From NCBI GenBank assembly GCA_029262555.1, contig JAJCZE010000016.1, positions 25,129 through 89,128 on the forward strand: 64,000 bases of DNA, written 5' to 3'. How positions within the stretch are numbered: the stretch's first letter is position 1; each line of letters begins with the position of its first letter. Source of the DNA: Candidatus Babelota bacterium (GTDB lineage: Bacteria > Babelota > Babeliae > Babelales > Vermiphilaceae). Shown here one piece after another: positions 1-64,000 of the stretch. The notes beneath the pieces were generated by a model. It worked only from the letters and a program-made list of their open reading frames with translations. It was not told the DNA's origin and made no database searches. Both the position numbers and the translations under genes were made by a program.

Positions 1-1
1 T

Positions 2-1513
2 GAACCAAAAAGCAAATACGATACCGATTTTAAACAAACAAAAAAGCTCTTTACGCAGCCAGTCACCCTCTCATTACAGGCAACTGTTTCTGATCCTTCT
101 TTGCAAGATGCAACGCTTCATTTGGCAACCGTTTCACGATTGAAAAAAAATCAGCAATTTCAATTCCCACTCCATTTTAAAAACGCACTCACTTTTCAAA
201 ACAACGACTCGTTGAATGAAATAGACAACAGTCCTGCGGTATCTGATGCCATTAACACAGAATCGCAACGAACGCTCAGCTTTCAAGAGCGACTTTTATT
301 ATTATTTACAGAAACTGAATCGTGGTGGATTCGTTTGGCATTAGCGCTTCTTTTAGGATTCATTTTAAGCTTAACTCCGTGCATTTATCCTATGATCCCG
401 ATCACCGTAGGAATTTTACAATCACAAGGAAGCAAATCGATCACTCGTAACTTTTTCATAGCGCTTACCTACGTCTTTGGCATCGCCACTACATTTGCCA
501 CGCTGGGAACAGCAGCAGCATTGAGCGGTAGAATGTTTGGAAGCTTTATGCGTAATCCAATCATCATTCTTACTATCGTCGCGCTTCTTGCTTATTTAGC
601 CGGATCAATGATCGGATTGTATGATCTGTATACGCCTCGCTTTATGCAAGGTTCAAACAACCACACCGTTAAAAAGGGATCTTTCTTTTCTATCTTTTTA
701 TTTGGAGCAGCGAGTGGCACTGTCGCATCTCCCTGCATATCACCCGGTCTTGTATTGCTTCTTTCTATGGTAACCGCCCTTGGAAACACTGCCCTTGGCT
801 TTATACTTCTTTTTTTCTTTGGCATTGGACTCGGAATACCATTACTTATTATTGGTACCTTTTCCGGATCGCTTCGTGTACTACCACAAGCAGGCACATG
901 GATGGTAAGCGTTAAACAGTTTTTCGGTTTTTTTATGCTAGCGACGTGTCTCTATTTTCTTGGCACTATCGTCCCCGCATCAATCATCGGATGGCTGACA
1001 GTGCTTTTAAGCGGTAGCGTTGGATTGTTTTATCTTATCAGTGCAAATAAAAGTTCTGGCATGGGTCGTTTGATTCAAAACCTACTGGGAATTGCCGCAA
1101 TTGCTTTATCAGTATACCTTGCATTTGAAGCATACAAGAAAACAGATCTGTATCTTGCTGGATCTCAGCACACTGATATTTGGCTTTATAATTATGATGA
1201 GGCACTTGCGATCGCAACCGCTCAAAACAAAAAAATGTTTATCGATATTAGTGCACCATACTGCTCAATTTGTAAGGCAATTGATAAAAAACTATTTTCT
1301 AACGAGCGCGTGCAAGAAAAACTCTCAAATTACGTCACCGTGAAAATTGAAGATATTGAAGAAAATGAGACTACGCTTGCACTACAAAAACAATTTACAG
1401 TAATTGGAGCGCCCACTATACTTATCTACGATCCAATTGCAAAAAAAGAACTCAAACGTTGGGGTGGAGAACTTTATGAATTAAGCCCTGACGAATTTAT
1501 TGAAACACTATAA
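2..1513 (+). CDS. dsbD: Thiol:disulfide interchange protein DsbD-like (5' end lies outside the window)
   Basis: This frame is open from nt 2, with no stop before the listed TTG at 101, so the gene continues upstream of the window. The polytopic membrane core carries the two Cys-Pro motifs typical of the DsbD/CcdA electron-transfer domain (LTPCIYP, SPCISPG). The C-terminal domain is thioredoxin-like with a CxxC motif (APYCSICK). Confidence 0.85.
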   Translation, partial: EPKSKYDTDFKQTKKLFTQPVTLSLQATVSDPSLQDATLHLATVSRLKKNQQFQFPLHFKNALTFQNNDSLNEIDNSPAVSDAINTESQRTLSFQERLLLLFTETESWWIRLALALLLGFILSLTPCIYPMIPITVGILQSQGSKSITRNFFIALTYVFGIATTFATLGTAAALSGRMFGSFMRNPIIILTIVALLAYLAGSMIGLYDLYTPRFMQGSNNHTVKKGSFFSIFLFGAASGTVASPCISPGLVLLLSMVTALGNTALGFILLFFFGIGLGIPLLIIGTFSGSLRVLPQAGTWMVSVKQFFGFFMLATCLYFLGTIVPASIIGWLTVLLSGSVGLFYLISANKSSGMGRLIQNLLGIAAIALSVYLAFEAYKKTDLYLAGSQHTDIWLYNYDEALAIATAQNKKMFIDISAPYCSICKAIDKKLFSNERVQEKLSNYVTVKIEDIEENETTLALQKQFTVIGAPTILIYDPIAKKELKRWGGELYELSPDEFIETL

Positions 1514-1528
1514 CAAGAGGTTGCATAA

Positions 1529-1867
1529 ATGAAGGTTGCACTACGCATTATTTTTTTTCTTTGCCTGTTTACTCTGGGAATCTTGCAAGTTACTCACGCA
1601 TCCGAAGGCAACCCGTTGCAAACATTTATAGAAAGGTTGAGTGAAATTGGTATTGGCTATAATGAAGATCCATGCCTTCCCCTTAATCCAACCGAAGATG
1701 GATTGACAGCTGCACGTCAAAGACTTACCGCAATGCGAGGCATATTAGGACAATATGACAATCCTCATTGCTACGTTCGATCTTATATGGACGCTCTTAT
1801 TATTGGACAAATTGCAGTAATTCACTGGATTGAAGCAGCGTTGGCAGAAAATGAGTCTGATGAATAA
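1529..1867 (+). CDS. Hypothetical secreted protein
   Basis: AAGAGG RBS just upstream of the ATG. Hydrophobic signal-like N-terminus (ALRIIFFLCLFTLGILQVTHA). No family recognised. Confidence 0.6.
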   Translation: MKVALRIIFFLCLFTLGILQVTHASEGNPLQTFIERLSEIGIGYNEDPCLPLNPTEDGLTAARQRLTAMRGILGQYDNPHCYVRSYMDALIIGQIAVIHWIEAALAENESDE

Positions 1868-1873
1868 AGAGCA

Positions 1874-2224
1874 TTAGCGCTGTTTTTTAAATTCATCGTG
1901 ACGGCCTGCTTGCTTGCGATCGTCATTCATTTTTTTCTTTTGCTCTCGCAATTGCTTATACATCGTATCAATCACGCGATCAATGCAGTCATACAGATCT
2001 ACGCCCGTTTTTTCATAATTTGAAATACAATCAAAGTTCGGTGATTTTACGCGCAATTCAACAAACGGATGTTCGCGCACTTTCGAAGCTTCGAGAATCA
2101 TATCAATATAGATTGGTGTTGGTTCTGATTCGAGAAATGTTTCTATTTTTTCAAGTTGCTTATTTACGTATTTCTCCATTGGAGCTGAATGCTCCATCTT
2201 TTTGAACGTAATTCGTTTATGCAT
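1874..2224 (-). CDS. hpf: Ribosome hibernation promoting factor / ribosome-associated inhibitor (short HPF/RaiA form)
   Basis: About 116 aa with the S30AE/HPF-like pattern (MHKRITFKKMEHSAPMEKYVNKQLEKI...VELRVKSPNFDCISNYEKTGVDLYDCIDRVIDTMYKQLRE) and a basic tail. I prefer the ATG at 2224 (GGAGA RBS 6 nt upstream) over the TTG at 2236. Confidence 0.8.
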   Translation of the reverse strand: MHKRITFKKMEHSAPMEKYVNKQLEKIETFLESEPTPIYIDMILEASKVREHPFVELRVKSPNFDCISNYEKTGVDLYDCIDRVIDTMYKQLREQKKKMNDDRKQAGRHDEFKKQR

Positions 2225-2300
2225 AGCACTCTCCAATAATTATCATTTTTCATATAACTATTAGTTAGCAAGAATGGCTTTGAAATCACAAGATATGAAA

Positions 2301-3638
2301 TTATTTTTTATCAGGGCGCTTTTTGCGTAATACAAACTTAATAGGAACGCCTTTAAGATCTGCACTCTTACGTAAAATCCGCTCAAAAAAACCAAGCTGA
2401 CTCGGGCCAAACCACTTCGGCTCACCAACAGTAAGCGCAATCGTAATCGGAGCAGTTTTAACCTGTTCTGCGTGATACACAATCAGTCGCTGCTGGGCGC
2501 GATAAAGCGGCTTTGCCTGTAATGCTTCTTTAAAGAGCACAAAAAGCTCTTCGCCAGAAAATCGCTGATGATATCGATCAGAAACAGCCTCAATTTTTTT
2601 AAGCAAGCGTCCAATATTTTTCTTGGTGAGTACAGAGGTGCGTATCTCTTCTACTTTATCTAAAAAGTAACGATACTCTTCAAGGCTGAATTCAAGATCA
2701 TGCTTTGCCTGCTCATCAACTAAATCATCTTTGTTATATAAAACAATAAGCCCTTTGTAGCGCTCTTGAAAGATATAAAATGCAAGTTTGAGCTCTTGGT
2801 CTACAATCTTTCCAGCAGATGCATCCATCATTAAAAGAACGATATCGGCATCATCCAAACTGGCTAATGCACTCTTTACCATAAGCTTTTCTACCGGCTC
2901 AGTAACGCCACGCTTTCTTCTAATACCAGGCGTATCGGTTATCTCGATAGTTTCTTGAGAAAAATGCATTTCTTCTTTGATAGCTTCTCGAGTAGTCCCT
3001 GGCATATCGGCAACAATCGCACGATCTTTTTTGAGCAGTAAATTTAAAAGCGAAGATTTACCAACGTTTGGTTTACCAAGAATTACGACATTGCATTTTG
3101 GCTTTTTCTGCTCAACTATTTTTTTTGGTGCAGGAAGAAGCTCTAGAATAGAATCAAATAAATCCGCTATGCCAATACTGTGTTGCGCTGAAAGCGGAAT
3201 AATTCGCTCAAAGCCAAGTCGTTCAAATTCATACTGATGCTCTTTGGCAAGCTTAGTATCAATTTTGTTGATAGCAAGAATTGTTTTTTTACCTGCTTTA
3301 TGCAGCCAGCGAGCAAGTGAGCGATCCTCTGGCAAAATTCCAATCGTTCCATCACATACAAAAATAACAACATCCGCATCATGCACTGCAGCAATTGCAC
3401 GAGTACGTACTTGCTCTGCAATATAATCTTCAGTAATTTTTTTAATGGCAATGCCGCCAGTATCTACAAGCTCAAATGTGCGATCTTTCCATGATACTTT
3501 ATCAATAATCACATCGCGGGTTACACCAGAATAATCGTAAGTAATACTACGTGCAGACTCAGAAAGACGATTAAAAAGAGTTGATTTCCCAACATTCATT
3601 CGGCCAACAATGGCAACGATAGGTAATGTTTTCTTCAT
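2301..3638 (-). CDS. der: Ribosome-biogenesis GTPase Der (EngA)
   Basis: Two tandem GTPase domains, each with a P-loop (GRMNVGKSTLFN and GKPNVGKSSLLN), DTGG/DTPG and NKxD motifs, and a C-terminal KH-like domain. The start codon overlaps the dnaX stop by 1 nt (TAATG). Confidence 0.95.
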   Translation of the reverse strand: MKKTLPIVAIVGRMNVGKSTLFNRLSESARSITYDYSGVTRDVIIDKVSWKDRTFELVDTGGIAIKKITEDYIAEQVRTRAIAAVHDADVVIFVCDGTIGILPEDRSLARWLHKAGKKTILAINKIDTKLAKEHQYEFERLGFERIIPLSAQHSIGIADLFDSILELLPAPKKIVEQKKPKCNVVILGKPNVGKSSLLNLLLKKDRAIVADMPGTTREAIKEEMHFSQETIEITDTPGIRRKRGVTEPVEKLMVKSALASLDDADIVLLMMDASAGKIVDQELKLAFYIFQERYKGLIVLYNKDDLVDEQAKHDLEFSLEEYRYFLDKVEEIRTSVLTKKNIGRLLKKIEAVSDRYHQRFSGEELFVLFKEALQAKPLYRAQQRLIVYHAEQVKTAPITIALTVGEPKWFGPSQLGFFERILRKSADLKGVPIKFVLRKKRPDKK

Positions 3639-5398
3639 TATTTTACGCTCACAATTTCAGTAATAGTGCCAGAAAGATGTGCTTTAACCATATGCGCAAC
3701 TGGCCATGCAGTTGCATCAGACGTATCAATTGCACGCTCATTAGTAAAAATGCGCACTTGTGGGCGCGCAGAGCGTTTTGCAAATCGATTTGGTTGATAA
3801 TTATTTTTTTGTACTGGTGCAGGAGTTGGCTTTTGTGATGGTTCAGGGACCGGCTGCGATTTCATTCGTTGCGCGGTACGAACTCCTGATGGCGTAACAG
3901 CAGCGTTTTGGCCAGTAAACAATGGTTGAAATACCACTGAAGATCCAAACTGTTTTTGCAGTAGCGGCATCCATACATTTTGTGCGTTTTCAATCCACTC
4001 TTTAAAAAAGATAAGCTCTTTTGAAAATTCAACCTGCAGCGTATTGTTTTCGAACAGCTTAACCGTGCCTTGCTGAAATACAGAGGTTATCAACGGATCA
4101 TCAAGTCCAGAAACAGAGTGTACAAACTTACCCCAAAGCCCGAGCCCTTCTTCTTCAATTTCTTGATCCTCTTGCTCTTCGTCAGATGATTCATCACCAT
4201 CCTCAAATTCATCCGAAAGTGGTTCCACTGTCGCTGCTACCTGGCTAGACGCAGATCCTTCACCGTCCGGGCCTGTTTTTTTCACAAGACTACATAAAGA
4301 AAGTAATACCATTTCAAGCACATCATGCTTTGAAGTTGTTTTAGAAAAGAGCAATTCTCGATCATACATACTACGCATAAATCGAGTAAGCTGCTGCACT
4401 GATGATGCTTGAATCATTTTCTTGATAACATCAACATGTTCAATAAATTGATCCGGCGTTACGCCATACTTAATCCATAACGCAGCGCGAGTAAGCTCTA
4501 GTAATCGCTGCCAAATTAAAGGCGCTGCATACTGATGCCACTCAAGTTTTTGAATAAGTTGTAATACTGTTGCTGCATTGCCAGAAAGCGCTGCCCTCAA
4601 TAGTGCAATGATTGCCACATCATCCATGCGGCCAAGCATCTGAGATACTGCAGCATGTGTAACCTGTTTGTTAGAAAAACGAACCGTTTCAAGTAAGTTT
4701 AATGCATCTCGCACGGATCCTTCAGTCTGTGCAATGATGTGATACAATCCCGCATCATCATAATTAATCTGCTCAGACTCACAAACACGCTGAAGTTGCT
4801 TGAATAAAATATCTTTATCTACAGATCTGAAAAAAAGTTGAAAACATCGAGAGCGAACCGTTTCAATAATTTTGTGCGGATCGGTTGTTGCCAGCATAAA
4901 AATAACGGAGGCTGGCGGCTCTTCTAATATTTTTAAAAGCGCATTAAATGCCGCTTTACTCAGCATATGCGCTTCATCAATAAGATAGATTTTTTTGCTA
5001 CCCATAAGTGGAAGCAAAGATGCTGAATCAATAAGCATACGAACATTATCTACCCCAGTGTGCGATGCGGCATCAATTTCAATGAAATCCGGATGCCTGC
5101 CATGCTCCATGGCAACGCATGATGCACATGTTTGGCACGGTACAATGTGCTGTTTGGGATTTGATTGAAACTCAGATAAGCTCATGCAGTTTAATGCGGC
5201 TGCAAATACTCGAGCAGTACTTGTTTTACCACATCCACGCTGACCAGAAAATAGATACACTGGGAAAAATTGCTGCAAAAAAAGACTATTCTTAAGCATT
5301 CGAACGGAGGTCTCTTGACCAACAATCGTTTCGAATTGCTTAGAACGCCATTTGCGAGCAAGATTTAATTTGATCTCACCCATATCTTCCCCAATCAT
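3638..5398 (-). CDS. dnaX: DNA polymerase III subunit gamma/tau
   Basis: AAA+ clamp-loader motifs are present: GQRGCGKTSTAR (Walker A), a CxxC zinc module (PCQTCASC), YLIDEAHMLS (Walker B) and VRSRCF (sensor). The C-terminal tau region is long, with an acidic low-complexity stretch (DEFEDGDESSDEEQEDQEIEEEG). An alternative start (MGEIKL) lies at 5383. Confidence 0.93.
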   Translation of the reverse strand: MIGEDMGEIKLNLARKWRSKQFETIVGQETSVRMLKNSLFLQQFFPVYLFSGQRGCGKTSTARVFAAALNCMSLSEFQSNPKQHIVPCQTCASCVAMEHGRHPDFIEIDAASHTGVDNVRMLIDSASLLPLMGSKKIYLIDEAHMLSKAAFNALLKILEEPPASVIFMLATTDPHKIIETVRSRCFQLFFRSVDKDILFKQLQRVCESEQINYDDAGLYHIIAQTEGSVRDALNLLETVRFSNKQVTHAAVSQMLGRMDDVAIIALLRAALSGNAATVLQLIQKLEWHQYAAPLIWQRLLELTRAALWIKYGVTPDQFIEHVDVIKKMIQASSVQQLTRFMRSMYDRELLFSKTTSKHDVLEMVLLSLCSLVKKTGPDGEGSASSQVAATVEPLSDEFEDGDESSDEEQEDQEIEEEGLGLWGKFVHSVSGLDDPLITSVFQQGTVKLFENNTLQVEFSKELIFFKEWIENAQNVWMPLLQKQFGSSVVFQPLFTGQNAAVTPSGVRTAQRMKSQPVPEPSQKPTPAPVQKNNYQPNRFAKRSARPQVRIFTNERAIDTSDATAWPVAHMVKAHLSGTITEIVSVK

Positions 5399-5504
5399 TA
5401 CAGTAGTAAGTGATGCATTCAGATTGTGAAATGTGAATGCGCGATTATTTCTAACACGTGCGTCATAGATTCATGAAATCGATCAGAACTGTGACAATTA
5501 AAAA

Positions 5505-5590
5505 GGAAAGTAGATACAAAAATAACAATACGTCTGCTGCTTTCTTTCGAACCTGACAGGGTATGTATCGCATTCCTTATCTACTTTCCC
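5505..5590 (-). ncRNA. ffs: Small (4.5S-type) signal recognition particle RNA
   Basis: The minus strand reads GGGAAAGTAGATA...CCTGTCAGGTTCGAAAGAAAGCAGCAG...TATCTACTTTCC followed by TTTTT. The central segment matches the conserved SRP domain IV (E. coli GGUCAGGUCCGGAAGGAAGCAGCC), here with a GAAA tetraloop. The ends form a 12-bp terminal stem. It sits directly upstream of dnaX, as in Bacillus. Boundaries are approximate. Confidence 0.7.
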
Positions 5591-5709
5591 AATTTTTATT
5601 TTCCGACTTGAATCCGCGTCGACCCAATGGTCCATCTACGCCTATAGCAGCTTCGGACAATCTTGCGCAAATAATGGCAAAGCCAGACGAAGCTCGCAAG
5701 AGCGAAGAC

Positions 5710-5801
5710 TGGTGGAGAGAGAGGGATTCGAACCCTCGATGCCCCTTTCGAGACATACATGATTTCCAATCATGCTCCTTCGGCCACTCAGACACCTCTC
5801 C
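5710..5801 (-). tRNA. tRNA-Ser (anticodon GGA), CCA encoded
   Basis: The minus strand reads GGAGAGGTGTCTGAGTGGCCGAAGGAGCATGATTGGAAATCATGTATGTCTCGAAAGGGGCATCGAGGGTTCGAATCCCTCTCTCTCCACCA. I can see the acceptor stem, the anticodon loop T-T-GGA-A-A, a long variable arm (class II tRNA) and the T-arm GAGGG/TTCGAAT/CCCTC. Confidence 0.9.
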
Positions 5802-5832
5802 AAACCGATGCATATTTCAATTGAATAACAAT

Positions 5833-6759
5833 TTACTCTGCTTTTTTCTCTGCAGATTTTTCCGGTTTGGATTCAGCAGCTTTACGCGGAGCTTTCTTTG
5901 GCTTCTCTTCAGCTTTTACTTCTGGAGCTACTTCTTTTTTCGCCGCTTTTACTGCGGGCTTTGCTGATGCAGCTTCTTTTTTTACAGCAGTCTCTTTCTT
6001 TTTTGGCTCTGCTTTTACTGCTTTTTCAGGAGCAGTTTCTGCAGTCTTTTCTGCTTGTGCAGCTTCTTTTTTAACCGCTTTTAGCTCTATGCCTTTTTCA
6101 ACTGCTTTTTTAAGGTAATCAACGATAACGCCAATAGAACGAGGTGCATCATCGTTTGCAGGAATAACGTAATCAACCAAAGATGGATCTGCGTTGGTAT
6201 CTACCAATGCAACAACAGGAAGACCTACGCTTACCGCTTCTTTCAATGCTGATTGCTCTCTATTTACATCAACAATCACAACAGCTCCGAGAGGCCATTT
6301 CAATGACTTAAGACCACCAACAATAGCTTCTAAACGATCAGCGTTTTTGCGAATCGAGTTTAGTTCTTTTTTTGTATAGTTTGGGTAGCTTTCTGATTTG
6401 CTTACAACATCTTCAAAATGAAGAAGCTTTGTTACAGACTTTTTAACTTGTCCATAGTTGCTTAATGTTCCGCCAATCCAACGGTAATCAACATATGGCA
6501 TATCAAAAGAAACTGCAGCCTCTTTGATAATTGCACGTGCCGGCTTTTTAGTTCCAATCCATAGAATTTGCTTGCCTTGCGCTGCAACGTCTTGTAAAAA
6601 CTGTGACGCTTTTTCTAATTGATGTGCTGTTTTTGATACATCAATTAAATGAACTTTATTCTTAACGCCCCAAATATAGGGATCCATTTTAGGTACCCAT
6701 CGAGATGCTTGGTGGCCAAAATGAACGCCCGCTTTAACGAGCTCTTTAAAATCAATCAT
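5833..6759 (-). CDS. rpsB: 30S ribosomal protein S2 with a roughly 75-aa Lys/Ala/Glu/Pro-rich C-terminal extension
   Basis: N-terminal S2 signature (GVHFGHQASRWVPKMDPYIWG) and conserved core up to about aa 230. The rest is a low-complexity tail (KKEAAQAEKTAETAPEKAVKAEPKKKETAVKKEAASAKPAVKAAKKEVAPEVKAEEKPKKAPRKAAESKPEKSAEKKAE). Confidence 0.95.
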   Translation of the reverse strand: MIDFKELVKAGVHFGHQASRWVPKMDPYIWGVKNKVHLIDVSKTAHQLEKASQFLQDVAAQGKQILWIGTKKPARAIIKEAAVSFDMPYVDYRWIGGTLSNYGQVKKSVTKLLHFEDVVSKSESYPNYTKKELNSIRKNADRLEAIVGGLKSLKWPLGAVVIVDVNREQSALKEAVSVGLPVVALVDTNADPSLVDYVIPANDDAPRSIGVIVDYLKKAVEKGIELKAVKKEAAQAEKTAETAPEKAVKAEPKKKETAVKKEAASAKPAVKAAKKEVAPEVKAEEKPKKAPRKAAESKPEKSAEKKAE

Positions 6760-6857
6760 GAGATCCTTTCTCTAAAGCCATACGGTAACTATAGGTAAAA
6801 GTATACCGTAATACAGCAATAATTCAACGTTTTATACACTGGGAAACCTACGTGTGG

Positions 6858-8291
6858 TTATTCCCCAGAACCAACTCCATCGAGGCCAATAACCTCGTTT
6901 CGAGCCACAGCTCGATCAAATCGCCGCCCTAATAGTAGTGCGACTGCAAACCACAACGCTACCACGCCAGCAAAGAAAAATGAGTGTGCCGGCAAAGAAA
7001 GCGCAGGGCCAAGGTGTGAAACAAAAATATTAAAGGTAGATCCCCCGGCTTTTGCAAACTTACTTCCAAAGGCATCTATCCATGATTTCGACTTAAATTT
7101 AATAGCTTTAATTGTTGGAATATACAAGCTTTCTCGGACCGGCCACGCAAACGCATAGTTTACTGTTTTGAGTGCAATAAAGGCTGCAATCAGCGCTGAT
7201 GGAGTTGTTTCTACCATTAAATAGAGTAACAACACCCCACTCAATAATGGCACCAACATTAAGCACGTTCGCTCTCCAAGGCGCTTCATCAGCGTACTTG
7301 TTCCAAAAAGAGACATGAAAAAACCTGCAAGGTGTACAAAGAAAACCATTTTAAATAACGAAGCACTCACTGCTGCTATATTGTGCGAATCCGCTTGAGC
7401 TACGCCAATTCGCAAATAACTCAACACCGTAGCAATCACTTCGTAAAAATAAATCATACCAAAAATACCTAGTACGTAAGGATACTTTAGCAAAAGAACA
7501 AGCCCCTCCCACATACCAGTCTTCTCTTCTACCTCTTTGCCTTCAACTTTATCTTTGCCTTTAACTTTTTCAGCTTTGTATACCGCCTCATATCCATGCA
7601 AGAAACGACCGCCCACAGTTCGCATTAGAAAATAAACAACAACCGGAACGAGCAAAAGCATAGCAGAAGAAAAACCAAGAATCACTTGATGCACCCAAAC
7701 ATCTTCTGGCGAACCAAATGAACAACTCACATCACAAGCAACCTTTGCAAGCAAATACCATGCAAAGCCAGCACCCACCAAGCCGCCAACCTTTGAAGCC
7801 GCCACCATAAATGGATAGTTGCGACGTGCGCCTTCTGGGCTTGAAATAGAGTTAGCAAATGCCCAAAACACACTCACTACAAAGGGAGAATACCCTTCAA
7901 CAAAAAAATAAAACAGCCATCCAAATAAACGATACGGAGTAGAATGAGTATTTGAAAGCCCAACGGTAGAGCTTCCAAGGAGATAGGCAAACAGAAGCCC
8001 AACAATGCTAAATAGTGCACTATAAATCATGAGAAGCTGATAACGGCGTACCCGATCAACCACGAGCGAATATAAGAAAATTGCAGGAACAAGCACAAAC
8101 ATAGAAAGAATTTTTGCAAGCGGAATATAGTCTTTGCCAATGATACTTGCAAACACAGAATCTTTGAGCTCTTTTGCAATAGTATATCCGCCAATCACAA
8201 AGAAAAATGCGATGCTTAAAAAGACAAACTTTAATCGCTCTTGAGTAGCATCGCTCTCAATATCACCAAGATCCCTATTATCTAGCCCCAT
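6858..8291 (-). CDS. ntt: ATP/ADP (nucleotide) translocase, NTT/Tlc family, copy 1
   Basis: Polytopic membrane protein of 477 aa. The FWAFANSISSPEGARRNYPFM segment resembles the FWGFAN...AKRFY signature of Rickettsia Tlc, Chlamydia Npt and plastid AATP transporters. It is a paralogue of the adjacent gene. Confidence 0.88.
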   Translation of the reverse strand: MGLDNRDLGDIESDATQERLKFVFLSIAFFFVIGGYTIAKELKDSVFASIIGKDYIPLAKILSMFVLVPAIFLYSLVVDRVRRYQLLMIYSALFSIVGLLFAYLLGSSTVGLSNTHSTPYRLFGWLFYFFVEGYSPFVVSVFWAFANSISSPEGARRNYPFMVAASKVGGLVGAGFAWYLLAKVACDVSCSFGSPEDVWVHQVILGFSSAMLLLVPVVVYFLMRTVGGRFLHGYEAVYKAEKVKGKDKVEGKEVEEKTGMWEGLVLLLKYPYVLGIFGMIYFYEVIATVLSYLRIGVAQADSHNIAAVSASLFKMVFFVHLAGFFMSLFGTSTLMKRLGERTCLMLVPLLSGVLLLYLMVETTPSALIAAFIALKTVNYAFAWPVRESLYIPTIKAIKFKSKSWIDAFGSKFAKAGGSTFNIFVSHLGPALSLPAHSFFFAGVVALWFAVALLLGRRFDRAVARNEVIGLDGVGSGE

Positions 8292-8344
8292 AAAAGATAC
8301 CCTTGTTTATACGCCTAGCCATAACCACATATTTTTTAGACAAA

Positions 8345-8371
8345 GGGCCCTCTTTACAAAAAAGAAGGCCC
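8345..8371 (-). terminator. Possible intrinsic terminator between the two NTT genes
   Basis: Hairpin GGGCC-C-TCTTT / acaaa / AAAGA-A-GGCCC (5+5 bp with one mismatch). On the minus strand only TTTG follows it, so the U-tract is weak. Confidence 0.35.
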
Positions 8372-8402
8372 CTTAATTTCAAATTACGTTACACAATCAC
8401 AA

Positions 8403-9770
8403 CTAACAAACAACTTCGTTTTTCTCGATTGCAGCATTGTATGTTTTTGCAATGTATAATGCCGCAAACAACCAAATTGTAATCAAGCCACCCGAAACCA
8501 TCGTGCTAATAGAAAGGAAATAAGCAACCCCTTCCAATGTGCCATACTGAGCTGACAATGATCCACGGAATGTATTAATAGCTGAGCCCCCACCTTTTGA
8601 AAGACGAGACCCAAACATTTCAATCCATGCTTGAGATTTATATTTCGTTTCTTTAGTTGTTGGAATATAAAGCTGTTTTAACGTTGGCTGGTTTAATGCA
8701 TAGTTAATCGCTTTAGCAAGTACCATAATCCAAAACGCAGCTGCAAGCCATGTTGGATTAAATTTAACCATCAACACTGCACCTGTTACCAAAAGAGGTA
8801 GCAAAACCAAAGAAGCTCTTATACCAAGCCTTCTTTGAATATTGTTAATACCAAGAAGTACACACATCATTGAAACAAAACCAGTAAGATACGCATACTC
8901 AGACATATACGATGAAAGAGACGCTTCATCGAGATACACTGAAGCCGCTGTAGACTTAAAGTGAAAATCAAGAATAGTAATAATTACTTCATAAATTGTA
9001 ACAATCAAAAAGATACCAAATAGGTACGGCTGAGTCAGTAAAAGCTTTAAGCCTTCTAAGAAGCCGGGCTCTTCTGAAGCCTCTTTCTTCTCTTCTTTTT
9101 CAGACTCGTAACCTGCAAACTGAGCCGCAGGAACAATACGAACCATCAACCAGAAAAGAACCGCCATTAAAAGCATCAAGCCACCACAAATAGCTACAAT
9201 CGGAGCACTTGTTGTAAGCCCAAGACGCCTTGCATTCAGGAAAAATGGACCAACCATGTTTCCAAGTTGACCAAATAGTGCGATGAATGGGAATCCACGA
9301 CGTGCAGAGTCTGGAAGCGTTGTATCTGTTGTAAATGCCCAGAAAAGAGCAACAATCAATGACCCAAAGCTTTCAACATAAATATACCAGAACCAACCAA
9401 GCATACGCGTTGGGCTCTTAACCGTATTTGCGAGTCCATACTCTGGATTCATTAAGAAAAATGCAAATGTGAGTGCAAGTGCTGCATAGATTGAAATCAG
9501 CACATAGAACACTTTATGACGAGGGAATGTATCAATTAACTTACTGTACATGATAACCAGAGGAAAAACGACAAACATAGAAAGGATTTTAGCAGTTGGC
9601 TGCCAGCTTTCTAATCCAACGATCGCATTGAAAATACCATCCTTCATAGGACGCAATGTCCAGTACGTTCCAATAATAAGACCAAAAATAGAAGCCAAGA
9701 AACCAAATTTCTTCAGCTCATCGGTGCTATCAAATTTACCCCAAAGAGCTGTAGCAATACGCTTAAACAT
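8403..9770 (-). CDS. ntt: ATP/ADP (nucleotide) translocase, NTT/Tlc family, copy 2
   Basis: About 455 aa and polytopic. FWAFTTDTTLPDSARRGFPFI aligns with the same signature region in copy 1. The proteins are collinear throughout (KILSMFV, YIPT.K..K.KS.AWI..FGS...K.GGS). I prefer the start at MFKRIAT (9770) over the upstream ATG at 9806. Confidence 0.88.
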   Translation of the reverse strand: MFKRIATALWGKFDSTDELKKFGFLASIFGLIIGTYWTLRPMKDGIFNAIVGLESWQPTAKILSMFVVFPLVIMYSKLIDTFPRHKVFYVLISIYAALALTFAFFLMNPEYGLANTVKSPTRMLGWFWYIYVESFGSLIVALFWAFTTDTTLPDSARRGFPFIALFGQLGNMVGPFFLNARRLGLTTSAPIVAICGGLMLLMAVLFWLMVRIVPAAQFAGYESEKEEKKEASEEPGFLEGLKLLLTQPYLFGIFLIVTIYEVIITILDFHFKSTAASVYLDEASLSSYMSEYAYLTGFVSMMCVLLGINNIQRRLGIRASLVLLPLLVTGAVLMVKFNPTWLAAAFWIMVLAKAINYALNQPTLKQLYIPTTKETKYKSQAWIEMFGSRLSKGGGSAINTFRGSLSAQYGTLEGVAYFLSISTMVSGGLITIWLFAALYIAKTYNAAIEKNEVVC

Positions 9771-10127
9771 GCAGGTATTTCCTTCCTGATAATAAAAAAA
9801 GAACAATAAGAAACTGTCTAACTTCCTTTATGTTAGCAGACAACTTAATAATTGTAAAAATAATCATTGTTGAAAATTCTCATTCGAAAAAAATCATAAT
9901 GCCTGGCAATATCACATATTTAGGCCTCTCCGCACAGCGTTACAATTTGAAACGATAAATCAGGCCTCATTTCGAGACTTCAAGCAGCCTCTCCTTATAA
10001 AAAGAACCCCCATTTCATTGACAAATCGCTCAATGCCGATACCCTGATAATGTGGATTATTCTCATACTATAGGGGGATAAGTCCCCACTCAAATTGCAA
10101 TAAGAAAAATTAAAAGGGAATAAAACG

Positions 10128-12575
10128 ATGTCAGAAATACTCAAAGATATCACAATCACTGAATCGGTCGACGTAGAGCGCACAACGCTCCCTCTTTTAC
10201 CACTGAAAAATGTCGTTATTCTTCCAAAAAGCATTGTACCTATTATCGTTGGGCGATCGCTCTCTATTAAAGCGGTTGAATATGCTTTAAAAAAAGATCA
10301 CACCATTTTCATCACCTCTCAAAAAGACCAAGAGGTTGAATCTCCCGGCCAGGACGATCTTTTCGAGTATGGAACTCGAGCAACTATCTTAAAAGTAAGT
10401 CATATGCCTAATGGGGCGCTTAAAATCTTGGCTGAGGGTATCTGCCGATCGAAAATTGATGACTTTTCAGAGGCCGACGGATTTATCTCTGTTTCATATA
10501 CCGATTTACCGACTAGCAGCTTAGATAAAGAAGTAGAGATTCAAGCTATTTGGAGACAGCTAGAAGAGCTGTATCTTACCTATTCTCAACTGAACGACAA
10601 AGCTCCTGCAGATTTGGTTGAATCCGTAAAAACTCCAATCGATATTGACTATATTGCTGATACTATCGCCGTGCACATTACAAATTTAACGCTCCTTGAT
10701 CGCCAAAAACTTCTAGAAATTGCTGATCTTTCTGAGCGAATGATCGCATTGTGCCGAATGCTGCAAAAAGAAATTGAAATTTTGCAAACTGAACAGCGTA
10801 TTCGAGGCCGCATTCAAACACAGGTTGAAAAAAGCCAGCGTGAATACTATCTGACTGAGCAAATGAAAGCGATCAACAAAGAGCTTGGCCGAGAAGATCA
10901 AGCTGCTGAGATTGATCAAATGCGCTCAAAAACTAAAAAACTAAAGCTTCCTAAAGATGCGCAGGAAAAAGTGGAAAAAGAGCTCAAAAGACTTGAGCAA
11001 ATGCCTTCACTTTCTTCTGAAGCGGTAGTGAGTCGGAATTACGTGGATTGGATCACCTCTCTTCCATGGAGTGACGTAACAAAAGATACCATTAGCCTTA
11101 CGCAAGCAGAGCGTCTTTTAGATAAAAATCATTTTGGTTTGCAAAAAGCTAAAGAACGCATTGTAGAATTTTTGGCTGCTAAAAAGTTTTCTAAAAAATT
11201 AGATCGTTCTCCAATCTTATGCCTTGTAGGACCTCCGGGCGTTGGTAAAACATCACTTGCACACTCCATTGCTCAAAGCGTTGGGCGCGAGTTTGTGCGT
11301 ATTTCTTTGGGCGGCGTACGAGATGAAGCTGAAATTCGTGGACATCGTCGTACTTATATTGGTGCCCTTCCGGGAAAAATTATTCAGGCTATGAAGAAAG
11401 CTGGTGTTACTAACCCTGTAATCTTGCTTGATGAAATTGATAAAATGTCTCAAGATCTGCACGGTGATCCATCATCTGCATTGCTTGAAGTACTCGATCC
11501 AGAGCAAAACAAATCATTTGTAGATCACTTTCTTGATACAGAATATGATCTTTCAAAGGTAATGTTTATTGCTACTGCAAACGTTATGGAAAACATTCCA
11601 TACCCACTCTATGATCGCCTTGAAATAATTACACTCTCTGGGTATACCGATGAAGAAAAACGTGAAATTGCAAAACAGTTTTTACTTCCAAAAAATCTGA
11701 ATGAACTGGAATTAACAAAGCGTCAGTTCCAACTTCCAGATACTCTTATTGATATGCTTATTTCTGAATACACAAAAGAATCAGGAGTGCGCCAACTTGA
11801 GCGACTCGTTACCAAGCTCATGCGTAAAGCTATTCAAAAATTCTTAAAAGAAAAAGATACTAAGCAAATCAAGGTCACTCCTGATAGTATGAAAGAATGG
11901 CTCGGAAACATCGCATTCAAAAAAACAAGTCTTAGTCAAAACTCTGATCGCATTGGGCTTACAACTGGCCTTGCATGGACTGAAGTTGGTGGGGATGTTC
12001 TTGAAATCGAAACAACCGTACTTTCTGGAAAAGGAAGCGTTACACTTACCGGGCAACTGGGCGATGTAATGCAAGAATCTGCGCAAGCAGGAATGAGCTA
12101 TATTCGATCTCGAGCGCAAAAGCTTGGCCTTAAGAGCTCGTTTCATAATACCAAAGATATCCATATCCACATTCCAGAAGGGGCTACCCCAAAAGATGGT
12201 CCATCTGCTGGTATCACTATTGTTACCGCACTTGTTTCCGCACTTACTGGAATGCAAACAAAGTCACAGCTCGCTATGACTGGTGAAGTAACACTTCAAG
12301 GACGTGTGCTTGCAATTGGTGGATTAAAAGAAAAACTTCTTGCGGCAAAACAACACAATATGACTACCGTACTTATTCCTGAAGAAAACAAAGAAGATCT
12401 ACAGGAAATCAAACAAGAAGTAAATCTAGATGGAATGGAAGTTGTGACAGTAAACAATATGGATCAAGTGCTTGAACAAGCGTTTACTACTCCTCCATTC
12501 AAGAAAAAAGCAACTCGTAAAGCAAAACCTGCGGCCAAAAAGCCCGTAAAAAAGAAAATAACTCGTAAAAAATAG
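10128..12575 (+). CDS. lon: ATP-dependent Lon protease (LonA)
   Basis: N-terminal LON substrate-binding domain. AAA+ motifs GPPGVGKTSLA and LLDEIDK. Protease domain with catalytic Ser (PKDGPSAGIT) and Lys (GGLKEKLLAA). The C-terminal tail is Lys-rich (KKKATRKAKPAAKKPVKKKITRKK). Confidence 0.95.
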   Translation: MSEILKDITITESVDVERTTLPLLPLKNVVILPKSIVPIIVGRSLSIKAVEYALKKDHTIFITSQKDQEVESPGQDDLFEYGTRATILKVSHMPNGALKILAEGICRSKIDDFSEADGFISVSYTDLPTSSLDKEVEIQAIWRQLEELYLTYSQLNDKAPADLVESVKTPIDIDYIADTIAVHITNLTLLDRQKLLEIADLSERMIALCRMLQKEIEILQTEQRIRGRIQTQVEKSQREYYLTEQMKAINKELGREDQAAEIDQMRSKTKKLKLPKDAQEKVEKELKRLEQMPSLSSEAVVSRNYVDWITSLPWSDVTKDTISLTQAERLLDKNHFGLQKAKERIVEFLAAKKFSKKLDRSPILCLVGPPGVGKTSLAHSIAQSVGREFVRISLGGVRDEAEIRGHRRTYIGALPGKIIQAMKKAGVTNPVILLDEIDKMSQDLHGDPSSALLEVLDPEQNKSFVDHFLDTEYDLSKVMFIATANVMENIPYPLYDRLEIITLSGYTDEEKREIAKQFLLPKNLNELELTKRQFQLPDTLIDMLISEYTKESGVRQLERLVTKLMRKAIQKFLKEKDTKQIKVTPDSMKEWLGNIAFKKTSLSQNSDRIGLTTGLAWTEVGGDVLEIETTVLSGKGSVTLTGQLGDVMQESAQAGMSYIRSRAQKLGLKSSFHNTKDIHIHIPEGATPKDGPSAGITIVTALVSALTGMQTKSQLAMTGEVTLQGRVLAIGGLKEKLLAAKQHNMTTVLIPEENKEDLQEIKQEVNLDGMEVVTVNNMDQVLEQAFTTPPFKKKATRKAKPAAKKPVKKKITRKK

Positions 12576-12600
12576 TAGTTATTCAGAACTATTGCAGATA

Positions 12601-12642
12601 ATACCGCCCTCTTTGTACTATAGAGGGCGGTATTATTATTTT
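12601..12642 (+). terminator. Rho-independent terminator after lon
   Basis: 12-bp perfect stem ATACCGCCCTCT / AGAGGGCGGTAT with a 9-nt loop, followed by TATTATTTT. Confidence 0.75.
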
Positions 12643-12656
12643 ATAAAGGAGTTTCT

Positions 12657-12827
12657 ATGAAATACGGACTATTCGCACTTCTTACCCTGGGCTTATTGCC
12701 AAGCTGCTCACACAATTCTCAGCCCGAAAGCACTCAATCAACCAAGAATATGGCTCGCGAGCAAGCCCAAGAGCAACAAGAAGAAATGGAAATGGATGAT
12801 ATGAGCATGAGTGAAGAGCAAATATAA
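12657..12827 (+). CDS. Small acidic putative lipoprotein (56 aa, below the ORF-track cutoff)
   Basis: AAGGAG RBS about 5 nt upstream of the ATG. The product is MKYGLFALLTLGLLPSCSHNSQ..., a signal peptide with a lipobox-like LPSC, followed by a Glu/Met-rich tail. Hairpin terminators flank the ORF on both sides. Confidence 0.6.
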   Translation: MKYGLFALLTLGLLPSCSHNSQPESTQSTKNMAREQAQEQQEEMEMDDMSMSEEQI

Positions 12828-12844
12828 AATATATTTCAATGTGA

Positions 12845-12881
12845 CAAAAAAGGGGTGCTCGCACAAAGCCCCCTTTTTTTT
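12845..12881 (+). terminator. Possible intrinsic (bidirectional-looking) terminator
   Basis: AAAAAAGGGG...(small internal TGC/GCA hairpin)...CCCCC followed by T8. Confidence 0.5.
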
Positions 12882-12982
12882 GGCAAAAAGGCCTGAATAA
12901 GCTCCCGACACAGTAAACCCTTCCAATCTCACCCCCTAAAATATTACTATATGTATATAAAATTATAGTTTAGGGGAACACT

Positions 12983-15091
12983 ATGTTTACTCGTATCATT
13001 TTTCGTAGATTATCGCGCAACATATCCTTTATGTTAATTGGATCGCTCGTATTAAGCACGGTTGGAGCTACATATCCGCAAGATCGTCTAAAAAAAGCAT
13101 TTGGATCAGCTAAAGGGGCTGTTTTTGGTGGGGCTTCAAAACTTGCCTCTACTGCAACCAACCGTATTAAAGGCGGTCTTTCTTCTGCGTTTAATAATGT
13201 AAAACAAATGGATCGTACTGTTGTGATTGATCGATTACAAAAACAAGTCGAAAGCCTTGGGCAAAAGATTGGGTATATGGGCAATTGTATGGCAAAGGGA
13301 ACATGCAGCCAGGCTGAGCGAACCGCTTTTATCGCTACATCTGTAACGGTACTCGCGCTTACTGTTGCAGTAGTAGGAGGAACGCTTTCCGTCGCGGCAA
13401 CGTCAAAAGAGGTTGAATCCGTTACAAGAGTAACTTCGCAAGAGGTACAAGGATGGGGCCCGCAACAAGTATTTCAACGTCTTGCAAACACAACCAATAA
13501 TTTCAAACGCTCTCTTTCTGAACTTAAACAAGGAATGCTCAAAAAAGAGCTTACGCGTGGCCAAAAGAAATTTTTATATGGAGCCGCAATCAGTATTGCA
13601 GCACTCGTAACGATTGCAGTTGGAGCTGTAGTGGCATCATATCTGTATGCGGAAAAAAAAGAATCTGAACAAGAAAAAAAAGACCCTCTCGGTGAGATTC
13701 AAAAATCCGAAGGAGCATTTGGTCAATTTTTCGATCGCATTGTTCGTGTAAAAAAAGAAGGATCAAATTTCTTGCAACAAGCAACACGAGAATTAAACGA
13801 AAAGCTCGAAGAAGCAAACCGTCTTGCAAGGCACGGCTTACAAGCTCAAGCCGACGTTGTCATGAAGCAAGCTAAAACTCAGGCGCAACTCATTGCGTCG
13901 CGCATTAAACAGGGAGGGCCTATACTCATAAAACAAGCTCTTTCGTCTATTTTTGGAATCAGTTATGAGGCACTCGCTTCAGCGCGACAGACATTTGATC
14001 AATCATTGGGTCAAATGACTCCTAAACTTGATAAAATGTGGAAAATCTCAACATGGAACGATATTCAGCGCATACAAACAAAATGGGAAACAATACAAAA
14101 CATGGGATATGCACTATGGGAAAATCTTTCCGGATTTTTATCGCAAATAACTTCTCGATCATGGAATAATATACCGAACTCTCTCTCTCTAGCCGAGGAT
14201 AGAAGAAAGGGAAATCAACGAAAATACAAACCAGAAGACGCAAAAGCATTTAAAGAGAAATATCCACTTGCTTATAAATATGATGCTCTCTTTCCGATAT
14301 ATCAAGATCTTCTTGCGCTTATTGGTAGAACCGATATTCCCGCAGTAGGTGCTGCACTACAAGGCGTACTTGACTCTCTTGGTACAACCTTACAATCTCT
14401 GGCACGTATGCATACTGATGCTGGTGTATGGGGAAAAATTCTCGTCACACAACAAATGATCAATCCATTGAATGCAATCGGTGACCACCTCGAACGCGCC
14501 GCCCTTTATCTGAAACAATTTACAGATGAAAATCCACTTGCCCAACTAGCACAACAACTGCCCGAAGGCCTTGATCGAGAAGCTCTCAAAAAATGGGTAA
14601 CGAGTGTAATTGAGCAACCTATTCCAGTATCGCAAGTAAGAACAATAACCCAGGCACTACTCCCTAAAATACAACAAACCCGTATCGCACTCTTTGAATC
14701 GAAAGACAAGGCGCAAGCGCTTTCAGACACTTTCAGTCAGCACAGCTCACACTTACTTGCTCTTATTGAACAATCAATACTTACACAGTTAAATCGAAAT
14801 CCGGTTGAAAATTATCTCAATGTTGCAAAGCGCGCAGTATTAAAAGAAGCAAAAATCAGCAAAGAGCTCCTTAATGATCTACTTTTTTATATTGCTGCTG
14901 TCGTCAATAATATTGAGAAGCTCATTTCTGCTGGTATCGCAACAATAGAAAACGTCAATGATGCACTTGGAAAAGAGTTTCTTACTGCATCTCATTTAGA
15001 AAAGCTAAAAGCAGCCGCAGCAGAGTTTGATGGCATCAGAAAAAGTCTTATCGAGTTACGGCAAGCTGCAAAAGAAAGCCTTCCACAATAG
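12983..15091 (+). CDS. Hypothetical membrane-associated, helix-rich protein (702 aa), paralogue of the next gene
   Basis: Long ORF with an N-terminal hydrophobic segment and two further predicted TM helices (FIATSVTVLALTVAVVGGTLSVAAT; LYGAAISIAALVTIAVGAVVASYLY). The rest is helix-rich. The C-terminal half aligns with the 15184 protein. Confidence 0.7.
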   Translation: MFTRIIFRRLSRNISFMLIGSLVLSTVGATYPQDRLKKAFGSAKGAVFGGASKLASTATNRIKGGLSSAFNNVKQMDRTVVIDRLQKQVESLGQKIGYMGNCMAKGTCSQAERTAFIATSVTVLALTVAVVGGTLSVAATSKEVESVTRVTSQEVQGWGPQQVFQRLANTTNNFKRSLSELKQGMLKKELTRGQKKFLYGAAISIAALVTIAVGAVVASYLYAEKKESEQEKKDPLGEIQKSEGAFGQFFDRIVRVKKEGSNFLQQATRELNEKLEEANRLARHGLQAQADVVMKQAKTQAQLIASRIKQGGPILIKQALSSIFGISYEALASARQTFDQSLGQMTPKLDKMWKISTWNDIQRIQTKWETIQNMGYALWENLSGFLSQITSRSWNNIPNSLSLAEDRRKGNQRKYKPEDAKAFKEKYPLAYKYDALFPIYQDLLALIGRTDIPAVGAALQGVLDSLGTTLQSLARMHTDAGVWGKILVTQQMINPLNAIGDHLERAALYLKQFTDENPLAQLAQQLPEGLDREALKKWVTSVIEQPIPVSQVRTITQALLPKIQQTRIALFESKDKAQALSDTFSQHSSHLLALIEQSILTQLNRNPVENYLNVAKRAVLKEAKISKELLNDLLFYIAAVVNNIEKLISAGIATIENVNDALGKEFLTASHLEKLKAAAAEFDGIRKSLIELRQAAKESLPQ

Positions 15092-15102
15092 ACGAATATA
15101 AT

Positions 15103-15127
15103 AGGCCCTTGATTATACCAAGGGCCT
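15103..15127 (+). terminator. Possible intrinsic terminator
   Basis: 9-bp stem AGGCCCTTG / CAAGGGCCT with a 7-nt loop, followed by AATTCTT (weak U-tract). Confidence 0.45.
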
Positions 15128-15183
15128 AATTCTTGCGTTCATTCTGAAAAACAATTTAGCGTAAGGCAAAAAAAGGATGAACC

Positions 15184-16671
15184 ATGAAAAAACTCTTTTT
15201 AGCCGCACTATTCCTTTCGTCATCACTTTACGCTCACGATCTTCCTGATCGATTTTTGGGCCAATCAGCAACTGCAATCTGGAACACAATTCACGGAAAT
15301 ATTACCAGTTTTTTTGAACCGGAAGGGGAGGCTCATTCGCCCGCACCTCCCGAAACAATTGAACCATTGAGTGATCCATCACCATTTCAAGTGCTCTTTC
15401 GCCAAACTATCACCTTTACTAACAATGCATCCAATGCGCTCACAAATTTAGCTGCCCACGTGCTTGATGAAGCCAAAGAAAAACTCTACACCGTAGATCA
15501 AGCTGCCGATTATTTTATTCAAAAAATAGAAAATTCCGGATCGACGTTCATGAAAGTAATGCTACAAGAAACACTCGATTTTGATTTAGATCTTCTGATG
15601 CCATCATTTTCAAAAATAAAGCGCCACATACGCCACCTGAGACAAACAGTTCCACGCATGGAGCATGCAGCAGTAGTTGAACAAGTAAATCAACTCATTT
15701 CATACCTCGAGGACATACAAAAAACAGCCGTAACTTTACAAAAAGCAGGCATTGCTACCGTAAGTGCGAAATTAGCGTCCCACGCAATAACCTCAAAAGA
15801 GCACCCTCTCGTTACAGACTTTAATACGCTCTACAACGCATACCCTACAATAATTACCAAATTAAATGAGTTACACATTCCTGCGGCCGGCCATATCGCA
15901 CACCAAGCGTTCAACAGCACTTCCGAGCTCGTTGAGCAAATTGTACTTATGCATGATTCGGCAGGGAAAATTGGATCGGTATTAATTGATGATGCACTCG
16001 TGCATCCACTTGATAGCTTAAAAAACCAAGTGCGTAAATTGGGCAATGCAGCAGAATTTGTAACATCAACGCACCCTCTGATTGTAGTAGCACCCCCAAC
16101 CACCACAGATGCATTACTAGAAATACTCAAAACCTTTATCTGGCGCGATGGCTTTACGCTTAAAGAAACTGCTCAAGAAAAAATTGCTGAGCTCAATTCA
16201 CTCATCCCACCCATTAAAGCGCAAGTAAAACTGCTTAAAAAGCGCCTTCATAACTTTAAATTGGTTATGACAGAATTCCAACCACGATTACACGCTCAAT
16301 TCGTTGCACGATTAAAAGAATCACCGTTAGTCACTATTCCTATCGCACCAAAAATATTATTTGACCTACTAGAACAAGAAATTGAAATAGTAAAAAGTAA
16401 GCTGATAGTAATGATGCGTGCATCTCTTGCGCTTACGTATCGCGTCTCTCGAGTAATTGGTATCGGATCATCACTCCTTGAGTGTATGAATCATTGCATG
16501 GGTGCAACCGATGATCAACCATTTATTCACCATGATATTATTCGCGGAGTCGGCTTTATATCACAAGACACAGTAGGATTTAGCAACATTATCATTAATG
16601 TTACTGAAGCGCTAAAAGAATATAATCCGCTCCCATTTCGCAATGAATTAGAGGAAATAGAGCGTATTTAA
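15184..16671 (+). CDS. Hypothetical secreted protein (495 aa), paralogue of the previous gene
   Basis: AAGGA RBS and a signal-like N-terminus (MKKLFLAALFLSSSLYA). IPAAGHIAHQAFNSTSELVEQIVLMHDSAGKIGSVLIDDALVHPLDSL aligns with IPAVGAALQGVLDSLGTTLQSLARMHTDAGVWGKILVTQQMINPLNAI in the upstream protein. Confidence 0.7.
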   Translation: MKKLFLAALFLSSSLYAHDLPDRFLGQSATAIWNTIHGNITSFFEPEGEAHSPAPPETIEPLSDPSPFQVLFRQTITFTNNASNALTNLAAHVLDEAKEKLYTVDQAADYFIQKIENSGSTFMKVMLQETLDFDLDLLMPSFSKIKRHIRHLRQTVPRMEHAAVVEQVNQLISYLEDIQKTAVTLQKAGIATVSAKLASHAITSKEHPLVTDFNTLYNAYPTIITKLNELHIPAAGHIAHQAFNSTSELVEQIVLMHDSAGKIGSVLIDDALVHPLDSLKNQVRKLGNAAEFVTSTHPLIVVAPPTTTDALLEILKTFIWRDGFTLKETAQEKIAELNSLIPPIKAQVKLLKKRLHNFKLVMTEFQPRLHAQFVARLKESPLVTIPIAPKILFDLLEQEIEIVKSKLIVMMRASLALTYRVSRVIGIGSSLLECMNHCMGATDDQPFIHHDIIRGVGFISQDTVGFSNIIINVTEALKEYNPLPFRNELEEIERI

Positions 16672-17339
16672 AAAAGAGATTTTTTAAGGTGTTCAAGAAC
16701 CTGCACAACGTTCAAATGCGTAGCATCAATCGTTTGCGCCCCGATCGGAATCGTAAGGGGCGCAATTTCTCGAGAAGAATCTCGCGTATCTCTGCTATGA
16801 ATAAATTCTCGCGCATCTGAGATAGTCGTTTGTACGCCTCGATCAAGTTGCTGTTTGTACCAACGATATGCACGCTCATCTTCCGACGCAGTTAAAAAAA
16901 ATTTATGCTCAGCATGGGGAAACACTACTGACCCTGCATCACGCCCATCAATGACTACATCATGATCATTTGCAATTGCACGCTGGAGCTTATCAAGGCG
17001 ATTTCTTACCTGTTGATTAGTGCTCACCAAAGAAGCCCCGTGGCCAATCGTATCACCCTTCAACTGATCCGTGATATCAACACCATCATACGCAATGCGT
17101 TCACGATCACTCGGATCATAAAAATATACAAACTTTTTCGTATCAAGAATCTGATCTACCAACTGCATTTCTGGATCCGCTATGGTTGCAAGCGTGTAGC
17201 CATGATCTTTCATAAGCACATGCGCAAGCGCACGATATAAAAGACCTGTATAGAGATAATAATATTTCAATTCTTTTGCTAAAAGTCGTCCAACTGTGGA
17301 TTTTCCACTTGCTGTTGGGCCATCGATGGTGATAATCAT
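16668..17339 (-). CDS. cmk: Cytidylate kinase
   Basis: P-loop IDGPTASGKST, GRDAGSVVFP and the overall Cmk layout. The start overlaps the recJ stop by 4 nt. Confidence 0.92.
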   Translation of the reverse strand: MIITIDGPTASGKSTVGRLLAKELKYYYLYTGLLYRALAHVLMKDHGYTLATIADPEMQLVDQILDTKKFVYFYDPSDRERIAYDGVDITDQLKGDTIGHGASLVSTNQQVRNRLDKLQRAIANDHDVVIDGRDAGSVVFPHAEHKFFLTASEDERAYRWYKQQLDRGVQTTISDAREFIHSRDTRDSSREIAPLTIPIGAQTIDATHLNVVQVLEHLKKSLF

Positions 17340-19078
17340 AGGTTTGCGCCCTCAAAAGAAAGATCTATGCCTGTTAACTCAATATTAACTCGTCCATTCC
17401 AATGGTTTTCTTGTACATTTGCAGCCAAATTAAATGAATCGCCTTCACGCTCCATCAGTTGCGTATAAAGCTCTGGACGATTGAAAAAAATCACCGGTTT
17501 TATTACGCCATCCGCAAACACCGAACATTTCACATGCAACTCTTTTAAAAGCTTTGGCTTTTGTACCAATACCACATCTGAAATTAAAAAATTTGGCTGT
17601 TTATTATTGCATCCAAATGGCTCTAAGTGCCGTAGATCTTGCATGAATTTTTGAGAAAAATCACTCAGTTTACCCTCAGCGTCAACCACTAATTTTTGCT
17701 GTAAATCTTCTGCTGTTAATGTATCTGAAACAATTTTTTCTAACGATTCTTTAAGGCGTGGAAGGTTACCTTTTTTAATCGCCAAACCTGCCGCTTGAGA
17801 GTGTCCTCCAAATTGCTCAATCCACTCAGAGCTCGCTTGCAGCGCATCAAACATATTAAACTCTGGAATTGATCGGCATGAGCCTTTTAGCATTCCATCT
17901 TTGGTTTCATGAAATAAAATAGTTGGCTTTCCGTATTTACCCACGAATCGAGAAGCTACAAGTCCAATTACTCCCGGAGGCCAATTTTTACTTGAAGCGA
18001 TAATAACGTTTTCATCGATTACATTCACCACTTCAAGATCAATCATCTGCTGCACTTCAGCTATAATCGATCGTTCAATTTCTTTACGCGCTTCATTCAG
18101 TTCAAAAAGCACTTTTCCTACTTGCGTAACCTCATTCTCATCAGAGCCTATTAAAAACTTAACGCCCTGTCGCGGATCTTCAAGGCGGCCCAATGCATTA
18201 ATTTGCGGCGCAATAGAAAAGCCAATATCTAAAGAAGAAACATGCGGCCGAACCACTTTGCCATTTTGCTTTAATGTTTTAAATGCAAAACTTTCCGCAT
18301 TATTCACATATTGCAATCCATGCCGCACCCAAAATCGGTTTTCTCCGAGCAATGGCACTACGTCTGCAACTGTCCCTAATAACAATAACTCATATACTTT
18401 TTGAGGAAGCTCTTTGCCCTTTTGCTCGTATAAAAGCGAAAGTAATTTGAACGAAACACCAACACCCGCAAGCTGTTTAAATGGATAGGTGCACTCATTT
18501 TGATTTGGATTTACAATCGCAAACGCATCAGGAAGTTCAGCATGTTGACGGTGATGATCTGTAATAATTAAATCAACGCCCAACTCTTTTGCTTTCAACG
18601 CCGGATCAAATGCGGTGATTCCATTATCTACGGTAATAATAACTTTGTATCCATTACGCGCAGCGCGCTCTACAATTTTAGTAGATAAGCCATAGCCATC
18701 TTTTACGCGATGCGGAAGATAAAAGTTTACATTTGCGCCAAGCGGCAATAATGACGTCATCATCAACGCTGATGATGTAATGCCGTCAACGTCATAATCA
18801 CCAAAAATTAAAATCGGCTCTTTATTGGCAATCGCATACAAAATTCGATCAACTGATTTTTGCGCATCTTTCAGTAAAGAAGGATGAGCTACATCTTTCT
18901 CTAAAGAACTAAATAAAAAAGAGTTTATCGCATCATGATCGGTATATCCCCGAGATAATAACGTGTGAGCAATCGGCATCGAAATATTGTATGTAGACGC
19001 AATATGCGCAATATGCTGAGAATCTGTTTCTGGAAGCTTCCAGAGATATTTTGAACCAGGAATTGTTTTCATATACAC
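17336..19078 (-). CDS. recJ: Single-stranded-DNA-specific exonuclease RecJ
   Basis: DHH family motifs DYDVDGITS, TVDNGI and ITDHH, plus the DHHA1 motif GGHSQAAG. Confidence 0.92.
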   Translation of the reverse strand: MYMKTIPGSKYLWKLPETDSQHIAHIASTYNISMPIAHTLLSRGYTDHDAINSFLFSSLEKDVAHPSLLKDAQKSVDRILYAIANKEPILIFGDYDVDGITSSALMMTSLLPLGANVNFYLPHRVKDGYGLSTKIVERAARNGYKVIITVDNGITAFDPALKAKELGVDLIITDHHRQHAELPDAFAIVNPNQNECTYPFKQLAGVGVSFKLLSLLYEQKGKELPQKVYELLLLGTVADVVPLLGENRFWVRHGLQYVNNAESFAFKTLKQNGKVVRPHVSSLDIGFSIAPQINALGRLEDPRQGVKFLIGSDENEVTQVGKVLFELNEARKEIERSIIAEVQQMIDLEVVNVIDENVIIASSKNWPPGVIGLVASRFVGKYGKPTILFHETKDGMLKGSCRSIPEFNMFDALQASSEWIEQFGGHSQAAGLAIKKGNLPRLKESLEKIVSDTLTAEDLQQKLVVDAEGKLSDFSQKFMQDLRHLEPFGCNNKQPNFLISDVVLVQKPKLLKELHVKCSVFADGVIKPVIFFNRPELYTQLMEREGDSFNLAANVQENHWNGRVNIELTGIDLSFEGANL

Positions 19079-19129
19079 ACTAACAGTAAATAAGATTATG
19101 CAACTACAGTTAATGTACCCTAGTTCATT

Positions 19130-20860
19130 CTAGATTCCAAATTTACCTAGTTTTTGTTTGGCTTGTGTCGCTTTCTTTTTGCCATATTCAAATAATGAAA
19201 TAGCTTTTTCATACAAATCTGGAGTGCCCGCTTTAACAGCAACCTCTTGCCATATTTCTTGCGCATGAGCGCGCACATTACAATCCATGAGTGTTATTAT
19301 TTGATGAGCCAGCGCCACAGTATACTGCCCTGAACGAGGTGCAATCCCCTTAGTAGTGCCACAACACGTTGAAAGATCCAAAGAAAGTAACACTTTCATT
19401 TCAGGAAATTCTTTCTGTTTTTGGAACAGTAATTCCGTATCTTTTACCAACGGAATATATATCACCGTTGGCACAGATGGATCTTTTTCGTTTCTAAAAA
19501 TTGAAACTGCCCTTTCTGCTGCATTCTTGTAAGAAATAGAAGGAAATTTCAGTTTTTTAGAACGTGCATATTTTTCTACCTTTTTTAACTGATTTAAAGA
19601 AGAAACATTTCCAGACGCATCAATAAAAATAAGAATATCGGGCGAACGATCTTTTCGCATTCCACTCACTGGAGGATACGGTAAGTTAAAATCAAGTGCC
19701 GCATCTACCATCTTTAACGTATCAGCATCTTTAAAAGGAGAATGTTTCATCCCTTTCGTAAAGTTAAATACCTGTGCGGATGTAAAACGGGATGTCCCAT
19801 ATCGATTAATCATTGAATCAATAATTGAACGGGCGAGCGAATTCTCAACATCCACAAAGCGCGTATGCTTATAGAGAGTTTTTAAATCTGCTGCAAACGC
19901 AGATCCAAACGTTCCTAAATTAAATCCAAGCGACTTTTCTGGCTTGTATCCTATTGATTTTTTATTCAAAAATGCTCGCCCCAAAGCCCATGATGGAATT
20001 GAAAACCCATTCGTCCCTTTTACTGCTGGCTCAATCGCTACATCCCACGGAGTGTATGCATACCAATAATGTGGAATATTTTGATCAGCACTCACTGCAG
20101 TATAAATAGGAATAGGCATCGCACCAGTATTCATTGCAGCAACTTGCGATGAAAGCTTTTCAGTTTGATTTCCAAATAACACATTTGAAAGCATCCCGCC
20201 AAATAGATCAACCAACGTCACCGGCATATCATACGCCACATTAACCAAAAGCAATGACGATATATCTCCAGCCTCTAAGCGACTCATGCTTGTTACATAT
20301 CTATCCGCAATGCGAGATACAAAGTGCTGAGCATACTGAGTAGCTGAAAGTGATTCTTTGTGTAATGCAGATTGCACCCACGATCCAATTGCCCACGTAG
20401 ATCCAGAAAGAGTACTTTGCCATAAAACAGCATCAAGCAATCCCGATTTTTCAAGCCCAGAAAGAGCTCCCAGCGTTGCTAGAGATGCGCGAAACCCTCC
20501 GCCACTCGCCACGATAGCTATTTTTGGCGCCTTTTTCACTTCACCCAATTTTGACTGCACCGCATTAGTAACGTGTTTCATACGCTGCGCAATCGCCTGC
20601 TTTTCACCAAAAGAAACAGCATTTGAACTTTCAACATGCGCCACTGAAGCGCTATGCAAAGAACTCCACAACTTTGGAAATCGCTTTTTTACTCCATCTT
20701 TAAATGCTTCCTTCATACGAGATGGCGCGCTCTTGAGTGCTTGCCACGTTGTAGGAAACCATCCCTGCTCAGTTTGATTTAAAGGCTCAGCAAGCAAAAA
20801 GGTAACTCCAAAAATAAGCGTGAAAAAAACAAATCGGAATCGAACATTTCGATTATTCAT
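19130..20860 (-). CDS. Secreted cPLA2-like (PLA2_B / lysophospholipase catalytic domain) phospholipase
   Basis: Signal-like N-terminus (FRFVFFTLIFGVTFLLAEP). SGGGFRA oxyanion motif, nucleophile elbow LSGSTW, and an Asp motif VDAALDFNLPYPP. These closely resemble the SGGGFRAM / GLSGSTW / D-x-G-x-x-FNLPYP triad regions of eukaryotic cytosolic phospholipase A2. Confidence 0.8.
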   Translation of the reverse strand: MNNRNVRFRFVFFTLIFGVTFLLAEPLNQTEQGWFPTTWQALKSAPSRMKEAFKDGVKKRFPKLWSSLHSASVAHVESSNAVSFGEKQAIAQRMKHVTNAVQSKLGEVKKAPKIAIVASGGGFRASLATLGALSGLEKSGLLDAVLWQSTLSGSTWAIGSWVQSALHKESLSATQYAQHFVSRIADRYVTSMSRLEAGDISSLLLVNVAYDMPVTLVDLFGGMLSNVLFGNQTEKLSSQVAAMNTGAMPIPIYTAVSADQNIPHYWYAYTPWDVAIEPAVKGTNGFSIPSWALGRAFLNKKSIGYKPEKSLGFNLGTFGSAFAADLKTLYKHTRFVDVENSLARSIIDSMINRYGTSRFTSAQVFNFTKGMKHSPFKDADTLKMVDAALDFNLPYPPVSGMRKDRSPDILIFIDASGNVSSLNQLKKVEKYARSKKLKFPSISYKNAAERAVSIFRNEKDPSVPTVIYIPLVKDTELLFQKQKEFPEMKVLLSLDLSTCCGTTKGIAPRSGQYTVALAHQIITLMDCNVRAHAQEIWQEVAVKAGTPDLYEKAISLFEYGKKKATQAKQKLGKFGI

Positions 20861-20933
20861 AAAGACTCCCTTTTCATATATGGATACACGTTATACAAAA
20901 AGAACACGCACCCACAAGAGAAAAACGATAGGT

Positions 20934-22445
20934 CTATTTTTTCTTTAATGTTGGAAAGAGGATCACGTCCTTAATAGAAGTGGTATTAGTAATGAGCATC
21001 GTTAAGCGATCAATTCCCATGCCGTAGCCAACTGTTGGCGGCATTGCGTGTTCAAGTGCAGTAACATACTCTGCATCGTAATGATGCGCTTCTGCATCCC
21101 CTGCATCTTTTGCAGCAGCTTGTGCCTTGAATCGCTCAGCTTGATCAAATGGATCATTCAACTCATTAAATGCATTGGCCAATTCCATACCCGCAATAAA
21201 CATCTCAAATCGAGATACAAAATCAGGATGTTCTGGATCACGCTTTGCAAGGGGAGAAATCTCTACTGGAAAGTGGGTGATAAATGTTGGCTGAATAAGT
21301 TTTGATTCAACGAGTTGATCAAAGAGCTCAAAAAGCTTTTGCCCCCATGACGCATTATCTACTACTGAAACATCGTGCTTTTTCAATGTTGCATCAATCG
21401 CGTCATCAGCAAGATCAGCATCTGATATGCCCGCATATTTAATAACTGCATCACGCATGGAAATACGCTCAAACGGTTGTGAAAAATCGATCTGATGATC
21501 GCCAAATTGCACGGTCATATCATCATTCACTGCTTTTACAACGCGCTGAATCATCGCTTGGCTAAAATCCATCATCCACTGATAATCTTTATGCGCAATA
21601 TAAATCTCAACCATTGTAAATTCAGGATTATGCCGAGTCGAAATCCCTTCATTTCTAAAGCTTCGATTGATTTCAAATACACGCTCCATACCACCAACTA
21701 CCAATCTTTTCAGGTAGAGCTCTGGTGCAATGCGTAAATAAAAATCGCTACTTAATGCATTATGATGCGTTACAAATGGACGCGCCACAGCCCCACCCGG
21801 AATCGGATGTAGCATCGGCGTCTCCACCTCTATGCACTCATGCTCATTTAAATAATTACGAATTTCACGAATAATTGCAGATCGTTTAATAAAACGTTCA
21901 CGGCTTTCTGCATTACTAATCAGATCAAGATAGCGCTGACGATACTTTGTCTCTACGTCGGCAAGGCCATGAAATTTTTCTGGAAGCGGATGTAATGATT
22001 TTGAAAGTAACGTTACATGCGACGCCTTGAGTGTGATTTCACCCATTTTAGTTTTAAACGAATGCCCTTTTATCCACAAAACATCCCCAACATCTACAAA
22101 ACGATCAAACGTATCAAAAGCCTCATCGCCAAGCATGTCTTTACGTATATAAATTTGAAGCGTTCCTGATGGGTCTTGAATATGGCCAAACATTGTTTTG
22201 CCATGCCCACGTAATGAAACTAAACGACCCGCAATTTCATACTCACGAGACTCTTGATCATCCTTAAACTCATTCTGCACATCTTTTGTAGTCGCATTGA
22301 TTGGCTTGAATTCTGGCCATGCTTTCAGACCAGCTTCTTTCATTGCAGCTACTTTTTCAACGCGGACTTGATGTTCTTCTGATGGAGTTCGTTCCGGAGA
22401 CTGTGAATGCGGTTCGTTTTTTTTCATGGACAATGTACTTTCCAA
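20934..22445 (-). CDS. lysS: Lysine--tRNA ligase (class II)
   Basis: N-terminal OB-fold anticodon-binding domain. Class II motifs FRNEGISTRHNPEFTMVE and GMGIDRLTMLITN. Confidence 0.95.
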   Translation of the reverse strand: MESTLSMKKNEPHSQSPERTPSEEHQVRVEKVAAMKEAGLKAWPEFKPINATTKDVQNEFKDDQESREYEIAGRLVSLRGHGKTMFGHIQDPSGTLQIYIRKDMLGDEAFDTFDRFVDVGDVLWIKGHSFKTKMGEITLKASHVTLLSKSLHPLPEKFHGLADVETKYRQRYLDLISNAESRERFIKRSAIIREIRNYLNEHECIEVETPMLHPIPGGAVARPFVTHHNALSSDFYLRIAPELYLKRLVVGGMERVFEINRSFRNEGISTRHNPEFTMVEIYIAHKDYQWMMDFSQAMIQRVVKAVNDDMTVQFGDHQIDFSQPFERISMRDAVIKYAGISDADLADDAIDATLKKHDVSVVDNASWGQKLFELFDQLVESKLIQPTFITHFPVEISPLAKRDPEHPDFVSRFEMFIAGMELANAFNELNDPFDQAERFKAQAAAKDAGDAEAHHYDAEYVTALEHAMPPTVGYGMGIDRLTMLITNTTSIKDVILFPTLKKK

Positions 22446-22509
22446 AAAAGAGATTAATTTCTACTATTTGTGAGCTTTTAGCATACCTCAATAGAAGCAA
22501 TTTGTCATA

Positions 22510-23124
22510 CTACTTGCCCAGGATTCCACGATAATTCTCTTCTACTTTATCCCAATCAACCACATGCCACCATGCCTCAATATAATCAGGGCGACGATTT
22601 TCATATTGCAAGTAATACGCGTGCTCCCATACATCCAAGCCTAAAATCGGCTGCGCACCCTTCATCACCGGCGAATCTTGATTAGGTGTCGTTACTACAG
22701 CAATGTCACCACTTTTATCCATTACAAGCCACGCCCATCCGCTACCAAATACTGTTTTTGCAGCTCCTGAAAACTGTTGCTTAAATGCATCGAATGATCC
22801 AAATTTTTTAGTAATTTCATCACCAATCTGCCCGCGCGCAGACCCTCCACCATTTTTTTTCATAACTTCCCAAAAAAAGGTGTGATTAAAATCGCCGCCC
22901 GCATTATTGCGGACTGCAGTGCGAATGTTTTCTGGAAGAGTATCAAGCTCGGTGAGTAAGGTTTCGAGGGATTTTTTTTGCAGCTCAGGAAACTTTTCTA
23001 ATGCTTTATTTAAATTATTTACGTATGCCGCTTGATGCTTATCATGATGAAGTTCCATAATGCGTGCATCAATATAGGGTTCCAATGCGCCAAAATCATA
23101 GGGAAGTGGTCTCAACGTAAACAT
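22510..23124 (-). CDS. sod: Fe/Mn superoxide dismutase
   Basis: HHDKHQAAYVNNLN and the DVWEHAYYLQYENRRPDY signature. I prefer the start at MFTLRPLPYDF (23124), because the upstream 22 codons are not SOD-like. Confidence 0.93.
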   Translation of the reverse strand: MFTLRPLPYDFGALEPYIDARIMELHHDKHQAAYVNNLNKALEKFPELQKKSLETLLTELDTLPENIRTAVRNNAGGDFNHTFFWEVMKKNGGGSARGQIGDEITKKFGSFDAFKQQFSGAAKTVFGSGWAWLVMDKSGDIAVVTTPNQDSPVMKGAQPILGLDVWEHAYYLQYENRRPDYIEAWWHVVDWDKVEENYRGILGK

Positions 23125-23262
23125 GCTATTCCTTTTTGTTTCATGGTAGATAATGAAGAATAAGGTATCGAGGAACCCGTTGAAACACAAGCATTCTTTA
23201 CATTCTCAAAAACTGCTGGTACTACTTATGAAATTTCTCTTACTACTCATGAAAGGATCACT

Positions 23263-23601
23263 ATGAAAAAAACAATCCTCGCTCTTTGTGCTTTCATTGT
23301 AATGGGATATGTACACGCAGAAAGATCATCAACACCCGATGGCCTACCTGAACTTTTTATTACATTCATGACTCACGATCTCGAAATAGAAGATCATTTA
23401 AATCGCAGTGATTTCATTCAAGGATTTAACCCCTCTAATCGTACTCGCGATATGACTTTAAAAGCATTATCTATCGCAAAGCGAACAGCTGAAGGTGTCG
23501 GTATTGGCGTACTGGCATACGGCACTCTACTTATACGACTTATGCCTGAAGATGGCTTTCAACTTGATGGCGAATGCCCTGGAAATATGACTCTTCCTTA
23601 A
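23263..23601 (+). CDS. Hypothetical small secreted protein
   Basis: RBS-like AAAGGA and signal-like MKKTILALCAFIVMGYVHA. No family recognised. Confidence 0.55.
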   Translation: MKKTILALCAFIVMGYVHAERSSTPDGLPELFITFMTHDLEIEDHLNRSDFIQGFNPSNRTRDMTLKALSIAKRTAEGVGIGVLAYGTLLIRLMPEDGFQLDGECPGNMTLP

Positions 23602-23614
23602 AAGCAGGATTACA

Positions 23615-23950
23615 ATGAATAAAAGTATGTTACTCGCATTTGCACTCTGCTCATTTTCATTCATTACGCAGGCAAGCCCCTATAATAAAGAAGATCAAAT
23701 GAAAGAAGTGGGAAAATATATTGCCCAGAGTGCACGCTGGATAGCTCAAAATCCAGGGCGGTCAGCAGCAGAAGCGGGGCCTTATGTAGTTGCTCTTGCT
23801 TGCTATTGCTATCCCGATCAGGCTGGCACGGTAGCTTCATTTATCGCTGAAGAAGTTGCAACAGGAAAAGCTTGTTTTGATGCTCTCAGAATCATAGCGC
23901 CCGCATTTGAACGTTTTGCAGACCATCTTGCTCGGCGCAGGATGAATTAA
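23615..23950 (+). CDS. Hypothetical small secreted protein
   Basis: It follows the previous ORF after 13 nt. Signal-like MNKSMLLAFALCSFSFITQA. No family recognised. Confidence 0.55.
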   Translation: MNKSMLLAFALCSFSFITQASPYNKEDQMKEVGKYIAQSARWIAQNPGRSAAEAGPYVVALACYCYPDQAGTVASFIAEEVATGKACFDALRIIAPAFERFADHLARRRMN

Positions 23951-24023
23951 AACTATTTCAAAAGTCTGCTATACTGGCCTTTTAGGGATTCATTACGTAT
24001 ACACAATGGAGTAGGCCAGTATC

Positions 24024-25889
24024 ATGTCTATCTTAATGCTCAAAAACATTTCTCTTCGCTTTGGTGAACGAACCATTTTTGATGATATTTCTGTTGATTT
24101 TCAAGCTGATCAAAAAGTCGGCATTGTTGGCCGTAACGGCGCAGGTAAATCAACCCTTTTAAAAATCATTTCTGGGATGGACAAACCTGATAGCGGCGTT
24201 GTCTCAAAAGAGCGTGGAAAAACGATTGCGTATATGGCGCAAGAAATGGTCTTGGAATCGAGCAAAACTATTTATGATGAAGCATTCACCGTATTTGAAA
24301 TTTATACGGCACTCGAATTAGAGCAATCTGAGATTGAAAAACAGTTAGATACCGCTCCTTCAAACGCGGAGCAGCTTCTTGAGCGCTACATGCAGATTCA
24401 AGAAAAACTTGCACAATTTAATCGCATTCAAGCCGAAAAACAAACTGAAGAGATTTTAATTGGTCTTGGGTTTAAAAAAGAGCAATTCACTCAACCGGTT
24501 CAAGAATTGAGTGTTGGGTGGAAAATGAGGCTTGTACTTGCAAAACTCTTATTGCAAAATGCTGACTTTTATCTTTTTGACGAGCCTACTAACCACTTAG
24601 ATATCACCGCAAAAGAATGGTTTTTTGAATTTTTACGAAATGCTTCATTTGGCTATTTACTTGTTACGCACGATCGCTACTTTTTACAAAAAGCGTGTGA
24701 TATTATTTTTGAACTTTCTCACGGGAAAGGCACGCTCTATCACGGCAGCTACAATTACTACATTGAGCAAAAAGAAGAACGCAATCGCGTACAGCAATCA
24801 GCATACGAGCGCCAACAGCGTGAAATTGCAAAAAAGAAAGAAACAATCGATCGATTCCGAGCAAGTGCAAGTAAAGCTAAAATGGCCCAAAGTATGATCA
24901 AGCAACTTGATCGTATTGAGCTGATTGAAGTTGAGCCACCCGAGCCAAGCATTCATATTTCATTTCCAGAGCTCAGCCGTCCGGGCAAAGTAGTCCTTTC
25001 CGTAGATGGCGTATCGCATGCATTTGATGATAAAAAACTATTTAATAATGCAACATGCGAAATTGGCCGCGGCCAAAAGGTCGCACTTTTAGCTCCGAAC
25101 GGGACTGGTAAAACAACGCTCTTTAATCTTATTTCTGGAAAACTGCCCCTTCAAAATGGAACTGTTGAATTTGGGCACAACGTACAGCATGCGCTTTTTG
25201 AGCAAGATCAAACCCGTGCACTCGATGCAAATAGTACCATTTTTGACGAAGTTCAAAATAATACACGCAATGTCTCTGATGGCATGATTCGAAGCTTCTT
25301 AGGATCGTTTCTCTTTTCTGGAAAAGATGTTGAGAAAAAAACAAAAGTATTAAGTGGTGGCGAAAAAAACCGCGTAGCAATGGTAAAAGCATTACTCCAA
25401 AATGCTAACTTTTTACTTCTCGATGAGCCTACCAACCACCTTGATCTTTTTGCAAAGTCGGTACTGCTTCAAGCGCTCAAAAAATATCCTGGTACAATTT
25501 TATTCGTTTCTCACGATCATGACTTTATTCAAGAATTGGCTACCGATATTTTAGAGCTTTCTCCAAATGGCCTCTATCATTATCCAGGAAAATACGAAGA
25601 TTTCTTGCAGGATACCAAACAGCATGAATCTACTGCGCAAGAAGCTCCTGCAAAAGAATCTCAACCCAAAGAAAAACCTGCCGAGCTTTCTACACAAAAA
25701 CGACGTGATATCAGAAAAACTGAGCAAAAAATTGCCAAACTTGAAAAGCAATTAGAAAAGCTCAATCTAGAAATCAGCTCCCATACGTATGGCACCCCGG
25801 AGTTTACCGAGCTCTCTCAAAAAATCGATTCCGCTCAAAAGCAACTCATTGAGGCTGAAGCCAAATGGGAAAAGCTGCAAGGCAATTAA
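24024..25889 (+). CDS. ABC-F family ATPase (tandem ABC domains, no TM domain)
   Basis: Two ABC cassettes: Walker A GRNGAGKST and APNGTGKTT, signatures LSVGWKMR and LSGGEKNR, Walker B LFDEPTNHLD and LLDEPTNHLD. There is an inter-domain linker and a C-terminal coiled-coil tail. Confidence 0.9.
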   Translation: MSILMLKNISLRFGERTIFDDISVDFQADQKVGIVGRNGAGKSTLLKIISGMDKPDSGVVSKERGKTIAYMAQEMVLESSKTIYDEAFTVFEIYTALELEQSEIEKQLDTAPSNAEQLLERYMQIQEKLAQFNRIQAEKQTEEILIGLGFKKEQFTQPVQELSVGWKMRLVLAKLLLQNADFYLFDEPTNHLDITAKEWFFEFLRNASFGYLLVTHDRYFLQKACDIIFELSHGKGTLYHGSYNYYIEQKEERNRVQQSAYERQQREIAKKKETIDRFRASASKAKMAQSMIKQLDRIELIEVEPPEPSIHISFPELSRPGKVVLSVDGVSHAFDDKKLFNNATCEIGRGQKVALLAPNGTGKTTLFNLISGKLPLQNGTVEFGHNVQHALFEQDQTRALDANSTIFDEVQNNTRNVSDGMIRSFLGSFLFSGKDVEKKTKVLSGGEKNRVAMVKALLQNANFLLLDEPTNHLDLFAKSVLLQALKKYPGTILFVSHDHDFIQELATDILELSPNGLYHYPGKYEDFLQDTKQHESTAQEAPAKESQPKEKPAELSTQKRRDIRKTEQKIAKLEKQLEKLNLEISSHTYGTPEFTELSQKIDSAQKQLIEAEAKWEKLQGN

Positions 25890-26007
25890 GCGCCTCTCTT
25901 TAAGCACCATAAATCCTTTTCATTTCATATAGAGCAAAACTATATATCCACCCCCACGCCCAATCATTCCAAACTGAATTAAGTTACAATAAAAGCTTAT
26001 ATTTCGC

Positions 26008-26035
26008 TTGCTTTTTAAAAAAATAAGAGGATAAT
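26008..26035 (+). promoter_or_regulatory. Candidate sigma70-type promoter for the AAA+ cassette
   Basis: TTGCTT, 16 nt, GATAAT, about 50 nt upstream of the ATG at 26088. This is a sequence match only. Confidence 0.35.
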
Positions 26036-26087
26036 CCAAAAGTAGAAGTAAGTATTTCTTTTACATTTTTTCCTAAAGGGTTTTATC

Positions 26088-27302
26088 ATGATGCTCAAGC
26101 AGGTATCATGGAGACGTAGTAATCGAGCCCTGTTTCTTTTCTCTCTTCTATTAGTTCCAACCTATTTATTTTCTGGTGATCCCGATGCCTCTGGATGCGC
26201 TACAAAAGCCGCAGAGCAAGCAGCAGACGCAACTGCAAAAGCCGAAGCAGCAGCCAGATCTAAAGCCGGTGCCGGCGCTGGTGTTGGTGGCGAACCTGCG
26301 CCACCACGTAGAGGTATTTCTGAAGCAGACTTTTTTCCCTGTTCAGAAAAAGAAATCGCCATTCAAGAGCGAATTTTAAGAACTCAGGGAGAAGAAGTTA
26401 ATAGCCTTCATAAAACATTGGCTAGGCAAAATCGTGTAAATAGAGTTGTCCTCTTTCATGGCGAACCTGGGGTAGGAAAATCAGATGGCGCAATAGGGCT
26501 TTGTAGGCGTATGAATCTTCGCTTAATGCGTATAGATCGTCATCAAATTAGCTCAGGCTCCTATGGTACATCTGGCAAAAAGCTTGTCAAAAGATTGAAC
26601 AGCGCCGTAGCTGAGTCAGATTGTTGTGGAATATTTATTGATGAATGCGATAAGATTTTTGATCATCCAGAACAGCAAAATAGAGACACCGCACAAACCG
26701 CAAATGATTTTTGGGTATGGACTGACGACTTTAATAAGCTACCGTCAAATAAGCGCATAGTTATTCTTGCCGCTAATGATATTACACATTTCCCGCAACC
26801 ACTTTTATCACGACTATCAGGTATGATATATGAATTCCATGGGCCAACAAGCCCAAAGGATAAAGCTGATGCGCTTGCTTCTTACTTTCCTATGTATCCA
26901 GATTTACCTCTCGCCTATATACAAAAAGCACAATGGCTTTTTACGAAGTATCCTAAACTTACGGGGCGAGATTTTCAGCTTATTTACCAAAAAGCCTTAG
27001 ACTATGCTGGCGATGATGATGTAACCATGGATCATGCTCAACGAGCAATCGAAAAAATTCATCAAGAGCGGCTGGATAGCAAGTATTATGATGAAGACGA
27101 AACGCCTCAAGATCAAGCAGAGCGCCATTTCAATTGGAATAGTAGATTTCAGCTTGCAAATAGCGCACTAAATGCGGGCTGGACCATATTTAAAATAGGA
27201 AAAGCAATACATAAGTGGCATCAGGGAGACACTGATGGGGCCTCTCAAGACGCACAAGACGTTGCAGGGGCTGCTGTTGATGCCTTACGAGGTGAACAAT
27301 GA
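26088..27302 (+). CDS. Membrane-anchored classical AAA+ ATPase (single AAA module)
   Basis: N-terminal hydrophobic anchor (ALFLFSLLLVPTYLF) and an Ala/Gly-rich linker. The AAA module has Walker A GEPGVGKSDG, Walker B GIFIDECDKIF, sensor-1-like ILAANDITHFPQPLLSRL and a helical lid. The stop overlaps the next start (ATGA). Confidence 0.85.
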   Translation: MMLKQVSWRRSNRALFLFSLLLVPTYLFSGDPDASGCATKAAEQAADATAKAEAAARSKAGAGAGVGGEPAPPRRGISEADFFPCSEKEIAIQERILRTQGEEVNSLHKTLARQNRVNRVVLFHGEPGVGKSDGAIGLCRRMNLRLMRIDRHQISSGSYGTSGKKLVKRLNSAVAESDCCGIFIDECDKIFDHPEQQNRDTAQTANDFWVWTDDFNKLPSNKRIVILAANDITHFPQPLLSRLSGMIYEFHGPTSPKDKADALASYFPMYPDLPLAYIQKAQWLFTKYPKLTGRDFQLIYQKALDYAGDDDVTMDHAQRAIEKIHQERLDSKYYDEDETPQDQAERHFNWNSRFQLANSALNAGWTIFKIGKAIHKWHQGDTDGASQDAQDVAGAAVDALRGEQ

Positions 27303-29494
27303 TGAAACGCATACTACTGACGCTACTCACTTTCCCCTTTTTACGTGGGTCAGAAATAACAAAAAAAATCCGTGTCGATGCCAAGCAAGAACTCGTAGAC
27401 TATTTTTACTTAAATATGGGACCTTTGTTTGATTCGTCCACTCAAATGTTTCGTATAAAAAATATATTGAATCAACGATCAACTAGCACCGAGAATATAC
27501 ACTTTGTTGGTATAGCGGATGTTAAAATGTGTTTACGGCCTGCTATACGCGCATACAATAACAAACTCGAAGAAGCCGTTAGATCATTTAACTTAACAGC
27601 CTTAAAAGCTTCAAGGCGATTTTTAACAGACAAATTAAGCGAACGAACTCTTTCCGACAATGAGCGCATTATATATTCCAAACAAATGCAATTACTCATA
27701 TATCATTATAATTCACAAAACATGCAAAATTTTATAGCCATTGTAGAGTCGGACTCACATGAAGAAGCTGCGGTATCGCTCTCTAGCTTACAATCTCAAT
27801 ATCATATGGGCGGATTAAATCAAGATGCCCTAAAAATTGCAGAAGAAGCTTTTCTTTCTCGGTCAGAAGCAGAAGGACTGCGGCAGTTTCACTATCCACT
27901 AGGTACAAATCTAGCTCCTTGGGTAAAATACTACCAGGATTGTGATAAAGAACGATTAGAAGGAGATTGGCTTTCTCTTAATGCAAAAGAAGGCAAATTG
28001 GAATCGCGCTTAAAGGATCCAGATCTCTCCCCCGAGGTCCGATTACATTTGCAACGGGAAAAAGACATTGTAAGTAGCATGCTTCGTCACCACTCAACGA
28101 CACCACTTATGGCAGTACGTCAAGGAAATCCTCGCTCAGCTTTGATTGCATGGAGAAATTTAGAGCAGTGGTGTAAAGATGGGCAAATTGATAGTAAAAC
28201 GTTTCAAGCGGCAAAAACTTTTTATTTACAGCGAAAAGATGTGCATGAATTGGAAGATTCTGCTGCAATAAGTGTTGAAAAACCTACTGAAACAGTTAGC
28301 TCTACAGTCGATGCAAAAATAGACTCTTCGTCCCAACTTGCAAGCGAATTTCTTAATACCGAGTTTGGTATCACACCTGATCGATATTTTAATTTCTCTG
28401 GCACGGCTGAACAGCTTAAAAATGATGCCGTTATCAAGCAAGCTCTTAATAACAATGTCAGTTATTTGCATCAGGCAAAAACGATTGAAGAGCAAGGAAT
28501 GTGGGCTGTAGCGATTCAAGCTAATGTGGAAGCATTTAAGCAAAATGAATCGGGAGCGCTCCAAGGGGCTACGTTTAGTGCGCAATCATTAGATCAGTCT
28601 GAATTGGTCGAAATTGCGTCTCAAGTGGTATCTCGGATAGGCGATAATGCGCAACACCCAATCAGCTTCATTCAAGAAAAAGTTGCCGAAGTTGCCAACA
28701 TTGGATGTGCAATAGCGGATCTTACTATTGGCCAAGCATTCCGAACTCCTGAACAGCAAGTACAGCGCATTCAAGAATTTGCTGCAACAATAGATTCTTA
28801 TGCCGGCTTGCCGTGGGCAGAAAAAAAGACAATCTTTGTAAATGCAATTGCGGATATTATTACTGTAACTGGATTTGCGACTGCAGGGAAAATGGTTACA
28901 AGCCTTGCTGCAAATATTCCCCAATATCTTCCCGCAATTACTGCCGCATTTTCGGAAGGAACCAGTGAACTATTAAGCGCATTAAGCGAGACGCTTTATG
29001 GTGCAAGCTTTAGTGGTGGTGGCGCAGCCGCTGCGCAAACATCTGCATCGCAGGAAGTGATTGCAAACTCAATTGCGCAAGTCGCGAGTGGATTTGCAGT
29101 GGCTATAGCTGCTGATGGATCAGCCACAGTAAGCATGCCCGATCCCTCTTCTGTATTACGGCAGGATAGTGAGAAAACAACTGGCGGTAGCGCTCCTGAT
29201 GTAGTAAAATCTAAGCCAGCGAAAACGGTTGATGATTTGATAAGTGAAGCAACGTTTAGAAAGCAAAAAAGAAGGGCTAAAATCTATGATAAATGTGGAA
29301 CATATCAAGACATGTTAAAAGATTTTGAAAATATGAATCTTACAGAAGTTAGAGATATTTCTTCGGGCAAACTTGGTAAACTTCCTGATGGAAAAGCTGT
29401 AACAGCCCGAATGAAAAGCTCTGACGGGGCTCCCACATTGGAAATTTTTAATCCTATCAAAAACAAAAGTGTTAAATTTAGATATGGAGATTGA
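27299..29494 (+). CDS. Large hypothetical protein (731 aa) with a short C-terminal toxin-like module
   Basis: Uninterrupted ORF coupled at both ends by 4-nt overlaps. The body is long and helix-rich, followed by a Gly/Ala/Ser-rich linker (GASFSGGGAAAAQTSAS...). The terminal module of about 90 aa reads KIYDKCGTYQDMLKDF...GKLGKLPDGKAVTARMKSSDGAPTLEIFNPIKNKSVKFRYGD. Its size, position and pattern are typical of the C-terminal domains of polymorphic toxins (inference). Confidence 0.7.
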   Translation: MMKRILLTLLTFPFLRGSEITKKIRVDAKQELVDYFYLNMGPLFDSSTQMFRIKNILNQRSTSTENIHFVGIADVKMCLRPAIRAYNNKLEEAVRSFNLTALKASRRFLTDKLSERTLSDNERIIYSKQMQLLIYHYNSQNMQNFIAIVESDSHEEAAVSLSSLQSQYHMGGLNQDALKIAEEAFLSRSEAEGLRQFHYPLGTNLAPWVKYYQDCDKERLEGDWLSLNAKEGKLESRLKDPDLSPEVRLHLQREKDIVSSMLRHHSTTPLMAVRQGNPRSALIAWRNLEQWCKDGQIDSKTFQAAKTFYLQRKDVHELEDSAAISVEKPTETVSSTVDAKIDSSSQLASEFLNTEFGITPDRYFNFSGTAEQLKNDAVIKQALNNNVSYLHQAKTIEEQGMWAVAIQANVEAFKQNESGALQGATFSAQSLDQSELVEIASQVVSRIGDNAQHPISFIQEKVAEVANIGCAIADLTIGQAFRTPEQQVQRIQEFAATIDSYAGLPWAEKKTIFVNAIADIITVTGFATAGKMVTSLAANIPQYLPAITAAFSEGTSELLSALSETLYGASFSGGGAAAAQTSASQEVIANSIAQVASGFAVAIAADGSATVSMPDPSSVLRQDSEKTTGGSAPDVVKSKPAKTVDDLISEATFRKQKRRAKIYDKCGTYQDMLKDFENMNLTEVRDISSGKLGKLPDGKAVTARMKSSDGAPTLEIFNPIKNKSVKFRYGD

Positions 29495-29496
29495 GT

Positions 29497-29907
29497 ATGC
29501 CAGAAAACTGGATGACATGGGAAGCTGCAAAAGGCCTAAATGCTAAATATTACATCGATACTATTTTAGATTCAGATGATGATGGGTTTATTATTGAGTT
29601 ATCTGAACAAAATAATAACAAAAAGAAGGTGCGAATTACATTTAAAGATTGGGTATGGTCTTATAAATACGTCCAAGAGATCTTTGCTACTAATAGACTT
29701 GATGAGGTAAGAGGCAAACATGAAAAAGATTTTTTCAAAGGACGCACTTTTTTTAAAATTTCTGAATCAAACTATTTACGCCAGTTATCTCAAGAATCCT
29801 CTGACATTTTGAATTATTATGGAGGAGCAATTCATTTTTGTTTTGTATCTGCTGAATCTATATTAGATGTAATTGCTAATTATGAGCCCACTATTGAATT
29901 TATTTAA
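29497..29907 (+). CDS. Immunity-like small cytoplasmic protein, paralogue A
   Basis: GGAGA RBS 7 nt upstream of the ATG at 29497, which lies 2 nt after the stop of the 731-aa gene. It is about 136 aa with no signal peptide, and is paralogous to the next ORF. Confidence 0.7.
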   Translation: MPENWMTWEAAKGLNAKYYIDTILDSDDDGFIIELSEQNNNKKKVRITFKDWVWSYKYVQEIFATNRLDEVRGKHEKDFFKGRTFFKISESNYLRQLSQESSDILNYYGGAIHFCFVSAESILDVIANYEPTIEFI

Positions 29908-29917
29908 GAAAAACAAT

Positions 29918-30349
29918 ATGACGAATAAAATGGAAAAATGGAAAAAGTGGGTGCCGACTAAAAACATTCCGGGTACATTATATTATGAAGAAATTGTCAG
30001 CAATAAAAAAGGTTTAACGTTATTATTTTCAGATGAATCAAATACCAAAACAATAAAAATTACGTTTAACGGACTAGTTTACTCATATAGGTTTACAGAA
30101 GAAGGATGCTTATTAAAAACATTGGACTATCTAGTAGATACACATAAGAAAAAAGACTTTCATGGTTGGTGTATGTTTGAAGTACAAAATTCAAACTACT
30201 TAACCTGGTTTAAAGAAGAATCCTATGATGCGTATGATACAGAAACATTTGCCCATTATGCCATTTATACCGAAGATGGATTAATCGAAGTGCTTTCTCC
30301 CTATCCTCCCGAAATTGAAGTCAAAGACCTTGTTAAGAGCTCAAAATGA
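29918..30349 (+). CDS. Immunity-like small cytoplasmic protein, paralogue B
   Basis: Three blocks align between the two paralogues: KTIKITFNGLVYSYRFTEE with KKVRITFKDWVWSYKYVQE, FEVQNSNYLTWFKEES with FKISESNYLRQLSQES, and HYAIYTEDGLIEVLSPYPPEIEV with HFCFVSAESILDVIANYEPTIEFI. The start is uncertain (29918 or 29930). The stop overlaps the next start. Confidence 0.7.
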   Translation: MTNKMEKWKKWVPTKNIPGTLYYEEIVSNKKGLTLLFSDESNTKTIKITFNGLVYSYRFTEEGCLLKTLDYLVDTHKKKDFHGWCMFEVQNSNYLTWFKEESYDAYDTETFAHYAIYTEDGLIEVLSPYPPEIEVKDLVKSSK

Positions 30350-30933
30350 AACTCCATCTTTTTTTATTGCCGCTATTACTACTTACTCAAACTACATTCC
30401 CCCATCAGCCCGCCAAAAAAGAGCTGAAAATTTACCGCGCCCCTATTGATTATAGCGCTGCTTTATGTTTGATCTTTGGAACAATCTCTTCAATGGGATC
30501 TGCTGCATTTTTTACACTATCCAGATATGAGCCCAGGCCTCCAAGCCACAAATCTTCTTTTTTGTTCGGTGTATTGCCGGCAGGTATCGCTGTCGGATTA
30601 TTTGCAATAGGATGGAAAGCGCAAGAACAATGGAATGTGCTCATGCATAAACCCATTCTCATTTTTGATGAAGAAGGGTTTACCTACGAACACTCAATGG
30701 GAGCCTTTAAAGATCGTAAGGATGTTCGCTATCTATGGAAAAATGTAATATCTCATTGGGTATCAAAAGTTATAAATGAATATGGCATCACCGAAAAAGA
30801 ACATTGGAATTATCACGTAAAAGGCATTGAGCGCGTAGTGAAAATTAATGCTTTAGAGCTTAATATTCCTAAAAATTTACGTGCACAAGTTCACTCTCTC
30901 AGGCAAGGCCAGATTCGAGCATTATCAATATAA
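30346..30933 (+). CDS. Two-TM membrane protein with a soluble C-terminal (possibly PH-like) domain
   Basis: Signal-like N-terminus, then two hydrophobic helices (ALCLIFGTISSMGSAAFFTL; FLFGVLPAGIAVGLFAIGW). The next segment (PILIFDEEGFTYEH...VRYLWKNVISHW) is reminiscent of bacterial PH-like membrane proteins, but that domain call is weak. It is the last gene of the coupled cassette. Confidence 0.65.
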   Translation: MKLHLFLLPLLLLTQTTFPHQPAKKELKIYRAPIDYSAALCLIFGTISSMGSAAFFTLSRYEPRPPSHKSSFLFGVLPAGIAVGLFAIGWKAQEQWNVLMHKPILIFDEEGFTYEHSMGAFKDRKDVRYLWKNVISHWVSKVINEYGITEKEHWNYHVKGIERVVKINALELNIPKNLRAQVHSLRQGQIRALSI

Positions 30934-31209
30934 TCAATCAATCATATAGATTTCATCACCTGCATGTGCCATGTGAAGCTCTTCGCGGGCAATTTTTTCG
31001 GCAAAAAACGGATCGTTGTGCCACGCGACAATTTGATGATCTAAAAGCAGTAGCTCTTTTTGCGTGTTTTCGATCTGCGCCACAATAAGATCATTTTCTT
31101 GCTTTAATTCATGAACGGCCAATATGCCTCGTGCTCCGGAATAATAAAACCATCCAAAAAGCATAATTTCTACTCCCAAAAAAAAGCGCAACAGTGTCTT
31201 TTTTTGCAT
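30934..31209 (-). CDS. ftsB: Septum formation initiator FtsB/DivIC family protein
   Basis: Single N-terminal TM helix, a coiled coil, and the conserved C-terminal pattern NDPFFAEKIAREELHMAHAGDEIY. I prefer the start at MQKKTLL (31209), because the upstream 11 codons are derived from the palindromic repeat. Confidence 0.78.
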   Translation of the reverse strand: MQKKTLLRFFLGVEIMLFGWFYYSGARGILAVHELKQENDLIVAQIENTQKELLLLDHQIVAWHNDPFFAEKIAREELHMAHAGDEIYMID

Positions 31210-31232
31210 TACAACTCCCTTACCATTCGCTC

Positions 31233-31364
31233 CCTTCGACAAGCTCAGGGCGAACGGTAGATTTATTAAACTATATCTTTTCTTCCTTCCTCTTCATGTC
31301 CTTCATACTCACCAATATGCCCACACAGAGATTTCATAGCCGTTCGTCCTGAGCTTGTCGAAGG
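31233..31364. repeat. Palindromic MITE/REP-like element (25-bp terminal inverted repeats)
   Basis: The left arm is CCTTCGACAAGCTCAGGGCGAACGG (31233-31257). The right arm is CCGTTCGTCCTGAGCTTGTCGAAGG (31340-31364). They are reverse complements with one mismatch, separated by about 82 bp. The element lies between the rapZ stop and the ftsB start. Confidence 0.75.
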
Positions 31365-31374
31365 ATACGAACAG

Positions 31375-32298
31375 CTAATATTCCTGATACGTATCACGTT
31401 CAATATCTCTATAACGTGCCACAAAATTTACCTGCTTTATTACTTGCTGGCAAAAACGATGTACCAGTGCTACTGATCGATGGCGTCCGCCCGTGCAGCC
31501 AATTGCAACGTTCATTGAAAAACGCCCTTCCTTATGAGACTGCTCAATTACATACGATGCAAAAGATACTAATCGTTCCCAATACTCTTTTACTGCAGAC
31601 TGCTCAAACAGATAGTTTTGAATTTCCGCATCAGTGCCATTCAGTTTTTTCAATTCGGGGACAAAATAGGGATTTGGCAAAAAGCGCGCATCAAACACCA
31701 CATTACTTTCTGACGGCACGCCATATTTATATCCAAATGCGGTAACTGTTACTACCATGTGCTGCTGCCCATCCGGCGCAAATGAACTGATCACGCAGTT
31801 ACGCAATTGATGAATAGTAAATTGATCGGTATCTACGATAATGTCTGCCATTTGTGAAAGTGGTTGCAATACATGCTGCTCTTGCTTGATCGCTTCTGAT
31901 ACATCTCGTGATTGCGTGGCCAGCGGATGGCGACGACGCGTTTCTTGAAATCGTTTTACCAAGACAGGATAGGAAGAAGTAACAAATACAATTTTAAGAG
32001 AAAATGGCCAAACTGTTTTAAGCCGAAAAAGCTGCTGCATAATAACACCAATATCGCCCCGAATATCCAAACCAAGTGCAATCCGAGAGGATGGTATTTT
32101 ATCTTGTGTTACGGAATCGAAAAATGGCTGCAAAAGTGCACCGGGTAAATTGTTGATACAAAAAAAACCAATATCTTCTAATGAATGCAATACGGTATTT
32201 TTACCCGCTCCTGAATGCCCGGTAACAATTACTACCTGCGTTACGCCTTCTTTGGGAGCAATATGCGATGCGGCTAATTGGCCTCTCTGCTTTTCCAT
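31375..32298 (-). CDS. rapZ: RNase adapter / nucleotide-binding protein RapZ (YvcJ family)
   Basis: P-loop VTGHSGAGKNT, the FFCINNLP motif, and the C-terminal GCTGGRHRSV motif. Confidence 0.9.
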   Translation of the reverse strand: MEKQRGQLAASHIAPKEGVTQVVIVTGHSGAGKNTVLHSLEDIGFFCINNLPGALLQPFFDSVTQDKIPSSRIALGLDIRGDIGVIMQQLFRLKTVWPFSLKIVFVTSSYPVLVKRFQETRRRHPLATQSRDVSEAIKQEQHVLQPLSQMADIIVDTDQFTIHQLRNCVISSFAPDGQQHMVVTVTAFGYKYGVPSESNVVFDARFLPNPYFVPELKKLNGTDAEIQNYLFEQSAVKEYWERLVSFASYVIEQSHKEGRFSMNVAIGCTGGRHRSVALVHRFCQQVIKQVNFVARYRDIERDTYQEY

Positions 32299-32415
32299 TC
32301 CATAGCCCCTTTTTATTAAAACACTAGCATTAGTTCAATGCAGTTTCGTATAGTTCAAAGCATGCAACTACTATACAGCAACACACTATCCGGCGACAGT
32401 AAAAAGGAGCAAATA

Positions 32416-33882
32416 ATGAAAAAATCGATACTTATAATTCTTCTTGCATTCACTACTCAAACTACAATTCCAGCAAACAACACTTCCGATTCTTCATATG
32501 CAGATGCATTTGATCAACTTGCATATAATTGGTCTCGCACGTTTGCGGAAGTGATCCAACTTGCAAAAAAGAAACATTATAAAGTTGCTGACCTTGAGCA
32601 ATCCATGGTAAAAGCAATTGATGCTTTTTTAACCAACCTCGATCCCCACTCCAGCTTTCTTGATCCTAAAACATATAAATCCATGCTTGAATCAACCAGT
32701 GGTCAATTTTATGGTATTGGAATCGTCATTGATAATACGCGTAAACCAAAAGATAAATACTTAACTATCGTAGATACTATTCCAGGCGGCCCCAGCGATA
32801 AAGTCGGCATAAAAGCACTTGATAAAATCATTGAAATCGAAGGCGCATCTCTTGAAGGCATGTCCACAGAGGAAGCTACTACCAAACTTAAAGGTCCAAA
32901 AAATAGCACCGTACACATCAAAGTATTACGAGAAAATCATCCTGATTTAATTTCATTTGATATTGAACGAGACGTAGTTAAAGAGCAAAACTCAATGAGT
33001 TTTTTAATTAAAGATTATGATATCTACTACATCTCGTTAAATATGTTTACCGAAAACGCGGTACAACAAATTGAAAACCTACTCAAAAAATCAACTGAAA
33101 AACCCCACAAGGGACTCATTCTTGATTTAAGAAACAACTCTGGAGGTCTCTTGCAATCGGCAATTGCTATCGCAGGTCTTTTCCTTGAGAAAGGCAGCCT
33201 CGTAGTGGTGACTAAAGATAAAACTGGCAAAGTAACCGAACAATACGTAACGCGCAGAGATCCTATTGCAAATGCCAAAATGCCGATCTTCATTCTCACC
33301 AATAACTATACCGCTTCCGCTGCAGAAATTTTGGCAAGTGCTTTAAAATCACATGCTCAAGAACAAGCCAAAAAAACAGGCAAAAAGCCACTCGTATTTG
33401 TTGTTGGAACACAAAGCTTTGGAAAAGGATCAGTGCAAGAAGTGATTCCAGTCGGTAATAATTGCGCGGCAAAAATCACCACGACGCTCTACTTTCCTAA
33501 TAATAGAAATATTCAAGGAGAAGGTATTGCTCCAGACTTTGTAGTAGAGCGCTGCATGCCGCCCACAGAACAAATGCAATGGTTTACCAAGCATTATGGC
33601 CGAGAAAGCGCTCTGAATAATTCTATTAAAACAGGCGATCACAAAGATGAAAAAAAGGCAGAAGCTCCCGCCAAAAAGGGCCCAACGCGTTGGACTGAAC
33701 GAGCAAAAGAAATGCTCAAAACAGATAACCAACTTCGAGAAACTATCAGCTTGATCAACCTGCTTCATACCTTTTTAACGCTCTGCCCAGAGAAGGTGTG
33801 TGATACCGATAAAGCGGTCGAGCAATTGCGTAATTCCCATATTGGAAACAACTCCCTGGACATTGAGGAAATCAAGCTCTAG
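32416..33882 (+). CDS. ctp: Carboxy-terminal processing protease (S41 family)
   Basis: AAGGAG RBS and a signal peptide (MKKSILIILLAFTTQT). PDZ domain (GIGIVIDN...PGGPSDKVGIKALDKIIEIEG). S41 catalytic region GLILDLRNNSGG, TASAAEILASAL and FGKGSVQ. Confidence 0.9.
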   Translation: MKKSILIILLAFTTQTTIPANNTSDSSYADAFDQLAYNWSRTFAEVIQLAKKKHYKVADLEQSMVKAIDAFLTNLDPHSSFLDPKTYKSMLESTSGQFYGIGIVIDNTRKPKDKYLTIVDTIPGGPSDKVGIKALDKIIEIEGASLEGMSTEEATTKLKGPKNSTVHIKVLRENHPDLISFDIERDVVKEQNSMSFLIKDYDIYYISLNMFTENAVQQIENLLKKSTEKPHKGLILDLRNNSGGLLQSAIAIAGLFLEKGSLVVVTKDKTGKVTEQYVTRRDPIANAKMPIFILTNNYTASAAEILASALKSHAQEQAKKTGKKPLVFVVGTQSFGKGSVQEVIPVGNNCAAKITTTLYFPNNRNIQGEGIAPDFVVERCMPPTEQMQWFTKHYGRESALNNSIKTGDHKDEKKAEAPAKKGPTRWTERAKEMLKTDNQLRETISLINLLHTFLTLCPEKVCDTDKAVEQLRNSHIGNNSLDIEEIKL

Positions 33883-33946
33883 CAGCTAAAATCAATGAAA
33901 AGCGGCTTCCAATGGCAATCTTTATTTACAAAAAATACCCGTAATT

Positions 33947-33968
33947 TAGGGGGCTTTCGAGCCCCCTA
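33947..33968 (+). terminator. Possible intrinsic terminator after ctp
   Basis: Hairpin TAGGGGGCT-ttcg-AGCCCCCTA followed by TTT (short U-tract). Confidence 0.5.
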
Positions 33969-33969
33969 T

Positions 33970-33997
33970 TTGACAAATGGTAAGGATGGAGTAAGAT
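33970..33997 (+). promoter_or_regulatory. Candidate sigma70-type promoter upstream of ogt
   Basis: TTGACA (33970-33975), 16 nt, TAAGAT (33992-33997). This is a sequence match only. Confidence 0.4.
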
Positions 33998-34209
33998 GAT
34001 GGTGAATGTACAAATAATTCGTAATGGGAATGGGGAATTATGTGTCGTAAAAATCGCTATCGTATGTTGATGACTGTGTATTCAAGTGTTTTCTTTTTGT
34101 TTCTCTTTGCTCTCGTGCATCACTCGGGGCCGAATAAGGCTACCTTAGGATGCTCTCTCGTTAATACTAGTAATTAATCATTTTTCACATGCATATAGAT
34201 TGATGATAA

Positions 34210-34818
34210 ATGATTAAACCCTTTCAAAAAATTTCTCGGTTATTCAAAAAAACAATACAAACCCCTCTTGGGCCAATGCTTGCCATTGCCGATACTGATG
34301 CATTGTATCTCTTGGAATTTACGGACAACCCAACTCTCAATCAGAAAACAACACGCTTACAACCGCTGACTGACGTTCCTATTCTTTCTACTGATATGCA
34401 AGTCGCACCCCTTGTTTCTATTCAAAATGAACTCATCGACTATTTCAATGGGACACTCAAATCCTTTCAAACTCCACTTCATCTGACTGGAACACCATTT
34501 CAAAAATCTGTCTGGAAAAGCCTTCTAAATATTCCTTTTGGACATACTGCTTCTTACGCAAACCTTGCTATTGCGATACACAAACCGACTGCCTTTCGAG
34601 CTGTAGCAAATGCCAATAAAGCAAACCAGTTCGCCATTATTATTCCGTGTCATCGAATAATCAAAAGCAATGGAGATCTGTGTGGGTATGGCGGAGGAGT
34701 TGAGCGTAAAAAATGGTTAATTGAACATGAATCAAACTACTTAGTAGCGATAAATCGCACCATAAGCAACTCTTTTGCTTCAAACGCACGAACTACTGAT
34801 GCATACCCTTCTAAATAG
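34210..34818 (+). CDS. ogt: Methylated-DNA--protein-cysteine methyltransferase (Ogt/MGMT)
   Basis: Active-site IIIPCHRII with the flanking DNA-binding helix (ASYANLAIAIHKPTAFRAVANANKAN). The conserved domain ends near KKWLIEHE. About 30 extra codons then overlap the convergent gene. Confidence 0.88.
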   Translation: MIKPFQKISRLFKKTIQTPLGPMLAIADTDALYLLEFTDNPTLNQKTTRLQPLTDVPILSTDMQVAPLVSIQNELIDYFNGTLKSFQTPLHLTGTPFQKSVWKSLLNIPFGHTASYANLAIAIHKPTAFRAVANANKANQFAIIIPCHRIIKSNGDLCGYGGGVERKKWLIEHESNYLVAINRTISNSFASNARTTDAYPSK

Positions 34819-35579
34819 TATTCAAATCCTTGCACACCTAAATTATGTATCAATTTTTCTTTATTCTGCTTATTAATGCGATCGCATACTTCTACATTAT
34901 ATGCATGATAACGCTCGGAAACATTTTCATACTCAATACTCGAAAATCCTGATTTTTGTAATAACAATTCATAACTTGCAATAGACTCTGCAAACATAGG
35001 AAATGAGTCAATATTACTCAAAGCAATCACAGAAGGCCCCCATGCATGCTCTATGGGACTCAACCAATCAATAATTACCAACTGCCCACCCGGCTTGAGC
35101 ATTCTATAAAATTCTTGAAAAAGATTCTTTTTATCAGGAACATGAAGAAGTACAGCCTTGCTGTATACAATATCAAATGAAGCATCTACAAAAGAAAGAT
35201 AATCATTAGAATCATTTACAGCATATTGCAATTGAGTAGACAGCCCGTTAGAAATTCGTTGCTGAGCAACGCGAATTGCTTCAGCGTTAATATCTAAACC
35301 AGTAATATGCATTCCATATTTTTGTGCAAGATAAACAGAAACACCACCCGTTCCACATCCAAAATCTAATGCTTTTTTGCTGAAAAGATTTACTCCTAAA
35401 AACATTTTTTCAATTTCAGAAAATCCTCCTTCAGACATCAATCCATCGCCATAATCGCCTTCAAGGGCAGAGCAATAATCTTGAGAATAAAGCGTATTTA
35501 TTTTTTCACTCAAATTATTTGACGCAATCACAACAAGAGAACTAAATAAAATAAAAATGGCTGAAAAAATTTTTCTCAT
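34737..35579 (-). CDS. Class I SAM-dependent methyltransferase (phosphoethanolamine/phospholipid N-methyltransferase-like) with a signal-like N-terminus
   Basis: Motif I ALDFGCGTGGVSVYLA and post-I ITGLDIN. FDIVYSKAVLLHV and LKPGGQLVIIDW are also present. The upstream YGDGLMSEGG resembles the YG.GF.S.GG block of PEAMT-type enzymes. The N-terminus is hydrophobic (MRKIFSAIFILFSSLVVIASN). Confidence 0.78.
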   Translation of the reverse strand: MRKIFSAIFILFSSLVVIASNNLSEKINTLYSQDYCSALEGDYGDGLMSEGGFSEIEKMFLGVNLFSKKALDFGCGTGGVSVYLAQKYGMHITGLDINAEAIRVAQQRISNGLSTQLQYAVNDSNDYLSFVDASFDIVYSKAVLLHVPDKKNLFQEFYRMLKPGGQLVIIDWLSPIEHAWGPSVIALSNIDSFPMFAESIASYELLLQKSGFSSIEYENVSERYHAYNVEVCDRINKQNKEKLIHNLGVQGFEYYLEGYASVVRAFEAKELLMVRFIATK

Positions 35580-35598
35580 ACTATTCTTTCAATTTTGA

Positions 35599-36858
35599 TT
35601 AAACTGCTTCAAATCTAAAGGGCAAAAGCTCTTTACTTTCTGCATATTTTTTTTCTAATTCATCGCGATCTTGCGCGCCTAAATGGATCCAGCAATAAAC
35701 ATAGCTCGTACCATCTTGCAATACGTCAGACAGTTTATTTCCTGTGCCAATCCATGGATAGTATTTCAACTCTGGAAATCGACATTGTGCTTTTTGCAAA
35801 TCCCATTCAGTGGGTACATGCAATACACGTTGATCTTCTTTTTGACGGCATACTAAACTTGCCGCCACATCAAATGATCCCCCCGTATATGCATTCGGTT
35901 TTTTACCACGCACAATGTCATAGAGCACGTCATAATTGCTCGCACCATTTACCATTGCAAATAGGTCGCAAAATTGTGCGGCCATACGAGGATTTATTTC
36001 AATAATATATATATCGCCCGTATCATCATCATACATAAATTCAATATTAAAAAGACTCATATCAAGCCCGATGCCTTTTACGAATCGCGCCGATATATCA
36101 AACATTTTTTCTTGCACTTCTTGCGGCAGCGATGAAGGGTATACAAATCGCTCAAAAGAAATCGTGCCCGGAAGCATCACCGAATCTACAATTCCAATCA
36201 ATCCAACTTCACCATCAAATACATACCCCTCAAGCGTTACTTGGCGCCCTTTGAGCATCTGTTCTGCAATAAAGTAACTGCCGTCATATTCAAAGTCGGA
36301 ATAGTTTTTTACTGCCCAATCAAATGAGATTAAAAACTCTTTAGGAATATGCACGTTTTCAAGATACTGCTGTAATTCTTGCATGCTATAAACTGGCCGC
36401 GCAAATGCAGAAAGATATGATTTAACCGGTTTCACAAATAGTGGAAACGATAATTTTTTCACATCATCGAGATGCTCTTTTGAAACGATAGCAAAGTGAG
36501 GCGTAGCTTCTGGTACATATTTTTGCTGCGCTTTACGAGAATAATATTTGTGTTGGCAGGTTAAAATTGCATCCAATGGCGGCGCTGAAAGATTTCGTTC
36601 TTGCGCAAGAACGCTCGTATAAATGCATCCCGGATAATCATATGCATTAAATAAAAACGTAACTCCATGCTGATCGGCAAGCCTATGCAATGTTTTGAGA
36701 TATTGTTTCGGCCTATATTGAAACGGTAACTCTGATTGAATACCAGATAAAACTCTCTTAAATACCGAATTATCCAAGTCAGTAAAAATAAAAGTATCGT
36801 CTTTCAAAGAAAGCTCTTGTCTGTCTTTTTTCTCTGAGCACACTACCAAAATAGCCAT
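35599..36858 (-). CDS. ATP-grasp domain protein (substrate unknown)
   Basis: ATP-grasp hallmarks: FPLFVKPVKSY, FIAEQMLKGRQVTLEGYVFDG and IYIIEINPRMAAQF. It ends 19 nt before the methyltransferase start, so the two are probably co-transcribed. Confidence 0.8.
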   Translation of the reverse strand: MAILVVCSEKKDRQELSLKDDTFIFTDLDNSVFKRVLSGIQSELPFQYRPKQYLKTLHRLADQHGVTFLFNAYDYPGCIYTSVLAQERNLSAPPLDAILTCQHKYYSRKAQQKYVPEATPHFAIVSKEHLDDVKKLSFPLFVKPVKSYLSAFARPVYSMQELQQYLENVHIPKEFLISFDWAVKNYSDFEYDGSYFIAEQMLKGRQVTLEGYVFDGEVGLIGIVDSVMLPGTISFERFVYPSSLPQEVQEKMFDISARFVKGIGLDMSLFNIEFMYDDDTGDIYIIEINPRMAAQFCDLFAMVNGASNYDVLYDIVRGKKPNAYTGGSFDVAASLVCRQKEDQRVLHVPTEWDLQKAQCRFPELKYYPWIGTGNKLSDVLQDGTSYVYCWIHLGAQDRDELEKKYAESKELLPFRFEAV

Positions 36859-36931
36859 TCCCTTCCGCTCCGCTTTTTGATTTTGAGCATAACGGAAGGT
36901 ATAAAAAAATAGCTACCACGCAATGCTCTTT

Positions 36932-37492
36932 TTAACTTTCAGCAATAATTAAAGATAGTTTTGCCATCACTCCATCAATAATCGCAATCTGCCGATCTTT
37001 CTCGCTTTGTAATCTTTGTGAATTTTCAATCATACGTTTGAGACCTTCAAACTCATTTCGAATACTGAAACGCACTTTTTCTCGAACTGCATTTTGCTCA
37101 GAAATACTCAATGGATGCTGCTGTACTACTCGTTGATATTTTTCTAATGGCTGCATATCAAATTGCACCACCGGCTGATCACCTTTAATAAATTCAACAA
37201 TGACTTGTGCTCGAAATTGCGCAATCAACGTTTCAATACCATCCCAACTCAGGCGCATTTTTTCTTCATACCACTGATATCCAAGTGCACCTCCCAAAAC
37301 TGCCGCAAAGCCAATAAGCGTTGCTACCACCTTTGAAAGATTTTTTGATTCTTGTGGGCTGCATTTTCGCTCACGCAACATACAGCTTTTATAACTTGAA
37401 AGCGTAGATTGAAACTCTTTCCACCCCGCATTCGCAGGAGCTATACATGATATCGCGCATGCGATAGTAAGAAATAAATTAGCTTTTTTCAT
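36932..37492 (-). CDS. Hypothetical secreted/membrane protein
   Basis: AGGAGG RBS upstream of the ATG at 37492. Signal-like MKKANLFLTIACAISCIAPANA, plus one internal hydrophobic helix. No family recognised. Confidence 0.6.
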   Translation of the reverse strand: MKKANLFLTIACAISCIAPANAGWKEFQSTLSSYKSCMLRERKCSPQESKNLSKVVATLIGFAAVLGGALGYQWYEEKMRLSWDGIETLIAQFRAQVIVEFIKGDQPVVQFDMQPLEKYQRVVQQHPLSISEQNAVREKVRFSIRNEFEGLKRMIENSQRLQSEKDRQIAIIDGVMAKLSLIIAES

Positions 37493-37590
37493 ACTTCCTC
37501 CTTCATACACCGTTACTCATTCCTATTTCTTTAAGTATAGGTGATTGAAAGAAGGAAAAACAAGAGATGAGCGCTTAAAACCAGGCTTTT

Positions 37591-39435
37591 TTACTCGACT
37601 GTAACTGATTTTGCCAAATTACGTGGTTTATCAATTGCCCGACCCAGCTCTTTGGCAATCGCATAAAAGAAAAATTGCATCAAGCCAGTCATCGCCAATG
37701 GGCCTAAAAGTGGCTTTACTCGTGGTATTTCAAATACCACGTCCGCCAGCTCGATCAGCTCACTTTGCCCATCAAAAGCAAATGCTATAATGTGGCCGCC
37801 ACGCGCTTTTACTTCTTGAGCGTTTACTAATAATTTTTGATAAATAAGTGAATCTTGATGAGAAAAAATAATAACGGGAATATCGGTATCAATTAAAGCG
37901 AGTGGCCCATGCTTGAGCTCCCCTGCCGGATACGCGGTTGCAAAAATATAGGCAATCTCTTTGAGCTTCAGTGCCGCCTCCATCGCAAATGGATAACTAC
38001 TATGCCGTCCTAAAAAAAGCATTTTGCGGTATCGTGCATACCGAGGAGCAAGCTCTTTAATAATCAACAGCTTATAATTCTCAATCGCGTTTTCAAGCAC
38101 CTCAGCTGCAACCAGAAGATCTTCTTGAGACCGCTCTAACTGCTCCAAAGAAATCATTTTCTTTTCATGCGCAATACGATGTGCAAGCCAATAGAGCGCA
38201 GTCAGCTGAGTAGAGAATGCTTTAGTGGATGCTACGGCAATTTCTCGCCCGGCTTGCGTTAATAAAAAACCATCCGCTTCTCGCACCATCGTACTCGATG
38301 ATATATTCGTAAGCGCAACGGTAGGCATTTTACAATCATGTACCATTCGCACGGCTTCAAGCGTATCGGCCGTTTCTCCCGATTGAGAAATGGCAACAAA
38401 CATACTTTTTTGTGAGGGGAAAAAAGGAAGATATCGAAACTCAGACCCCAAATGCAATTGCGTTGGAAGCATACAAATCGTTTCGAAAAAAAACTTTGCT
38501 ATATATCCCGCATGCCACGACGTGCCACACCCGATCAGATTAATCGAATCCAGATCGCGAATTTGCTGAGCGGTCATACCCAGATCATCCCACACGCGAT
38601 CTTTTACGGAATGCAAAAAATCAACAGTATCGTGTATTGCTGTTTTTTGCTCGTAAATTTCTTTCAGCATATAATGTTCATGGCCCTGCTTTTCATAGAG
38701 ATCCCATGTTACATCAATTTCTTGCACCGTAAACGGTAACGAAGTGCCATCAAAAGAATAAAGCTCAACGCCATCTTTTTTTACCAGAGCAAAACTCTCA
38801 TCTGGCATAAAAAGTACATTTTGAGCTTTTCCGGCAAACGCCAACATATCAGAGGCAACAAACATCTGCCCCTCGCCAATGCCAATACACAGTGGGGAAC
38901 GCTTACGAACGGCTATAATGGTATCTGGATAATCTTGCAACAATGACACAAATGCATACGCACCCTGCAAACGGCCTACGAGCTGCTTGAGTGCATCTGG
39001 TAGTGCGCGAGCGCCGGTAAGAGCCGCTTCAAAAAGGTGCGCTATTGTCTCTGAATCAGTTTGGGAATGAAAGCTATGTCCGGCAGCCTCAAGCTGCCGC
39101 TTTAGCTCATGATGATTTTCAATAATTCCATTATGCACTACTGAAATTTGCTTATGGCAATCAAAGTGCGGATGCGCATTCTGCTCTGAAGATGCTCCAT
39201 GGGTAGACCATCGAGTATGCCCAATTCCAGCAAAGCCATCGATCGGATCGTCTTGCAATCGCGAGACCAGCTGTGAAAGCTTTCCTTCGGACTTTGCATA
39301 CATCAATCGATTATCATCGGGATCGATACACGCAAATCCAGCAGAATCATAGCCACGATATTCAAGACGAGAGAGCCCTTCAAGCACAATCGCCCTGCTT
39401 TCTTTCATGCCAATATAGCCAACTACGCTACACAC
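37591..39435 (-). CDS. glmS: Glutamine--fructose-6-phosphate aminotransferase
   Basis: N-terminal nucleophile MCSVVGYIG (class II amidotransferase), two SIS domains and the conserved C-terminus ...NLAKSVTVE. Confidence 0.96.
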   Translation of the reverse strand: MCSVVGYIGMKESRAIVLEGLSRLEYRGYDSAGFACIDPDDNRLMYAKSEGKLSQLVSRLQDDPIDGFAGIGHTRWSTHGASSEQNAHPHFDCHKQISVVHNGIIENHHELKRQLEAAGHSFHSQTDSETIAHLFEAALTGARALPDALKQLVGRLQGAYAFVSLLQDYPDTIIAVRKRSPLCIGIGEGQMFVASDMLAFAGKAQNVLFMPDESFALVKKDGVELYSFDGTSLPFTVQEIDVTWDLYEKQGHEHYMLKEIYEQKTAIHDTVDFLHSVKDRVWDDLGMTAQQIRDLDSINLIGCGTSWHAGYIAKFFFETICMLPTQLHLGSEFRYLPFFPSQKSMFVAISQSGETADTLEAVRMVHDCKMPTVALTNISSSTMVREADGFLLTQAGREIAVASTKAFSTQLTALYWLAHRIAHEKKMISLEQLERSQEDLLVAAEVLENAIENYKLLIIKELAPRYARYRKMLFLGRHSSYPFAMEAALKLKEIAYIFATAYPAGELKHGPLALIDTDIPVIIFSHQDSLIYQKLLVNAQEVKARGGHIIAFAFDGQSELIELADVVFEIPRVKPLLGPLAMTGLMQFFFYAIAKELGRAIDKPRNLAKSVTVE

Positions 39436-39508
39436 TCTTTATACCTTTTTTAGTTAAGAGTACATTATGTGGCTATCACCACAAGGAAATCGAAAATGTA
39501 ATGGAAAA

Positions 39509-39931
39509 TTACCGTTTGGTAAACTGGAATTTACGACGAGCAGCTTTTTGACCCGGTTTTTTACGCTCTTTTTTACGAGCATCAACCGTTAAAAGCCCCT
39601 TGCCTCTTAATTCAGACTTAGTCGCTTCATCGAGCTGTACAAAGCATCGAGCGATCGCTAGTTTCACAGCATCCGCCTGAGCAGCTTTACCACCGCCAGT
39701 TACTGTTACTTTCATGTCGAACTTTTCAGACATCGGTAAAAGACGAAGTGGCGTTGCAGCGTTTTCTACGTCAATTTTGGTATCAAAGTATTGAGAAATA
39801 TCGAGATTGTTTACTCGAACATCACCCTTACCAGAGCGACACCATACACGAGCAACCGACTTTTTGCGGCGACCAACACCGTGTGCAAGAGACGTATTTT
39901 TTACTGAAGCTGACGCTTTTTCTTGTGCCAT
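39509..39931 (-). CDS. rpsI: 30S ribosomal protein S9
   Basis: GGGKAAQADAVKLAIARC and the C-terminal PGQKAARRKFQFTKR. No rplM lies upstream of it in this window. Confidence 0.95.
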   Translation of the reverse strand: MAQEKASASVKNTSLAHGVGRRKKSVARVWCRSGKGDVRVNNLDISQYFDTKIDVENAATPLRLLPMSEKFDMKVTVTGGGKAAQADAVKLAIARCFVQLDEATKSELRGKGLLTVDARKKERKKPGQKAARRKFQFTKR

Positions 39932-40081
39932 ACCGTTTAAAACCTTTCAATAGAATGGAATATGCCTGAATTTTATGGATAAAACCATACTCTTATCGTA
40001 GAGAATCTGGGGTAAAATGTCAAAAAAGAGTGCTGAAAGACCTCTCTTTCTTTGCTCAAACACCCAAAGAGGCCCCCACAG

Positions 40082-40133
40082 GCCCTATCCCTTATCCTCA
40101 AAGGTCTCTTGGCAACCCAAACAGCGAGCCGCA
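40082..40133. repeat. Direct repeat copy A, a non-functional duplicate of the dksA 3' end
   Basis: This 52-bp segment is identical, apart from one synonymous-position mismatch, to 42949-43000. On the minus strand it reads AARCLGCQETFEDKG-stop, but an in-frame TAG lies just upstream and there is no start codon. Confidence 0.9.
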
Positions 40134-40275
40134 CCTGCCTATTCATCTCTCAACAGATAAATATCTAATATGTATATCTAGCAAAAGAGAGAACTATTGC
40201 CTTTTTGAAAATAAAAATGGCACATTGAGAATAATAAAAAAAAGAGGGCCTTGTTTTAGCAAAGGAAAAATCAAA

Positions 40276-42936
40276 ATGAATAAGATCTCAATGCTGCTTA
40301 TAGTAACTATTTTTACTTGTAGCTTACATAGTCAAGCCGCTCAGGCACCTAAAACAAACGCCAGCTTCATCAATGCTGTAAAAATCCTCCGCGGAGAGCG
40401 ATCTGTACTAAAAAGCAAGGCAATCCTTGCTGGTGCAGGCGCTGCAGCTGCTACCGGATTAGCTGTAACCTCACCTCAAATTATAGATCCTGAAATGGAA
40501 ATCCAGCTTTATCGCGAAGCTCGTGGTGGAATTCCCGAGGGCCAAGAATGGAGCGAAGACTATAAAACTGAACATATGCGCAATATCGGAGAAAAAGCTA
40601 TCATCGTTGCGGCTGGATCAGCAGCTATCGGAGCTGGGGTGGGTGCTCTTTATAGTAAGGGAAAAAAGCACTATATCCTTTCAAAGCTGAATTCGCTACT
40701 TCGAGCGTACACCGATTATTCCTCATTTCAAAGCCTCACATTTGCCCAAAGTGCTCTATTATATGCTGCCTATATGCAAGATCTCGATCAGCTCAAGCAA
40801 CTTGCACAAAAAAATTCTGATTTTCTCAATGAAAAAGGAATATTTAACGTCATCACCTCACTGTTTTATAATAAGCATGCAACTCATGATTTAATGGCCG
40901 CGCTCAAAGAGCATTTAAAAATAGATACGATACAAATTCACTATTTGCCAGACATTTTAGCGCGCCAGTCTTTACGGCAAAAAGCTCGAGAAGCAAGGGA
41001 CACAGGAATTGCAACAATAAAATCTGGGGGCGCTGCAATTGGATCTAGTATCCGAACAGGAAGAGATGCTATTGGATCTAGAGTCTCACGCGCAACAAAA
41101 GCAGCAACCTCTCCCTTTAGGCTCAACTATATGTCTGAGAAAGCCATTGCCCCCTATATGAATGACCCTTCGCAATATGATGCTTTTTTGCAAAGCTACA
41201 ACCCCAACATTTTGGTCGGGACATTTGGAGGATATTTAACTGGCGCAAATGCCACACCCATACTCGGATATGCATTATGGAATGGAAAAGGTGAATTTGC
41301 TAGCTTTTTAATCGAACATGGCGCAAAAACAAGTGATAATCGCATGCAAAATCGCGCACTGTATAATAAAAAGGGATATAATAGCTACTTAGATTTGGCA
41401 ATCGACAAAAAACAATTAAATGTTGTAAAAAAGCTGATAAAACTTGGATTGAAAATAGGAGACAAAGAGCTTCGCCGTGCCTTTACAACTCCTGATCAAT
41501 CCATTCAATCCTATATTGAAAGCATAATCTCAAATCCAGAACACTTACAGCCTGGCGTTGCCCCTCTTAATATCGCCGTCTCAATCGGCAATAAAGACCT
41601 TGTAAAAAGATTATTCAATACAAAAAATATCAACAATGCTGATTTAAATGGCAACACCCCATTACATATAGCAGTAAATCAATCTAATACAGATTTAATA
41701 AAATTATTGCTAGAAAGTGACGCATCTGTTGAAGCTAAAAACAAGAAAGGAAACACTCCTTTACACCTCGCAAAAAAGGCTGCGATTGCAAACTTATTGA
41801 TTCAGCAAGGAGCCTCAACAAATAGTAAAAACAATGAAGGCAAAATCCCACTCTTTATCGCCCTAGAAGGAAATGATCCGTTATTAATTAAAGCCCTTGC
41901 GCAAGGAGTAGATCTTGCTATCGCAAATCAAGCTGGTAATAGCTTGCTTCACCAAGCAATTAGACACAATAAAAATGATTTTGCGAAAATGATTTTGCAA
42001 AAAAATCCTTCTTTAATTGATCAAATAAATCAACAAAAAGAAACACCTCTTGCCCTGGCTGCCAAACTTGAAAATAATCAAATGATTAATTTTTTGATTG
42101 CCAACAATGCAAATATAGAGTCTCGCAATAGCGATAATGCTACACCACTGATAATTGCCATTTCGAACAACAATATAGACGGTGCTAAACAGCTACTATC
42201 TTATAATGCAGACCCAAACGCTACAGATAAGCATAGTGATAGCTCTTTGCATAAAGCTGTCGGCTTTAAGCGGATCACAATTATCGATGATTTACTTAAA
42301 AACGGGGCTTCGATAGACAAGCAAGACCTTCTAGGAAATTATCCGCTTCATATTGCACTTACTAAAGACCTTCCGGGTCATATCATCATAAAGCTCATTT
42401 CTCCTACTAATATCAATGCATCTAACAACGCTGGGAACACCCCGCTGAGCCTCACAAAAAACAAACAATCAATGCTCGCATTACTTCGAGCAGGAGCTGA
42501 TCCTAATATTGCGCTTAACAATAACGATACGGCTCTTCAAATTGCTGCAAAAAATCTCGACTCTGATAGCGTGTCAACCCTTTTGCAGCATGGAGCTCGA
42601 ACTAACTTTATAAACAATCAAGGAAACTTACCTCTTCACACGGCGCTACTTGCCATGCAAACTAATTTCTTCACACCAAATGCGACCAAAACAATTGGCA
42701 TTATTCAAAGCTTAATAAGCCCACAAATAATAAATAGCCCCAATAACGATGGGCGGACCCCTATAAGCATTGCCGCAAGTATACCTAATGCTCAACTCAG
42801 CAAACAAATAATTCAATTATTATATCAACATGGAGCCCGGAACGATATTCCCGACTTAAAAGGAAAATTCCCTCATGAATACTCGCTCTATACCGACGTT
42901 CGTAAATTGCTCGGCTATATACCGCCAACACACTAA
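40276..42936 (+). CDS. Ankyrin-repeat protein with signal peptide and N-terminal hydrophobic segments
   Basis: I prefer the start at MNKISMLLIVTIFTCSLHSQA (AAAGGA RBS) over the GTG at 40030, because the GTG extension reads through the dksA remnant. The C-terminal two-thirds holds many 33-aa ANK units (GNTPLHIAVNQSNTDLIKLLLESDASVEAKNKK...). Confidence 0.9.
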   Translation: MNKISMLLIVTIFTCSLHSQAAQAPKTNASFINAVKILRGERSVLKSKAILAGAGAAAATGLAVTSPQIIDPEMEIQLYREARGGIPEGQEWSEDYKTEHMRNIGEKAIIVAAGSAAIGAGVGALYSKGKKHYILSKLNSLLRAYTDYSSFQSLTFAQSALLYAAYMQDLDQLKQLAQKNSDFLNEKGIFNVITSLFYNKHATHDLMAALKEHLKIDTIQIHYLPDILARQSLRQKAREARDTGIATIKSGGAAIGSSIRTGRDAIGSRVSRATKAATSPFRLNYMSEKAIAPYMNDPSQYDAFLQSYNPNILVGTFGGYLTGANATPILGYALWNGKGEFASFLIEHGAKTSDNRMQNRALYNKKGYNSYLDLAIDKKQLNVVKKLIKLGLKIGDKELRRAFTTPDQSIQSYIESIISNPEHLQPGVAPLNIAVSIGNKDLVKRLFNTKNINNADLNGNTPLHIAVNQSNTDLIKLLLESDASVEAKNKKGNTPLHLAKKAAIANLLIQQGASTNSKNNEGKIPLFIALEGNDPLLIKALAQGVDLAIANQAGNSLLHQAIRHNKNDFAKMILQKNPSLIDQINQQKETPLALAAKLENNQMINFLIANNANIESRNSDNATPLIIAISNNNIDGAKQLLSYNADPNATDKHSDSSLHKAVGFKRITIIDDLLKNGASIDKQDLLGNYPLHIALTKDLPGHIIIKLISPTNINASNNAGNTPLSLTKNKQSMLALLRAGADPNIALNNNDTALQIAAKNLDSDSVSTLLQHGARTNFINNQGNLPLHTALLAMQTNFFTPNATKTIGIIQSLISPQIINSPNNDGRTPISIAASIPNAQLSKQIIQLLYQHGARNDIPDLKGKFPHEYSLYTDVRKLLGYIPPTH

Positions 42937-42948
42937 TAGAGCAAGTAA

Positions 42949-43000
42949 GCCCTATCCCTTGTCCTCAAAGGTCTCTTGGCAACCCAAACAGCGAGCCGCA
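42949..43000. repeat. Direct repeat copy B (the functional 3' end of dksA)
   Basis: It matches 40082-40133 at 51 of 52 positions and lies 2867 bp downstream of copy A. Confidence 0.9.
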
Positions 43001-43299
43001 TTGGGATACCATTTCAGGCGTTTTTCTGAAATATCGCTATCGCAATCGATACAGATGCCATATGTGCCATCTTCGATTTTAGAAAGGGCCTGTTTGATAC
43101 GCTTATATTCTTGAAGCTCGGTATCTTGCAAAGAAGATCGAAGGCTTTCCATCGTCGCAGTTAGTGCCTGATCGCCCGGATCTTGCACTTGATCGTCACT
43201 TACCTTCTCGGTTGATAGCTTATGAAGATGCTCTTCAAGCTCATTCCGGCGCTCAGTAAGCTGCGCTTTAATTTTTTTGAGATCCTGATTTGTACTCAC
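42952..43299 (-). CDS. dksA: DksA/TraR family C4-type zinc-finger protein
   Basis: N-terminal coiled coil and a C4 finger (CIDCDSDISEKRLKWYPNAARCLGC). Confidence 0.85.
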   Translation of the reverse strand: MSTNQDLKKIKAQLTERRNELEEHLHKLSTEKVSDDQVQDPGDQALTATMESLRSSLQDTELQEYKRIKQALSKIEDGTYGICIDCDSDISEKRLKWYPNAARCLGCQETFEDKG

Positions 43300-43771
43300 C
43301 TTTTTTTATCCTTTGCATTTGAAAGAATCGCTTCAATAGATGCTCGGCTTGCGCCGCGCAGACACCGCTTACTACTCGCACGTCATTTTTGTATACCGAA
43401 GAGGTCGCAACGTTGTCAAGCTGATATCCAAAGCGCGGTGAGGAAGCTCCAAAGATGAGTGTTTGAATTCTGGAGAGTCGGATCAAGCTATAGCACATAC
43501 TGCACGGCTCAAGCGTTACATATAAGGTACAATCATCCAGGCGCCAATCTCCCCTCTGATCATTTGCCTGCATAATAGCTGTTATTTCTGCATGAGCGCA
43601 CTGCGTATTGCGCCCTTCCACTTGATTATATCCGCGACCAATAATCACACCATTAGCATCTACCACAACTGCGCCAATTGGCACTTCGTTACAATCGAAT
43701 GCCTCTTTCGCCAATGCCAGCGCTTCTTGCATATGTGTAGTATCACGCGTTGAGTCTTTTTTGTCAGACAT
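43268..43771 (-). CDS. tadA: tRNA-specific adenosine deaminase
   Basis: CDA-fold zinc motifs CAHAEITAI and PCSMC. The 3' end overlaps the dksA start by 32 nt. Confidence 0.9.
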   Translation of the reverse strand: MSDKKDSTRDTTHMQEALALAKEAFDCNEVPIGAVVVDANGVIIGRGYNQVEGRNTQCAHAEITAIMQANDQRGDWRLDDCTLYVTLEPCSMCYSLIRLSRIQTLIFGASSPRFGYQLDNVATSSVYKNDVRVVSGVCAAQAEHLLKRFFQMQRIKKGEYKSGSQKN

Positions 43772-43901
43772 CCCAAACCCCTATACAATCATCCCTCGAT
43801 GAGAAAAGTGGAAAAAAAACGGATTATGCTTTACACTTAAGATACAGTCATTTTAGTATACTACGGTGTCTGATTTTTACTATTCAATTGAGCCATGATG
43901 A

Positions 43902-46334
<2,433 letters not shown>

Positions 46335-46469
46335 AAGCTACATTTTATACTTGTATCTTCACAGTTTGATTACATGTTCTTTAGGCTTTTTGCTCTTTCG
46401 AGCAACTCTAAAATCATGAGTCGCTTTGAGTAGTACTATCATTCTATATTTTACAAGTAGAGGTTTTTT

Positions 46470-46730
46470 ATGAATATTCGCCAACTGTTGGTGGTTGGAT
46501 TGCTGTCTTTTGGGATTGTCTCGATTGAGGCTGGATACAATCGGCGTCAATTATTAAGTCCTAGAGAACAACAAGCATTGCTCAGAAAGTTAACAAAAGA
46601 AGAAGGCAATGGGAGGCTATCACCGCAAAGTAGTCGTCGTCTTGCTTTCCTTCGATCTGCTATGAGTAAAGGCCAAGTACCGGTAGCTGCCCAGCAGCAT
46701 AATTATGACGAATTACCACCACAAGACTAA
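46470..46730 (+). CDS. Hypothetical small secreted protein
   Basis: Signal-like MNIRQLLVVGLLSFGIVSIEA followed by a basic/polar sequence. No family recognised. Confidence 0.5.
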   Translation: MNIRQLLVVGLLSFGIVSIEAGYNRRQLLSPREQQALLRKLTKEEGNGRLSPQSSRRLAFLRSAMSKGQVPVAAQQHNYDELPPQD

Positions 46731-46769
46731 TTAAATAAATACATACCTACTTTCTAATCGAGGTTATAC

Positions 46770-47018
46770 ATGAATTTTTATAAAACGTTATTCTCATTGG
46801 TATTAATACTCAGCATGAGCACTATCTGCCATGGAGTTGCAAAAAAAGGCAACGGTAATCGTAGTAGAAAACTGCAAAGTAAAGTAGTGCGTGATAAAAA
46901 AAGGCACGAAAGAATACATGGCAAAAAACACACTGCTCAAGGAGCAGATATGAGCGCCTTATATCTCTTTACAGAAAGCCCTACTCACGGTAGACGCGTT
47001 CCTCGCGCTCAACAATAA
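46770..47018 (+). CDS. Hypothetical small secreted, highly basic protein
   Basis: Signal-like MNFYKTLFSLVLILSMSTICHG followed by a Lys/Arg/His-rich sequence. No family recognised. Confidence 0.5.
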   Translation: MNFYKTLFSLVLILSMSTICHGVAKKGNGNRSRKLQSKVVRDKKRHERIHGKKHTAQGADMSALYLFTESPTHGRRVPRAQQ

Positions 47019-47045
47019 GAGCATCTCGTACATCAAACGAAGGTT

Positions 47046-48017
47046 ATGAATATTCACACTTCAATCTTCACATTTATTGATCAAGAAAATCTGATTCCTG
47101 AAGGCTCAACTATTGTGTTGGGCCTTTCGGGCGGCCCTGATTCTGTTTATTTGCTACACCTTCTTTTGACGCTCAAAAAAGAAGGCCGTATCCAGCAAAT
47201 TATCGTAGCTCATTTGGATCATGAGTGGCGTACCAATTCTCAAAACGATACCGATTTTTGCAAGGCACTTGCGCAATCGAATGAACTACCATTTGAAACG
47301 GCAAAAATGTCAGAGCTTTCAATTGATCTTAAGTGGGACGGCTCTAAAGAGCAAATAGCTCGAACTGCTCGTCGATTCTTTTTAGAATCAGTGGCGCAGC
47401 AGTATTCTGCAGATGCAATCGCATTAGGGCAACATGCGCAAGATCAACAAGAAACATTTTTCATTCGCCTACTACGCGGTACAAGCTTAAGTGGTCTCTG
47501 CGGAATATGGCCAAAGCGAGGATTATATATTCGCCCGCTTTTGCACACTAATAAAGCAGACATTCATGCCTACTTGGAACGCAATGGCATTGCGTATCTT
47601 GAAGATCCAAGCAATCAAGAACAATCATTTTTACGTAATCGCATTCGTGCGCACGTTATTCCTGCGTTAAAGCAGGCTGACGATCGATTTGATAGTTCAT
47701 TTGAACAAACAATTGATCGGCTCCAACAAACAGAAGCGTACCTCGATCAGCATGCAAAGCAGCTCCTCGAAGCAATGAGCAATCAACGCGATTCGATTTA
47801 CCACGTAGACGTGAAACAACTCCTTGCCCAACCACTCATCATGCAATCGCGATTAATTATCCTTTGGCTCACGCAATCAAACGTACAGTTTCCCGTTACG
47901 CAAACCTTTATTAATGAAATTCTGCGATTCTTGCAATCCCCTCAGGGAGGATCTCATGCTCTGCATGAAACATGGAAAATCATAAAAAAGCAGGGTATCG
48001 CATCCATTCAAAAATAA
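47046..48017 (+). CDS. tilS: tRNA(Ile)-lysidine synthase
   Basis: PP-loop GLSGGPDSVYL, HLDHEWR, and the overall N-type ATP-pyrophosphatase layout. Confidence 0.9.
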   Translation: MNIHTSIFTFIDQENLIPEGSTIVLGLSGGPDSVYLLHLLLTLKKEGRIQQIIVAHLDHEWRTNSQNDTDFCKALAQSNELPFETAKMSELSIDLKWDGSKEQIARTARRFFLESVAQQYSADAIALGQHAQDQQETFFIRLLRGTSLSGLCGIWPKRGLYIRPLLHTNKADIHAYLERNGIAYLEDPSNQEQSFLRNRIRAHVIPALKQADDRFDSSFEQTIDRLQQTEAYLDQHAKQLLEAMSNQRDSIYHVDVKQLLAQPLIMQSRLIILWLTQSNVQFPVTQTFINEILRFLQSPQGGSHALHETWKIIKKQGIASIQK

Positions 48018-48085
48018 TGTTTCACCCGCATCATTAAATACGTTACTCTATGGGGCAGCAAAGCATAACTCAAGGAGAGAGAGTA

Positions 48086-49030
48086 ATGAAAAGCACCCTG
48101 CGCCCCTACCATCAACTGATTATTATTGCCATCATTCTGCTTATTCACGGCAGCATGCTGATGACGTTTGTGCTCATTCAGTTTCAATCTCATTCTATGA
48201 ATATGCCTGCCCAAGAAGCACTTGTGACTATTGAGCAAGAAGCGCCCCCTGAGGATCATAATTGGGTGGCTATGAATAATGCACTGCCTAACTCGCAGCA
48301 CATTGCACAAGAGGTGCAAGAACAGCCAGCGCAGCCACAAGAAAAGCAAGAAGAAATGGCACAAGATGAGACAGCTTCAGAACAAGAGCAATCTCATTCA
48401 GAAAAAAATGAAAAAGAATCGGAAATAGATATCACCGAACATTCTCTTGATGATGCAATTGCCGTTGCATCTAGAATGCTCAAAGCTGTCCAGGAAAAAA
48501 AATCAGAAACACCCGAAGAGCAAAAGCCTGCTGAACCTACACAAGCAACGCAACACACAAAAAGCCCCTCTGAATCAAAACAAATACCAACGCTTGCACA
48601 AATAACTCAAGGATTTGTGGAGCATTTACAACAAGCAGACATGGCAGTAAAAAGCAATCAAGACGGCGTTGCAAGCATTGATCAAATCAAGCATTTAAAT
48701 TATTGCCAAAAAATTCTGGGGTGTGTCGTAAATGCGTATCAAATATCGAATCATACCGCTCCAAATAAATCTATGCTGGCAAAACGAGCACGTATCAAAC
48801 TCGCATTAAATAGAAACGGCTCTATTGCAAACTTATACCTTCAAGCATCATCCGGAGATTCTGCTGTAGATAAATTTTTAATTGATATGTTTCGAGAAGC
48901 CAGTAGCTCATTCCCACCCGTTCCTGCAGCACTCACAGAGAGCCCCTATCAACTCCCATCATTCTCTATTGATACGCTCGAAGTATTTCGTTCAACGCGA
49001 GGATGGCATATCGATAATACATCGATTTAA
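48086..49030 (+). CDS. TonB/TolA-like membrane protein
   Basis: AAGGAGAGAGAG RBS. One N-terminal TM helix (LIIIAIILLIHGSMLMTFVLI) and a Glu/Gln/Pro/Lys-rich linker. The C-terminal domain resembles TonB_C (ARIKLALNRNGSIANLYLQASSGDSAVDKFLIDMFREASSSFPPVP). Confidence 0.6.
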   Translation: MKSTLRPYHQLIIIAIILLIHGSMLMTFVLIQFQSHSMNMPAQEALVTIEQEAPPEDHNWVAMNNALPNSQHIAQEVQEQPAQPQEKQEEMAQDETASEQEQSHSEKNEKESEIDITEHSLDDAIAVASRMLKAVQEKKSETPEEQKPAEPTQATQHTKSPSESKQIPTLAQITQGFVEHLQQADMAVKSNQDGVASIDQIKHLNYCQKILGCVVNAYQISNHTAPNKSMLAKRARIKLALNRNGSIANLYLQASSGDSAVDKFLIDMFREASSSFPPVPAALTESPYQLPSFSIDTLEVFRSTRGWHIDNTSI

Positions 49031-49105
49031 CACAAACAGTTCACACGCTCATCATGCCTATGCTAGCGTAATGCTATCACCAGTTTCTGATTACGGAGAT
49101 ATACT

Positions 49106-49669
49106 ATGAAACTGCAGCTAGTATTGATTCTTTTTGCCACCAGTTCACTCCAAGGAGTTGTCCCAACCGATTGCCTTATTTCAGTAGCGCCTCATTGGCA
49201 AAGCGTAGAAAGTAGCTGTAAATATGAAGATGAATTTTGCAGCAAATTAATGCTCGTCGGCAGCGTTACGTTTCGCAAAAAATCAAAAGAGCCGATGAAA
49301 TTACAAACAATGCGCGTGGCATGGCATGGCAAGCGCATTGAGCATCTTGATGGATCACTCTATACAAAAATTCCCGGCAAAAAATTTCTTCCTATTGAAA
49401 AAAATCTTGTATCCGATAGTAATTGGAATAAAGCACGCCAAGAACTGATTTTTAACTTTCAAAACAACCCGCAAACACTGGGGCCTACAAGTATATTTTA
49501 TTTGGTTTTAACCGTGCCTGATTCAGTCGCTCAGACTCTTAAGGGCGGCCATTTTTCTGTGGTAAAACAAACGTTACCTCAATCATTTCAGCGCAAAGCT
49601 GGATCTTTGAGAATCGATCTTGCGCAGCTTTGCTCTGTACAAGATCGCAATCTTTCTGCCGCTGCATAA
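49106..49669 (+). CDS. Hypothetical secreted protein
   Basis: Signal-like MKLQLVLILFATSSLQG. No family recognised. Confidence 0.55.
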   Translation: MKLQLVLILFATSSLQGVVPTDCLISVAPHWQSVESSCKYEDEFCSKLMLVGSVTFRKKSKEPMKLQTMRVAWHGKRIEHLDGSLYTKIPGKKFLPIEKNLVSDSNWNKARQELIFNFQNNPQTLGPTSIFYLVLTVPDSVAQTLKGGHFSVVKQTLPQSFQRKAGSLRIDLAQLCSVQDRNLSAAA

Positions 49670-49785
49670 AATAAACTCTACAAATAAGTAATTAATTATT
49701 GCATTCAACGTATGCATCAATCAATCAGTTGCAAGCAAGTGTTCAGCTATGTATAATAAAAATCAGAACATGAATAATTTTTATC

Positions 49786-50145
49786 GTGAAAAAACTAATG
49801 AATTTTAAAGTCATACAAGAAGTAGCTAATATATTTTTCTTCACCAATATTTGCAATCCAGTTACTTGGTTTTTGGTGGGGGACATAGCGATTCTTTTAT
49901 TTAAAAAATCTATTTCTTCCGATGAAAAAGGTGCTCTTGTTTTTTTATATCGATTAAATATCGTAGTCGCATCTCTAGCAACTATTCTTATTGGAGGACT
50001 ACTTGCTCTTCTTGGCGGATCAGGTGGGGCCCCAATGCATGATTGGAAATATTTTGTATCGGGATTAAGTGCTGTATTTATCATATGGATGGTTGTACTA
50101 AGAAAAGCTTATTTATATCTATTATCAAAAGACTCTAAAAATTAG
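49786..50145 (+). CDS. Hypothetical small membrane protein
   Basis: Three hydrophobic helices. I prefer it over the overlapping minus-strand ORF 49743..50084, whose translation is low-complexity and Pro/Arg-rich. It starts at GTG. Confidence 0.5.
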   Translation: MKKLMNFKVIQEVANIFFFTNICNPVTWFLVGDIAILLFKKSISSDEKGALVFLYRLNIVVASLATILIGGLLALLGGSGGAPMHDWKYFVSGLSAVFIIWMVVLRKAYLYLLSKDSKN

Positions 50146-51005
50146 TCTCCCCTAGCCGTTCGCCCTGCCTGCCAGGCGTAGCCTTGGCGTAGACTGGAGC
50201 GTGTCGAAGGGTTCTGAGCGGAAAAAATTATTTTTCTAAATAACTGATCACCAACAACTCGATCTGAGTCTAAAATTTCTTTTGAAAAAGATGATATTTT
50301 ATACGCAAGCACAGACTCTATAAACGTATCTATTTTTTCATTTCGTGGAATGATATCGCTTTCTTGTGCAGTCGATTTTAAAGCAATCAGCTTCCCAATA
50401 TCTTGATCAAAATCTATATATGGAGCAAGCCCTGTTCGTAAGGATTTCATATCCATGGGGGGCAACGTGCCATGCACTTCAATCCATTTAAAAGCAAATG
50501 CCGGACGAATCGCATAGCAATACAATTTCACTTTCACGCTCTGCTCATCGCATTCTATTTGTTTCCAAATTGCCTGGAACAACTTATAATAATGCGTTTT
50601 TATATGCTCAAGATCGGCAGTTTTTTGAACATACTGCCAGAGCTCATCGACGATCGTTTTTTCTGTTTTATAAACAATGGGCGATTGCAACCATTCAATC
50701 AATATTGAATTTGATTTCAGCGCTAAATAAAGTGCTTTTCGAATATCCCACCCGTTTAAATCTAACGGCACTCCGAGCTGAGGATCGTGCAAAATATCAG
50801 TTTCTAATACATCTCTCTGCTGAATAATAGAAAAATAATCATCATAGGGCCGTACATATAAAAATCGCACATCATAATCGCTATCAACTGAGGGAAAGCC
50901 CCACGCACGACTGCCAGACTCTATTGCAAAAATAATAGTAACTTTATGCGTACTTTCAAACTCGGTCAGTTTTTGCGCGATATGATTGTTTATAGCGGTG
51001 GTCAT
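50142..51005 (-). CDS. COG3541 / pfam10127-type nucleotidyltransferase (Pol-beta superfamily), copy 1
   Basis: The NTase motif AIESGSRAWGFPSVDSDYDVRFLYV and LNGWDIRKALYLALKSNSILIEWLQSPIVY are typical of this family. The last 25 or so codons (...NPSTRSSLRQGYAWQAGRTARGD) come from a dispersed repeat. The start overlaps the stop of copy 2 (ATGA). Confidence 0.85.
   Translation of the reverse strand: MTTAINNHIAQKLTEFESTHKVTIIFAIESGSRAWGFPSVDSDYDVRFLYVRPYDDYFSIIQQRDVLETDILHDPQLGVPLDLNGWDIRKALYLALKSNSILIEWLQSPIVYKTEKTIVDELWQYVQKTADLEHIKTHYYKLFQAIWKQIECDEQSVKVKLYCYAIRPAFAFKWIEVHGTLPPMDMKSLRTGLAPYIDFDQDIGKLIALKSTAQESDIIPRNEKIDTFIESVLAYKISSFSKEILDSDRVVGDQLFRKIIFSAQNPSTRSSLRQGYAWQAGRTARGD
50146..50222. 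repeat. Solo arm of the palindromic element, with an internal insertion, embedded in a gene's 3' end
   Basis: The minus strand reads CCCTTCGACACGCTCCAG, then an insert of about 26 nt, then CAGGGCGAACGG. Compare the left arm of the 31233 element, CCCTTCGACAAGCTCAGGGCGAACGG. Confidence 0.5.
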
Positions 51006-52009
51006 GATAATTCTGCTTTTTGTATTTGTTGTAAATATGTCTTTTCAATAAAATCATCAATTAAATGTGGATCACTGGCCTCGGGTAACGTTGATTTCAA
51101 GGCAAGCGCTTCCACCTTGCCTACTAACTGTTCAATTTCTTGCAACACCTCATCATATGAGATGGTTCCTAATTTGATGGCAAATAAGCGCTCTCGCTCT
51201 GGACGTGGAAAAGTAAGGCGATGATCGGTAAGAAATTCCAATGCTTGATGCCCAATGCGAACTGCATGCGATAGCGCCTTCCAATCAGCCCCTGAGTTTT
51301 GTTCAGCCTGTTTTGCCCGGTCGCCATATTGATGAATAACGTTTTGCACAATTTGACGTGCATTTTTAATAGATGCATGAAATGCAATTTTTTTTCCGCA
51401 AACTTGCAGATGCTTCTCTGTAATACCATTTGGCTGCATAAACGAAGTTATTGAAAGATCTGAATGAGCAGAAACAACTGGCATCACTGTATCTATAGTT
51501 TTTACAAGCGGGGCCATTGTTCCATATGTTTGTTCTGCCGATAACAGCACTTCCAATACAGCTCGTGCTGCACTCAATTTTGATCCCTTTTTGCCATACT
51601 TATATGCCTGCTGCTTGCAATACGCCACAAACGATGCCGCTTGTTTAGTTAATAATTGCATCGATAATTTCTTCATCTCATTCCACAGATGATCTGGTGG
51701 CTCTAAAAAAGATGATTCGGGAGCAAAAAGCATTTCTAATGCAAAAGATTGCCCTTTGGCAACAGAACGCAAAAATTTTTCTGGGCTATACAACTCAAAA
51801 TCAGTATCGGTAGAATCATTTTTCTCTCCCAGCCCTTTACTTCGAGTGGCAACAATAACTGGCTCTACTCGCTGCAAAAGGATGTCACGAGCCGAAGGAA
51901 GATAAACGCCCTTGATGTCCAAATCTGATTGAGGGGTATTGGTGCCGTAAAGATGCGATCCATATCGTATCAGCACTATGGATTTATATTTTTTTTTATT
52001 TTGCATCAT
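51002..52009 (-). CDS. COG3541 / pfam10127-type nucleotidyltransferase, copy 2 (long form)
   Basis: The NTase motif YGSHLYGTNTPQSDLDIKGVY, ALEMLFAPES and the C-terminal helical region (YGDRAKQAEQNSGADWKALSHAVRIGHQALEFL) are typical of the family. I prefer an ATG at 52009 or 52006 over the TTG at 52018. Confidence 0.85.
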   Translation of the reverse strand: MMQNKKKYKSIVLIRYGSHLYGTNTPQSDLDIKGVYLPSARDILLQRVEPVIVATRSKGLGEKNDSTDTDFELYSPEKFLRSVAKGQSFALEMLFAPESSFLEPPDHLWNEMKKLSMQLLTKQAASFVAYCKQQAYKYGKKGSKLSAARAVLEVLLSAEQTYGTMAPLVKTIDTVMPVVSAHSDLSITSFMQPNGITEKHLQVCGKKIAFHASIKNARQIVQNVIHQYGDRAKQAEQNSGADWKALSHAVRIGHQALEFLTDHRLTFPRPERERLFAIKLGTISYDEVLQEIEQLVGKVEALALKSTLPEASDPHLIDDFIEKTYLQQIQKAELS

Positions 52010-52021
52010 ATATATCAATTA
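51854..52021. repeat. 168-bp direct repeat, copy 1 (5' end and start region of NTase copy 2)
   Basis: It aligns base for base with 52654-52821, an offset of exactly 800 bp, with about 11 mismatches by eye. The distal 90 bp or so has a single mismatch. Confidence 0.9.
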
Positions 52022-52143
52022 TTGAAAAAGTTTGTATCAATTCATCTGCCATGATTGAAATCGTCTCACAATGCCATTAATTACACTATCCAGTCGCCAG
52101 TATTAGCATTAAGTGGACCAAAAATATAGAAATGCTTTTTTAT

Positions 52144-52614
52144 TTATTTATCTTTTAAAATTCCTTGGTGCTGCTTTTCTTCATCAAAATATTTAATTAA
52201 AAAAGTTTTACTTAAAAAAGGATTTTTCTTATTGATTCTAACAAACTCTACCTCAAAACCGCATTTCTTATAAAAACCTGGAGCTTGAAAATGAGAGGTG
52301 ACAAGATTTATGTTGTTATATCCTTTGCCTTTGAAAAAACTCTCTAATTCTGTCAGCAATTTGCGCCCTAAATTTCTACGTCGATATGAAGGATGTACCC
52401 ATATATCATCAATATAAATTTCTGAAAACGCTGTATAGGCCTGCAAAGCTCCTATTACAATACCGCTTTTATCCTTCATTACAAAAATAATCTTTTTATA
52501 ATTGCAAACAATTCCCTTTTTAGTCTCATCATTTACATGTCCTTGATAAATCAAATCTTCTATACTCGAAGGAAGTTTATCAAGTTTTTCTATTATATAA
52601 CCCTGATTATTCAT
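52144..52614 (-). CDS. GNAT family N-acetyltransferase
   Basis: 156 aa with acetyl-CoA motif A (VHPSYRRRNLGRKLLTELESF) and the C-terminal FYKKCGFE. Confidence 0.88.
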   Translation of the reverse strand: MNNQGYIIEKLDKLPSSIEDLIYQGHVNDETKKGIVCNYKKIIFVMKDKSGIVIGALQAYTAFSEIYIDDIWVHPSYRRRNLGRKLLTELESFFKGKGYNNINLVTSHFQAPGFYKKCGFEVEFVRINKKNPFLSKTFLIKYFDEEKQHQGILKDK

Positions 52615-52647
52615 TATGCATTTCTTTTTTTACAATGTTTTGTTCAA

Positions 52648-52809
52648 TTAAAAAATAACCGGCTCTACTCGCTGCAAAAGAATGTCGCGAGACGAAGGAA
52701 GGTAGATGCCCTTAATGTCCAAATCTGATTGAGGAGTATTGGTACCGTAAAGATGCGATCCATATCGTATCAGCACTATGGATTTATATTTTTTTTTGTT
52801 TTGCATCAT
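52648..52809 (-). pseudogene. Truncated N-terminal fragment (53 codons) of a COG3541 nucleotidyltransferase
   Basis: It translates to MMQNKKKYKSIVLIRYGSHLYGTNTPQSDLDIKGIYLPSSRDILLQRVEPVIF-stop. This nearly matches the first 51 or so residues of the 51002..52009 product, then ends where the repeat ends. Confidence 0.8.
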
Positions 52810-52821
52810 ATATATCAATTA
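52654..52821. repeat. 168-bp direct repeat, copy 2
   Basis: See copy 1. This copy contains the stop codon of the 245-aa ORF and the NTase fragment. Confidence 0.9.
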
Positions 52822-53521
52822 CCTTTTGAGCGCATGCTTGTAATTCTTGAGCTAATAATTCATTGAATTTTGTTTTCTCGTCATTTTCATAAAGAATATT
52901 TGATAAACAATAAAGGCGTTTTAACTGAAGAAAAAGCGTATAGGATATTCCAGAGTAAACATCTGGATTTTCTAATATACAGCTACTTCGTGCTAAAAAA
53001 TTCTCTACGTTATTTGAAATGAAAAAACCTTCATTATGCTTACTCATTTTTTTTAAATAACCAATAAACGGCTCCACATGCTTTTCAATTAGTTCATTAG
53101 TATACTCAAGGCTATATTCACGCTCTGCTCCAATGATCGAAGGGATCTTGTTATTTTTTTTATGCAATTTTATCGATTTTTTAATATGTATGCTTAACCT
53201 TTTTGCAAGCTCACTAACTTCTTTCCATTGTTCTGTCTTTGAAAAATTATCAAGCATCTCATAGCCTATGATCAAAAAACTAAACATTTGAAATCTTTGG
53301 AATAACTCTAGACCGGTGATTCCGATGATTTGTTGAAAATCAGGAGCATGGCCTTCTAGGATATCAAAGCTCATTGAGCTCGGAAGCCCATGACAATCAA
53401 AACCACACCAAAAATCCATTTCCTGGATATTTTTCTCGATATTGGGATCTGCGATAAAATCAAGAGTGGAACACCATTCGTTTATAAGTATGCTATATAA
53501 GCGCTCATTAGAAAGATTCAC
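52784..53521 (-). CDS. Hypothetical protein (245 aa), AT-rich
   Basis: Uninterrupted ORF with a GTG start that overlaps (GTGA) the stop of a 37-codon upstream ORF. Its last 8 or so codons and its stop lie inside repeat copy 2. No family recognised. Confidence 0.6.
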   Translation of the reverse strand: MNLSNERLYSILINEWCSTLDFIADPNIEKNIQEMDFWCGFDCHGLPSSMSFDILEGHAPDFQQIIGITGLELFQRFQMFSFLIIGYEMLDNFSKTEQWKEVSELAKRLSIHIKKSIKLHKKNNKIPSIIGAEREYSLEYTNELIEKHVEPFIGYLKKMSKHNEGFFISNNVENFLARSSCILENPDVYSGISYTLFLQLKRLYCLSNILYENDEKTKFNELLAQELQACAQKVIDIYDAKQKKI

Positions 53522-53631
53522 TGAATGTATCGCCTTTGTAATAAAAGAAATTCAAGAATTCCTTTTGCCTCTTGAGTGGATTTATCTACGATAAGAAGTG
53601 CAAGATGAATCTTAATTACGTCGATATTCAT
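53518..53631 (-). CDS. Possible 37-aa leader or small protein coupled to the 245-aa ORF
   Basis: AAGAGG RBS 6 nt upstream of the ATG. The product is MNIDVIKIHLALLIVDKSTQEAKGILEFLLLQRRYIQ. Its stop overlaps the GTG start of the next ORF. It is below the ORF-track cutoff, and no homology is recognised. Confidence 0.4.
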   Translation of the reverse strand: MNIDVIKIHLALLIVDKSTQEAKGILEFLLLQRRYIQ

Positions 53632-53746
53632 ATATGGCCTCTTATATGCTATTTTTGAATTATGAGACTCACCTTTATAATATTATATAAGCCCATTTAT
53701 GACAATCTACTAAAACAGATGGTTTTTGTGGTTTAAAAAGGCAAAC

Positions 53747-54511
53747 ATGCATAATTTTCTTGATCTTATAAAAAGGCAAAAGGTTGCTGACGTAAAAAGG
53801 CTTCTTAAAGACGGCATTGATCCAAATATTCCAAAAATCATCTCAACTGATCCGTATGTGGTCGAACTATTCCCCTTAATCGTGGCTGTTAAAACTGGAA
53901 ATTTGGAGATCGTAAAACTCCTTATTGCACATGGAGCAAAGGTTGATGTAAGTACCATTTCTGATGGCCAAACGCCACTACACACTGCATTTTTTATTAA
54001 TGGCGACTATCCACAAGCCTTTACTCAAAAAGAGGGTGCGCAAAAAATAACTGAAATGGTCCATTATTTAGTTTCGCTCGGCGCAGATATAAATGCCGAA
54101 GGTGGATTTTGCCTTACCCCCTTTTTATTGGCAATAGACGCAGTAAAGAAGAAATGCGTCGATGTGAGCTTGCTGCAATATTTAATTGATCATGGTGCAG
54201 ATGTAAATAAAGTGCTTACGTGCGTTGATGAAAATAAATCTCGAACCACTGCGCTTGGCGCGGCAATAGAAGTGCATAGTTTAGATACAGGAGGACACCC
54301 CAAGTTCATAAACTTGGAGATTTTTGCATTGCTCATCAAAAACGGAGCTGACCCATCAATTAACCCAAAGGGATTTACTCCACTTCAAGAAGCGTTCGAT
54401 ATACAAGAACAATTGCAAAACAACTTAACCAACTTGAAACAACAAATTAATAACGCTGAGAAAATTGTTGAATATTTAAAATCCGCAACGCAAATCAATA
54501 ACAATGAATAA
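53747..54511 (+). CDS. Ankyrin-repeat protein
   Basis: ANK units such as FPLIVAVKTGNLEIVKLLIAHGAKVD and QTPLHTAFF. I prefer the ATG at 53747 over the TTG at 53726. The stop overlaps the next start. Confidence 0.88.
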   Translation: MHNFLDLIKRQKVADVKRLLKDGIDPNIPKIISTDPYVVELFPLIVAVKTGNLEIVKLLIAHGAKVDVSTISDGQTPLHTAFFINGDYPQAFTQKEGAQKITEMVHYLVSLGADINAEGGFCLTPFLLAIDAVKKKCVDVSLLQYLIDHGADVNKVLTCVDENKSRTTALGAAIEVHSLDTGGHPKFINLEIFALLIKNGADPSINPKGFTPLQEAFDIQEQLQNNLTNLKQQINNAEKIVEYLKSATQINNNE

Positions 54512-55223
54512 AGTTACCGAACTCATCCAAACAATTAAGTCAAATGACGAAGTACTGGTCGAAAAACTTCTCACGCAGGGTGCAGATCCAAATGGGTATA
54601 TGCCTGAAGCAGATACACGTATCTTTACAGGAGCAACTACTCCTTTAATGGCTGCATCCCGTCAAAAAAATACCGCAATTTTAAAACTTCTCGTTCGATT
54701 TGGCCTTACAATACAAGGAGCTGAACCATTGCGTGCTGCAATCGCTCCAAACTATTTATTGCAAGCTCGAATTTCACAAGACGAGGTTCGCATGCGTACG
54801 ATGGAAACAATAAAATATTTAGTCTATCACGGTGCTGATTTGAATGCCCCTGATGAGCTCTTCGAACTAACACCATTCTTGATGGCGATCTATGAAAATG
54901 ACCTAGAATTAGTAGCATTTTTTATTGATCAGGGTGCAATTATAAATCAAATCTCAAAAAAACGAAATACAAAACTGGTTACTCCCCTTTTAGCTGCCAT
55001 TGAAACACATTCAGCTCCAATAGTTAAGCTGCTCTTGAAACATGGAGGAAACGCGAATCAAATCGTTGAACATAAAGAGCCGCTTCAATACTCTCGAGAT
55101 ACGCTTACATTACTTAAAACTAATGCCAATAAAATACAAAAACTATCTACCAACAACGATAAAATTATCGATCTATTGGTTCGTAACGGCGCCAAGACTG
55201 ATTATCCATGGATAGATAAATAA
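54504..55223 (+). CDS. Ankyrin-repeat protein
   Basis: ANK units: TTPLMAASRQKNTAILKLLVRFG, TPFLMAIYENDLELVAFFIDQGA and VTPLLAAIETHSAPIVKLLLKHGGNAN. Confidence 0.88.
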   Translation: MNKVTELIQTIKSNDEVLVEKLLTQGADPNGYMPEADTRIFTGATTPLMAASRQKNTAILKLLVRFGLTIQGAEPLRAAIAPNYLLQARISQDEVRMRTMETIKYLVYHGADLNAPDELFELTPFLMAIYENDLELVAFFIDQGAIINQISKKRNTKLVTPLLAAIETHSAPIVKLLLKHGGNANQIVEHKEPLQYSRDTLTLLKTNANKIQKLSTNNDKIIDLLVRNGAKTDYPWIDK

Positions 55224-55373
55224 CAATTGATATAAACTTTCAAATAGTCGGCTTCTGAACTTAAAAAGTACCAATACCACCTCTCACAGAGCTCATCAAA
55301 GCCCCTTTTTACTAAAATGTCCCTATTTGATATATTATTCATAAGAATATAATTGTTATTTTCCTTAGGGGTT

Positions 55374-56198
55374 ATGATGAATAAACAGTTTTTAGTATTT
55401 CCTATGATCATTGCAGTGCTAATAGGTGCTCTTTCTGGGTGTATTTCTCAGCAGCATAATAAACAACTACCCACAAGCACGTTCGAAACACCGCGAGAAA
55501 CTCCAAAAATCGTGCGTTCAGAAAAAAATAACATTATTGATTTTTCAATAAAACCACGAGCTGTGCCTGAAATAAAAATAGGTGAATGCGCCTATTGTGG
55601 TAAAGAAACCGAGAATGCATGTGAACGCTGTAAACTTACCTGCTACTGCTCTCAGGAATGCCTAAAATTAAATAAGTGGAAGCACTCAGCAGAATGTGAC
55701 GAAATTAGACAAGCGTATTTTGGCGACTTAGAATGCATGAAAAAGGCTTGCTATGCTTACTTTCGAAAAGCAGCGCTCTCGCCAAATGACTCTTTCTTTT
55801 TGAAACGAGGAATGTCCTGGTTTCAGAGAACTCTTATTAGGTTAAGTCAAGATATCGAATGCTCTAAAGATCCCTCTACCATGGCGGCTATAGAGCAGTT
55901 TTGCATGGAAGTAGGTTCGTTTACTCAGCCACTAGTTAAAAATAATATTTGCACGGAAGAAGATTTGAAAAATCTTGGCAAAGAAGTTTTTTCAGAGAGC
56001 ATTGAATGGGTAGCTCGCATAACTAAAGCAAATATGCTTGTACCGCCTTACGACATAAGAATATATGGGCTTAAAGTATTTAAAAATCCTGAACTTAATA
56101 TTGAAAACGAATTTATACCTAAAAATGAGTGGTATGCTAAGCGCATGAGTGTATTACAAGAATATGAAAAAAGACTGAATGACATCGTGTCTTCATAA
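55374..56198 (+). CDS. Putative lipoprotein with a MYND-type zinc finger
   Basis: Signal peptide with a lipobox (MMNKQFLVFPMIIAVLIGALSGC). CAYCGKETENACERCKLTCYCSQECLKLNKWKHSAEC fits the MYND pattern C-x2-C-x7-C-x2-C-x4-YCS-x2-C-x5-W-x2-H-x3-C. Confidence 0.85.
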   Translation: MMNKQFLVFPMIIAVLIGALSGCISQQHNKQLPTSTFETPRETPKIVRSEKNNIIDFSIKPRAVPEIKIGECAYCGKETENACERCKLTCYCSQECLKLNKWKHSAECDEIRQAYFGDLECMKKACYAYFRKAALSPNDSFFLKRGMSWFQRTLIRLSQDIECSKDPSTMAAIEQFCMEVGSFTQPLVKNNICTEEDLKNLGKEVFSESIEWVARITKANMLVPPYDIRIYGLKVFKNPELNIENEFIPKNEWYAKRMSVLQEYEKRLNDIVSS

Positions 56199-56234
56199 AA
56201 ATGGGTAGATGAATAATAATTGGAAAGGAGTTCC

Positions 56235-56834
56235 GTGAAATGTAAATGGATTATGCTATCACAGCTGCTACTATTCATCATGTCTTTCCCTTTTCTTTTT
56301 CGATATCTCTCATCAAATAAACCAACCCACGACAAGCAGCTTATTGAAAGCATTTCAAAAAAAGAAATTTCCGGCCTTTTGCAAGAAAGCCCCTATGAAC
56401 CAATGGTTGATCTGACGCATAAAACGCGATTGATTCGTTTTTTAATGGAAAATGGGCACACAGATTTTGTATTTGAAAGCCATGATGCAGAGGAAGCTGA
56501 GAAGCTTCGTGATAACCTCAGTCCGGCTCGCCTAGCCTTTGATATGGATGTAATAGATGACGAATATCCCTTAGTAGTCGCATGCTTTTATCGAGAGCAA
56601 TCTCAATATAAGCCATTTTTGACTCAATTGCAGGAACTTGCAAGGCAAAAAGAAGATATTAAGTTTGTCCTTGTTGATGGAGATAAGCTCTTTTCCCTCG
56701 TTGAATGGGCCGCAATTCAGACTTTTCCAACGCTCTTATTCGTCAAAGATGGCGAAATCGTTGATCATTTGGACGATGCTACTATAGAGCAGGTCAGGCC
56801 CAAAATAAACAACCTCGAAGCTAAACAGCCATAA
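56235..56834 (+). CDS. Thioredoxin-fold-like protein lacking the CxxC motif
   Basis: The C-terminal half resembles a thioredoxin fold (PLVVACFYREQSQYKPFLTQLQELARQKEDIKFVLVDGDKLFSLVEWAAIQTFPTLLFVKDGEIV), but REQSQY sits where CxxC would be. The N-terminus is hydrophobic. The start is uncertain (TTG 56220, GTG 56235 or ATG 56253). Confidence 0.55.
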   Translation: MKCKWIMLSQLLLFIMSFPFLFRYLSSNKPTHDKQLIESISKKEISGLLQESPYEPMVDLTHKTRLIRFLMENGHTDFVFESHDAEEAEKLRDNLSPARLAFDMDVIDDEYPLVVACFYREQSQYKPFLTQLQELARQKEDIKFVLVDGDKLFSLVEWAAIQTFPTLLFVKDGEIVDHLDDATIEQVRPKINNLEAKQP

Positions 56835-56925
56835 ATAGACGATTTTATTGCGGTTTTAATCAAACATGATACCATGAAAACTATGGAAAAACCGCCACTG
56901 AAATCGTTTTTGATTGGATATCATT

Positions 56926-58581
56926 ATGAAAGAAATTAAAAACTTATCACAAGAACAAATGCTCCGTGCAGAAAATGCACGGAAAAAAATTCTTTCTCTT
57001 TTTATGCATCGGCATGGTGAGTTGAGTGAGTTTAGTACCCTCACGCGCATTAAGGAGTTGCTAAAAACGCCAGGCCTTGACTTGCAAACTGATCTTCATG
57101 GTACCCTGGCTTCCGCTCTCGAGTCGGCTATGGTGTTTTTTTCAGAAGCTGTGAAACTCATTCTTCCTTATCTTTCTTCCCAACAAATACTTTCTTACTC
57201 AAACATACATGGACGCACACTGTTAATGAGTGCAGCACAATTTGACCGAAACGGTGAGGTGACTCAGTTAATTCTAGATGCTGGAGCAACGGCTGAGTAT
57301 GTTAATGCAAAAACTGAACTTGGCACAACAGCGCTTCATTTTGCCTGTCGAGAAGGAAATTTTGATGCAGTGAAACTTTTGGCTCCGCATATATCGGCTG
57401 GAGAAATTGTTGCGAAAGACAAAACAGCTTTTTCGCCCCTGATGATTGCCGCAGCACAAGGGTATGAACACATTGTGCAGTTTTTGGTTCAGGCCGGAAT
57501 TAGCGGGAAAATCGCATCCGATTTTGATGATGACCTTGCAATCGAAAGCGCATTAGGTATGGCCGCGGTACATGGAAACTTCGAATGTACTCGGGTGCTA
57601 TTGCAAGATGGAATAAACGGGATAACTCCCGAGCTTATTTGCAAAAAAGACTCATTGGGAAGAACGATCTTTTCAGAAACCGCACTTTATGGGCACGTTG
57701 ATGTTGTGTCTCTTCTTATTGATCGAGGCTTAACGGGCGATCAGATAAATATTCAAAACAATGAGGGTTTCACGCCACTTATGAGTGCTGCTTATGATGG
57801 CAATCTCGACATGGTTGAGCGATTGCTACCTCATTTGCACGCAACACATCTTCAGGCGAAAAATGATGATGATAAGACGGCGTTAGATTTGGCGGTAGAT
57901 CAAGGACATGCTGATGTTGCAAGCATGCTGGTAACTGCGCTGCACAAAAAAACATGCGAAGAGACTGTTTTTCCAATCTTGCGAACTGTCGCTAAATCAA
58001 ACAATGCGGATATGCTTTTAAATCTGTGGAGTACTGGATTTGTTCAAGATCATCTTGAGTATCAAGACAAAGAGGGATTGAACCTACTCATGATAGCGGC
58101 AGCTCATGGAGCTACAGATGTAATGAAGATTCTGATTGAATATCACAATGATTTCAGCTTAAAAAAAACCACGATAGACGGAAAAACAGCACTCATGTAT
58201 GCAATTCAAACCGGCATACATGATTCAGTTAAGATGTTGCTGGATGCGGGGGCCTCTTTAGATTGTCATGATGTTACAGGAGAAACACCCTTAATGATGG
58301 CAGCGCGATGGGACAAAGAAATGGTGCAGCTTTTACTTGATAGCGGGCTGACGTACGAAGATATTTCGTGGCACGATAATTATGGACACACTGCGCTTAT
58401 GAATGCAGCTGAATCGGGAGATGCGCAAACAATACGCCTTCTTCTCGATTCCGGATTGACTCTCAAAGATATCAATCGGACAGATGGTACCTCTGGTATG
58501 GCAGCTATCGACTATGCAGAAACAGATGAAATTAAGCGCCTTATTCAAGATCGATTAGATGAATTAACAGAAAAAGCATAA
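56926..58581 (+). CDS. Ankyrin-repeat protein (array member 1)
   Basis: More than 10 ANK units (for example GTTALHFACREGNFDAVKLL and FTPLMSAAYDGNLDMVERLL). C-terminal motif AIDYAETDEIKRLIQDRL. ATG at 56926. The stop overlaps the next start (TAATG). Confidence 0.9.
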   Translation: MKEIKNLSQEQMLRAENARKKILSLFMHRHGELSEFSTLTRIKELLKTPGLDLQTDLHGTLASALESAMVFFSEAVKLILPYLSSQQILSYSNIHGRTLLMSAAQFDRNGEVTQLILDAGATAEYVNAKTELGTTALHFACREGNFDAVKLLAPHISAGEIVAKDKTAFSPLMIAAAQGYEHIVQFLVQAGISGKIASDFDDDLAIESALGMAAVHGNFECTRVLLQDGINGITPELICKKDSLGRTIFSETALYGHVDVVSLLIDRGLTGDQINIQNNEGFTPLMSAAYDGNLDMVERLLPHLHATHLQAKNDDDKTALDLAVDQGHADVASMLVTALHKKTCEETVFPILRTVAKSNNADMLLNLWSTGFVQDHLEYQDKEGLNLLMIAAAHGATDVMKILIEYHNDFSLKKTTIDGKTALMYAIQTGIHDSVKMLLDAGASLDCHDVTGETPLMMAARWDKEMVQLLLDSGLTYEDISWHDNYGHTALMNAAESGDAQTIRLLLDSGLTLKDINRTDGTSGMAAIDYAETDEIKRLIQDRLDELTEKA

Positions 58582-60263
58582 TGTCCAAACACCCTGTAAA
58601 CCACTCACAATTACATCCTGATAAAGCAAGTAAAGCACTCTTGCGTGCAAGTCAAAGCGGGGATCTGCAAAAAGTTAAAGCCCTTTTGAACGTTCCTGGT
58701 ATTGATTTCAATGCTCAAGATGAAGATGGTGATACTCCGTTGATGCTTGCATGCCTAGAAGGCCATGTTGAAATCGTTTCGCTATTATTGAAACATGGAC
58801 CACAATCACAACTAAATCTGCGCGATCACGAACAGGAAACCGCTTTGTTTTTAGCGGCAGGACAAGGACATTTAGACGTTATTAAAATAATATTAGATTG
58901 CAACCTTTCGCCTGAACAACTCAATGCGCAATGCGATATAGGAATGACGCCCTTGATTATCAGCATTACAGAAGGTCATTCTGCCATTGCATCCCTTTTA
59001 ATTTCTCGATTATCACCAGCACAGCTCTCGATTCAAGACAATACAGGAATGACGTCGCTGATGTATGCACTAAGTAAAGGCAATACCGAAATTGCAAAAA
59101 TGATTTTAGCTGCTGTGATGGATGCCAAACAGCTATCAATTCAATGTGAAGAGGGATGGACTGCATTGATGTGGGCAAGTATGCAAAAAGAAGATGACAT
59201 CATCAACCTTCTTCTGGATGCGGGCTTATCACCAGAGCAAGTCAACTTAGAAAATAAGCGTAGTCGAACCGCTTTGATGATAGCAACGCATGCGGGACAT
59301 CTAAAAATAGTAGAATCTTTTTTAAAAAAAATTGATTCAAGCGAAATCATTCGTGCCAATAAATATGGCGAAACGGCACTTTTAATGTCTGCGCGAATGG
59401 GTAACGCAAAATGTATTACATTGCTTCTTGAATATCTTGATGAAGATCAGGTGCGTGATCATGGAATACGGCCATTAATTGATGCTATATGGTATCAATA
59501 TATCGATATTGTAAAATTACTCGTTGATGCAGGGATTGATCAAAAAGATATTTTAACGCCCTATAAAAAAAGTAAGCCCGACCCATCACCCTTGCTCTAT
59601 TCAATTGCTAAAGGAAATGAACAAATTATTCAAACGTTACTTTCAAAAATATCCTCTATAAAAAAAATCGACGAAGCTATCGTGAAAACTCATCTACTCA
59701 AAGCAATTGAAGTTGGAAGTATGGATGCATTTGAGTATTTTTTGCCACACATATCCAAATCTGAATTGTGCGCCTCGTCGAGACTCCAAAACGATAGAAA
59801 CCCCTATCTAATGGCTGCTATTAATCATAATCAAGTGGTAATGGTAGAACGACTTTTAAAAGAAGGGGTCCCTGCGGGAGGCTGGCACTATCATTATTAT
59901 CACGAATGGCTTGATGAAAATTCTGAATCTTCTCCAGCGCTATTTACTGCTACGCAAAAAGGGTATGTCGAAATAGTAAAACTTCTTCTTGAAAAAGTAT
60001 CATTAGCGCAGGTAGGACATCATATATGGGATAGTTATCACAATCCCGGTGATGATCAATGCTGTAGCGAATATTTGGATGGCACTACGGCTCTTATGGC
60101 CGCCGCTCAAAATGGACACTTTGAAGTTGTAGCATTACTTCTCGATGCAGGGTTAAATCAAGAGCATATTCTTTATGAGGATAATAACTTTAAAACTGCT
60201 TTAGATTTAGCTGCAACAGATGAAATAAAAAAGTTGATTGAAGAGAGACTAAAAGAACAATAG
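58581..60263 (+). CDS. Ankyrin-repeat protein (array member 2)
   Basis: Multiple ANK units (DGDTPLMLACLEGHVEIVSLLLKHG and others). C-terminal motif ALDLAATDEIKKLIEERL. Confidence 0.9.
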   Translation: MSKHPVNHSQLHPDKASKALLRASQSGDLQKVKALLNVPGIDFNAQDEDGDTPLMLACLEGHVEIVSLLLKHGPQSQLNLRDHEQETALFLAAGQGHLDVIKIILDCNLSPEQLNAQCDIGMTPLIISITEGHSAIASLLISRLSPAQLSIQDNTGMTSLMYALSKGNTEIAKMILAAVMDAKQLSIQCEEGWTALMWASMQKEDDIINLLLDAGLSPEQVNLENKRSRTALMIATHAGHLKIVESFLKKIDSSEIIRANKYGETALLMSARMGNAKCITLLLEYLDEDQVRDHGIRPLIDAIWYQYIDIVKLLVDAGIDQKDILTPYKKSKPDPSPLLYSIAKGNEQIIQTLLSKISSIKKIDEAIVKTHLLKAIEVGSMDAFEYFLPHISKSELCASSRLQNDRNPYLMAAINHNQVVMVERLLKEGVPAGGWHYHYYHEWLDENSESSPALFTATQKGYVEIVKLLLEKVSLAQVGHHIWDSYHNPGDDQCCSEYLDGTTALMAAAQNGHFEVVALLLDAGLNQEHILYEDNNFKTALDLAATDEIKKLIEERLKEQ

Positions 60264-60273
60264 TGAGACTTGA

Positions 60274-61665
60274 ATGGGACTAGGTGTACAAGATTCAATA
60301 AAGCGATATTTTAAAGCTATTGCGGATGTAGATAGCAAAAAATGCCTTTTTTTATTAAAGGTGTCCGCATTACAACAAAAGCCATTTTGGGAAGGAGTTA
60401 AGGGGGAGTGTAACACGACAGTTTTGATGGCGGCAGCAAGAAAGGGTTTTTTTAACATTGTAAAGTTGATAGTGGAATCGGGGGCAAATGTTAATGCTAA
60501 AAGCAGTTCTGGCTGGACAGCTTTAATGTCTGCTGCATGCAATCTAGAGGTTTTAAAATATTTAGTAGATGCCGGAGCCGAAGTCAATGCACAAAATGAT
60601 TGTGGCGAGACGGCGTTGATCATTGCGGCAGGATGTGGGCAACTTGAAATTGTAAAGTATTTACTCCAAGTTGGAGCCGATCTTGACGCACAAACTGATT
60701 GTGGCGAAACGGCTTTGATCTGTGCGGCAGAGTATGGGCATCTTGAAACTATAAAATATTTATTGCATGTGGGAGCCAATCTTGATGCTAAAGATAAAGG
60801 TGGCAAGACAGCTTTAGATCGAGCATTGGCGAAAAAAGAGCAAGAGGCTGCAGAATTACTAATCCAGGCATCGTCAGGTGCCGACTCTAGAAAGAATGGT
60901 TGTAGCAATGCCTTATTGGATGCATTGTGCCGGGAAAGACTTGTAGATGATATTGAGGACCTAGGGGCATTATTCAAGAAAATTAAATATCTCTTGAAAT
61001 CAGGAGCCGATGTTGATGCTAAAGATGGGGATGACAAAACAGTTTTAATCCGGCTTGCATCGATAAAAGATTCATTGATTGGAGAAGGGGATTTACAAGA
61101 GATTGTAGAGTTTCTATTACAGGCGGGTGCCGATATTAACGCTAAAGACAGGAATGGGGATTCAGCTTTAAAGCTGGCTATGCTGAACAGATATTGGAAT
61201 ATTGCAAAACTTTTCATTCAGGCTGGTGCAAATGCCTACTCGAAAGACGCCCAGGAGGATACCATTATGAAGTGGGCTATATTGCATGAGAGTTATTTGG
61301 TGGAGGATATGTTTCAATCTGGAGCTGATATTAATTATAAAGATGATTATGGAATGACCCCGCTGATGTATGCTGCACGATCAAAGGATCATTATTGCGC
61401 TTTAACTGTTACATTTTTATTGGAGAACGGTGCGCATATAAATGAAAAAGACAATAATGGATGGACTGCGTTGATGCATAATGCTGCAACTCATTCAGTT
61501 GCTGTGCCGGATAAATTTCCTGCGCCTTGGGGGGATAAATTAGAGGTTGCAAAACGTTTTTTGCGGGCTGAAGCAGATCCCAACGTTAAAGACCATAAAG
61601 GACAGAGTGCACTTGATTTAGCTGCGACAGATGAAATAAAGAAGTTGATTGAAGATAAGTTGTAA
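60274..61665 (+). CDS. Ankyrin-repeat protein (array member 3)
   Basis: Multiple ANK units, including two adjacent 99-bp units that are highly similar at the DNA level. C-terminal motif ALDLAATDEIKKLIEDKL. Confidence 0.9.
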   Translation: MGLGVQDSIKRYFKAIADVDSKKCLFLLKVSALQQKPFWEGVKGECNTTVLMAAARKGFFNIVKLIVESGANVNAKSSSGWTALMSAACNLEVLKYLVDAGAEVNAQNDCGETALIIAAGCGQLEIVKYLLQVGADLDAQTDCGETALICAAEYGHLETIKYLLHVGANLDAKDKGGKTALDRALAKKEQEAAELLIQASSGADSRKNGCSNALLDALCRERLVDDIEDLGALFKKIKYLLKSGADVDAKDGDDKTVLIRLASIKDSLIGEGDLQEIVEFLLQAGADINAKDRNGDSALKLAMLNRYWNIAKLFIQAGANAYSKDAQEDTIMKWAILHESYLVEDMFQSGADINYKDDYGMTPLMYAARSKDHYCALTVTFLLENGAHINEKDNNGWTALMHNAATHSVAVPDKFPAPWGDKLEVAKRFLRAEADPNVKDHKGQSALDLAATDEIKKLIEDKL

Positions 61666-61684
61666 GAACAGCAGGGGAGATTGA

Positions 61685-64000
61685 ATGGGACCAAGTATGA
61701 ACGATAAAATCAATGATATGCTCCTTGCGATACAGGCGGGTGACATTAGAACCGCTTTAAATTTATTGCAAGCATCAAATCTGGATGTAAATGTAGCGAA
61801 TGCGATTGGCTATACTCCTTTATTGATAGCGGCTGAAAATGGTCATTGTGAAATTGTAGAACTGTTACTACAAAAGGGCGCTGAAGTTAACCATCAAGAT
61901 AGAAACGGCTACAGTGCTTTGATGTTTGCTGCCTTTCTTGGTCACGAAAAAATGGTTGAGGTGCTTTTGAATGCGGGAGCGCAAGTAAATGATAAAAACA
62001 ATCGCAACTTAACTCCTTTGTTATTAGCAATGGAAGGACACAAGGCGGAGATTTCCGAAGGCAAAACTAATTGCTATCACTTGAACGTTTTTGAGTTATT
62101 ATTGCGAAAAGGTGCGGATGCAAATTCACAATACTCAAAAAAGCATGCATCTCGAACAGAATACATACTTGAAGTAGCTATTGAGTTTGGAGACAATGAA
62201 ATCACATCTTTGCTTTTACAATATGGCGCCAATCCAACGTATGCCTTGCACGAAGTTGTGAGGCGAGGGGATATAAAGAAGGTGAGATTGCTATTGGGCT
62301 GGGGTGCCGATATAAATGATAACCGAATGAGATCAGTTCTTGCATCAGCGATTGACAATGATCGTGAAGAGATCATTGAAATTTTGCTACAAGAAGGAGT
62401 CCGCTGTGAACTTGGAACATTAATATCTACAATAAAAGTTGGAAAAATATCTCTCCTAGGGAGACTTGTCGAAACAATGGGGCTGTCTGCACAGGAACGA
62501 TTAGAGTTAATTACTTTTTGTATTACACATAATTATCATGACATAGCAAAAAATCTTCTGACAAGGTTGAGCGATGAGGAATTGCAAGCTCAGGGTAAAA
62601 ATGGTGAATCACTATTAATTAGGGCGATAAAAGATGGAAACTCATCACTTGCAGAACAGATTATTTCGCGCGTTTCAGTTACACATTGCTCACTGAAAGA
62701 CCATACAGGAAAAACGGCGCTTATGTGGGCAGCGATAAGAGGCCTTATTACAGTAGTAAAGCAACTTTTTCTTATTTTGGAATCAAATGATACTGTATCA
62801 ACAGATGAAGATGGAAAAACAGCTCTAATGTTTGCACTTTGTGCGGGGCACGTTGAAGTATTTGAACTGCTGAATAATTGTAAGGATGAAAAAATTGAAG
62901 GTACTCTTGAAGTGCTGAAAGATGTTATTCAAAAATCAAACTACGACCTCCTTTCATTTTATGACAATTCATTTTTTGAAAATATTGAATCATTTAACAA
63001 GGCAAAAAACGAATTTATTGCTGCGGAAAAAGGTCGGAAAGAACTTGTTCGAAAATTGTTGGAAGATAAATTTCCAGAAAAAAATTGGCATTGGAATGAT
63101 CTAGCATCTTTATGTGTGCAAGCGGGCTTGCAGCAAGAAGATATTTGGGCAAAGCAGGAAGAGCAGCTTGTCAGAAGCGCCCTGTTTGGTGCAACCGAAA
63201 ATGGGGACTTAGAGTTGTTTACTTCTCTTTTAAGGAGGCTTAGTCCGCAACAATTACACTTGCAAGATGGTATTGGAAAGTCAATCCTTATGAGACTAAT
63301 TGATTGGGTTGCTTATGAAGAAGAGGCGGAAAAAATGTTGGAGCAGCTTTTTCAGCATCTGGAAAAACATGCTCCACAGGTATTGATTATTCAAGACGAA
63401 GTGGGGCGTACCGCATTGCATTATGCCGCATGGTTACGTCACTATGACATTGTAAGATACTTAATTTCGCGTTTACCTCGCGAGCAACTATGCATACAAG
63501 ATAAATTTGGCATCACACCAATTCAAGCTTCTGTTTGCTATATGGATAGAAATAATATCGAAGATATAGAGGTGCGAATAGTCGAATTATTTTTTAATGC
63601 CGGCTTATCTCGTGATCAGCTAAATAGTAAAGATAGCTATGGATGGTCTCCTTTCATGTGGGCGCTCATTGTACCTGAGGAGGAAGGAGTTGAAAAACTA
63701 AAAGAATTGTTTTTCAACGCAGGGTTTACCTGGGAGGATGTTTCAGCTGCATCACAGGACAAAGAGAATTTCACAGTACTTGGGTGCCTTATGGAGTCTG
63801 GAAAATTAGAGTGGGTACAAGCACTAGTTGAAAAAACTTCTTCGGAAGTCGTTTCAATCTCGGCATATATTGGAGAGGCGCTAATAAAGGCTACTAAACG
63901 AAAAGATTTCGATAAAATTTTTGAAATTGTTGCACATAAAGATCCCCACTCTGATTGGGCATCAATTCGAAATAAATATGGTGAGACAGTGTTAATGCAT
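61685..64000 (+). CDS. Large ankyrin-repeat protein (array member 4), 3' end outside the window
   Basis: It is absent from the ORF track because no stop occurs. I translated 61685-64000 codon by codon and found 772 sense codons with no stop (MGPSMNDKINDMLLAIQAGD...YGETVLMH). ANK units include GYTPLLIAAENGHCEIVELLLQKGAEVN. Its start context (GAGATTGAATGGGAC) mirrors that of the preceding gene (GAGACTTGAATGGGAC). Confidence 0.88.
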   Translation, partial: MGPSMNDKINDMLLAIQAGDIRTALNLLQASNLDVNVANAIGYTPLLIAAENGHCEIVELLLQKGAEVNHQDRNGYSALMFAAFLGHEKMVEVLLNAGAQVNDKNNRNLTPLLLAMEGHKAEISEGKTNCYHLNVFELLLRKGADANSQYSKKHASRTEYILEVAIEFGDNEITSLLLQYGANPTYALHEVVRRGDIKKVRLLLGWGADINDNRMRSVLASAIDNDREEIIEILLQEGVRCELGTLISTIKVGKISLLGRLVETMGLSAQERLELITFCITHNYHDIAKNLLTRLSDEELQAQGKNGESLLIRAIKDGNSSLAEQIISRVSVTHCSLKDHTGKTALMWAAIRGLITVVKQLFLILESNDTVSTDEDGKTALMFALCAGHVEVFELLNNCKDEKIEGTLEVLKDVIQKSNYDLLSFYDNSFFENIESFNKAKNEFIAAEKGRKELVRKLLEDKFPEKNWHWNDLASLCVQAGLQQEDIWAKQEEQLVRSALFGATENGDLELFTSLLRRLSPQQLHLQDGIGKSILMRLIDWVAYEEEAEKMLEQLFQHLEKHAPQVLIIQDEVGRTALHYAAWLRHYDIVRYLISRLPREQLCIQDKFGITPIQASVCYMDRNNIEDIEVRIVELFFNAGLSRDQLNSKDSYGWSPFMWALIVPEEEGVEKLKELFFNAGFTWEDVSAASQDKENFTVLGCLMESGKLEWVQALVEKTSSEVVSISAYIGEALIKATKRKDFDKIFEIVAHKDPHSDWASIRNKYGETVLMH

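What the first reader, a model, noticed from the sequence alone, without database searches (positions are those of the whole stretch)
40082..43000. Ankyrin gene bracketed by 52-bp direct repeats that duplicate the 3' end of dksA
The sequence GCCCTATCCCTT(A/G)TCCTCAAAGGTCTCTTGGCAACCCAAACAGCGAGCCGCA occurs at 40082-40133 and at 42949-43000, matching at 51 of 52 positions and 2867 bp apart.

Copy B is the real end of dksA (…AARCLGCQETFEDKG-stop on the minus strand). Copy A encodes the same 15 residues and stop, but has an in-frame stop upstream and no start, and it sits right next to rpsI.

The unique DNA between the copies is one signal-peptide-bearing ankyrin gene with its own upstream region. 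This implies an ancestral tadA-dksA-rpsI-glmS arrangement that the ankyrin gene split.

The architecture matches the GNAT insertion at 52 kb. That suggests a recurrent, recombinase-less way of acquiring host-interaction genes in this genome.
Basis: seen in the sequence. Interest (0 to 1): 0.7.

Follow-up and report, generated by a model that had tools for sequence, protein, structure and literature searches.

The report
Ankyrin gene insertion duplicating dksA end
In this Dependentiae (TM6) bacterium a single secreted ankyrin-repeat gene was recently dropped between two core genes, duplicating 52 bp of the target; this is a clean new example of a rare but already described way of gaining genes, "insertion with long target duplication".

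Summary
The 52-mer occurs exactly twice in the window (40082-40133 and 42949-43000), matching at 51 of 52 positions, where chance predicts no copies. Copy B is the true 3' end of dksA. Copy A is a startless fragment 150 bp upstream of rpsI. Between them lie 2,815 bp holding one self-contained gene for an 886-aa ankyrin protein with a signal peptide.

Two sister-strain assemblies (93-97% nt identity) carry gyrB-tadA-dksA-rpsI-glmS with the 52-mer once and no ankyrin gene, so they are empty sites. The same gene order holds in about 70 Dependentiae species genomes.

No recombinase or transposase domain, terminal inverted repeat, hairpin or tRNA is associated with the insert.

The structure meets the published criteria for "insertion with long target duplication" (ILTD; Nobusato 2000, Furuta 2010), which was described mainly for restriction-modification genes. 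As in those cases, the repeat spans a stop codon, so the target gene survives.

The GNAT case at 52 kb is similar, with a 171-nt repeat and an empty site in a relative. It is older and more complex.

Verdict: the insertion itself is firm and the molecular mechanism is inferred. It is a new member of a known kind, of moderate interest.

The parts
40082..40133 (-). Copy A of the 52-nt duplication. It is an orphan fragment of the dksA 3' end (15 codons, stop and 3 nt) with no start and an in-frame stop upstream. On its rpsI side it joins the native dksA-rpsI spacer.
   Evidence: 48/52 identical to the single copy in L001
42949..43000 (-). Copy B of the duplication. It is the functional 3' end of dksA.
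   Evidence: 47/52 identical to L001. Its one difference from copy A is a synonymous GAT>GAC change.
40134..42948 (+). Inserted DNA (2,815 bp) that is absent from the empty-site relatives. GC is 0.391 against a window mean of 0.399.
40134..40275 (+). The insert's own upstream region. It has a promoter-like TTGAAA-16-GAGAAT at 40205-40232 and an AAGGA ribosome-binding site before the ATG.
   Evidence: consensus match only
40276..42936 (+). Gene for an 886-aa ankyrin-repeat protein. It has an N-terminal signal peptide, a Gly/Ala-rich hydrophobic segment at aa 107-127, and a long ANK solenoid from about aa 330 to 886. It belongs to a family restricted to Dependentiae.
42952..43299 (-). dksA (115 aa, DksA/TraR zinc finger), left intact by the duplication. 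Its stop is 15 nt from the stop of the convergent ankyrin gene.
43268..43771 (-). tadA-like deaminase, overlapping the start of dksA
39932..40081 (-). Native dksA-rpsI spacer, retained intact next to copy A. It contains an rpsI promoter-like site, TTGACA-17-TACGAT, at 40023-39995.
39509..39931 (-). rpsI (ribosomal protein S9), 100% identical in protein to the copies in L001 and L002
37591..39435 (-). glmS
43914..46334 (+). gyrB, divergent from tadA. It is part of the conserved syntenic block.
51851..52024 (-). Comparator case, copy 1 of the 171-174-nt repeat. It covers the last ~37 nt of gene X plus the first ~134 nt of the intact RlaP-like nucleotidyltransferase gene Y (51002-52009).
52651..52824 (-). 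Comparator case, copy 2. It covers the 3' end of the intact X gene (52784-53521) plus a truncated Y 5' fragment (a 53-codon ORF).
52144..52614 (-). GNAT acetyltransferase gene between the 171-nt copies. It is AT-rich (GC 0.293).
52025..52067 (-). A 43-nt relic (RBS plus MADELIQTF) of the 5' end of an L006-type X gene, fused to the X 3' end in copy 1. It reads as an internally deleted second X copy.

Best explanation
This is a single, recent 'insertion with long target duplication' (ILTD).

In the lineage of this Dependentiae genome, after it split from the ERR3534980/ERR3534996 strain, a ~2.8-kb piece of Dependentiae-type DNA was joined into the end of dksA. The piece carried one complete expression unit: a promoter-like region, a ribosome-binding site, and a gene for a signal-peptide ankyrin protein. 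Its two ends were ligated to target positions 52 bp apart, so the 52 bp between them now flank the insert as direct repeats.

The 52 bp contain the dksA stop codon. As a result dksA stays intact (copy B), and the native spacer and rpsI promoter stay intact behind copy A. Only insertions of this kind would survive selection at such a junction between core genes.

I infer that the joining was done by host functions, through illegitimate or replicative recombination. Two possible routes are capture of a fragment between staggered or sister-chromatid breaks, and a replication-fork template switch out to the donor and back 52 nt earlier. I do not think an element-encoded or site-specific recombinase was involved.

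The cargo most likely acts as a secreted or membrane-anchored host-interaction protein, like other ankyrin proteins of this phylum.

Shown: the insertion, its polarity, its boundaries, the duplication, and the lack of mobility genes or signals. Inferred: the molecular joining mechanism, the donor, and the function of the protein.
For: Empty sites. L001 and L002 are collinear with the window once 40134-43000 is removed. L001 4960-5011 aligns to both copies without a gap. Further empty sites are L007/L009, L090 and L139. The order gyrB/tadA-dksA-rpsI-glmS holds in 69 species-level loci and in 55 metagenome loci.

Age. The two copies differ at 1 of 52 positions. They share 4 synonymous substitutions against L001 (TGT TTG GGT versus TGC CTC GGC). 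The duplication is therefore younger than the ~3-7% split from L001.

Uniqueness. The 52-mer occurs only twice in the window, where chance predicts none.

No mobility machinery or signals. The only Pfam hits in the insert are Ank families. No integrase or transposase domain occurs in any ORF of 110 aa or more in the window. There is no tRNA nearby. There are no terminal inverted repeats. No significant hairpins form in the 52-mer, the empty site or the insert ends. There is no Rfam hit. The 52-mer shares no core with the 171-mer of the second case.

Origin of the cargo. Its composition is native-like (GC 0.391, GC3 0.329). All full-length homologues are from Dependentiae-type contigs, in unrelated contexts.

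Precedent. Furuta et al. 2010 (PMC2853133) define ILTD by an empty-site genome, a target duplication over 30 bp that is unique in the genome, and no mobile genes. They report duplications of 45-423 bp. They note that the repeats often span a start or stop codon, which leaves the target gene intact. One of their examples is a 46-bp repeat overlapping the 3' end of an H. influenzae gene.
Against: No donor copy was found. The best non-self homologue is 55% identical. Microhomology at the two illegitimate junctions therefore cannot be examined, and the joining mechanism remains inference.

The mechanism of ILTD is unresolved in the literature as well. The authors who described it linked it to double-strand breaks made by restriction enzymes, and no such enzyme is present here.

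The window covers only 64 kb of the genome, so an integrase acting in trans cannot be excluded.

The sequence is a metagenome-assembled contig, and I could not check reads across the junctions.
Confidence: 0.6

Rival explanations
1. Campbell-type integration. A circular DNA molecule carried the ankyrin gene plus a copy of the 52-bp dksA 3' end. Such a circle could have looped out of an earlier DR-flanked copy in another strain, or formed from a circularised fragment of a genome where the ankyrin gene lay next to dksA. It then recombined once, by RecA-type homologous recombination, with the resident dksA end. That would duplicate the homologous segment.
For: A single crossover with a circle gives exactly this topology. 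In it, the repeat equals the shared homology, one gene copy is intact and the other is a fragment. Both copies share the same 4 substitutions relative to L001. That is compatible with both copies deriving from, or being converted by, one incoming 52-mer. RecJ is encoded in the window, so recombination functions exist. Kobayashi's group proposed a release and re-insertion cycle for DR-flanked units.
Against: The model needs an earlier event that joined the ankyrin gene to a dksA end, so it only moves the problem back one step. None of ~125 related loci has an ankyrin-family homologue beside dksA. At 52 bp the homology is near the lower limit for efficient homologous recombination (my own knowledge). 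dksA next to the repeat shows no patch of donor-like divergence; identity to L001 there is 96-98%.
Confidence: 0.2
2. Site-specific integration of a small non-autonomous islet, similar to a cis-mobilisable element (CIME). An integrase encoded elsewhere in the genome recognises an att site in the dksA 3' end. On this view the 52-mers are attL and attR.
For: Many integrative elements target the 3' ends of genes and rebuild them, which leaves direct repeats of tens of bp (discussed in PMC2853133). The dksA-rpsI spacer is expanded by accessory genes in 15 of 69 species loci and 11 of 55 metagenome loci.
Against: No integrase is present in the insert or anywhere in the 64-kb window. The second DR-flanked insertion in the window uses an unrelated 171-nt repeat with no shared core. 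The other insertions in the dksA-rpsI spacer carry unrelated cargo: WD40, APH, IS200, GIY-YIG and unknown secreted proteins. They also lack dksA-end repeats, except for L018, which is a tandem duplication. No tRNA is involved.
Confidence: 0.07
3. Tandem duplication followed by loss or replacement. A segment starting inside the dksA 3' end was duplicated in tandem. Later deletion, or recombination with another genome, left one fragment and the foreign gene between the copies. This is the alternative pathway proposed for rRNA operons in PMC3457768.
For: Tandem duplications whose unit starts inside a core-gene 3' end do occur in this phylum. In L018 the dksA end is repeated before each of two paralogous secreted-protein genes. 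In L040 the glmS end is present three times. The GNAT case carries a relic of a second copy of gene X, which fits a longer duplication that was later trimmed.
Against: At the ankyrin locus there is only one copy of the cargo. Copy A joins the native spacer exactly. No relic of any other duplicated sequence lies in 40134-40275. The empty-site relatives show that the cargo was not there to be duplicated. The model needs at least three events where ILTD needs one.
Confidence: 0.05
4. Assembly artefact. The chromosome has an empty site, and the ankyrin DNA belongs elsewhere, or to a separate circular molecule or co-assembled strain that shares the 52-mer. The assembler threaded it in through the repeat.
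For: The window is a metagenome-assembled contig (NCBI contig of 93,387 bp). Two ankyrin-family homologues sit alone on ~3-kb contigs (P0122 on 3,171 bp, P0124 on 2,936 bp). That shows assemblies tend to break around this gene family.
Against: The two copies differ by a SNP, and each has one unique flank, as expected for two real loci. Standard short reads and k-mers of 55 or more span a 52-bp repeat (my own knowledge). The insert's composition matches this genome. A 2.9-kb circle encoding only an ankyrin protein has no replication function.
Confidence: 0.05
5. The ankyrin gene with its repeats is ancestral, and the relatives lost it by precise recombination between the 52-bp repeats.
For: Recombination between direct repeats would regenerate a perfect empty site, so a single empty site cannot give the direction of the event.
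Against: Every one of ~125 related loci, at all divergence levels, lacks an ankyrin-family homologue at this site. The copies are more alike (51/52) than either is to L001 (47-48/52), although copy A is non-coding and should drift freely.
Confidence: 0.03

Closest known systems
Insertion with long target duplication (ILTD). Nobusato et al. 2000, Gene 259:99; Furuta, Abe & Kobayashi 2010, NAR 38:2428 (PMC2853133).
   Same: A gene-sized insert sits where a close relative has an empty site. It is flanked by a long direct duplication (over 30 bp; published range 45-423 bp) of a target sequence that is otherwise unique. There is no transposase, integrase or terminal inverted repeat. The duplication spans a stop or start codon, so the target gene survives. 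The length differs from case to case (52 and 171 nt here).
   Different: Published cargo is almost always restriction-modification genes, and the authors tied the process to double-strand breaks made by those enzymes. Here the cargo is an ankyrin-repeat secreted protein (and, in the second case, a GNAT) with no nuclease. The host is an obligate intracellular Dependentiae bacterium, not a naturally competent free-living pathogen.
Integrative islands and cis-mobilisable elements (CIMEs) that insert by site-specific recombination into the 3' end of a gene or tRNA (attL/attR repeats)
   Same: Direct repeats duplicate the 3' end of a housekeeping gene. One intact gene copy and one orphan fragment result. 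The element is small and carries no recombinase.
   Different: No integrase was found in the window. The att sequence is not reused: the second case has an unrelated repeat, and other genomes have insertions in the same spacer without repeats. No tRNA is involved.
Campbell-type single-crossover integration of a circular DNA (as with suicide plasmids)
   Same: The topology is identical: the homologous segment ends up duplicated on both sides of the incoming DNA.
   Different: It requires that the incoming DNA already carried the 52-bp dksA end. No such donor is known, and no replicon or plasmid functions are present.
Transposon target-site duplication and integron gene cassettes
   Same: The insert is flanked by direct repeats of the target. 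The cargo is a single gene.
   Different: Target-site duplications are short and of fixed length (under ~15 bp; 19-26 bp for IS1630, per PMC2853133). There are no terminal inverted repeats, no transposase, no attC-like hairpin and no intI. The gene brings its own promoter region.
Tandem duplications that start inside a core-gene end (seen here in other Dependentiae: L018 at dksA, L040 at glmS)
   Same: A fragment of a core-gene 3' end is repeated next to accessory genes for secreted proteins.
   Different: In those loci the cargo is duplicated too, as paralogous neighbours. At the ankyrin locus only the 52 bp are duplicated.

Membership tests
Insertion with long target duplication (criteria of Furuta et al. 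2010) | A related genome has an empty site with similarity on both sides of the insert | tested here: met
   L001 and L002 (93-97% nt identity), L007/L009, L090 and L139 are empty sites
Insertion with long target duplication (criteria of Furuta et al. 2010) | Both flanking repeats align to one single-copy sequence at the empty site | tested here: met
   L001 4960-5011 aligns to window 43000-42949 and to 40133-40082. Identities are 47/52 and 48/52, and 51/52 between the two copies.
Insertion with long target duplication (criteria of Furuta et al. 2010) | The duplication is longer than 30 bp, which is longer than transposon target-site duplications | tested here: met
   52 bp
Insertion with long target duplication (criteria of Furuta et al. 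2010) | The insert is under 20 kb and has no linked mobility genes (transposase, integrase, phage) | tested here: met
   The insert is 2,815 bp and has only Ank Pfam hits. No recombinase domain occurs in any ORF of 110 aa or more in the 64-kb window.
Insertion with long target duplication (criteria of Furuta et al. 2010) | The repeat sequence is not a multi-copy element of the genome | tested here: inconclusive
   There are only 2 copies in the window and one copy per related locus. The rest of this genome is not available. An exact 33-mer was absent from JGI metagenome contigs.
Insertion with long target duplication (criteria of Furuta et al. 2010) | The cargo is a restriction-modification system (their screening criterion, and the basis of their double-strand-break hypothesis) | tested here: not met
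   The cargo is an ankyrin-repeat protein. This criterion defines their screen, not the rearrangement type. The same group also reports ILTD for 'other DNAs' (PMC3457768).
Site-specific integrative element (att-flanked island or CIME) | A tyrosine or serine recombinase is encoded in or next to the element | tested here: not met
   None in the insert or the window. An integrase elsewhere in the genome could not be tested.
Site-specific integrative element (att-flanked island or CIME) | The same att core is reused by independent insertions | tested here: not met
   The 52-mer and the 171-mer align with a local score of 9, against a shuffle mean of 8.3 and maximum of 15. Other genomes' insertions in the dksA-rpsI spacer have no dksA-end repeats.
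DNA transposon / IS | Terminal inverted repeats, a transposase, and a short target-site duplication of fixed length | tested here: not met
   No inverted repeat pairs the insert ends. There is no transposase. The duplications are 52 and 171 nt.
Integron gene cassette | An attC imperfect palindrome that folds as a hairpin, a promoterless ORF, and intI/attI | tested here: not met
   The 52-mer and the insert ends fold no better than shuffles, with z-scores from -0.2 to -1.3. The gene has its own 142-bp upstream region with a promoter-like site. There is no intI.
Dependentiae secreted ankyrin-repeat effectors | An N-terminal signal peptide plus ankyrin repeats, encoded in a Dependentiae genome | tested here: met
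   Pfam Ank_2 E=1.4e-57. A hydrophobic N-terminus is followed by AQA. The AF2 model shows an ANK solenoid at aa ~330-886 with pLDDT above 90. DksA relatives are named Dependentiae/Babeliales. In C. destructans, 78% of 98 ankyrin proteins have signal peptides (PMC6561590). Secretion and host targeting were not tested.

The most novel reading that the evidence does not exclude
Dependentiae may routinely gain and shuffle secreted host-interaction genes (ANK, WD40 and small signal-peptide proteins) by one dedicated process. This process would be recombinase-independent or would use an enzyme not yet recognised. It would insert complete gene units at the ends of core genes while duplicating tens to hundreds of bp of the target. 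On this view ILTD is a main engine of effector turnover in this intracellular phylum and is independent of restriction enzymes. The hints are two such structures within 64 kb here, repeats of core-gene ends in L018 and L040, and accessory genes in the dksA-rpsI spacer in about a fifth of related genomes.
Probability: 0.12. Interest if true: 0.65.

Novelty: new member of a known kind. Interest (0 to 1): 0.4.

Why it matters
[quoted passage not shown] The boundaries are exact, the copies match at 51/52, sister strains provide empty sites, and synteny across the phylum gives the direction of the event.

The cargo has no nuclease. That argues the process is a general host-mediated route of gene gain, not something driven by restriction enzymes as first proposed.

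It also shows, at base-pair resolution, how an obligate intracellular bacterium of a poorly known phylum adds a secreted ankyrin protein to its repertoire without damaging the flanking core genes.

It does not reveal a new kind of mobile element. The joining mechanism remains as unresolved here as it is in the literature.

Tried and rejected
Searches that found nothing useful:
- Exact-protein look-ups of the window's DksA, of P0001 and of P0121 found no record.
- I looked for a donor. The best non-self homologue of the ankyrin protein is 55% identical. Its relatives sit in unrelated contexts (L003, L004/L005, L089) with no flanking repeats.
- The ankyrin upstream region and the flanks of L089 match nothing informative.
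- An exact 33-mer of the repeat is absent from JGI metagenome contigs.

Ideas tested and rejected:
- A third DR-flanked ankyrin gene (106-nt repeat at 60197/61608). This is ordinary tandem paralogy, in which neighbouring ankyrin genes share their C-terminus and start region.
- A patch of donor DNA in dksA that would indicate homology-anchored import. None was seen; identity to L001 is 96-98% right up to the repeat.
- Hairpin or attC-like structure, or an RNA family, at the site. None was found.
- A shared core between the 52-mer and the 171-mer. None was found.
- A strong intrinsic terminator at the breakpoint. There is only a weak GGGCC/GGCC stem after the dksA stop, and the scan did not call it.

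A screen of 1.11 Mb of Dependentiae loci for direct repeats gave mostly tandem arrays of small secreted-protein paralogues.

A structural search on the ankyrin model was not run, because Pfam and the AF2 model already identify it as an ANK solenoid.


Full report
**1. The observation**

The 52-nt sequence occurs at 40082-40133 (copy A) and 42949-43000 (copy B). The copies match at 51/52 and lie 2867 bp apart start to start. With up to 3 mismatches allowed these are the only matches in the 64-kb window, and 100 dinucleotide shuffles gave none.

On the minus strand, copy B is the last 15 codons, the stop codon and 3 further nt of a 115-aa DksA/TraR zinc-finger gene (42952-43299). Copy A encodes the same AARCLGCQETFEDKG-stop, but a stop lies two codons upstream and there is no start.

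The 2,815 bp between the copies contain a single gene, 40276-42936 on the plus strand. It encodes 886 aa, begins MNKISMLLIVTIFTCSLHSQAAQA, and has strong ankyrin-repeat Pfam hits. It is preceded by 142 bp of its own upstream DNA, with a promoter-like TTGAAA-16-GAGAAT and an AAGGA ribosome-binding site. Only 12 bp follow its stop.

The neighbouring genes are glmS, rpsI, then the insert, then dksA and tadA (all minus strand), followed by the divergent gyrB.

**2. Which organism it is, and the direction of the event**

DksA homologues identify the organism as Candidatus Dependentiae/Babeliales (TM6).

An exact-protein look-up of RpsI returned two Logan assemblies (ERR3534980 and ERR3534996; L001 and L002). 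They are 93-97% identical to the window in DNA. They carry gyrB-tadA-dksA-rpsI-glmS with 153 bp between dksA and rpsI and no ankyrin gene. L001 4960-5011 aligns without gaps to both window copies. Deleting 40134-43000 makes the window collinear with L001.

Further empty sites are OFTM129 (L007/L009; DksA 84-85% identical) and two JGI contigs with DksA 87% identical (L090, L139).

The same gene order is present in 69 species-representative genomes and in 55 metagenome contigs. None has a homologue of this ankyrin family at the site.

The two window copies share four synonymous differences from L001 (TGT TTG GGT versus TGC CTC GGC) and differ from each other at one site. The duplication therefore arose in the window's lineage after the split from L001. 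Loss in all the relatives is not credible.

**3. What is absent**

- The insert encodes nothing but the ankyrin protein.
- No integrase, transposase, resolvase or phage domain was found in any ORF of 110 aa or more in the window.
- The only tRNA is at 5.7 kb.
- No inverted repeat pairs the insert ends.
- The 52-mer, the empty site and the insert ends fold no better than shuffled sequence, with z-scores from -0.2 to -1.3.
- No Rfam family matches the region.
- dksA beside the repeat is 96-98% identical to L001, so there is no patch of imported divergent DNA.
- The insert's GC (0.391) and GC3 (0.329) match the window's core genes.
- All full-length homologues (42-55% identical; P0122-P0126) come from Dependentiae-type contigs. 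There they lie in unrelated contexts without flanking repeats.

The cargo therefore probably came from this genome or a related one. No donor could be identified.

**4. What it is**

The anatomy fits the published class 'insertion with long target duplication' (ILTD). Nobusato et al. 2000 found it by comparing two H. pylori genomes, and Furuta et al. 2010 extended it to many bacteria (PMC2853133).

Their criteria are met here:
- an empty-site genome;
- both repeats aligning to one target sequence;
- a duplication over 30 bp;
- an insert under 20 kb;
- no mobility genes.

Their examples have duplications of 45-423 bp. One is a 46-bp repeat overlapping the 3' end of an H. influenzae gene. [quoted passage not shown] That is exactly the situation here: dksA keeps its end through copy B, and the spacer and the rpsI promoter-like site (40023-39995) stay attached to rpsI behind copy A.

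The difference is the cargo. ILTD was described for restriction-modification genes and was attributed to the double-strand breaks they make. Here the cargo has no nuclease.

**5. How it most likely happened**

Shown: one insertion event with clean boundaries, no microhomology visible beyond the repeat, and no recombinase signals.

Inferred: host-mediated illegitimate or replicative joining of a ~2.8-kb fragment to target positions 52 bp apart. This could happen by staggered or sister-chromatid breaks with capture of a fragment, or by a fork template switch out to the donor and back. Selection would then keep only events that preserve both core genes.

The rivals are as follows.
- **Campbell-type crossover** with a circle that already carried the 52-mer. 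The topology is identical, but it needs an unseen precursor, and no relative has this gene beside dksA.
- **An integrase acting in trans on an att site.** There is no integrase in the window, no shared core with the second case, and the other insertions in this spacer lack repeats.
- **Tandem duplication followed by trimming.** This needs several steps, and no relic is present.
- **Misassembly of the MAG.** The SNP between the copies and the unique flanks argue against it, but reads were not available.
- **Ancestral presence with precise loss in the relatives.** Phylogenetic distribution and repeat identity contradict this.

**6. The second case, at 52 kb**

A 171-174-nt repeat (51851-52024 and 52651-52824) flanks a GNAT gene (52144-52614). 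The repeat spans the stop of gene X and the start of an RlaP-like nucleotidyltransferase gene Y.

A JGI contig (L006, about 83% nt identity) has X-Y adjacent, with the segment present once. That makes it an empty site.

The case is not a simple twin of the ankyrin insertion.
- The copies are 91-93% identical. That is almost as diverged as either copy is from L006 (87-89%).
- A 43-nt relic of the 5' end of an L006-type X gene (MADELIQTF) is fused to the X 3' end beside copy 1.
- The intact X gene in the window is only 34% identical in protein to L006's X, whereas the closest homologue of Y, encoded on L006, is 81% identical over the 78% of Y it covers.
- X and GNAT are both AT-rich, at GC 0.32 and 0.29 against 0.40 for Y.

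This points to one of two histories. Either a much longer original duplication (all of X plus the Y start) was later trimmed, or recombination occurred between two diverged genomes. It supports the idea that core-gene ends get duplicated during gene gain. It does not show that the same single-step event happened twice.

**7. The wider pattern**

The dksA-rpsI spacer is usually 110-600 bp long. It exceeds 650 bp in 15 of 69 species loci and in 11 of 55 metagenome loci (the two sets overlap).

The cargo at those expanded sites includes:
- signal-peptide proteins of unknown function;
- a WD40 protein (L092);
- an APH kinase (L071);
- an IS200-type transposase (L024);
- a GIY-YIG nuclease (L031);
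- tRNA-like sequence.

Only L018 repeats the dksA end there, and it does so as part of a tandem duplication of a secreted-protein gene.

A screen of 1.11 Mb of these loci plus the window found ten direct-repeat pairs of 35 nt or more. Only four of the loci involved have repeats that include core-gene ends: the window's two cases, L018, and L040 (where the glmS 3' end is present three times, next to small secreted-protein genes). The remaining pairs are tandem paralogue arrays.

The phenomenon therefore recurs in the phylum at low frequency and by more than one route.

**8. The cargo protein**

The family is conserved over its full length in six Dependentiae sequences.

The AF2 model has a mean pLDDT of 74.5. 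It shows a confident ankyrin solenoid from about aa 330 to 886, a helical region at aa 130-220, and a low-confidence N-terminus. The N-terminus contains the signal peptide and a Gly/Ala-rich hydrophobic segment at aa 107-127.

In cultured Dependentiae, ankyrin proteins are the dominant predicted secreted effectors. C. destructans has 98 such genes, and 78% carry signal peptides (PMC6561590; see also PMC4776705). A host-interaction role is therefore plausible but untested.

**9. Verdict**

The observation and the inferred ancestral arrangement are confirmed. The event is a genuine, recent insertion with a 52-bp target duplication and no associated mobility machinery.

It is a new member of a known kind (ILTD). 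It is notable for its cleanliness, its non-restriction cargo and its host phylum. The joining mechanism remains an inference.

Interest 0.4.

Noticed in passing
window 52025-52067: A 43-nt relic (RBS plus MADELIQTF…) of the 5' end of an L006-type gene X is fused directly to the X 3' end and the Y start. It looks like an internally deleted second X copy next to the GNAT insertion. The intact X gene (52784-53521) is only 34% identical in protein to L006's X.
   Followed up: partly
window 46400-47060 vs L001 337-913 and L002 1827-2151: The cluster of small genes between gyrB and tilS is hypervariable (73-85% nt identity against 95-99% nearby). L002 has one extra gene (96 aa) and L001 has two (75 and 96 aa). 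The window keeps only the start-codon context (…ATATTCAT), which suggests a deletion at short GATTGA repeats.
   Followed up: partly
window 53726-64000: This is an ankyrin-rich plasticity zone with at least six ankyrin genes. Neighbouring genes share the C-terminus ALDLAATDEIKKLIE and the following start region (106-nt repeat at 60197-60302 and 61608-61713, 75% identical). That is tandem paralogy, not target duplication. L006 lacks about 4 kb of this zone.
   Followed up: partly
L040 10099-10159, 10260-10316, 11033-11093: In another Dependentiae MAG (MFD04434.bin.1.151), the last 57-66 nt of glmS, including its stop codon, occur three times. The two extra copies each lie 1-3 nt from the stop of a convergent small gene for a signal-peptide protein. 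Relative L026 has about 800 bp less at this position.
   Followed up: partly
L018 7322-7381 / 8042-8100 and 7880-7965 / 8573-8659: A unit that begins in the last ~20 nt of dksA and contains a secreted-protein gene is duplicated in tandem. The dksA end is therefore repeated before each of two paralogues (182 and 173 aa).
   Followed up: partly
dksA-rpsI spacer in L024, L031, L071, L092, L047/L154, L069, L060: The same spacer holds unrelated accessory genes in other Dependentiae: an IS200-type Y1 transposase (L024), a GIY-YIG nuclease (L031), an APH phosphotransferase (L071), a signal-peptide WD40 protein (L092), and arrays of unknown signal-peptide proteins up to 4.4 kb. ORFs that look like translated tRNA genes occur in L048 and L069.
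   Followed up: partly
window 39509-39931 and all related loci: rpsI is not preceded by rplM. Throughout Dependentiae it follows dksA and precedes glmS, which is an unusual and deeply conserved arrangement. Several relatives appear to have a lysine-rich N-terminal extension on S9.
   Followed up: no
window 6858-8291 and 8403-9806: Two tandem paralogues of TLC-family ATP/ADP translocases, sharing a 34-nt repeat (8085/9561). This fits an energy-parasitic lifestyle.
   Followed up: no
window 19130-20860 and 55353-56198: Two eukaryote-like domains: a PLA2_B (cytosolic phospholipase A2-type) lysophospholipase domain (E=6e-16), and a weak MYND zinc-finger hit (E=1.4e-4, just below the Pfam cut-off).
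   Followed up: no
L089 (3,171 bp) and the contig of P0124 (2,936 bp): Two of the five full-length homologues of the ankyrin protein sit alone on ~3-kb contigs whose ends fall about 250-300 bp from the gene. Assemblies seem to break around this family, possibly because of presence/absence polymorphism. The ends of L089 share no terminal repeat. A 27-nt stretch of its 3' flank matches the dksA-rpsI spacer of L054 (92.6%, E=0.002).
   Followed up: partly

Follow-up and report, generated by a model that had tools for sequence, protein, structure and literature searches.

A translationally coupled pair of divergent RlaP nucleotidyltransferases in a Babelota genome: a putative variant of an RNA-repair module with a novel, weakly linked neighbour

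Introduction

What do two nucleotidyltransferases (NTases) of one family do side by side in the genome of a Babelota bacterium, and do the genes that accompany them belong to the same system? The locus lies in a 64-kb stretch of DNA that was analysed as a whole (the window), and a sequence-only reading had proposed it as an operon forming a candidate RNA-repair or conflict module. Taking all components together, we regard it as probable that a coupled pair of RlaP enzymes repairs RNA 3' ends, that the pair is carried in a string of genes with a 245-residue protein, P245, and that an acetyltransferase gene was recently inserted into this string. The conserved core would consist of two translationally coupled, divergent Pol-beta nucleotidyltransferases of the RlaP family (PF10127), NT2 followed by NT1.

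Architecture of the locus

An ORF check placed all four ORFs named by the sequence-only reading on the minus strand, each where that reading had it. A 37-codon ORF (positions 53518–53631) overlaps the gene for P245 (245 aa, GTG start; 52784–53521), a member of a rare all-alpha family, through the GTGA described earlier. NT2 (51002–52009) and NT1 (287 aa; 50142–51005) follow downstream. NT2 can be read as a 338-aa ORF (52018–51002) from a TTG at 52018, but an ATG at 52009 or 52006 is the likelier start. The NT2/NT1 junction reads ...TTATCATGACC, the ATGA overlap that had been noticed before. Upstream of the gene string, on the same strand, a promoter-like site (TTGTCA-17-TATTAT, 10/12; 53677–53705) is a candidate operon promoter only; it is weak evidence, because such sites are no commoner in the region than in shuffled sequence.

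The 37-codon ORF is unlikely to be a gene. It has no equivalent in the syntenic sister locus L002, where the ORF region fails to align, and searches of Pfam, NCBIfam, PADLOC and PHROG returned no family match for its 37-aa product. Both partner ORFs had been described as lacking a recognised family; the 245-aa ORF stands as a real gene, while the 37-aa ORF is not conserved.

An inserted acetyltransferase gene

Between P245 and intact NT2 lies a gene that the sequence-only reading missed. It encodes a 156-aa GNAT N-acetyltransferase with a Pfam match (minus strand, 52144–52614), carried on an inserted segment of 629 nt (52022–52650) and flanked on both sides by a 171-nt direct repeat on the same strand. 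The visual impression that the partner region is AT-rich was borne out: GC content is 0.318 in the P245 gene and 0.293 in the insert, whereas the window averages 0.399, and the 64 kb contain only one other low-GC island.

The two repeat copies (A, 52651–52821; B, 51851–52021) are 93% identical; in 159 coding nucleotides there are 12 differences, and third codon positions account for 9. Copy B is the 5' end of intact NT2. Copy A is a truncated 5' fragment of NT2, a 56-codon ORF (52818–52648) that keeps GS...DxD and is missing the region of the third carboxylate. It retains the original overlap with the P245 stop codon, which measures 26 nt, close to the 25 nt estimated previously. As the GNAT gene separates P245 from intact NT2 by 800 nt, the coupling of these two genes is broken in this genome; the tight coupling once claimed for the whole locus applies to NT2 and NT1 and not to P245 and NT2.

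The sister locus (L001/L002) has the order P246→NT2→NT1, with neither the GNAT gene nor the repeat, and the insertion is therefore recent. It would have duplicated 171 nt of the 5' end of NT2, leaving a dead 56-codon fragment upstream and the intact gene downstream. In this genome the NTase pair may be transcribed in a string beginning with P245; the sole ground for assuming co-transcription through the insertion is the lack of a predicted terminator there.

Judged by its profile matches, the 156-aa protein is a generic RimI-like GNAT without a specific subfamily. It matches Acetyltransf_7 (5.5e-15, 56 bits, cut-off 27) and Acetyltransf_1 (1.7e-14, 54.5 bits, cut-off 20.7) in Pfam and reaches no NCBIfam equivalog at cut-off, the best being rimI (39.8 versus 86.4 bits). 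No close relative was found in the viral contigs searched.

Aminoglycoside nucleotidyltransferases (ANTs) are themselves Pol-beta-fold NTases, and the GNAT shows weak matches to AAC(3)-I and AAC(6') (23 and 18.5 bits). Both points count for a cluster that modifies small molecules such as aminoglycosides, with the NTases as ANT-like and the GNAT as AAC-like members. We disfavour this reading as extremely improbable. The GNAT matches lie 7- to 10-fold under their thresholds (200 and 140 bits); the acetyltransferase gene, as a recent insertion missing from the sister genome, falls outside the ancestral unit; and the NTases match RlaP, whose tested members work on RNA (PMC12776372).

NT1 and NT2 are divergent RlaP enzymes

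Both NTases pass the PF10127 threshold with intact motifs, in agreement with the earlier view of them as divergent members of one family. NT1 matches the model almost throughout (positions 2–229 of 249; E 1.6e-66, 225 bits, gathering score 23) and also matches phrog_14344 (4.7e-61); by homology it is a classical YcgL-type RlaP. Its C-terminal extension of 26 aa is encoded by a GC-rich stretch (50142–50222) and is absent from the sister orthologue.

NT2 scores 41.3 bits against the same gathering score of 23 and covers only the N-terminal half of the PF10127 model (positions 14–144 of 249). Its C-terminal 190 aa match phrog_388, not PF10127, and the PHROG match as a whole extends over residues 5–335 (E 1.3e-76). 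In tblastn searches 96% of NT2 aligned with T4-like phage NrdC.11 at 31–34% identity (1545 phage records, including ones annotated nrdC.11). These alignments show NT2 to be related over its full length to phage T4 NrdC.11, which is placed in RlaP cluster 5; the characterised RlaPs belong to a subcluster other than that of NrdC.11 (PMC12776372). The phage NrdC.11 gene is solitary, whereas NT2 is bacterial here and paired with NT1. Among phage records the NT1 and NT2 types occur in separate phage groups. A sequence search of the PDB gave no match for either enzyme.

GS...DxD motifs ESGSRAWGFPSVDSDYD and YGSHLYGTNTPQSDLD are found in the two NTases. The catalytic residues, which the sequence-only reading had marked for a proper alignment, are not degenerate: G31, S32, D43, D45, D82 and D87 of NT1 are invariant across 21 homologues, and G16, S17, D28, D30, D67, D69 and E71 of NT2 across 26. 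They make up the Pol-beta NTase signature of G[GS], DxD and a third acidic residue, for which D82/D87 are the candidates in NT1 and D67/D69/E71 in NT2. Between the two families only the NTase core of ~100 aa can be aligned (hhalign E 5e-4), and NT1 and NT2 are therefore old paralogues and not the products of a recent duplication.

The NT2–NT1 pair across genomes

Of 69 species-level genomes that carry NT2 with room to see the downstream gene, 36 have NT1 directly after it. The two genes overlap by exactly 4 nt in 19 of these pairs, and across all 36 the distance between any two NT2 proteins correlates with that between their NT1 partners (r = 0.83; Mantel 0 of 2000). NT2→NT1 is a conserved, widespread and co-inherited unit. 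Retention of the pair in an intracellular genome, previously regarded as notable, is not unusual: the named sources of best hits include Rickettsiales, Chlamydiales and Coxiellaceae, as well as Babeliales and Odyssella.

The RlaP family owes its name to its genomic association with an RNA ligase. Seven of the 36 pairs adjoin Pnkp/Hen1 or RtcB/Ro60 RNA-repair genes. In such Pnkp/Hen1 and RtcB/Ro60 (Rsr) operons, the pair either comes directly after Hen1-Pnkp (L018, L029, L035 and L069) or stands beside RtcB and/or Ro60 (TROVE; L015, L023 and L064), all confirmed with Pfam. The carriers include Asticcacaulis species, a Chlamydiales metagenome-assembled genome and several Rhodospirillales, among others. 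The order NT2→NT1→RtcB is also present on a jumbo-phage contig of 302 kb (L144), and among 71 viral contigs NT1-type genes adjoin RtcB in 8 and Ro60 in 4. By contrast, no RNA ligase, Pnkp, Hen1, RtcB or Ro60 gene was found in the 64-kb window. As 29 of the 36 pairs likewise have no such repair gene within 6 kb, and so no link to a ligase, the connection to repair rests on a minority of contexts.

A Pol-beta NTase gene beside the gene of a small helical protein is also the usual layout of toxin–antitoxin systems, as in MNT-HEPN pairs, and both NTases match the MntA antitoxin faintly (13.6 and 16.2 bits). A toxin–antitoxin or anti-phage module of the NTase type (MNT-HEPN/type VII, AbiEii/MenT-like), with P245 as toxin or antitoxin, is nevertheless disfavoured and, in our judgement, highly improbable. 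Members of the MNT-HEPN type combine an MntA-type NTase above the curated cut-off with a HEPN partner carrying Rx4-6H. Here the MntA scores fall far under the 60-bit cut-off, P245 has no HEPN match in Pfam, and its sole R-x3-4-H-like stretch is not conserved in its family; assignment to type VII was accordingly rejected. At E ≤ 0.1, Pfam revealed no toxin family, HEPN and AbiEii included. PADLOC-DB returned nothing significant, its sole match being NT2 to PDC-S09 (E 0.012), with none for NT1, GNAT, P245 or the 37-aa ORF. Moreover, the two NTase genes stay paired where P245 is missing, and they adjoin RNA-repair genes. Of the proposed RNA-repair or conflict module, the repair half has repair neighbours in 7 of 36 pairs, and the conflict half no defence or toxin–antitoxin match.

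The P245 family

P245 is a real gene of a tiny, all-helical family and the only new component of the locus, both NTases being ordinary members of the known RlaP family. Its counterpart in L002, a 246-aa gene in the corresponding place, shares 34% identity with it (E 2e-39), and a full HMMER scan identified only 14 representatives among 1.84 billion. The profile and structure searches suggested at the outset assigned P245 to no known family and no known fold: Pfam, NCBIfam, PADLOC and PHROG gave no family match, and the AlphaFold2 model (13 sequences; pLDDT 86.9, pTM 0.84), which predicts ten helices, had no Foldseek match in PDB or BFVD.

A survey of gene neighbourhoods, also suggested by the sequence-only reading, upheld the pairing of the NTases, which recurs, and not that of the 245-aa family with them. 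The family precedes the pair in three lineages only (the window, the sister L001/L002 and the metagenomic L087/L088). A profile search found it missing from 78 of 78 species-level genome loci carrying NT2, and it does not accompany P0006 or P0010, the two next-closest pairs. Five other lineages carry the family with no adjacent NTase, most of them among ankyrin/LRR genes and two on short contigs that show little context. At a Babeliales locus of the family, a solo NT2 lies ~15 kb away on the opposite strand.

P245 could be a third subunit or a regulator of the NTase pair, for instance one that targets substrates or inhibits the enzymes. The system would then have three components, modify RNA ends or act in conflict, and be particular to intracellular bacteria associated with protists. 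In each of the three lineages its gene immediately precedes NT2→NT1 in the same orientation, the 26-nt overlap is kept in two of them (window and L002), and the genes flanking L087/L088 differ, which indicates that the trio remained a unit as its neighbours changed. Window and L002 share 34% identity in P245 versus ~80% in the NTases, and such fast change is often seen in conflict-related partners. We consider this role doubtful, given the absence of the family from the 78 loci, P0006 and P0010, and its five lineages without an adjacent NTase, where the context is ankyrin/LRR wherever the contig is long enough. The three co-occurrences may, moreover, equal only one or two independent events, and the GNAT insertion broke the coupling here with neither gene visibly lost.

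Possible, and only a little short of evenly balanced in our estimate, is that P245 is an unrelated accessory gene of a eukaryote-like intracellular repertoire and that what looks like an operon arose by chance in a compact genome. Its relatives occur within ankyrin or LRR gene arrays (L081, L084–86 and L091), the window copy abuts an ankyrin gene array (53726–55223; 56914–61665), its GC content is low like that of the inserted GNAT, and nearly all pairs are without P245. Against this, two genomes share the 26-nt overlap with the NT2 start and L087 keeps the gene order between different flanks, which is more than simple adjacency would predict. Our preferred explanation, RNA 3'-end repair by the coupled RlaP pair, accommodates P245 as a fast-evolving protein that may be accessory or regulatory, or unrelated to the pair.

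Proposed activity of the pair

The family's biochemistry had been called essentially uncharacterised, a statement now outdated by direct measurements of RlaP activity. PfRlaP and PaRlaP add 1–2 NMPs to an RNA 3'-OH, are inactive on DNA and protein, favour a broken anticodon-loop end and rescue the aminoacylation of tRNA short of one nucleotide; in the crystal structure of PfRlaP the C-terminal helical domain and the NTase domain form an RNA cleft (PMC12776372). RlaP was also predicted to restore nucleotides ahead of ligation (PMC7824862).

The Pseudomonas RlaP shares with the window NTases the PF10127 domain and GS...DxD plus a third carboxylate, NT1 matching the model near end to end, and its addition of 1–2 NMPs to the RNA 3'-OH is the chemistry we infer for the window enzymes. 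The Pseudomonas gene is a single one in an rtcB-rlaP-rtcA ligase operon (PMC12776372), whereas the window has two anciently diverged, coupled paralogues and no ligase in 64 kb. NT2 and NT1 would each most likely extend RNA 3'-OH ends by one or two nucleotides, with NTPs as substrate and Mn2+ preferred, by homology to the Pseudomonas enzymes. Nucleotides trimmed from cleaved tRNAs or rRNAs would be restored, after which an RNA ligase could rebuild a working molecule. Since the pair behaves as one inherited unit, both enzymes probably share a task; they might take different nucleotides or substrates, or form a heterodimer.

In the split CC-adding and A-adding tRNA nucleotidyltransferases, two related Pol-beta NTases divide the rebuilding of RNA 3' ends. 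The likeness to the NTase pair is one of analogy only, with no sign here of ordered addition; the split enzymes are of the class II CCA-adding family, and beyond the fold no sequence relationship to RlaP is known. It seems improbable to us that NrdC.11-type and YcgL-type RlaPs constitute an obligate two-enzyme machine, as a heterodimer or acting in sequence, that rebuilds RNA 3' ends with a defined order or specificity, in contrast to the promiscuous single RlaP; such a machine would not require a neighbouring ligase and would have recruited P245 as a targeting or regulatory subunit in a few protist-associated intracellular lineages.

Discussion

We conclude that the locus is a variant of a known RNA-repair module together with a novel, weakly linked partner. 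As the link between P245 and the NTases is weak, the locus itself has modest practical value, although P245 would add a new helical fold, confidently modelled and with no known relative.

The patching of RNA ends by RlaP was only recently shown, on single-gene versions inside ligase operons. About half of the bacterial NrdC.11-type RlaPs surveyed are paired with a co-evolving and very different second RlaP, usually with no ligase beside them. If the members of the pair divide the work or heterodimerise, this could account for the choice of the correct nucleotide by an enzyme that works without a template. T4 NrdC.11, which is found in >1500 phage genomes, would then also gain a testable function.

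Gene order and composition of the locus

The reading frames between 50142 and 53631 all lie on the minus strand. A 37-codon ORF (53631–53518) is followed by the GTG-initiated gene for P245, a protein of 245 aa (53521–52784), a 56-codon ORF that copies the first 53 codons of NT2 (52818–52648) and a GNAT acetyltransferase gene of 156 aa (52614–52144; Pfam Acetyltransf_7, 5.5e-15). The genes for two PF10127 nucleotidyltransferases complete the series: the NrdC.11-type NT2 (52018–51002, 338 aa) and the YcgL-type NT1 (51005–50142, 287 aa). The GTGA overlap between the 37-codon ORF and P245, the ATGA overlap between NT2 and NT1 and the nucleotidyltransferase motifs quoted in the sequence-only reading are all found in the sequence.

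That reading also described the partner-gene region as AT-rich. In agreement with this, GC content is 0.318 in P245 and 0.293 in the insert that carries the GNAT gene, against 0.399 for the window, and one further stretch in the 64 kb matches this region for low GC. This second island (29200–29900, GC about 0.30–0.32 against a mean of 0.40), the only other one in the window, overlaps the end of a 731-aa ORF and two short ORFs (29491–29907 and 29873–30349). The only Rfam or tRNA matches in the window are a small SRP RNA (RF00169, 56 bits) and the adjoining tRNA-Ser(GGA), at 5498–5801 on the minus strand.

Two divergent RlaP nucleotidyltransferases

NT1 matches PF10127 (RlaP) nearly end to end (E 1.6e-66) and also matches phrog_14344. 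NT2 passes the PF10127 threshold through its N-terminal half only (41.3 bits) and is covered over its full length by phrog_388 (E 1.3e-76). Against NrdC.11 of T4-like phages (1545 phage records), it is 31–34% identical in alignments that cover 96% of its length. NT1-type proteins account for 78 phage records, many from jumbo phages larger than 250 kb, and are often annotated as YcgL. Taken alone, each nucleotidyltransferase is an ordinary member of a known and recently characterised family. Sequence searches with NT1 and NT2 of a PDB copy that apparently lacks the PfRlaP structure returned zero matches.

The G-S and D-x-D motifs and a further acidic position are invariant across 26 NT2 and 21 NT1 homologues, and the catalytic residues are therefore intact rather than degenerate. 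In a profile–profile comparison of NT2 with NT1, only the nucleotidyltransferase core of about 100 residues can be aligned (E 5e-4); the two are old paralogues and not the products of a local duplication. A toxin–antitoxin or defence role for the locus is highly improbable, as is a role in small-molecule modification; the toxin–antitoxin/defence and antibiotic-modification readings were both rejected on family scores.

A recently inserted GNAT gene between P245 and NT2

A close relative recovered twice from metagenomes (loci L001 and L002) encodes nucleotidyltransferases about 80% identical to those of the window. The locus of this sister lineage is syntenic with the window on both sides, with gyrB, tilS and a TonB-like gene on one side and ankyrin genes on the other. 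Its order is a 246-aa gene, NT2 (335 aa) and NT1 (261 aa), with overlaps of 26 nt and 4 nt, respectively, and it contains neither the GNAT gene nor a repeat. On this comparison, the sister layout is judged ancestral and the GNAT gene of the window a recent insertion. The 37-codon ORF is probably not a gene, since the sister locus has no equivalent and cannot be aligned in this region. The sister orthologue of NT1 also lacks the 26-aa C-terminal extension of NT1, which is encoded by an unusually GC-rich stretch (50142–50222); this 3' tail is not repeated elsewhere in the window and shows no significant RNA fold (z = -1.15).

In the window, a 629-nt segment with the GNAT gene is flanked by a direct repeat of 171 nt (52651–52821 and 51851–52021, 93% identical). 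The sequence-only reading had seen the duplicated start of NT2 but left the GNAT gene between the copies undescribed. The upstream copy retains the former junction with P245 and stops after codon 56, short of the third catalytic carboxylate, and the downstream copy is the start of the intact NT2. Of 159 coding positions, 12 differ between the copies, and nine of the 12 are at third codon sites (binomial P = 0.004); each copy is about 89–90% identical to the L002 orthologue, with 92.5% identity between the copies. The prevalence of third-position differences and the similar distance to L002 suggest that much of the divergence arose while both copies sat in working genes. Arrival of the GNAT gene by recombination with DNA of a related organism may be one source of this pattern, although the numbers are small; alternatively, the arrangement at 51851–52821 may be an assembly chimera. 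The GNAT protein has no close relative among viral contigs. No terminator-like site was found between GNAT and NT2, which makes read-through transcription across GNAT into NT2 plausible.

The NT2–NT1 pair in other genomes

Relatives of NT2 were surveyed by scanning one genome per species, which gave 78 loci, 69 of them with enough downstream sequence. NT1 lies directly downstream of NT2 in 36 of these 69, with an overlap of exactly 4 nt in 19, so that the two nucleotidyltransferases do recur together outside the window. In the 36 pairs, pairwise distances among NT2 proteins correlate with those among NT1 proteins (r = 0.83), a value reached in 0 of 2000 permutations, and the two genes are thus co-inherited; the genes flanking the pair are otherwise highly variable. 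The coupled NrdC.11-type and YcgL-type pair is widespread. In the literature available, which did not extend to the paper that named RlaP (Burroughs and Aravind 2016, NAR 44:8525), we found no description of the paired arrangement.

The carriers in this survey are mostly Alphaproteobacteria and also include Thermodesulfobacteriota, Gammaproteobacteria, Nitrospina, Parachlamydiaceae/Chlamydiales and Odyssella. The named sources among the best protein matches include Babeliales, a Rickettsia endosymbiont and Phycorickettsia. The GyrB protein encoded in the window reaches only 737 bits against that of E. coli, which makes a close gammaproteobacterial origin unlikely; the nearest named nucleotidyltransferase relatives point, as a guess, to Babeliales/Dependentiae. 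The host of the window itself looks intracellular, judging from a tandem pair of TLC ATP/ADP translocase genes and from its long ankyrin arrays. The translocases (6858–8291 and 8403–9806, minus strand; PF03219, E 2.8e-15 and 3.3e-32) are of a type that is a hallmark of energy-parasitic intracellular bacteria. Retention of the module in an intracellular genome, initially considered notable, is not unusual, because taxa such as Chlamydiales, Odyssella, Babeliales and Phycorickettsia are among the carriers and the best matches.

P245 defines a rare helical family

The absence of a recognisable family for P245 is borne out by profile and structure searches. A word-index protein search recovered only P245 itself, and scanning 1.84 billion cluster representatives exhaustively with HMMER yielded 14 family members including the query, with the common motifs LDFLADPxIE, C-x-LDCC-x-GN, IIGIxGLE, GFS-x4-W-x-EF and NPDxYxG. 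P245 belongs to no Pfam, NCBIfam, PADLOC or PHROG family, Pfam results over all 14 members are inconsistent, and hhalign gives no match to either the NT1 or the NT2 family. AlphaFold2 with 13 sequences produced a confident ten-helix model (pLDDT 86.9, pTM 0.84), compared with an unusable one from the single sequence (pLDDT 36.5). Foldseek searches with the confident model found nothing significant in the PDB or BFVD (best E 0.27 and 0.21), and a PDB profile search gave no credible match. P245 represents a new and very rare helical family.

The N-terminal 120 or so residues of the family behave as a separate module. It occurs alone in P0247–P0251 and P0255 (109–135 aa), although truncation may account for some of these, and the 426-aa protein P0254 (L091, 3186–4466) contains three copies in tandem.

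Genomic context is readable in eight lineages of the P245 family. In three of these, namely the window, the sister lineage and a third lineage (L087/L088) with different flanking genes, the P245-family gene lies directly upstream of NT2 and NT1. In L087 (7032–8011), NT2 is frameshifted into an N-terminal ORF of 83 codons and a C-terminal ORF of 269 codons, either as a pseudogene or through sequencing error, and NT1 is intact. In a Babeliales genome, the P245-family gene is part of an ankyrin array, with a solo NT2 on the opposite strand at a distance of about 15 kb. The remaining four lineages have no nucleotidyltransferase nearby; in two the gene neighbours ankyrin or LRR genes, and in the other two the contigs are short (1.6 and 2.8 kb) and reveal little context. 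In the window, ankyrin-repeat arrays (53726–55223 and 56914–61665, plus strand) start beside the putative P245 promoter region, and ankyrin or LRR arrays also surround the P245-family gene in the sister lineage and at other loci.

The proposed co-occurrence of P245 with the paired nucleotidyltransferases therefore holds in three lineages but does not extend to the 78 species-level NT2 loci, where the family profile finds no member. The two closest other NT2–NT1 pairs are preceded by prs or rpoA-rplQ instead. A metagenome scan for further P245 loci gave the two known loci only, and a viral scan gave none. P245 shares 34% identity with its L002 counterpart, as against about 80% for the nucleotidyltransferases. 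With the trio confined to three lineages and none of the 78 loci carrying the family, the link to the nucleotidyltransferases is real within a small clade and not general. That P245 is a true functional partner of the pair seems doubtful to us.

RNA-repair context and proposed function

Genes that recur next to the nucleotidyltransferases were assigned by Pfam to Pnkp (PNKP_ligase, 1e-168), Hen1 (Hen1_L, 3e-112), RtcB (9e-126), Ro60/TROVE and an HD_4 phosphohydrolase. In four genomes the pair directly follows Hen1–Pnkp, and in three it adjoins RtcB and/or Ro60 (together 7/36 pairs), a recurrent placement beside RNA end-healing and sealing enzymes. Cultivable carriers of the order Hen1–Pnkp–NT2–NT1 include Asticcacaulis biprosthecium and A. 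solisilvae. Among 71 viral contigs, NT1-type genes are found beside RtcB in eight and beside Ro60 in four. The sole carrier of both RlaP types among them, the 302-kb contig IMGVR_UViG_3300045988_166019 (L144), is a phage contig that encodes, in this order and without a break, an NT2-like protein, an NT1-like protein and RtcB on one strand (4029–6890). No ligase, Pnkp, Hen1, RtcB or Ro60 gene is found in the 64-kb window, and 29 of the 36 pairs elsewhere likewise lack one within 6 kb.

Where NT1 is absent, an HD_4 phosphohydrolase gene (about 170–205 aa) sometimes directly follows NT2 (L043, L061 and L079), and in the viral contig L160 such a gene follows an NT1-type gene. This enzyme may be an alternative end-healing partner.

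The biochemistry of the family had been regarded as essentially uncharacterised, a view superseded by a preprint on two Pseudomonas RlaPs, which extend RNA 3'-OH ends by one or two NMPs (PMC12776372). These enzymes prefer Mn2+ and are inactive on DNA and protein. The broken anticodon-loop end is their preferred site in a cleaved tRNA mimic, and through their action a tRNA repaired after the loss of a nucleotide regains part of its aminoacylation (PMC12776372). In that preprint, T4 NrdC.11 belongs to a different sequence cluster, and there is no mention of paired genes. A nucleotide-restoring role for RlaP had been predicted earlier from comparative genomics (PMC7824862, PMC6514570).

We somewhat favor addition to RNA ends as the activity of the NT2–NT1 pair. 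The pair would replace nucleotides missing from cleaved tRNA or rRNA ahead of religation, a task that the two nucleotidyltransferases may share out or perform jointly. The best lead offered here is the pair itself, a general system open to testing, rather than this one locus.

Follow-up and report, generated by a model that had tools for sequence, protein, structure and literature searches.

A GNAT acetyltransferase gene between diverged direct repeats at an operon junction of a Babelota bacterium: probable gene gain and gene replacement by recombination of operon heads

Genes within operons are reportedly displaced in situ by xenologous or allelic homologues, a process said to have been described by Omelchenko and colleagues in 2003. 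In-situ gene displacement within operons is also treated in PMC1480536. For the effector-immunity arrays of the T6SS and the orphan modules of Rhs and CDI systems, homology-facilitated illegitimate recombination and module displacement have been proposed (PMC5361080, which cites de Vries and Wackernagel, 2002, and Prudhomme et al., 2002). The insertion of e14 or phage 21 in the icd gene of E. coli leaves behind an icdC pseudo-fragment (PMC13626634).

The locus described here lies on the minus strand of the window, by which is meant the whole 64-kb stretch of Candidatus Babelota DNA that was analysed, and comprises, in order, a 245-aa gene (hereafter 245'), an NTase stub, a GNAT gene, an NTase gene and an RlaP gene that overlaps the NTase stop by 4 nt (Table 1). 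The NTase matches PF10127 over its N-terminal half only (41 bits; cut-off 23). Both the NTase and RlaP have orthologues (82% and 79% aa identity, respectively) on JGI Ga0114918_10000581 (hereafter L001), the only close relative in the collections searched, and the two genes are also kept together in the distant relative L006; they constitute the conserved core pair. The biochemical activity of the RlaP/PF10127 family is the subject of PMC12776372.

Table 1. Coordinates of the features of the locus within the window.
Feature	Position	Strand	Evidence or remark
RlaP-family nucleotidyltransferase, 287 aa	50142..51005	-	PF10127, 225 bits, full profile
NTase gene, 335 aa, PF10127-related Pol-beta-type nucleotidyltransferase	51002..52009	-	ATG at 52009
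Direct repeat copy 1	51851..52021	-	working 5' end of NTase gene
18-codon in-frame mini-ORF, MADELIQTFSIIDIYDAK followed by stop	51996..52052	-	translation and three-way alignment
Relic of L001-type 246 gene head: 15 nt upstream sequence and first 9 codons	52025..52067	-	blastn
GNAT 3' flank, 76 nt	52068..52143	-	joint J2 at about 52067/52068
GNAT acetyltransferase gene, 156 aa	52144..52614	-	PF13508 and PF00583 matches
AT-rich spacer (19% GC), stub to GNAT start	52615..52650	-	joint J1 at about 52650/52651
NTase stub ORF, 56 codons from TTG or 53 from first ATG	52648..52818	-	TAA at 52650-52648, just past repeat
Direct repeat copy 2	52651..52821	-	
L001-like tract, 198 nt: last 21 codons of 245' and repeat copy 2	52651..52848	-	blastn
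245-aa gene (245'), all-alpha	52784..53521	-	ORF

The GNAT gene is bracketed by two copies of an ungapped direct repeat, which were found by a repeat search and compared directly. In the preliminary description this repeat was given as 168 bp with about 11 mismatches; it is real and ungapped, but its size is corrected here to 171 nt with 12 mismatches (93% identity), while the reported spacing of 800 bp is reproduced as an offset of exactly that length. The copies share identical runs of 53, 23, 20 and 20 nt and are separated by 629 nt of unique DNA, and their similarity ends abruptly at both edges. One of the 20-nt identical runs lies near the distal repeat end. A 171-nt repeat is beyond the reach of chance. 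Furthermore, only two copies are present in the 64-kb window (blastn and tblastn), and the repeat is therefore not a multi-copy dispersed element, one of the outcomes that had been named as speaking against the first interpretation.

As originally proposed, copy 1 is the true 5' end of the NTase gene, as is evident from the position of the ATG and from the N-terminal PF10127 match, and copy 2 encodes a 53-codon stub (56 codons if counted from TTG) and supplies the stop of the 245-aa ORF (52786-52784). The stub is 96% identical in amino acid sequence to NTase residues 1-52, shows a weak N-terminal match to PF10127/PF01909, and runs into the joint with the GNAT segment, which interrupts it after codon 52-53. 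At its start it shares 26 nt with the 3' end of 245', exactly the overlap found in L001 between the intact 246-aa gene (hereafter 246) and the NTase start.

L001 is syntenic with the window from gyrB to the ankyrin genes, at 71-84% (about 80%) nucleotide identity. It has no GNAT gene and one copy of the repeat sequence, and its 246 gene joins the NTase directly, which is the arrangement that had been anticipated for a relative without the GNAT gene. L001 carries 246 where the window carries ank239-ank261-245', and the window's 52068-55271 segment (3.2 kb), with L001-like sequence on both sides, stands where L001 has a 155-nt intergenic stretch. Compared with L001, the window has 3.2 kb of additional DNA rather than 0.8 kb, extending 2.4 kb beyond the repeat, although it may be L001 that has lost DNA. 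Domain scans of the ORFs between about 35.6 and 61.7 kb revealed no recombinase, transposase or integrase, in line with the earlier statement that no recombinase is encoded nearby. Given this result and the single-copy, GNAT-less site in L001, the gene was gained at the operon junction without a site-specific system. A degenerate DNA pattern derived from the repeat retrieved nothing in genome contigs and, in metagenome contigs, L001's own contig only; exact-sequence look-ups of the window NTase and GNAT proteins returned no contig, an NTase-based search for related loci in genome contigs found no relative, and the contexts of more distant NTase homologues (L003-L007) contain no 245-like gene and are of no help with this junction. 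A second close relative by which the events might be polarised did not emerge from these searches.

Also significant is the sequence between the GNAT gene and copy 1. The 43 nt directly upstream of copy 1 match the head of the L001-type 246 gene (L001 9055-9097 versus window 52067-52025; 86%, blastn), with a local alignment score of 56 against a maximum of 30 for shuffled sequences. This relic continues into the mini-ORF, in which codons 1-9 of 246 are fused at joint J3 (about 52025) to the last 8 codons, about 670 nt being missing relative to L001 9098-9769; the stop of the mini-ORF overlaps the NTase ATG by 14 nt. The presence of a relic of the L001-type 246 gene beside copy 1 indicates that two copies of the upstream gene once coexisted and that one was deleted. 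The insertion was thus not accomplished, as first thought, without destroying either neighbour, since the L001-type 246 gene has been cut to an in-frame relic of 18 codons. Likewise, the unique DNA is for the most part just the GNAT gene, as had been noted, except for the last 43 of its 629 nt (52067-52025), which are the relic of the start of another gene.

The 245' protein shares only 34% of its amino acids with the 246 protein of L001, in comparison with 82% and 79% for the NTase and RlaP, and the composition of its gene (GC 31.8%, GC3 28%) differs from that of the neighbouring genes (38-43% GC). It is a second, strongly diverged copy of the gene that precedes the NTase in L001 and not the counterpart of 246; the simpler reading of 245' as a fast-evolving orthologue of 246 was rejected, since a separate L001-type 246 head survives at 52067-52025. 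Close similarity to L001 is confined to the last 21 codons of the gene and repeat copy 2, where L001 9746-9943 matches window 52848-52651 at 87.4% (blastn), and just upstream of this tract it falls to about 50% of nucleotides in codon-aligned sliding comparisons. This apparent mosaic boundary, at about 52848, is defined by about 37 nt that lie beyond the dual-coding overlap, and it coincides with a family-wide conserved motif, CAQ..I.D. Between the sequence upstream of 245' and the upstream region of L001, no similarity is seen. The 245/246 family is small, with only 14 representatives in 1.8e9 proteins: an exhaustive representative search with the 245-aa protein yielded 13 distant relatives, the best being the 246 of L001, and a word-indexed search recovered only the query itself. 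Pfam, NCBIfam and PADLOC yield no match for the 245-aa protein, its confident AF2 model (pLDDT 86.8) has no significant fold match in the PDB, and PADLOC applied to the four locus proteins gave no matches and hence no sign of a known defence system.

The GNAT protein scores well above the cut-offs of PF13508 (56 bits; cut-off 27) and PF00583 (54.5 bits; cut-off 20.7), with E values of about 1e-15, and matches no NCBIfam equivalog at cut-off. The gene is compositionally foreign (GC 29.3%, GC3 22.9%). Its nearest homologues, about 70% identical in amino acid sequence, are found in unrelated gene contexts of other protist-associated bacteria, the named relatives being Holosporaceae, Legionella, Parachlamydiales and Simkania; DNA homology with the closest homologues is confined to the coding region, with no flanking DNA in common. 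In the context of one homologue, an APH(6) gene is a neighbour. The 3' flank has no similarity to the intergenic region of L001, and outside the 43-nt relic local alignments are no better than those of shuffled controls. Two familiar kinds of element were considered for the GNAT unit and rejected: a transposon or IS insertion, given a duplication that is 171 nt long and diverged, the lack of meaningful terminal inverted repeats and the lack of a transposase; and an integron gene cassette, given that only AT-rich chance inverted repeats and no attC-like structure occur in the 76-nt 3' flank and that there is no integrase.

The substitutions that separate the two repeat copies carry a further signal. 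Nine of the 12 mismatches are synonymous third-position changes and none falls at position 2 (binomial p = 0.004), and therefore the stub seems to be derived from a once-working NTase gene. Such a pattern fits an origin of copy 2 from the functional NTase of another lineage or from a full paralogue, and over most of the time since the copies separated, copy 2 may have changed in the manner of a functional gene. With L001 as the outgroup, 5 changes fall on each repeat-copy branch, a 5:5 split with which neutral decay of the stub is still compatible (about p = 0.08, a rough estimate from small counts). The two copies diverge from each other by 7% and either of them diverges from L001 by 11.5%, so that the source of copy 2 was closer than L001 or the copies have been partly homogenised. 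The proximal 77 nt of the repeat contain one differing site only; the clustering of mismatches in the distal half, which would point to conversion or to a crossover site, is not significant (max-chi-square permutation p = 0.09), and no breakpoint is claimed.

The locus has probably arisen by a recombination that placed two diverged operon heads in tandem, with the GNAT gene at the joint, followed by the in-frame deletion of the redundant 246 gene. A head, in this sense, is the 245/246-aa gene together with the initial ~158 nt of the NTase gene that overlaps it, and the repeat would exist because two diverged versions of one such head stand in tandem. An L001-like ancestor would have carried the intergenic region, the 246 gene, the NTase and RlaP. 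DNA of a closely related lineage, bearing the very different allele 245' and the start of a functional NTase gene of its own, and probably forming part of the 3.2-kb block 52068-55271, would then have joined just upstream of the resident 246 gene by ordinary cellular recombination, homologous at one end and illegitimate at the other, in a manner resembling homology-facilitated illegitimate recombination, an unequal crossover or one of the Campbell type. The GNAT gene would have come from a more distant, AT-rich source and would already have adjoined one of the two partners. Finally, the redundant resident 246 gene would have been lost by an in-frame deletion, leaving a leader ORF of 18 codons whose stop still overlaps the NTase start as in the original arrangement. 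As a net result, a diverged homologue would have taken the place of the upstream gene and the GNAT gene would have been gained within an apparent single transcription unit, and no dedicated recombinase enters into this history. The opposite history, in which 245' was resident and a unit composed of GNAT, relic and copy 1 was incoming, fits equally well.

In agreement with the notion of a single unit, consensus scans place the only good promoter-like site upstream of 245' and detect no terminator-like sites between the minus-strand genes; 245', stub, GNAT, mini-ORF, NTase and RlaP look like one transcription unit on these scans, and translational coupling within it would be expected on the same grounds.

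The first interpretation of the locus was a Campbell-type insertion or, giving the same picture, a duplication followed by replacement. To a Campbell-type insertion the direct repeats of homology that flank the insert, and the empty single-copy site in a relative, do correspond. In its simple form, with a circle carrying the GNAT gene and a piece of NTase homology entering an L001-like junction, it conflicts with the diverged 245' and with the place where the 246 relic lies, since it predicts the resident 246 upstream of copy 2 and donor DNA upstream of copy 1, the opposite of what is seen; nor is a circle or vector backbone evident. For an event of this type, the circle would have had to bring in the 246 relic as well, and the locus that received it would have had to be of the 245 type beforehand. 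So modified, an 800-bp non-replicating circle, derived from the L001-type locus of a relative and containing the GNAT gene, the 246 relic and the NTase 5' end, would have entered a resident 245'-NTase-RlaP operon by a RecA-type crossover in the NTase 5' homology, which would thereby have been duplicated around the GNAT gene. Between equivalent repeat points the unit indeed consists of exactly one repeat and unique DNA, the relic is upstream of copy 1, as would be expected of DNA derived from the circle, L001 has the single-copy site without the GNAT gene, the four identical runs would support a homologous crossover, and no site-specific machinery is present. However, the circle must already have held novel joints at three places (between the GNAT flank and the upstream region of 246, at the in-frame 246 deletion and at the ring closure), the compositionally atypical 245' must have been the resident gene, a separate replacement event is needed to account for 246 in L001 versus ank239-ank261-245' in the window, and blastn and tblastn comparisons of the window revealed neither a circle nor a further copy of the unit. 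This modified insertion is considered unlikely.

A tandem duplication in situ of the operon head (upstream region, 246 and NTase 1-158) in the window's own lineage, with the GNAT gene at the duplication joint, the downstream 246 deleted and the body of the upstream 246 replaced or very rapidly diverged to 245', would agree with the greater closeness of the copies to each other than to L001, with the near-identity of their proximal 77 nt and with the resemblance of the 3' end of 245' to the 246 of L001. It is nevertheless distinctly improbable, as it needs the most events and leaves the absence of similarity between the region upstream of 245' and the upstream region of L001 to be accommodated. 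In addition, the 34% amino acid identity of 245' beside a stub that is 93% identical cannot be the product of divergence in situ, and a stub that was dead from the start should have accumulated changes irrespective of codon position and outpaced the live copy, which is not the pattern of mostly synonymous changes and even branch lengths that is observed.

The insertions at icd resemble the present arrangement in that an intact target gene lies on one side of the insert and, on the other, a short fragment homologous to it with mostly synonymous differences, and in that a deletion between the copies would restore a functional chimeric gene. A decayed site-specific integrative element that targeted the NTase and brought a replacement gene end, its integrase and remainder having since been lost, would share this geometry, and the 20-nt identical run near the distal repeat end would be compatible with it. 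In the icd case, however, a site-specific integrase and a 15-kb prophage are involved and the 3' end of the gene is duplicated; here it is the 5' end, the unique DNA is only 629 nt long, and scans of the unit, of about 15 kb on its upstream side and of about 10 kb on its downstream side yield no integrase or recombinase. Since the supposed replacement end contains the relic of an L001-type chromosomal neighbour gene, it points to a chromosomal origin, and the extra DNA relative to L001 reaches 2.4 kb past the repeat, so that a decayed element is very improbable. An assembly artefact, such as a chimera assembled from two co-existing strains or a wrongly resolved loop of the assembly graph, is barely credible even for a probably metagenome-derived contig whose 53-nt identical run is a possible branch point, because J1, J2 and J3 lie in unique sequence and not at shared k-mers, any path through the GNAT gene must include the distal part of copy 2 as well as copy 1, and the relic and stub make biological sense against L001, an independent sample.

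The favoured history, a tandem of diverged heads with later loss of 246, resembles the displacement proposed for T6SS, Rhs and CDI loci in that a diverged incoming module would stand beside the resident one, a conserved neighbouring sequence would serve as the anchor, fragments of the displaced gene are left as relics or orphans, and no dedicated recombinase is involved. It differs from those systems in that domain, PADLOC and fold searches provide no toxin, effector or immunity match for 245/246, and in that there is a single displacement here, with the conserved part (the NTase 5' end) downstream of the variable gene. As in in-situ displacement, one gene of an operon is swapped for a distant homologue (245') while its neighbours are orthologous (as the NTase illustrates); such displacements are usually inferred from phylogeny alone, whereas in the present locus the stub, the relic and the trapped gene are still visible. 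One could go further and regard the 245/246 gene and the NTase 5' end as a swap-prone polymorphic module, with the NTase start as a recombination anchor among related protist-associated bacteria, and the 800-bp unit (GNAT gene, leader mini-ORF and replacement NTase 5' end) as a recombinase-free, homology-targeted cassette that would enter by a single crossover and leave across the repeat with the target operon functional at all times, but this is a speculation with little probability of being correct.

No new mechanism is called for by these observations, which illustrate a clear but ordinary instance of gene gain and gene replacement in bacteria, an event of a known kind. Their value is that of a worked example, and of a caution that a gene bracketed by repeats need not be a mobile cassette. 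The intermediate scars of gene gain and replacement inside an operon survive here, with an 'empty' relative available for comparison. The locus thus shows fairly directly that a host-dependent, ankyrin-rich bacterium can insert a foreign gene into a junction of overlapping genes, and suggests that a fast-evolving neighbour may be swapped by general recombination alone, with the downstream NTase-RlaP pair apparently kept expressible.

All of the relevant genes lie on the minus strand, in the order 245' (a 245-aa gene), a truncated NTase start (the stub), GNAT, NTase and RlaP, and a repeat search recovers one long direct repeat among them (copy 1, 51851-52021; copy 2, 52651-52821), 171 nt in length with 93% identity and a spacing of 800 nt. 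Base by base at an offset of 800, the copies differ by 12 mismatches and no gaps, their similarity breaks off abruptly at either end, and comparison of the whole window with itself (blastn and tblastn) returned these two copies and no others. Within copy 2 the 245-aa ORF terminates and the 53-56-codon NTase stub begins, the latter ending at a TAA three nucleotides beyond the repeat. The preliminary description of the repeat, its offset and a 53-codon stub was thus right in all main points, as it was in having copy 2 supply the stop of the upstream ORF.

Features of the operon, of its upstream region and RNA genes, in window coordinates
Feature	Position	Strand	Remark
245-aa ORF (245')	53521-52784	minus	
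Short NTase-like ORF (stub)	52818-52648	minus	53-56 codons
GNAT gene	52614-52144	minus	
NTase	52009-51002	minus	335 aa
RlaP-family NTase	51005-50142	minus	287 aa
zf-MYND protein	55353-56198		no L001 counterpart
Thioredoxin-like protein	56220-56834		no L001 counterpart
Bacterial small SRP RNA	5498-5593		
tRNA-Ser(GGA)	5710-5801		

Among approximately 1,100 NTase homologues the sole close one (P0002; 81% identity, with the next best at 63%) is found on L001 (JGI Ga0114918_10000581), a contig of a close relative that is syntenic with the window from gyrB to the ankyrin genes, with tilS, a TonB-like gene, RlaP and NTase in between, at 71-84% nucleotide identity. In L001 the GNAT gene is absent, the repeated sequence is present once, and a 246-aa gene (246) overlaps the NTase start by its last 26 nt; this matches the 'empty site' that had been predicted for a relative, with no GNAT, a single copy and a direct junction between the upstream gene and NTase. 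By blastn, L001 9770-11565 corresponds to window 52024-50229 (copy 1, NTase and RlaP; 82.7%), 9746-9943 to 52848-52651 (copy 2 and the last 27 nt of the 245-aa gene; 87.4%) and 9055-9097 to 52067-52025 (86%), while in place of 155 nt of L001 intergenic DNA the window has 3.2 kb (52068-55271), comprising GNAT, the stub, 245' and two ankyrin genes. A 46-nt remnant of the L001 intergenic region is seen at 55272-55317. Also lacking from L001 are the MYND-finger and thioredoxin-like genes (55353-56834), and the region upstream of the operon (53726-56834) is a hot spot of gene gain or loss. The L001 NTase (9785-10792) has an in-frame TGA at codon 47 (9923-9925), where the window has CGA; it is otherwise intact, with 82% amino acid identity to the window protein over 334 residues, and the TGA is due either to recent pseudogenisation or to an error in sequencing.

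The match at 52067-52025 consists of the 15 nt upstream of the L001 246 gene and its first nine codons, and directly precedes copy 1, in the gap that separates GNAT from NTase, with a local alignment score of 56 against a maximum of 30 in shuffled controls. It opens an 18-codon relic, translated as MADELIQTFSIIDIYDAK up to a stop that overlaps the NTase ATG, in which the first nine codons of a 246-type gene (MADEPIQNL in L001) are fused in frame to its last eight (IIDMYDTK... in L001). This head-to-tail fusion upstream of copy 1 indicates that the site formerly held an L001-type 246 gene, from which an in-frame deletion removed about 670 nt. The earlier claim that neither neighbour was destroyed is therefore wrong, one copy of the upstream gene having been destroyed and a diverged homologue now lying upstream, and the neat inserted cassette gives way to a different picture, in which the repeat is the leftover of tandem operon heads.

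Judged by its sequence, the 245-aa gene is a different copy from the L001-type 246 gene once beside copy 1. It shares 34% identity with the L001 246 protein, as against 82% and 79% for NTase and RlaP and their L001 orthologues; the body of the gene has approximately 50% nucleotide identity to L001, with third positions close to saturation, and its last 21 codons are approximately 84% identical. Its GC content is 31.8%, with 38-43% in the neighbouring genes. The family is very rare, a search of 1.8 billion proteins giving 14 representatives at E < 1e-3, and the protein is all-alpha, with a confident AF2 model (pLDDT 86.8) for which no significant PDB match was found. C-x-LDCC and CAQ motifs are conserved in the family (window 52784-53521; P0242-P0254), the Cys motif being partly lost in 245', and members also occur away from NTase genes (P0244 on L008, with no NTase neighbour). 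None of the four proteins has a match to a PADLOC model.

Nine of the 12 repeat mismatches are synonymous third-position transitions (probability of at least nine at position 3 by chance, 0.004), three are conservative first-position changes and none falls at position 2. With L001 as outgroup, five changes are assigned to each branch and two are not polarisable (small counts), and the copies diverge by 7.0% from each other and by 11.5% each from L001. Had the stub been non-functional from the duplication onwards, it would be expected to change faster than the live copy and at all codon positions, which is not the case; copy 2 thus appears to have been part of a functional NTase gene during most of the period after the copies separated, albeit on small counts that are no proof, and its source may have been a related lineage closer than L001, or a full-length paralogue. 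The distal half has most of the mismatches (11 in 94 nt, against 1 in the 77 nt before it), and a breakpoint test inside the repeat is not significant (p = 0.09).

The GNAT protein has Pfam matches far above cut-off and reaches the cut-off of no NCBIfam equivalog, and is a generic GNAT; its gene has the lowest GC of the region (29.3%; GC3 22.9%). Its best homologues (approximately 70% identity) include named ones from Holosporaceae, Legionella/Fluoribacter, Parachlamydiales and Simkania, other protist-dwelling bacteria whose environment is often called a gene-exchange 'melting pot' (PMC11323580). Because the neighbourhoods of the homologues are unrelated to that of the window, and their DNA similarity to it ends at the coding-region limits, the best reading is that the gene was acquired horizontally from a source outside the lineage. 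The closest GNAT homologues, of approximately 70% amino acid identity, lie beside an IS-like HTH_23/28/29/32 protein (L012:1129-3158) and beside an APH(6)-family gene (L014:533-1997), on contigs of approximately 28-29% GC, settings that hint at a mobile, resistance-like gene pool.

The structure contains three novel joints, at which NTase position ~158 meets the GNAT 5' flank (J1), the GNAT 3' flank meets position -15 of the 246 gene (J2), and 246 carries its in-frame deletion (J3). The simplest statement for all the facts is that general recombination would have put two diverged operon heads, each an upstream gene with an NTase start, in tandem with GNAT at their joint, the redundant 246 copy being deleted afterwards. 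A one-sided homologous event with close-relative DNA is favoured, in which a donor block extending to position 158 of NTase' would have entered with an upstream anchor and an illegitimate join near GNAT, since it leads from an L001-like ancestor to the present locus in the fewest events and accounts for the whole 3.2-kb difference; the same logic has been put forward for T6SS effector-immunity displacement (PMC5361080). The Campbell-type single crossover is not viable as first proposed and survives in modified form only, with 245' resident and a circle carrying GNAT, the 246 relic and the NTase 5' end, a course of events that we consider rather improbable, L001 being the single relative at hand for this choice. 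A dedicated mobile element is unlikely, since the 800-bp unit containing GNAT shows neither terminal inverted repeats nor an attC-like structure, and no recombinase, integrase or transposase domain is encoded in it or in the ORFs scanned (~35.6-61.7 kb), bearing out the earlier remark that no recombinase is encoded nearby. Insertion-duplication and in-situ displacement by general recombination are a known kind of event, of which this locus is a new example.

NTase and RlaP overlap by 4 nt and recur as a pair in distant relatives without a 245-like gene, and form a conserved, stable core to which the upstream gene is accessory. One such pair (L006:2521-4322), with the same 4-nt overlap and no 245-like gene, lies downstream of PRPP synthetase. 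Enzymes of the RlaP family extend damaged RNA 3' ends by one or two nucleotides (PMC12776372). Much of 40-64 kb is taken up by ankyrin genes, among them an ORF of more than 770 codons (61601-64000) that extends past the 3' end of the window. Judging by the names on the best NTase matches and by this abundance of ankyrin genes (compare PMC4776705; PMC6561590), the source organism probably belongs to Dependentiae/Babeliales. The two RNA genes in the table are the only ones detected in the window.

The best promoter-like site (53705-53677) lies upstream of 245' and no terminator-like sites are found between the minus-strand genes, so that the five reading frames are probably co-transcribed. The stub still overlaps the upstream gene by the original 26 nt, and its probable translation product is a 52-aa fragment of no expected function. 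The relic maintains the stop/start overlap preceding NTase as in L001, which may be the reason that the in-frame deletion survived; by chance, one deletion in three is in frame. As the repeat copies have identical runs of 53, 23, 20 and 20 nt in common, homologous recombination could delete the 800-bp unit, in a manner comparable to e14 excision, by which icd and icdC are fused (PMC13626634), and such a deletion would produce a clean junction between 245' and NTase, altered by no more than two or three conservative substitutions.
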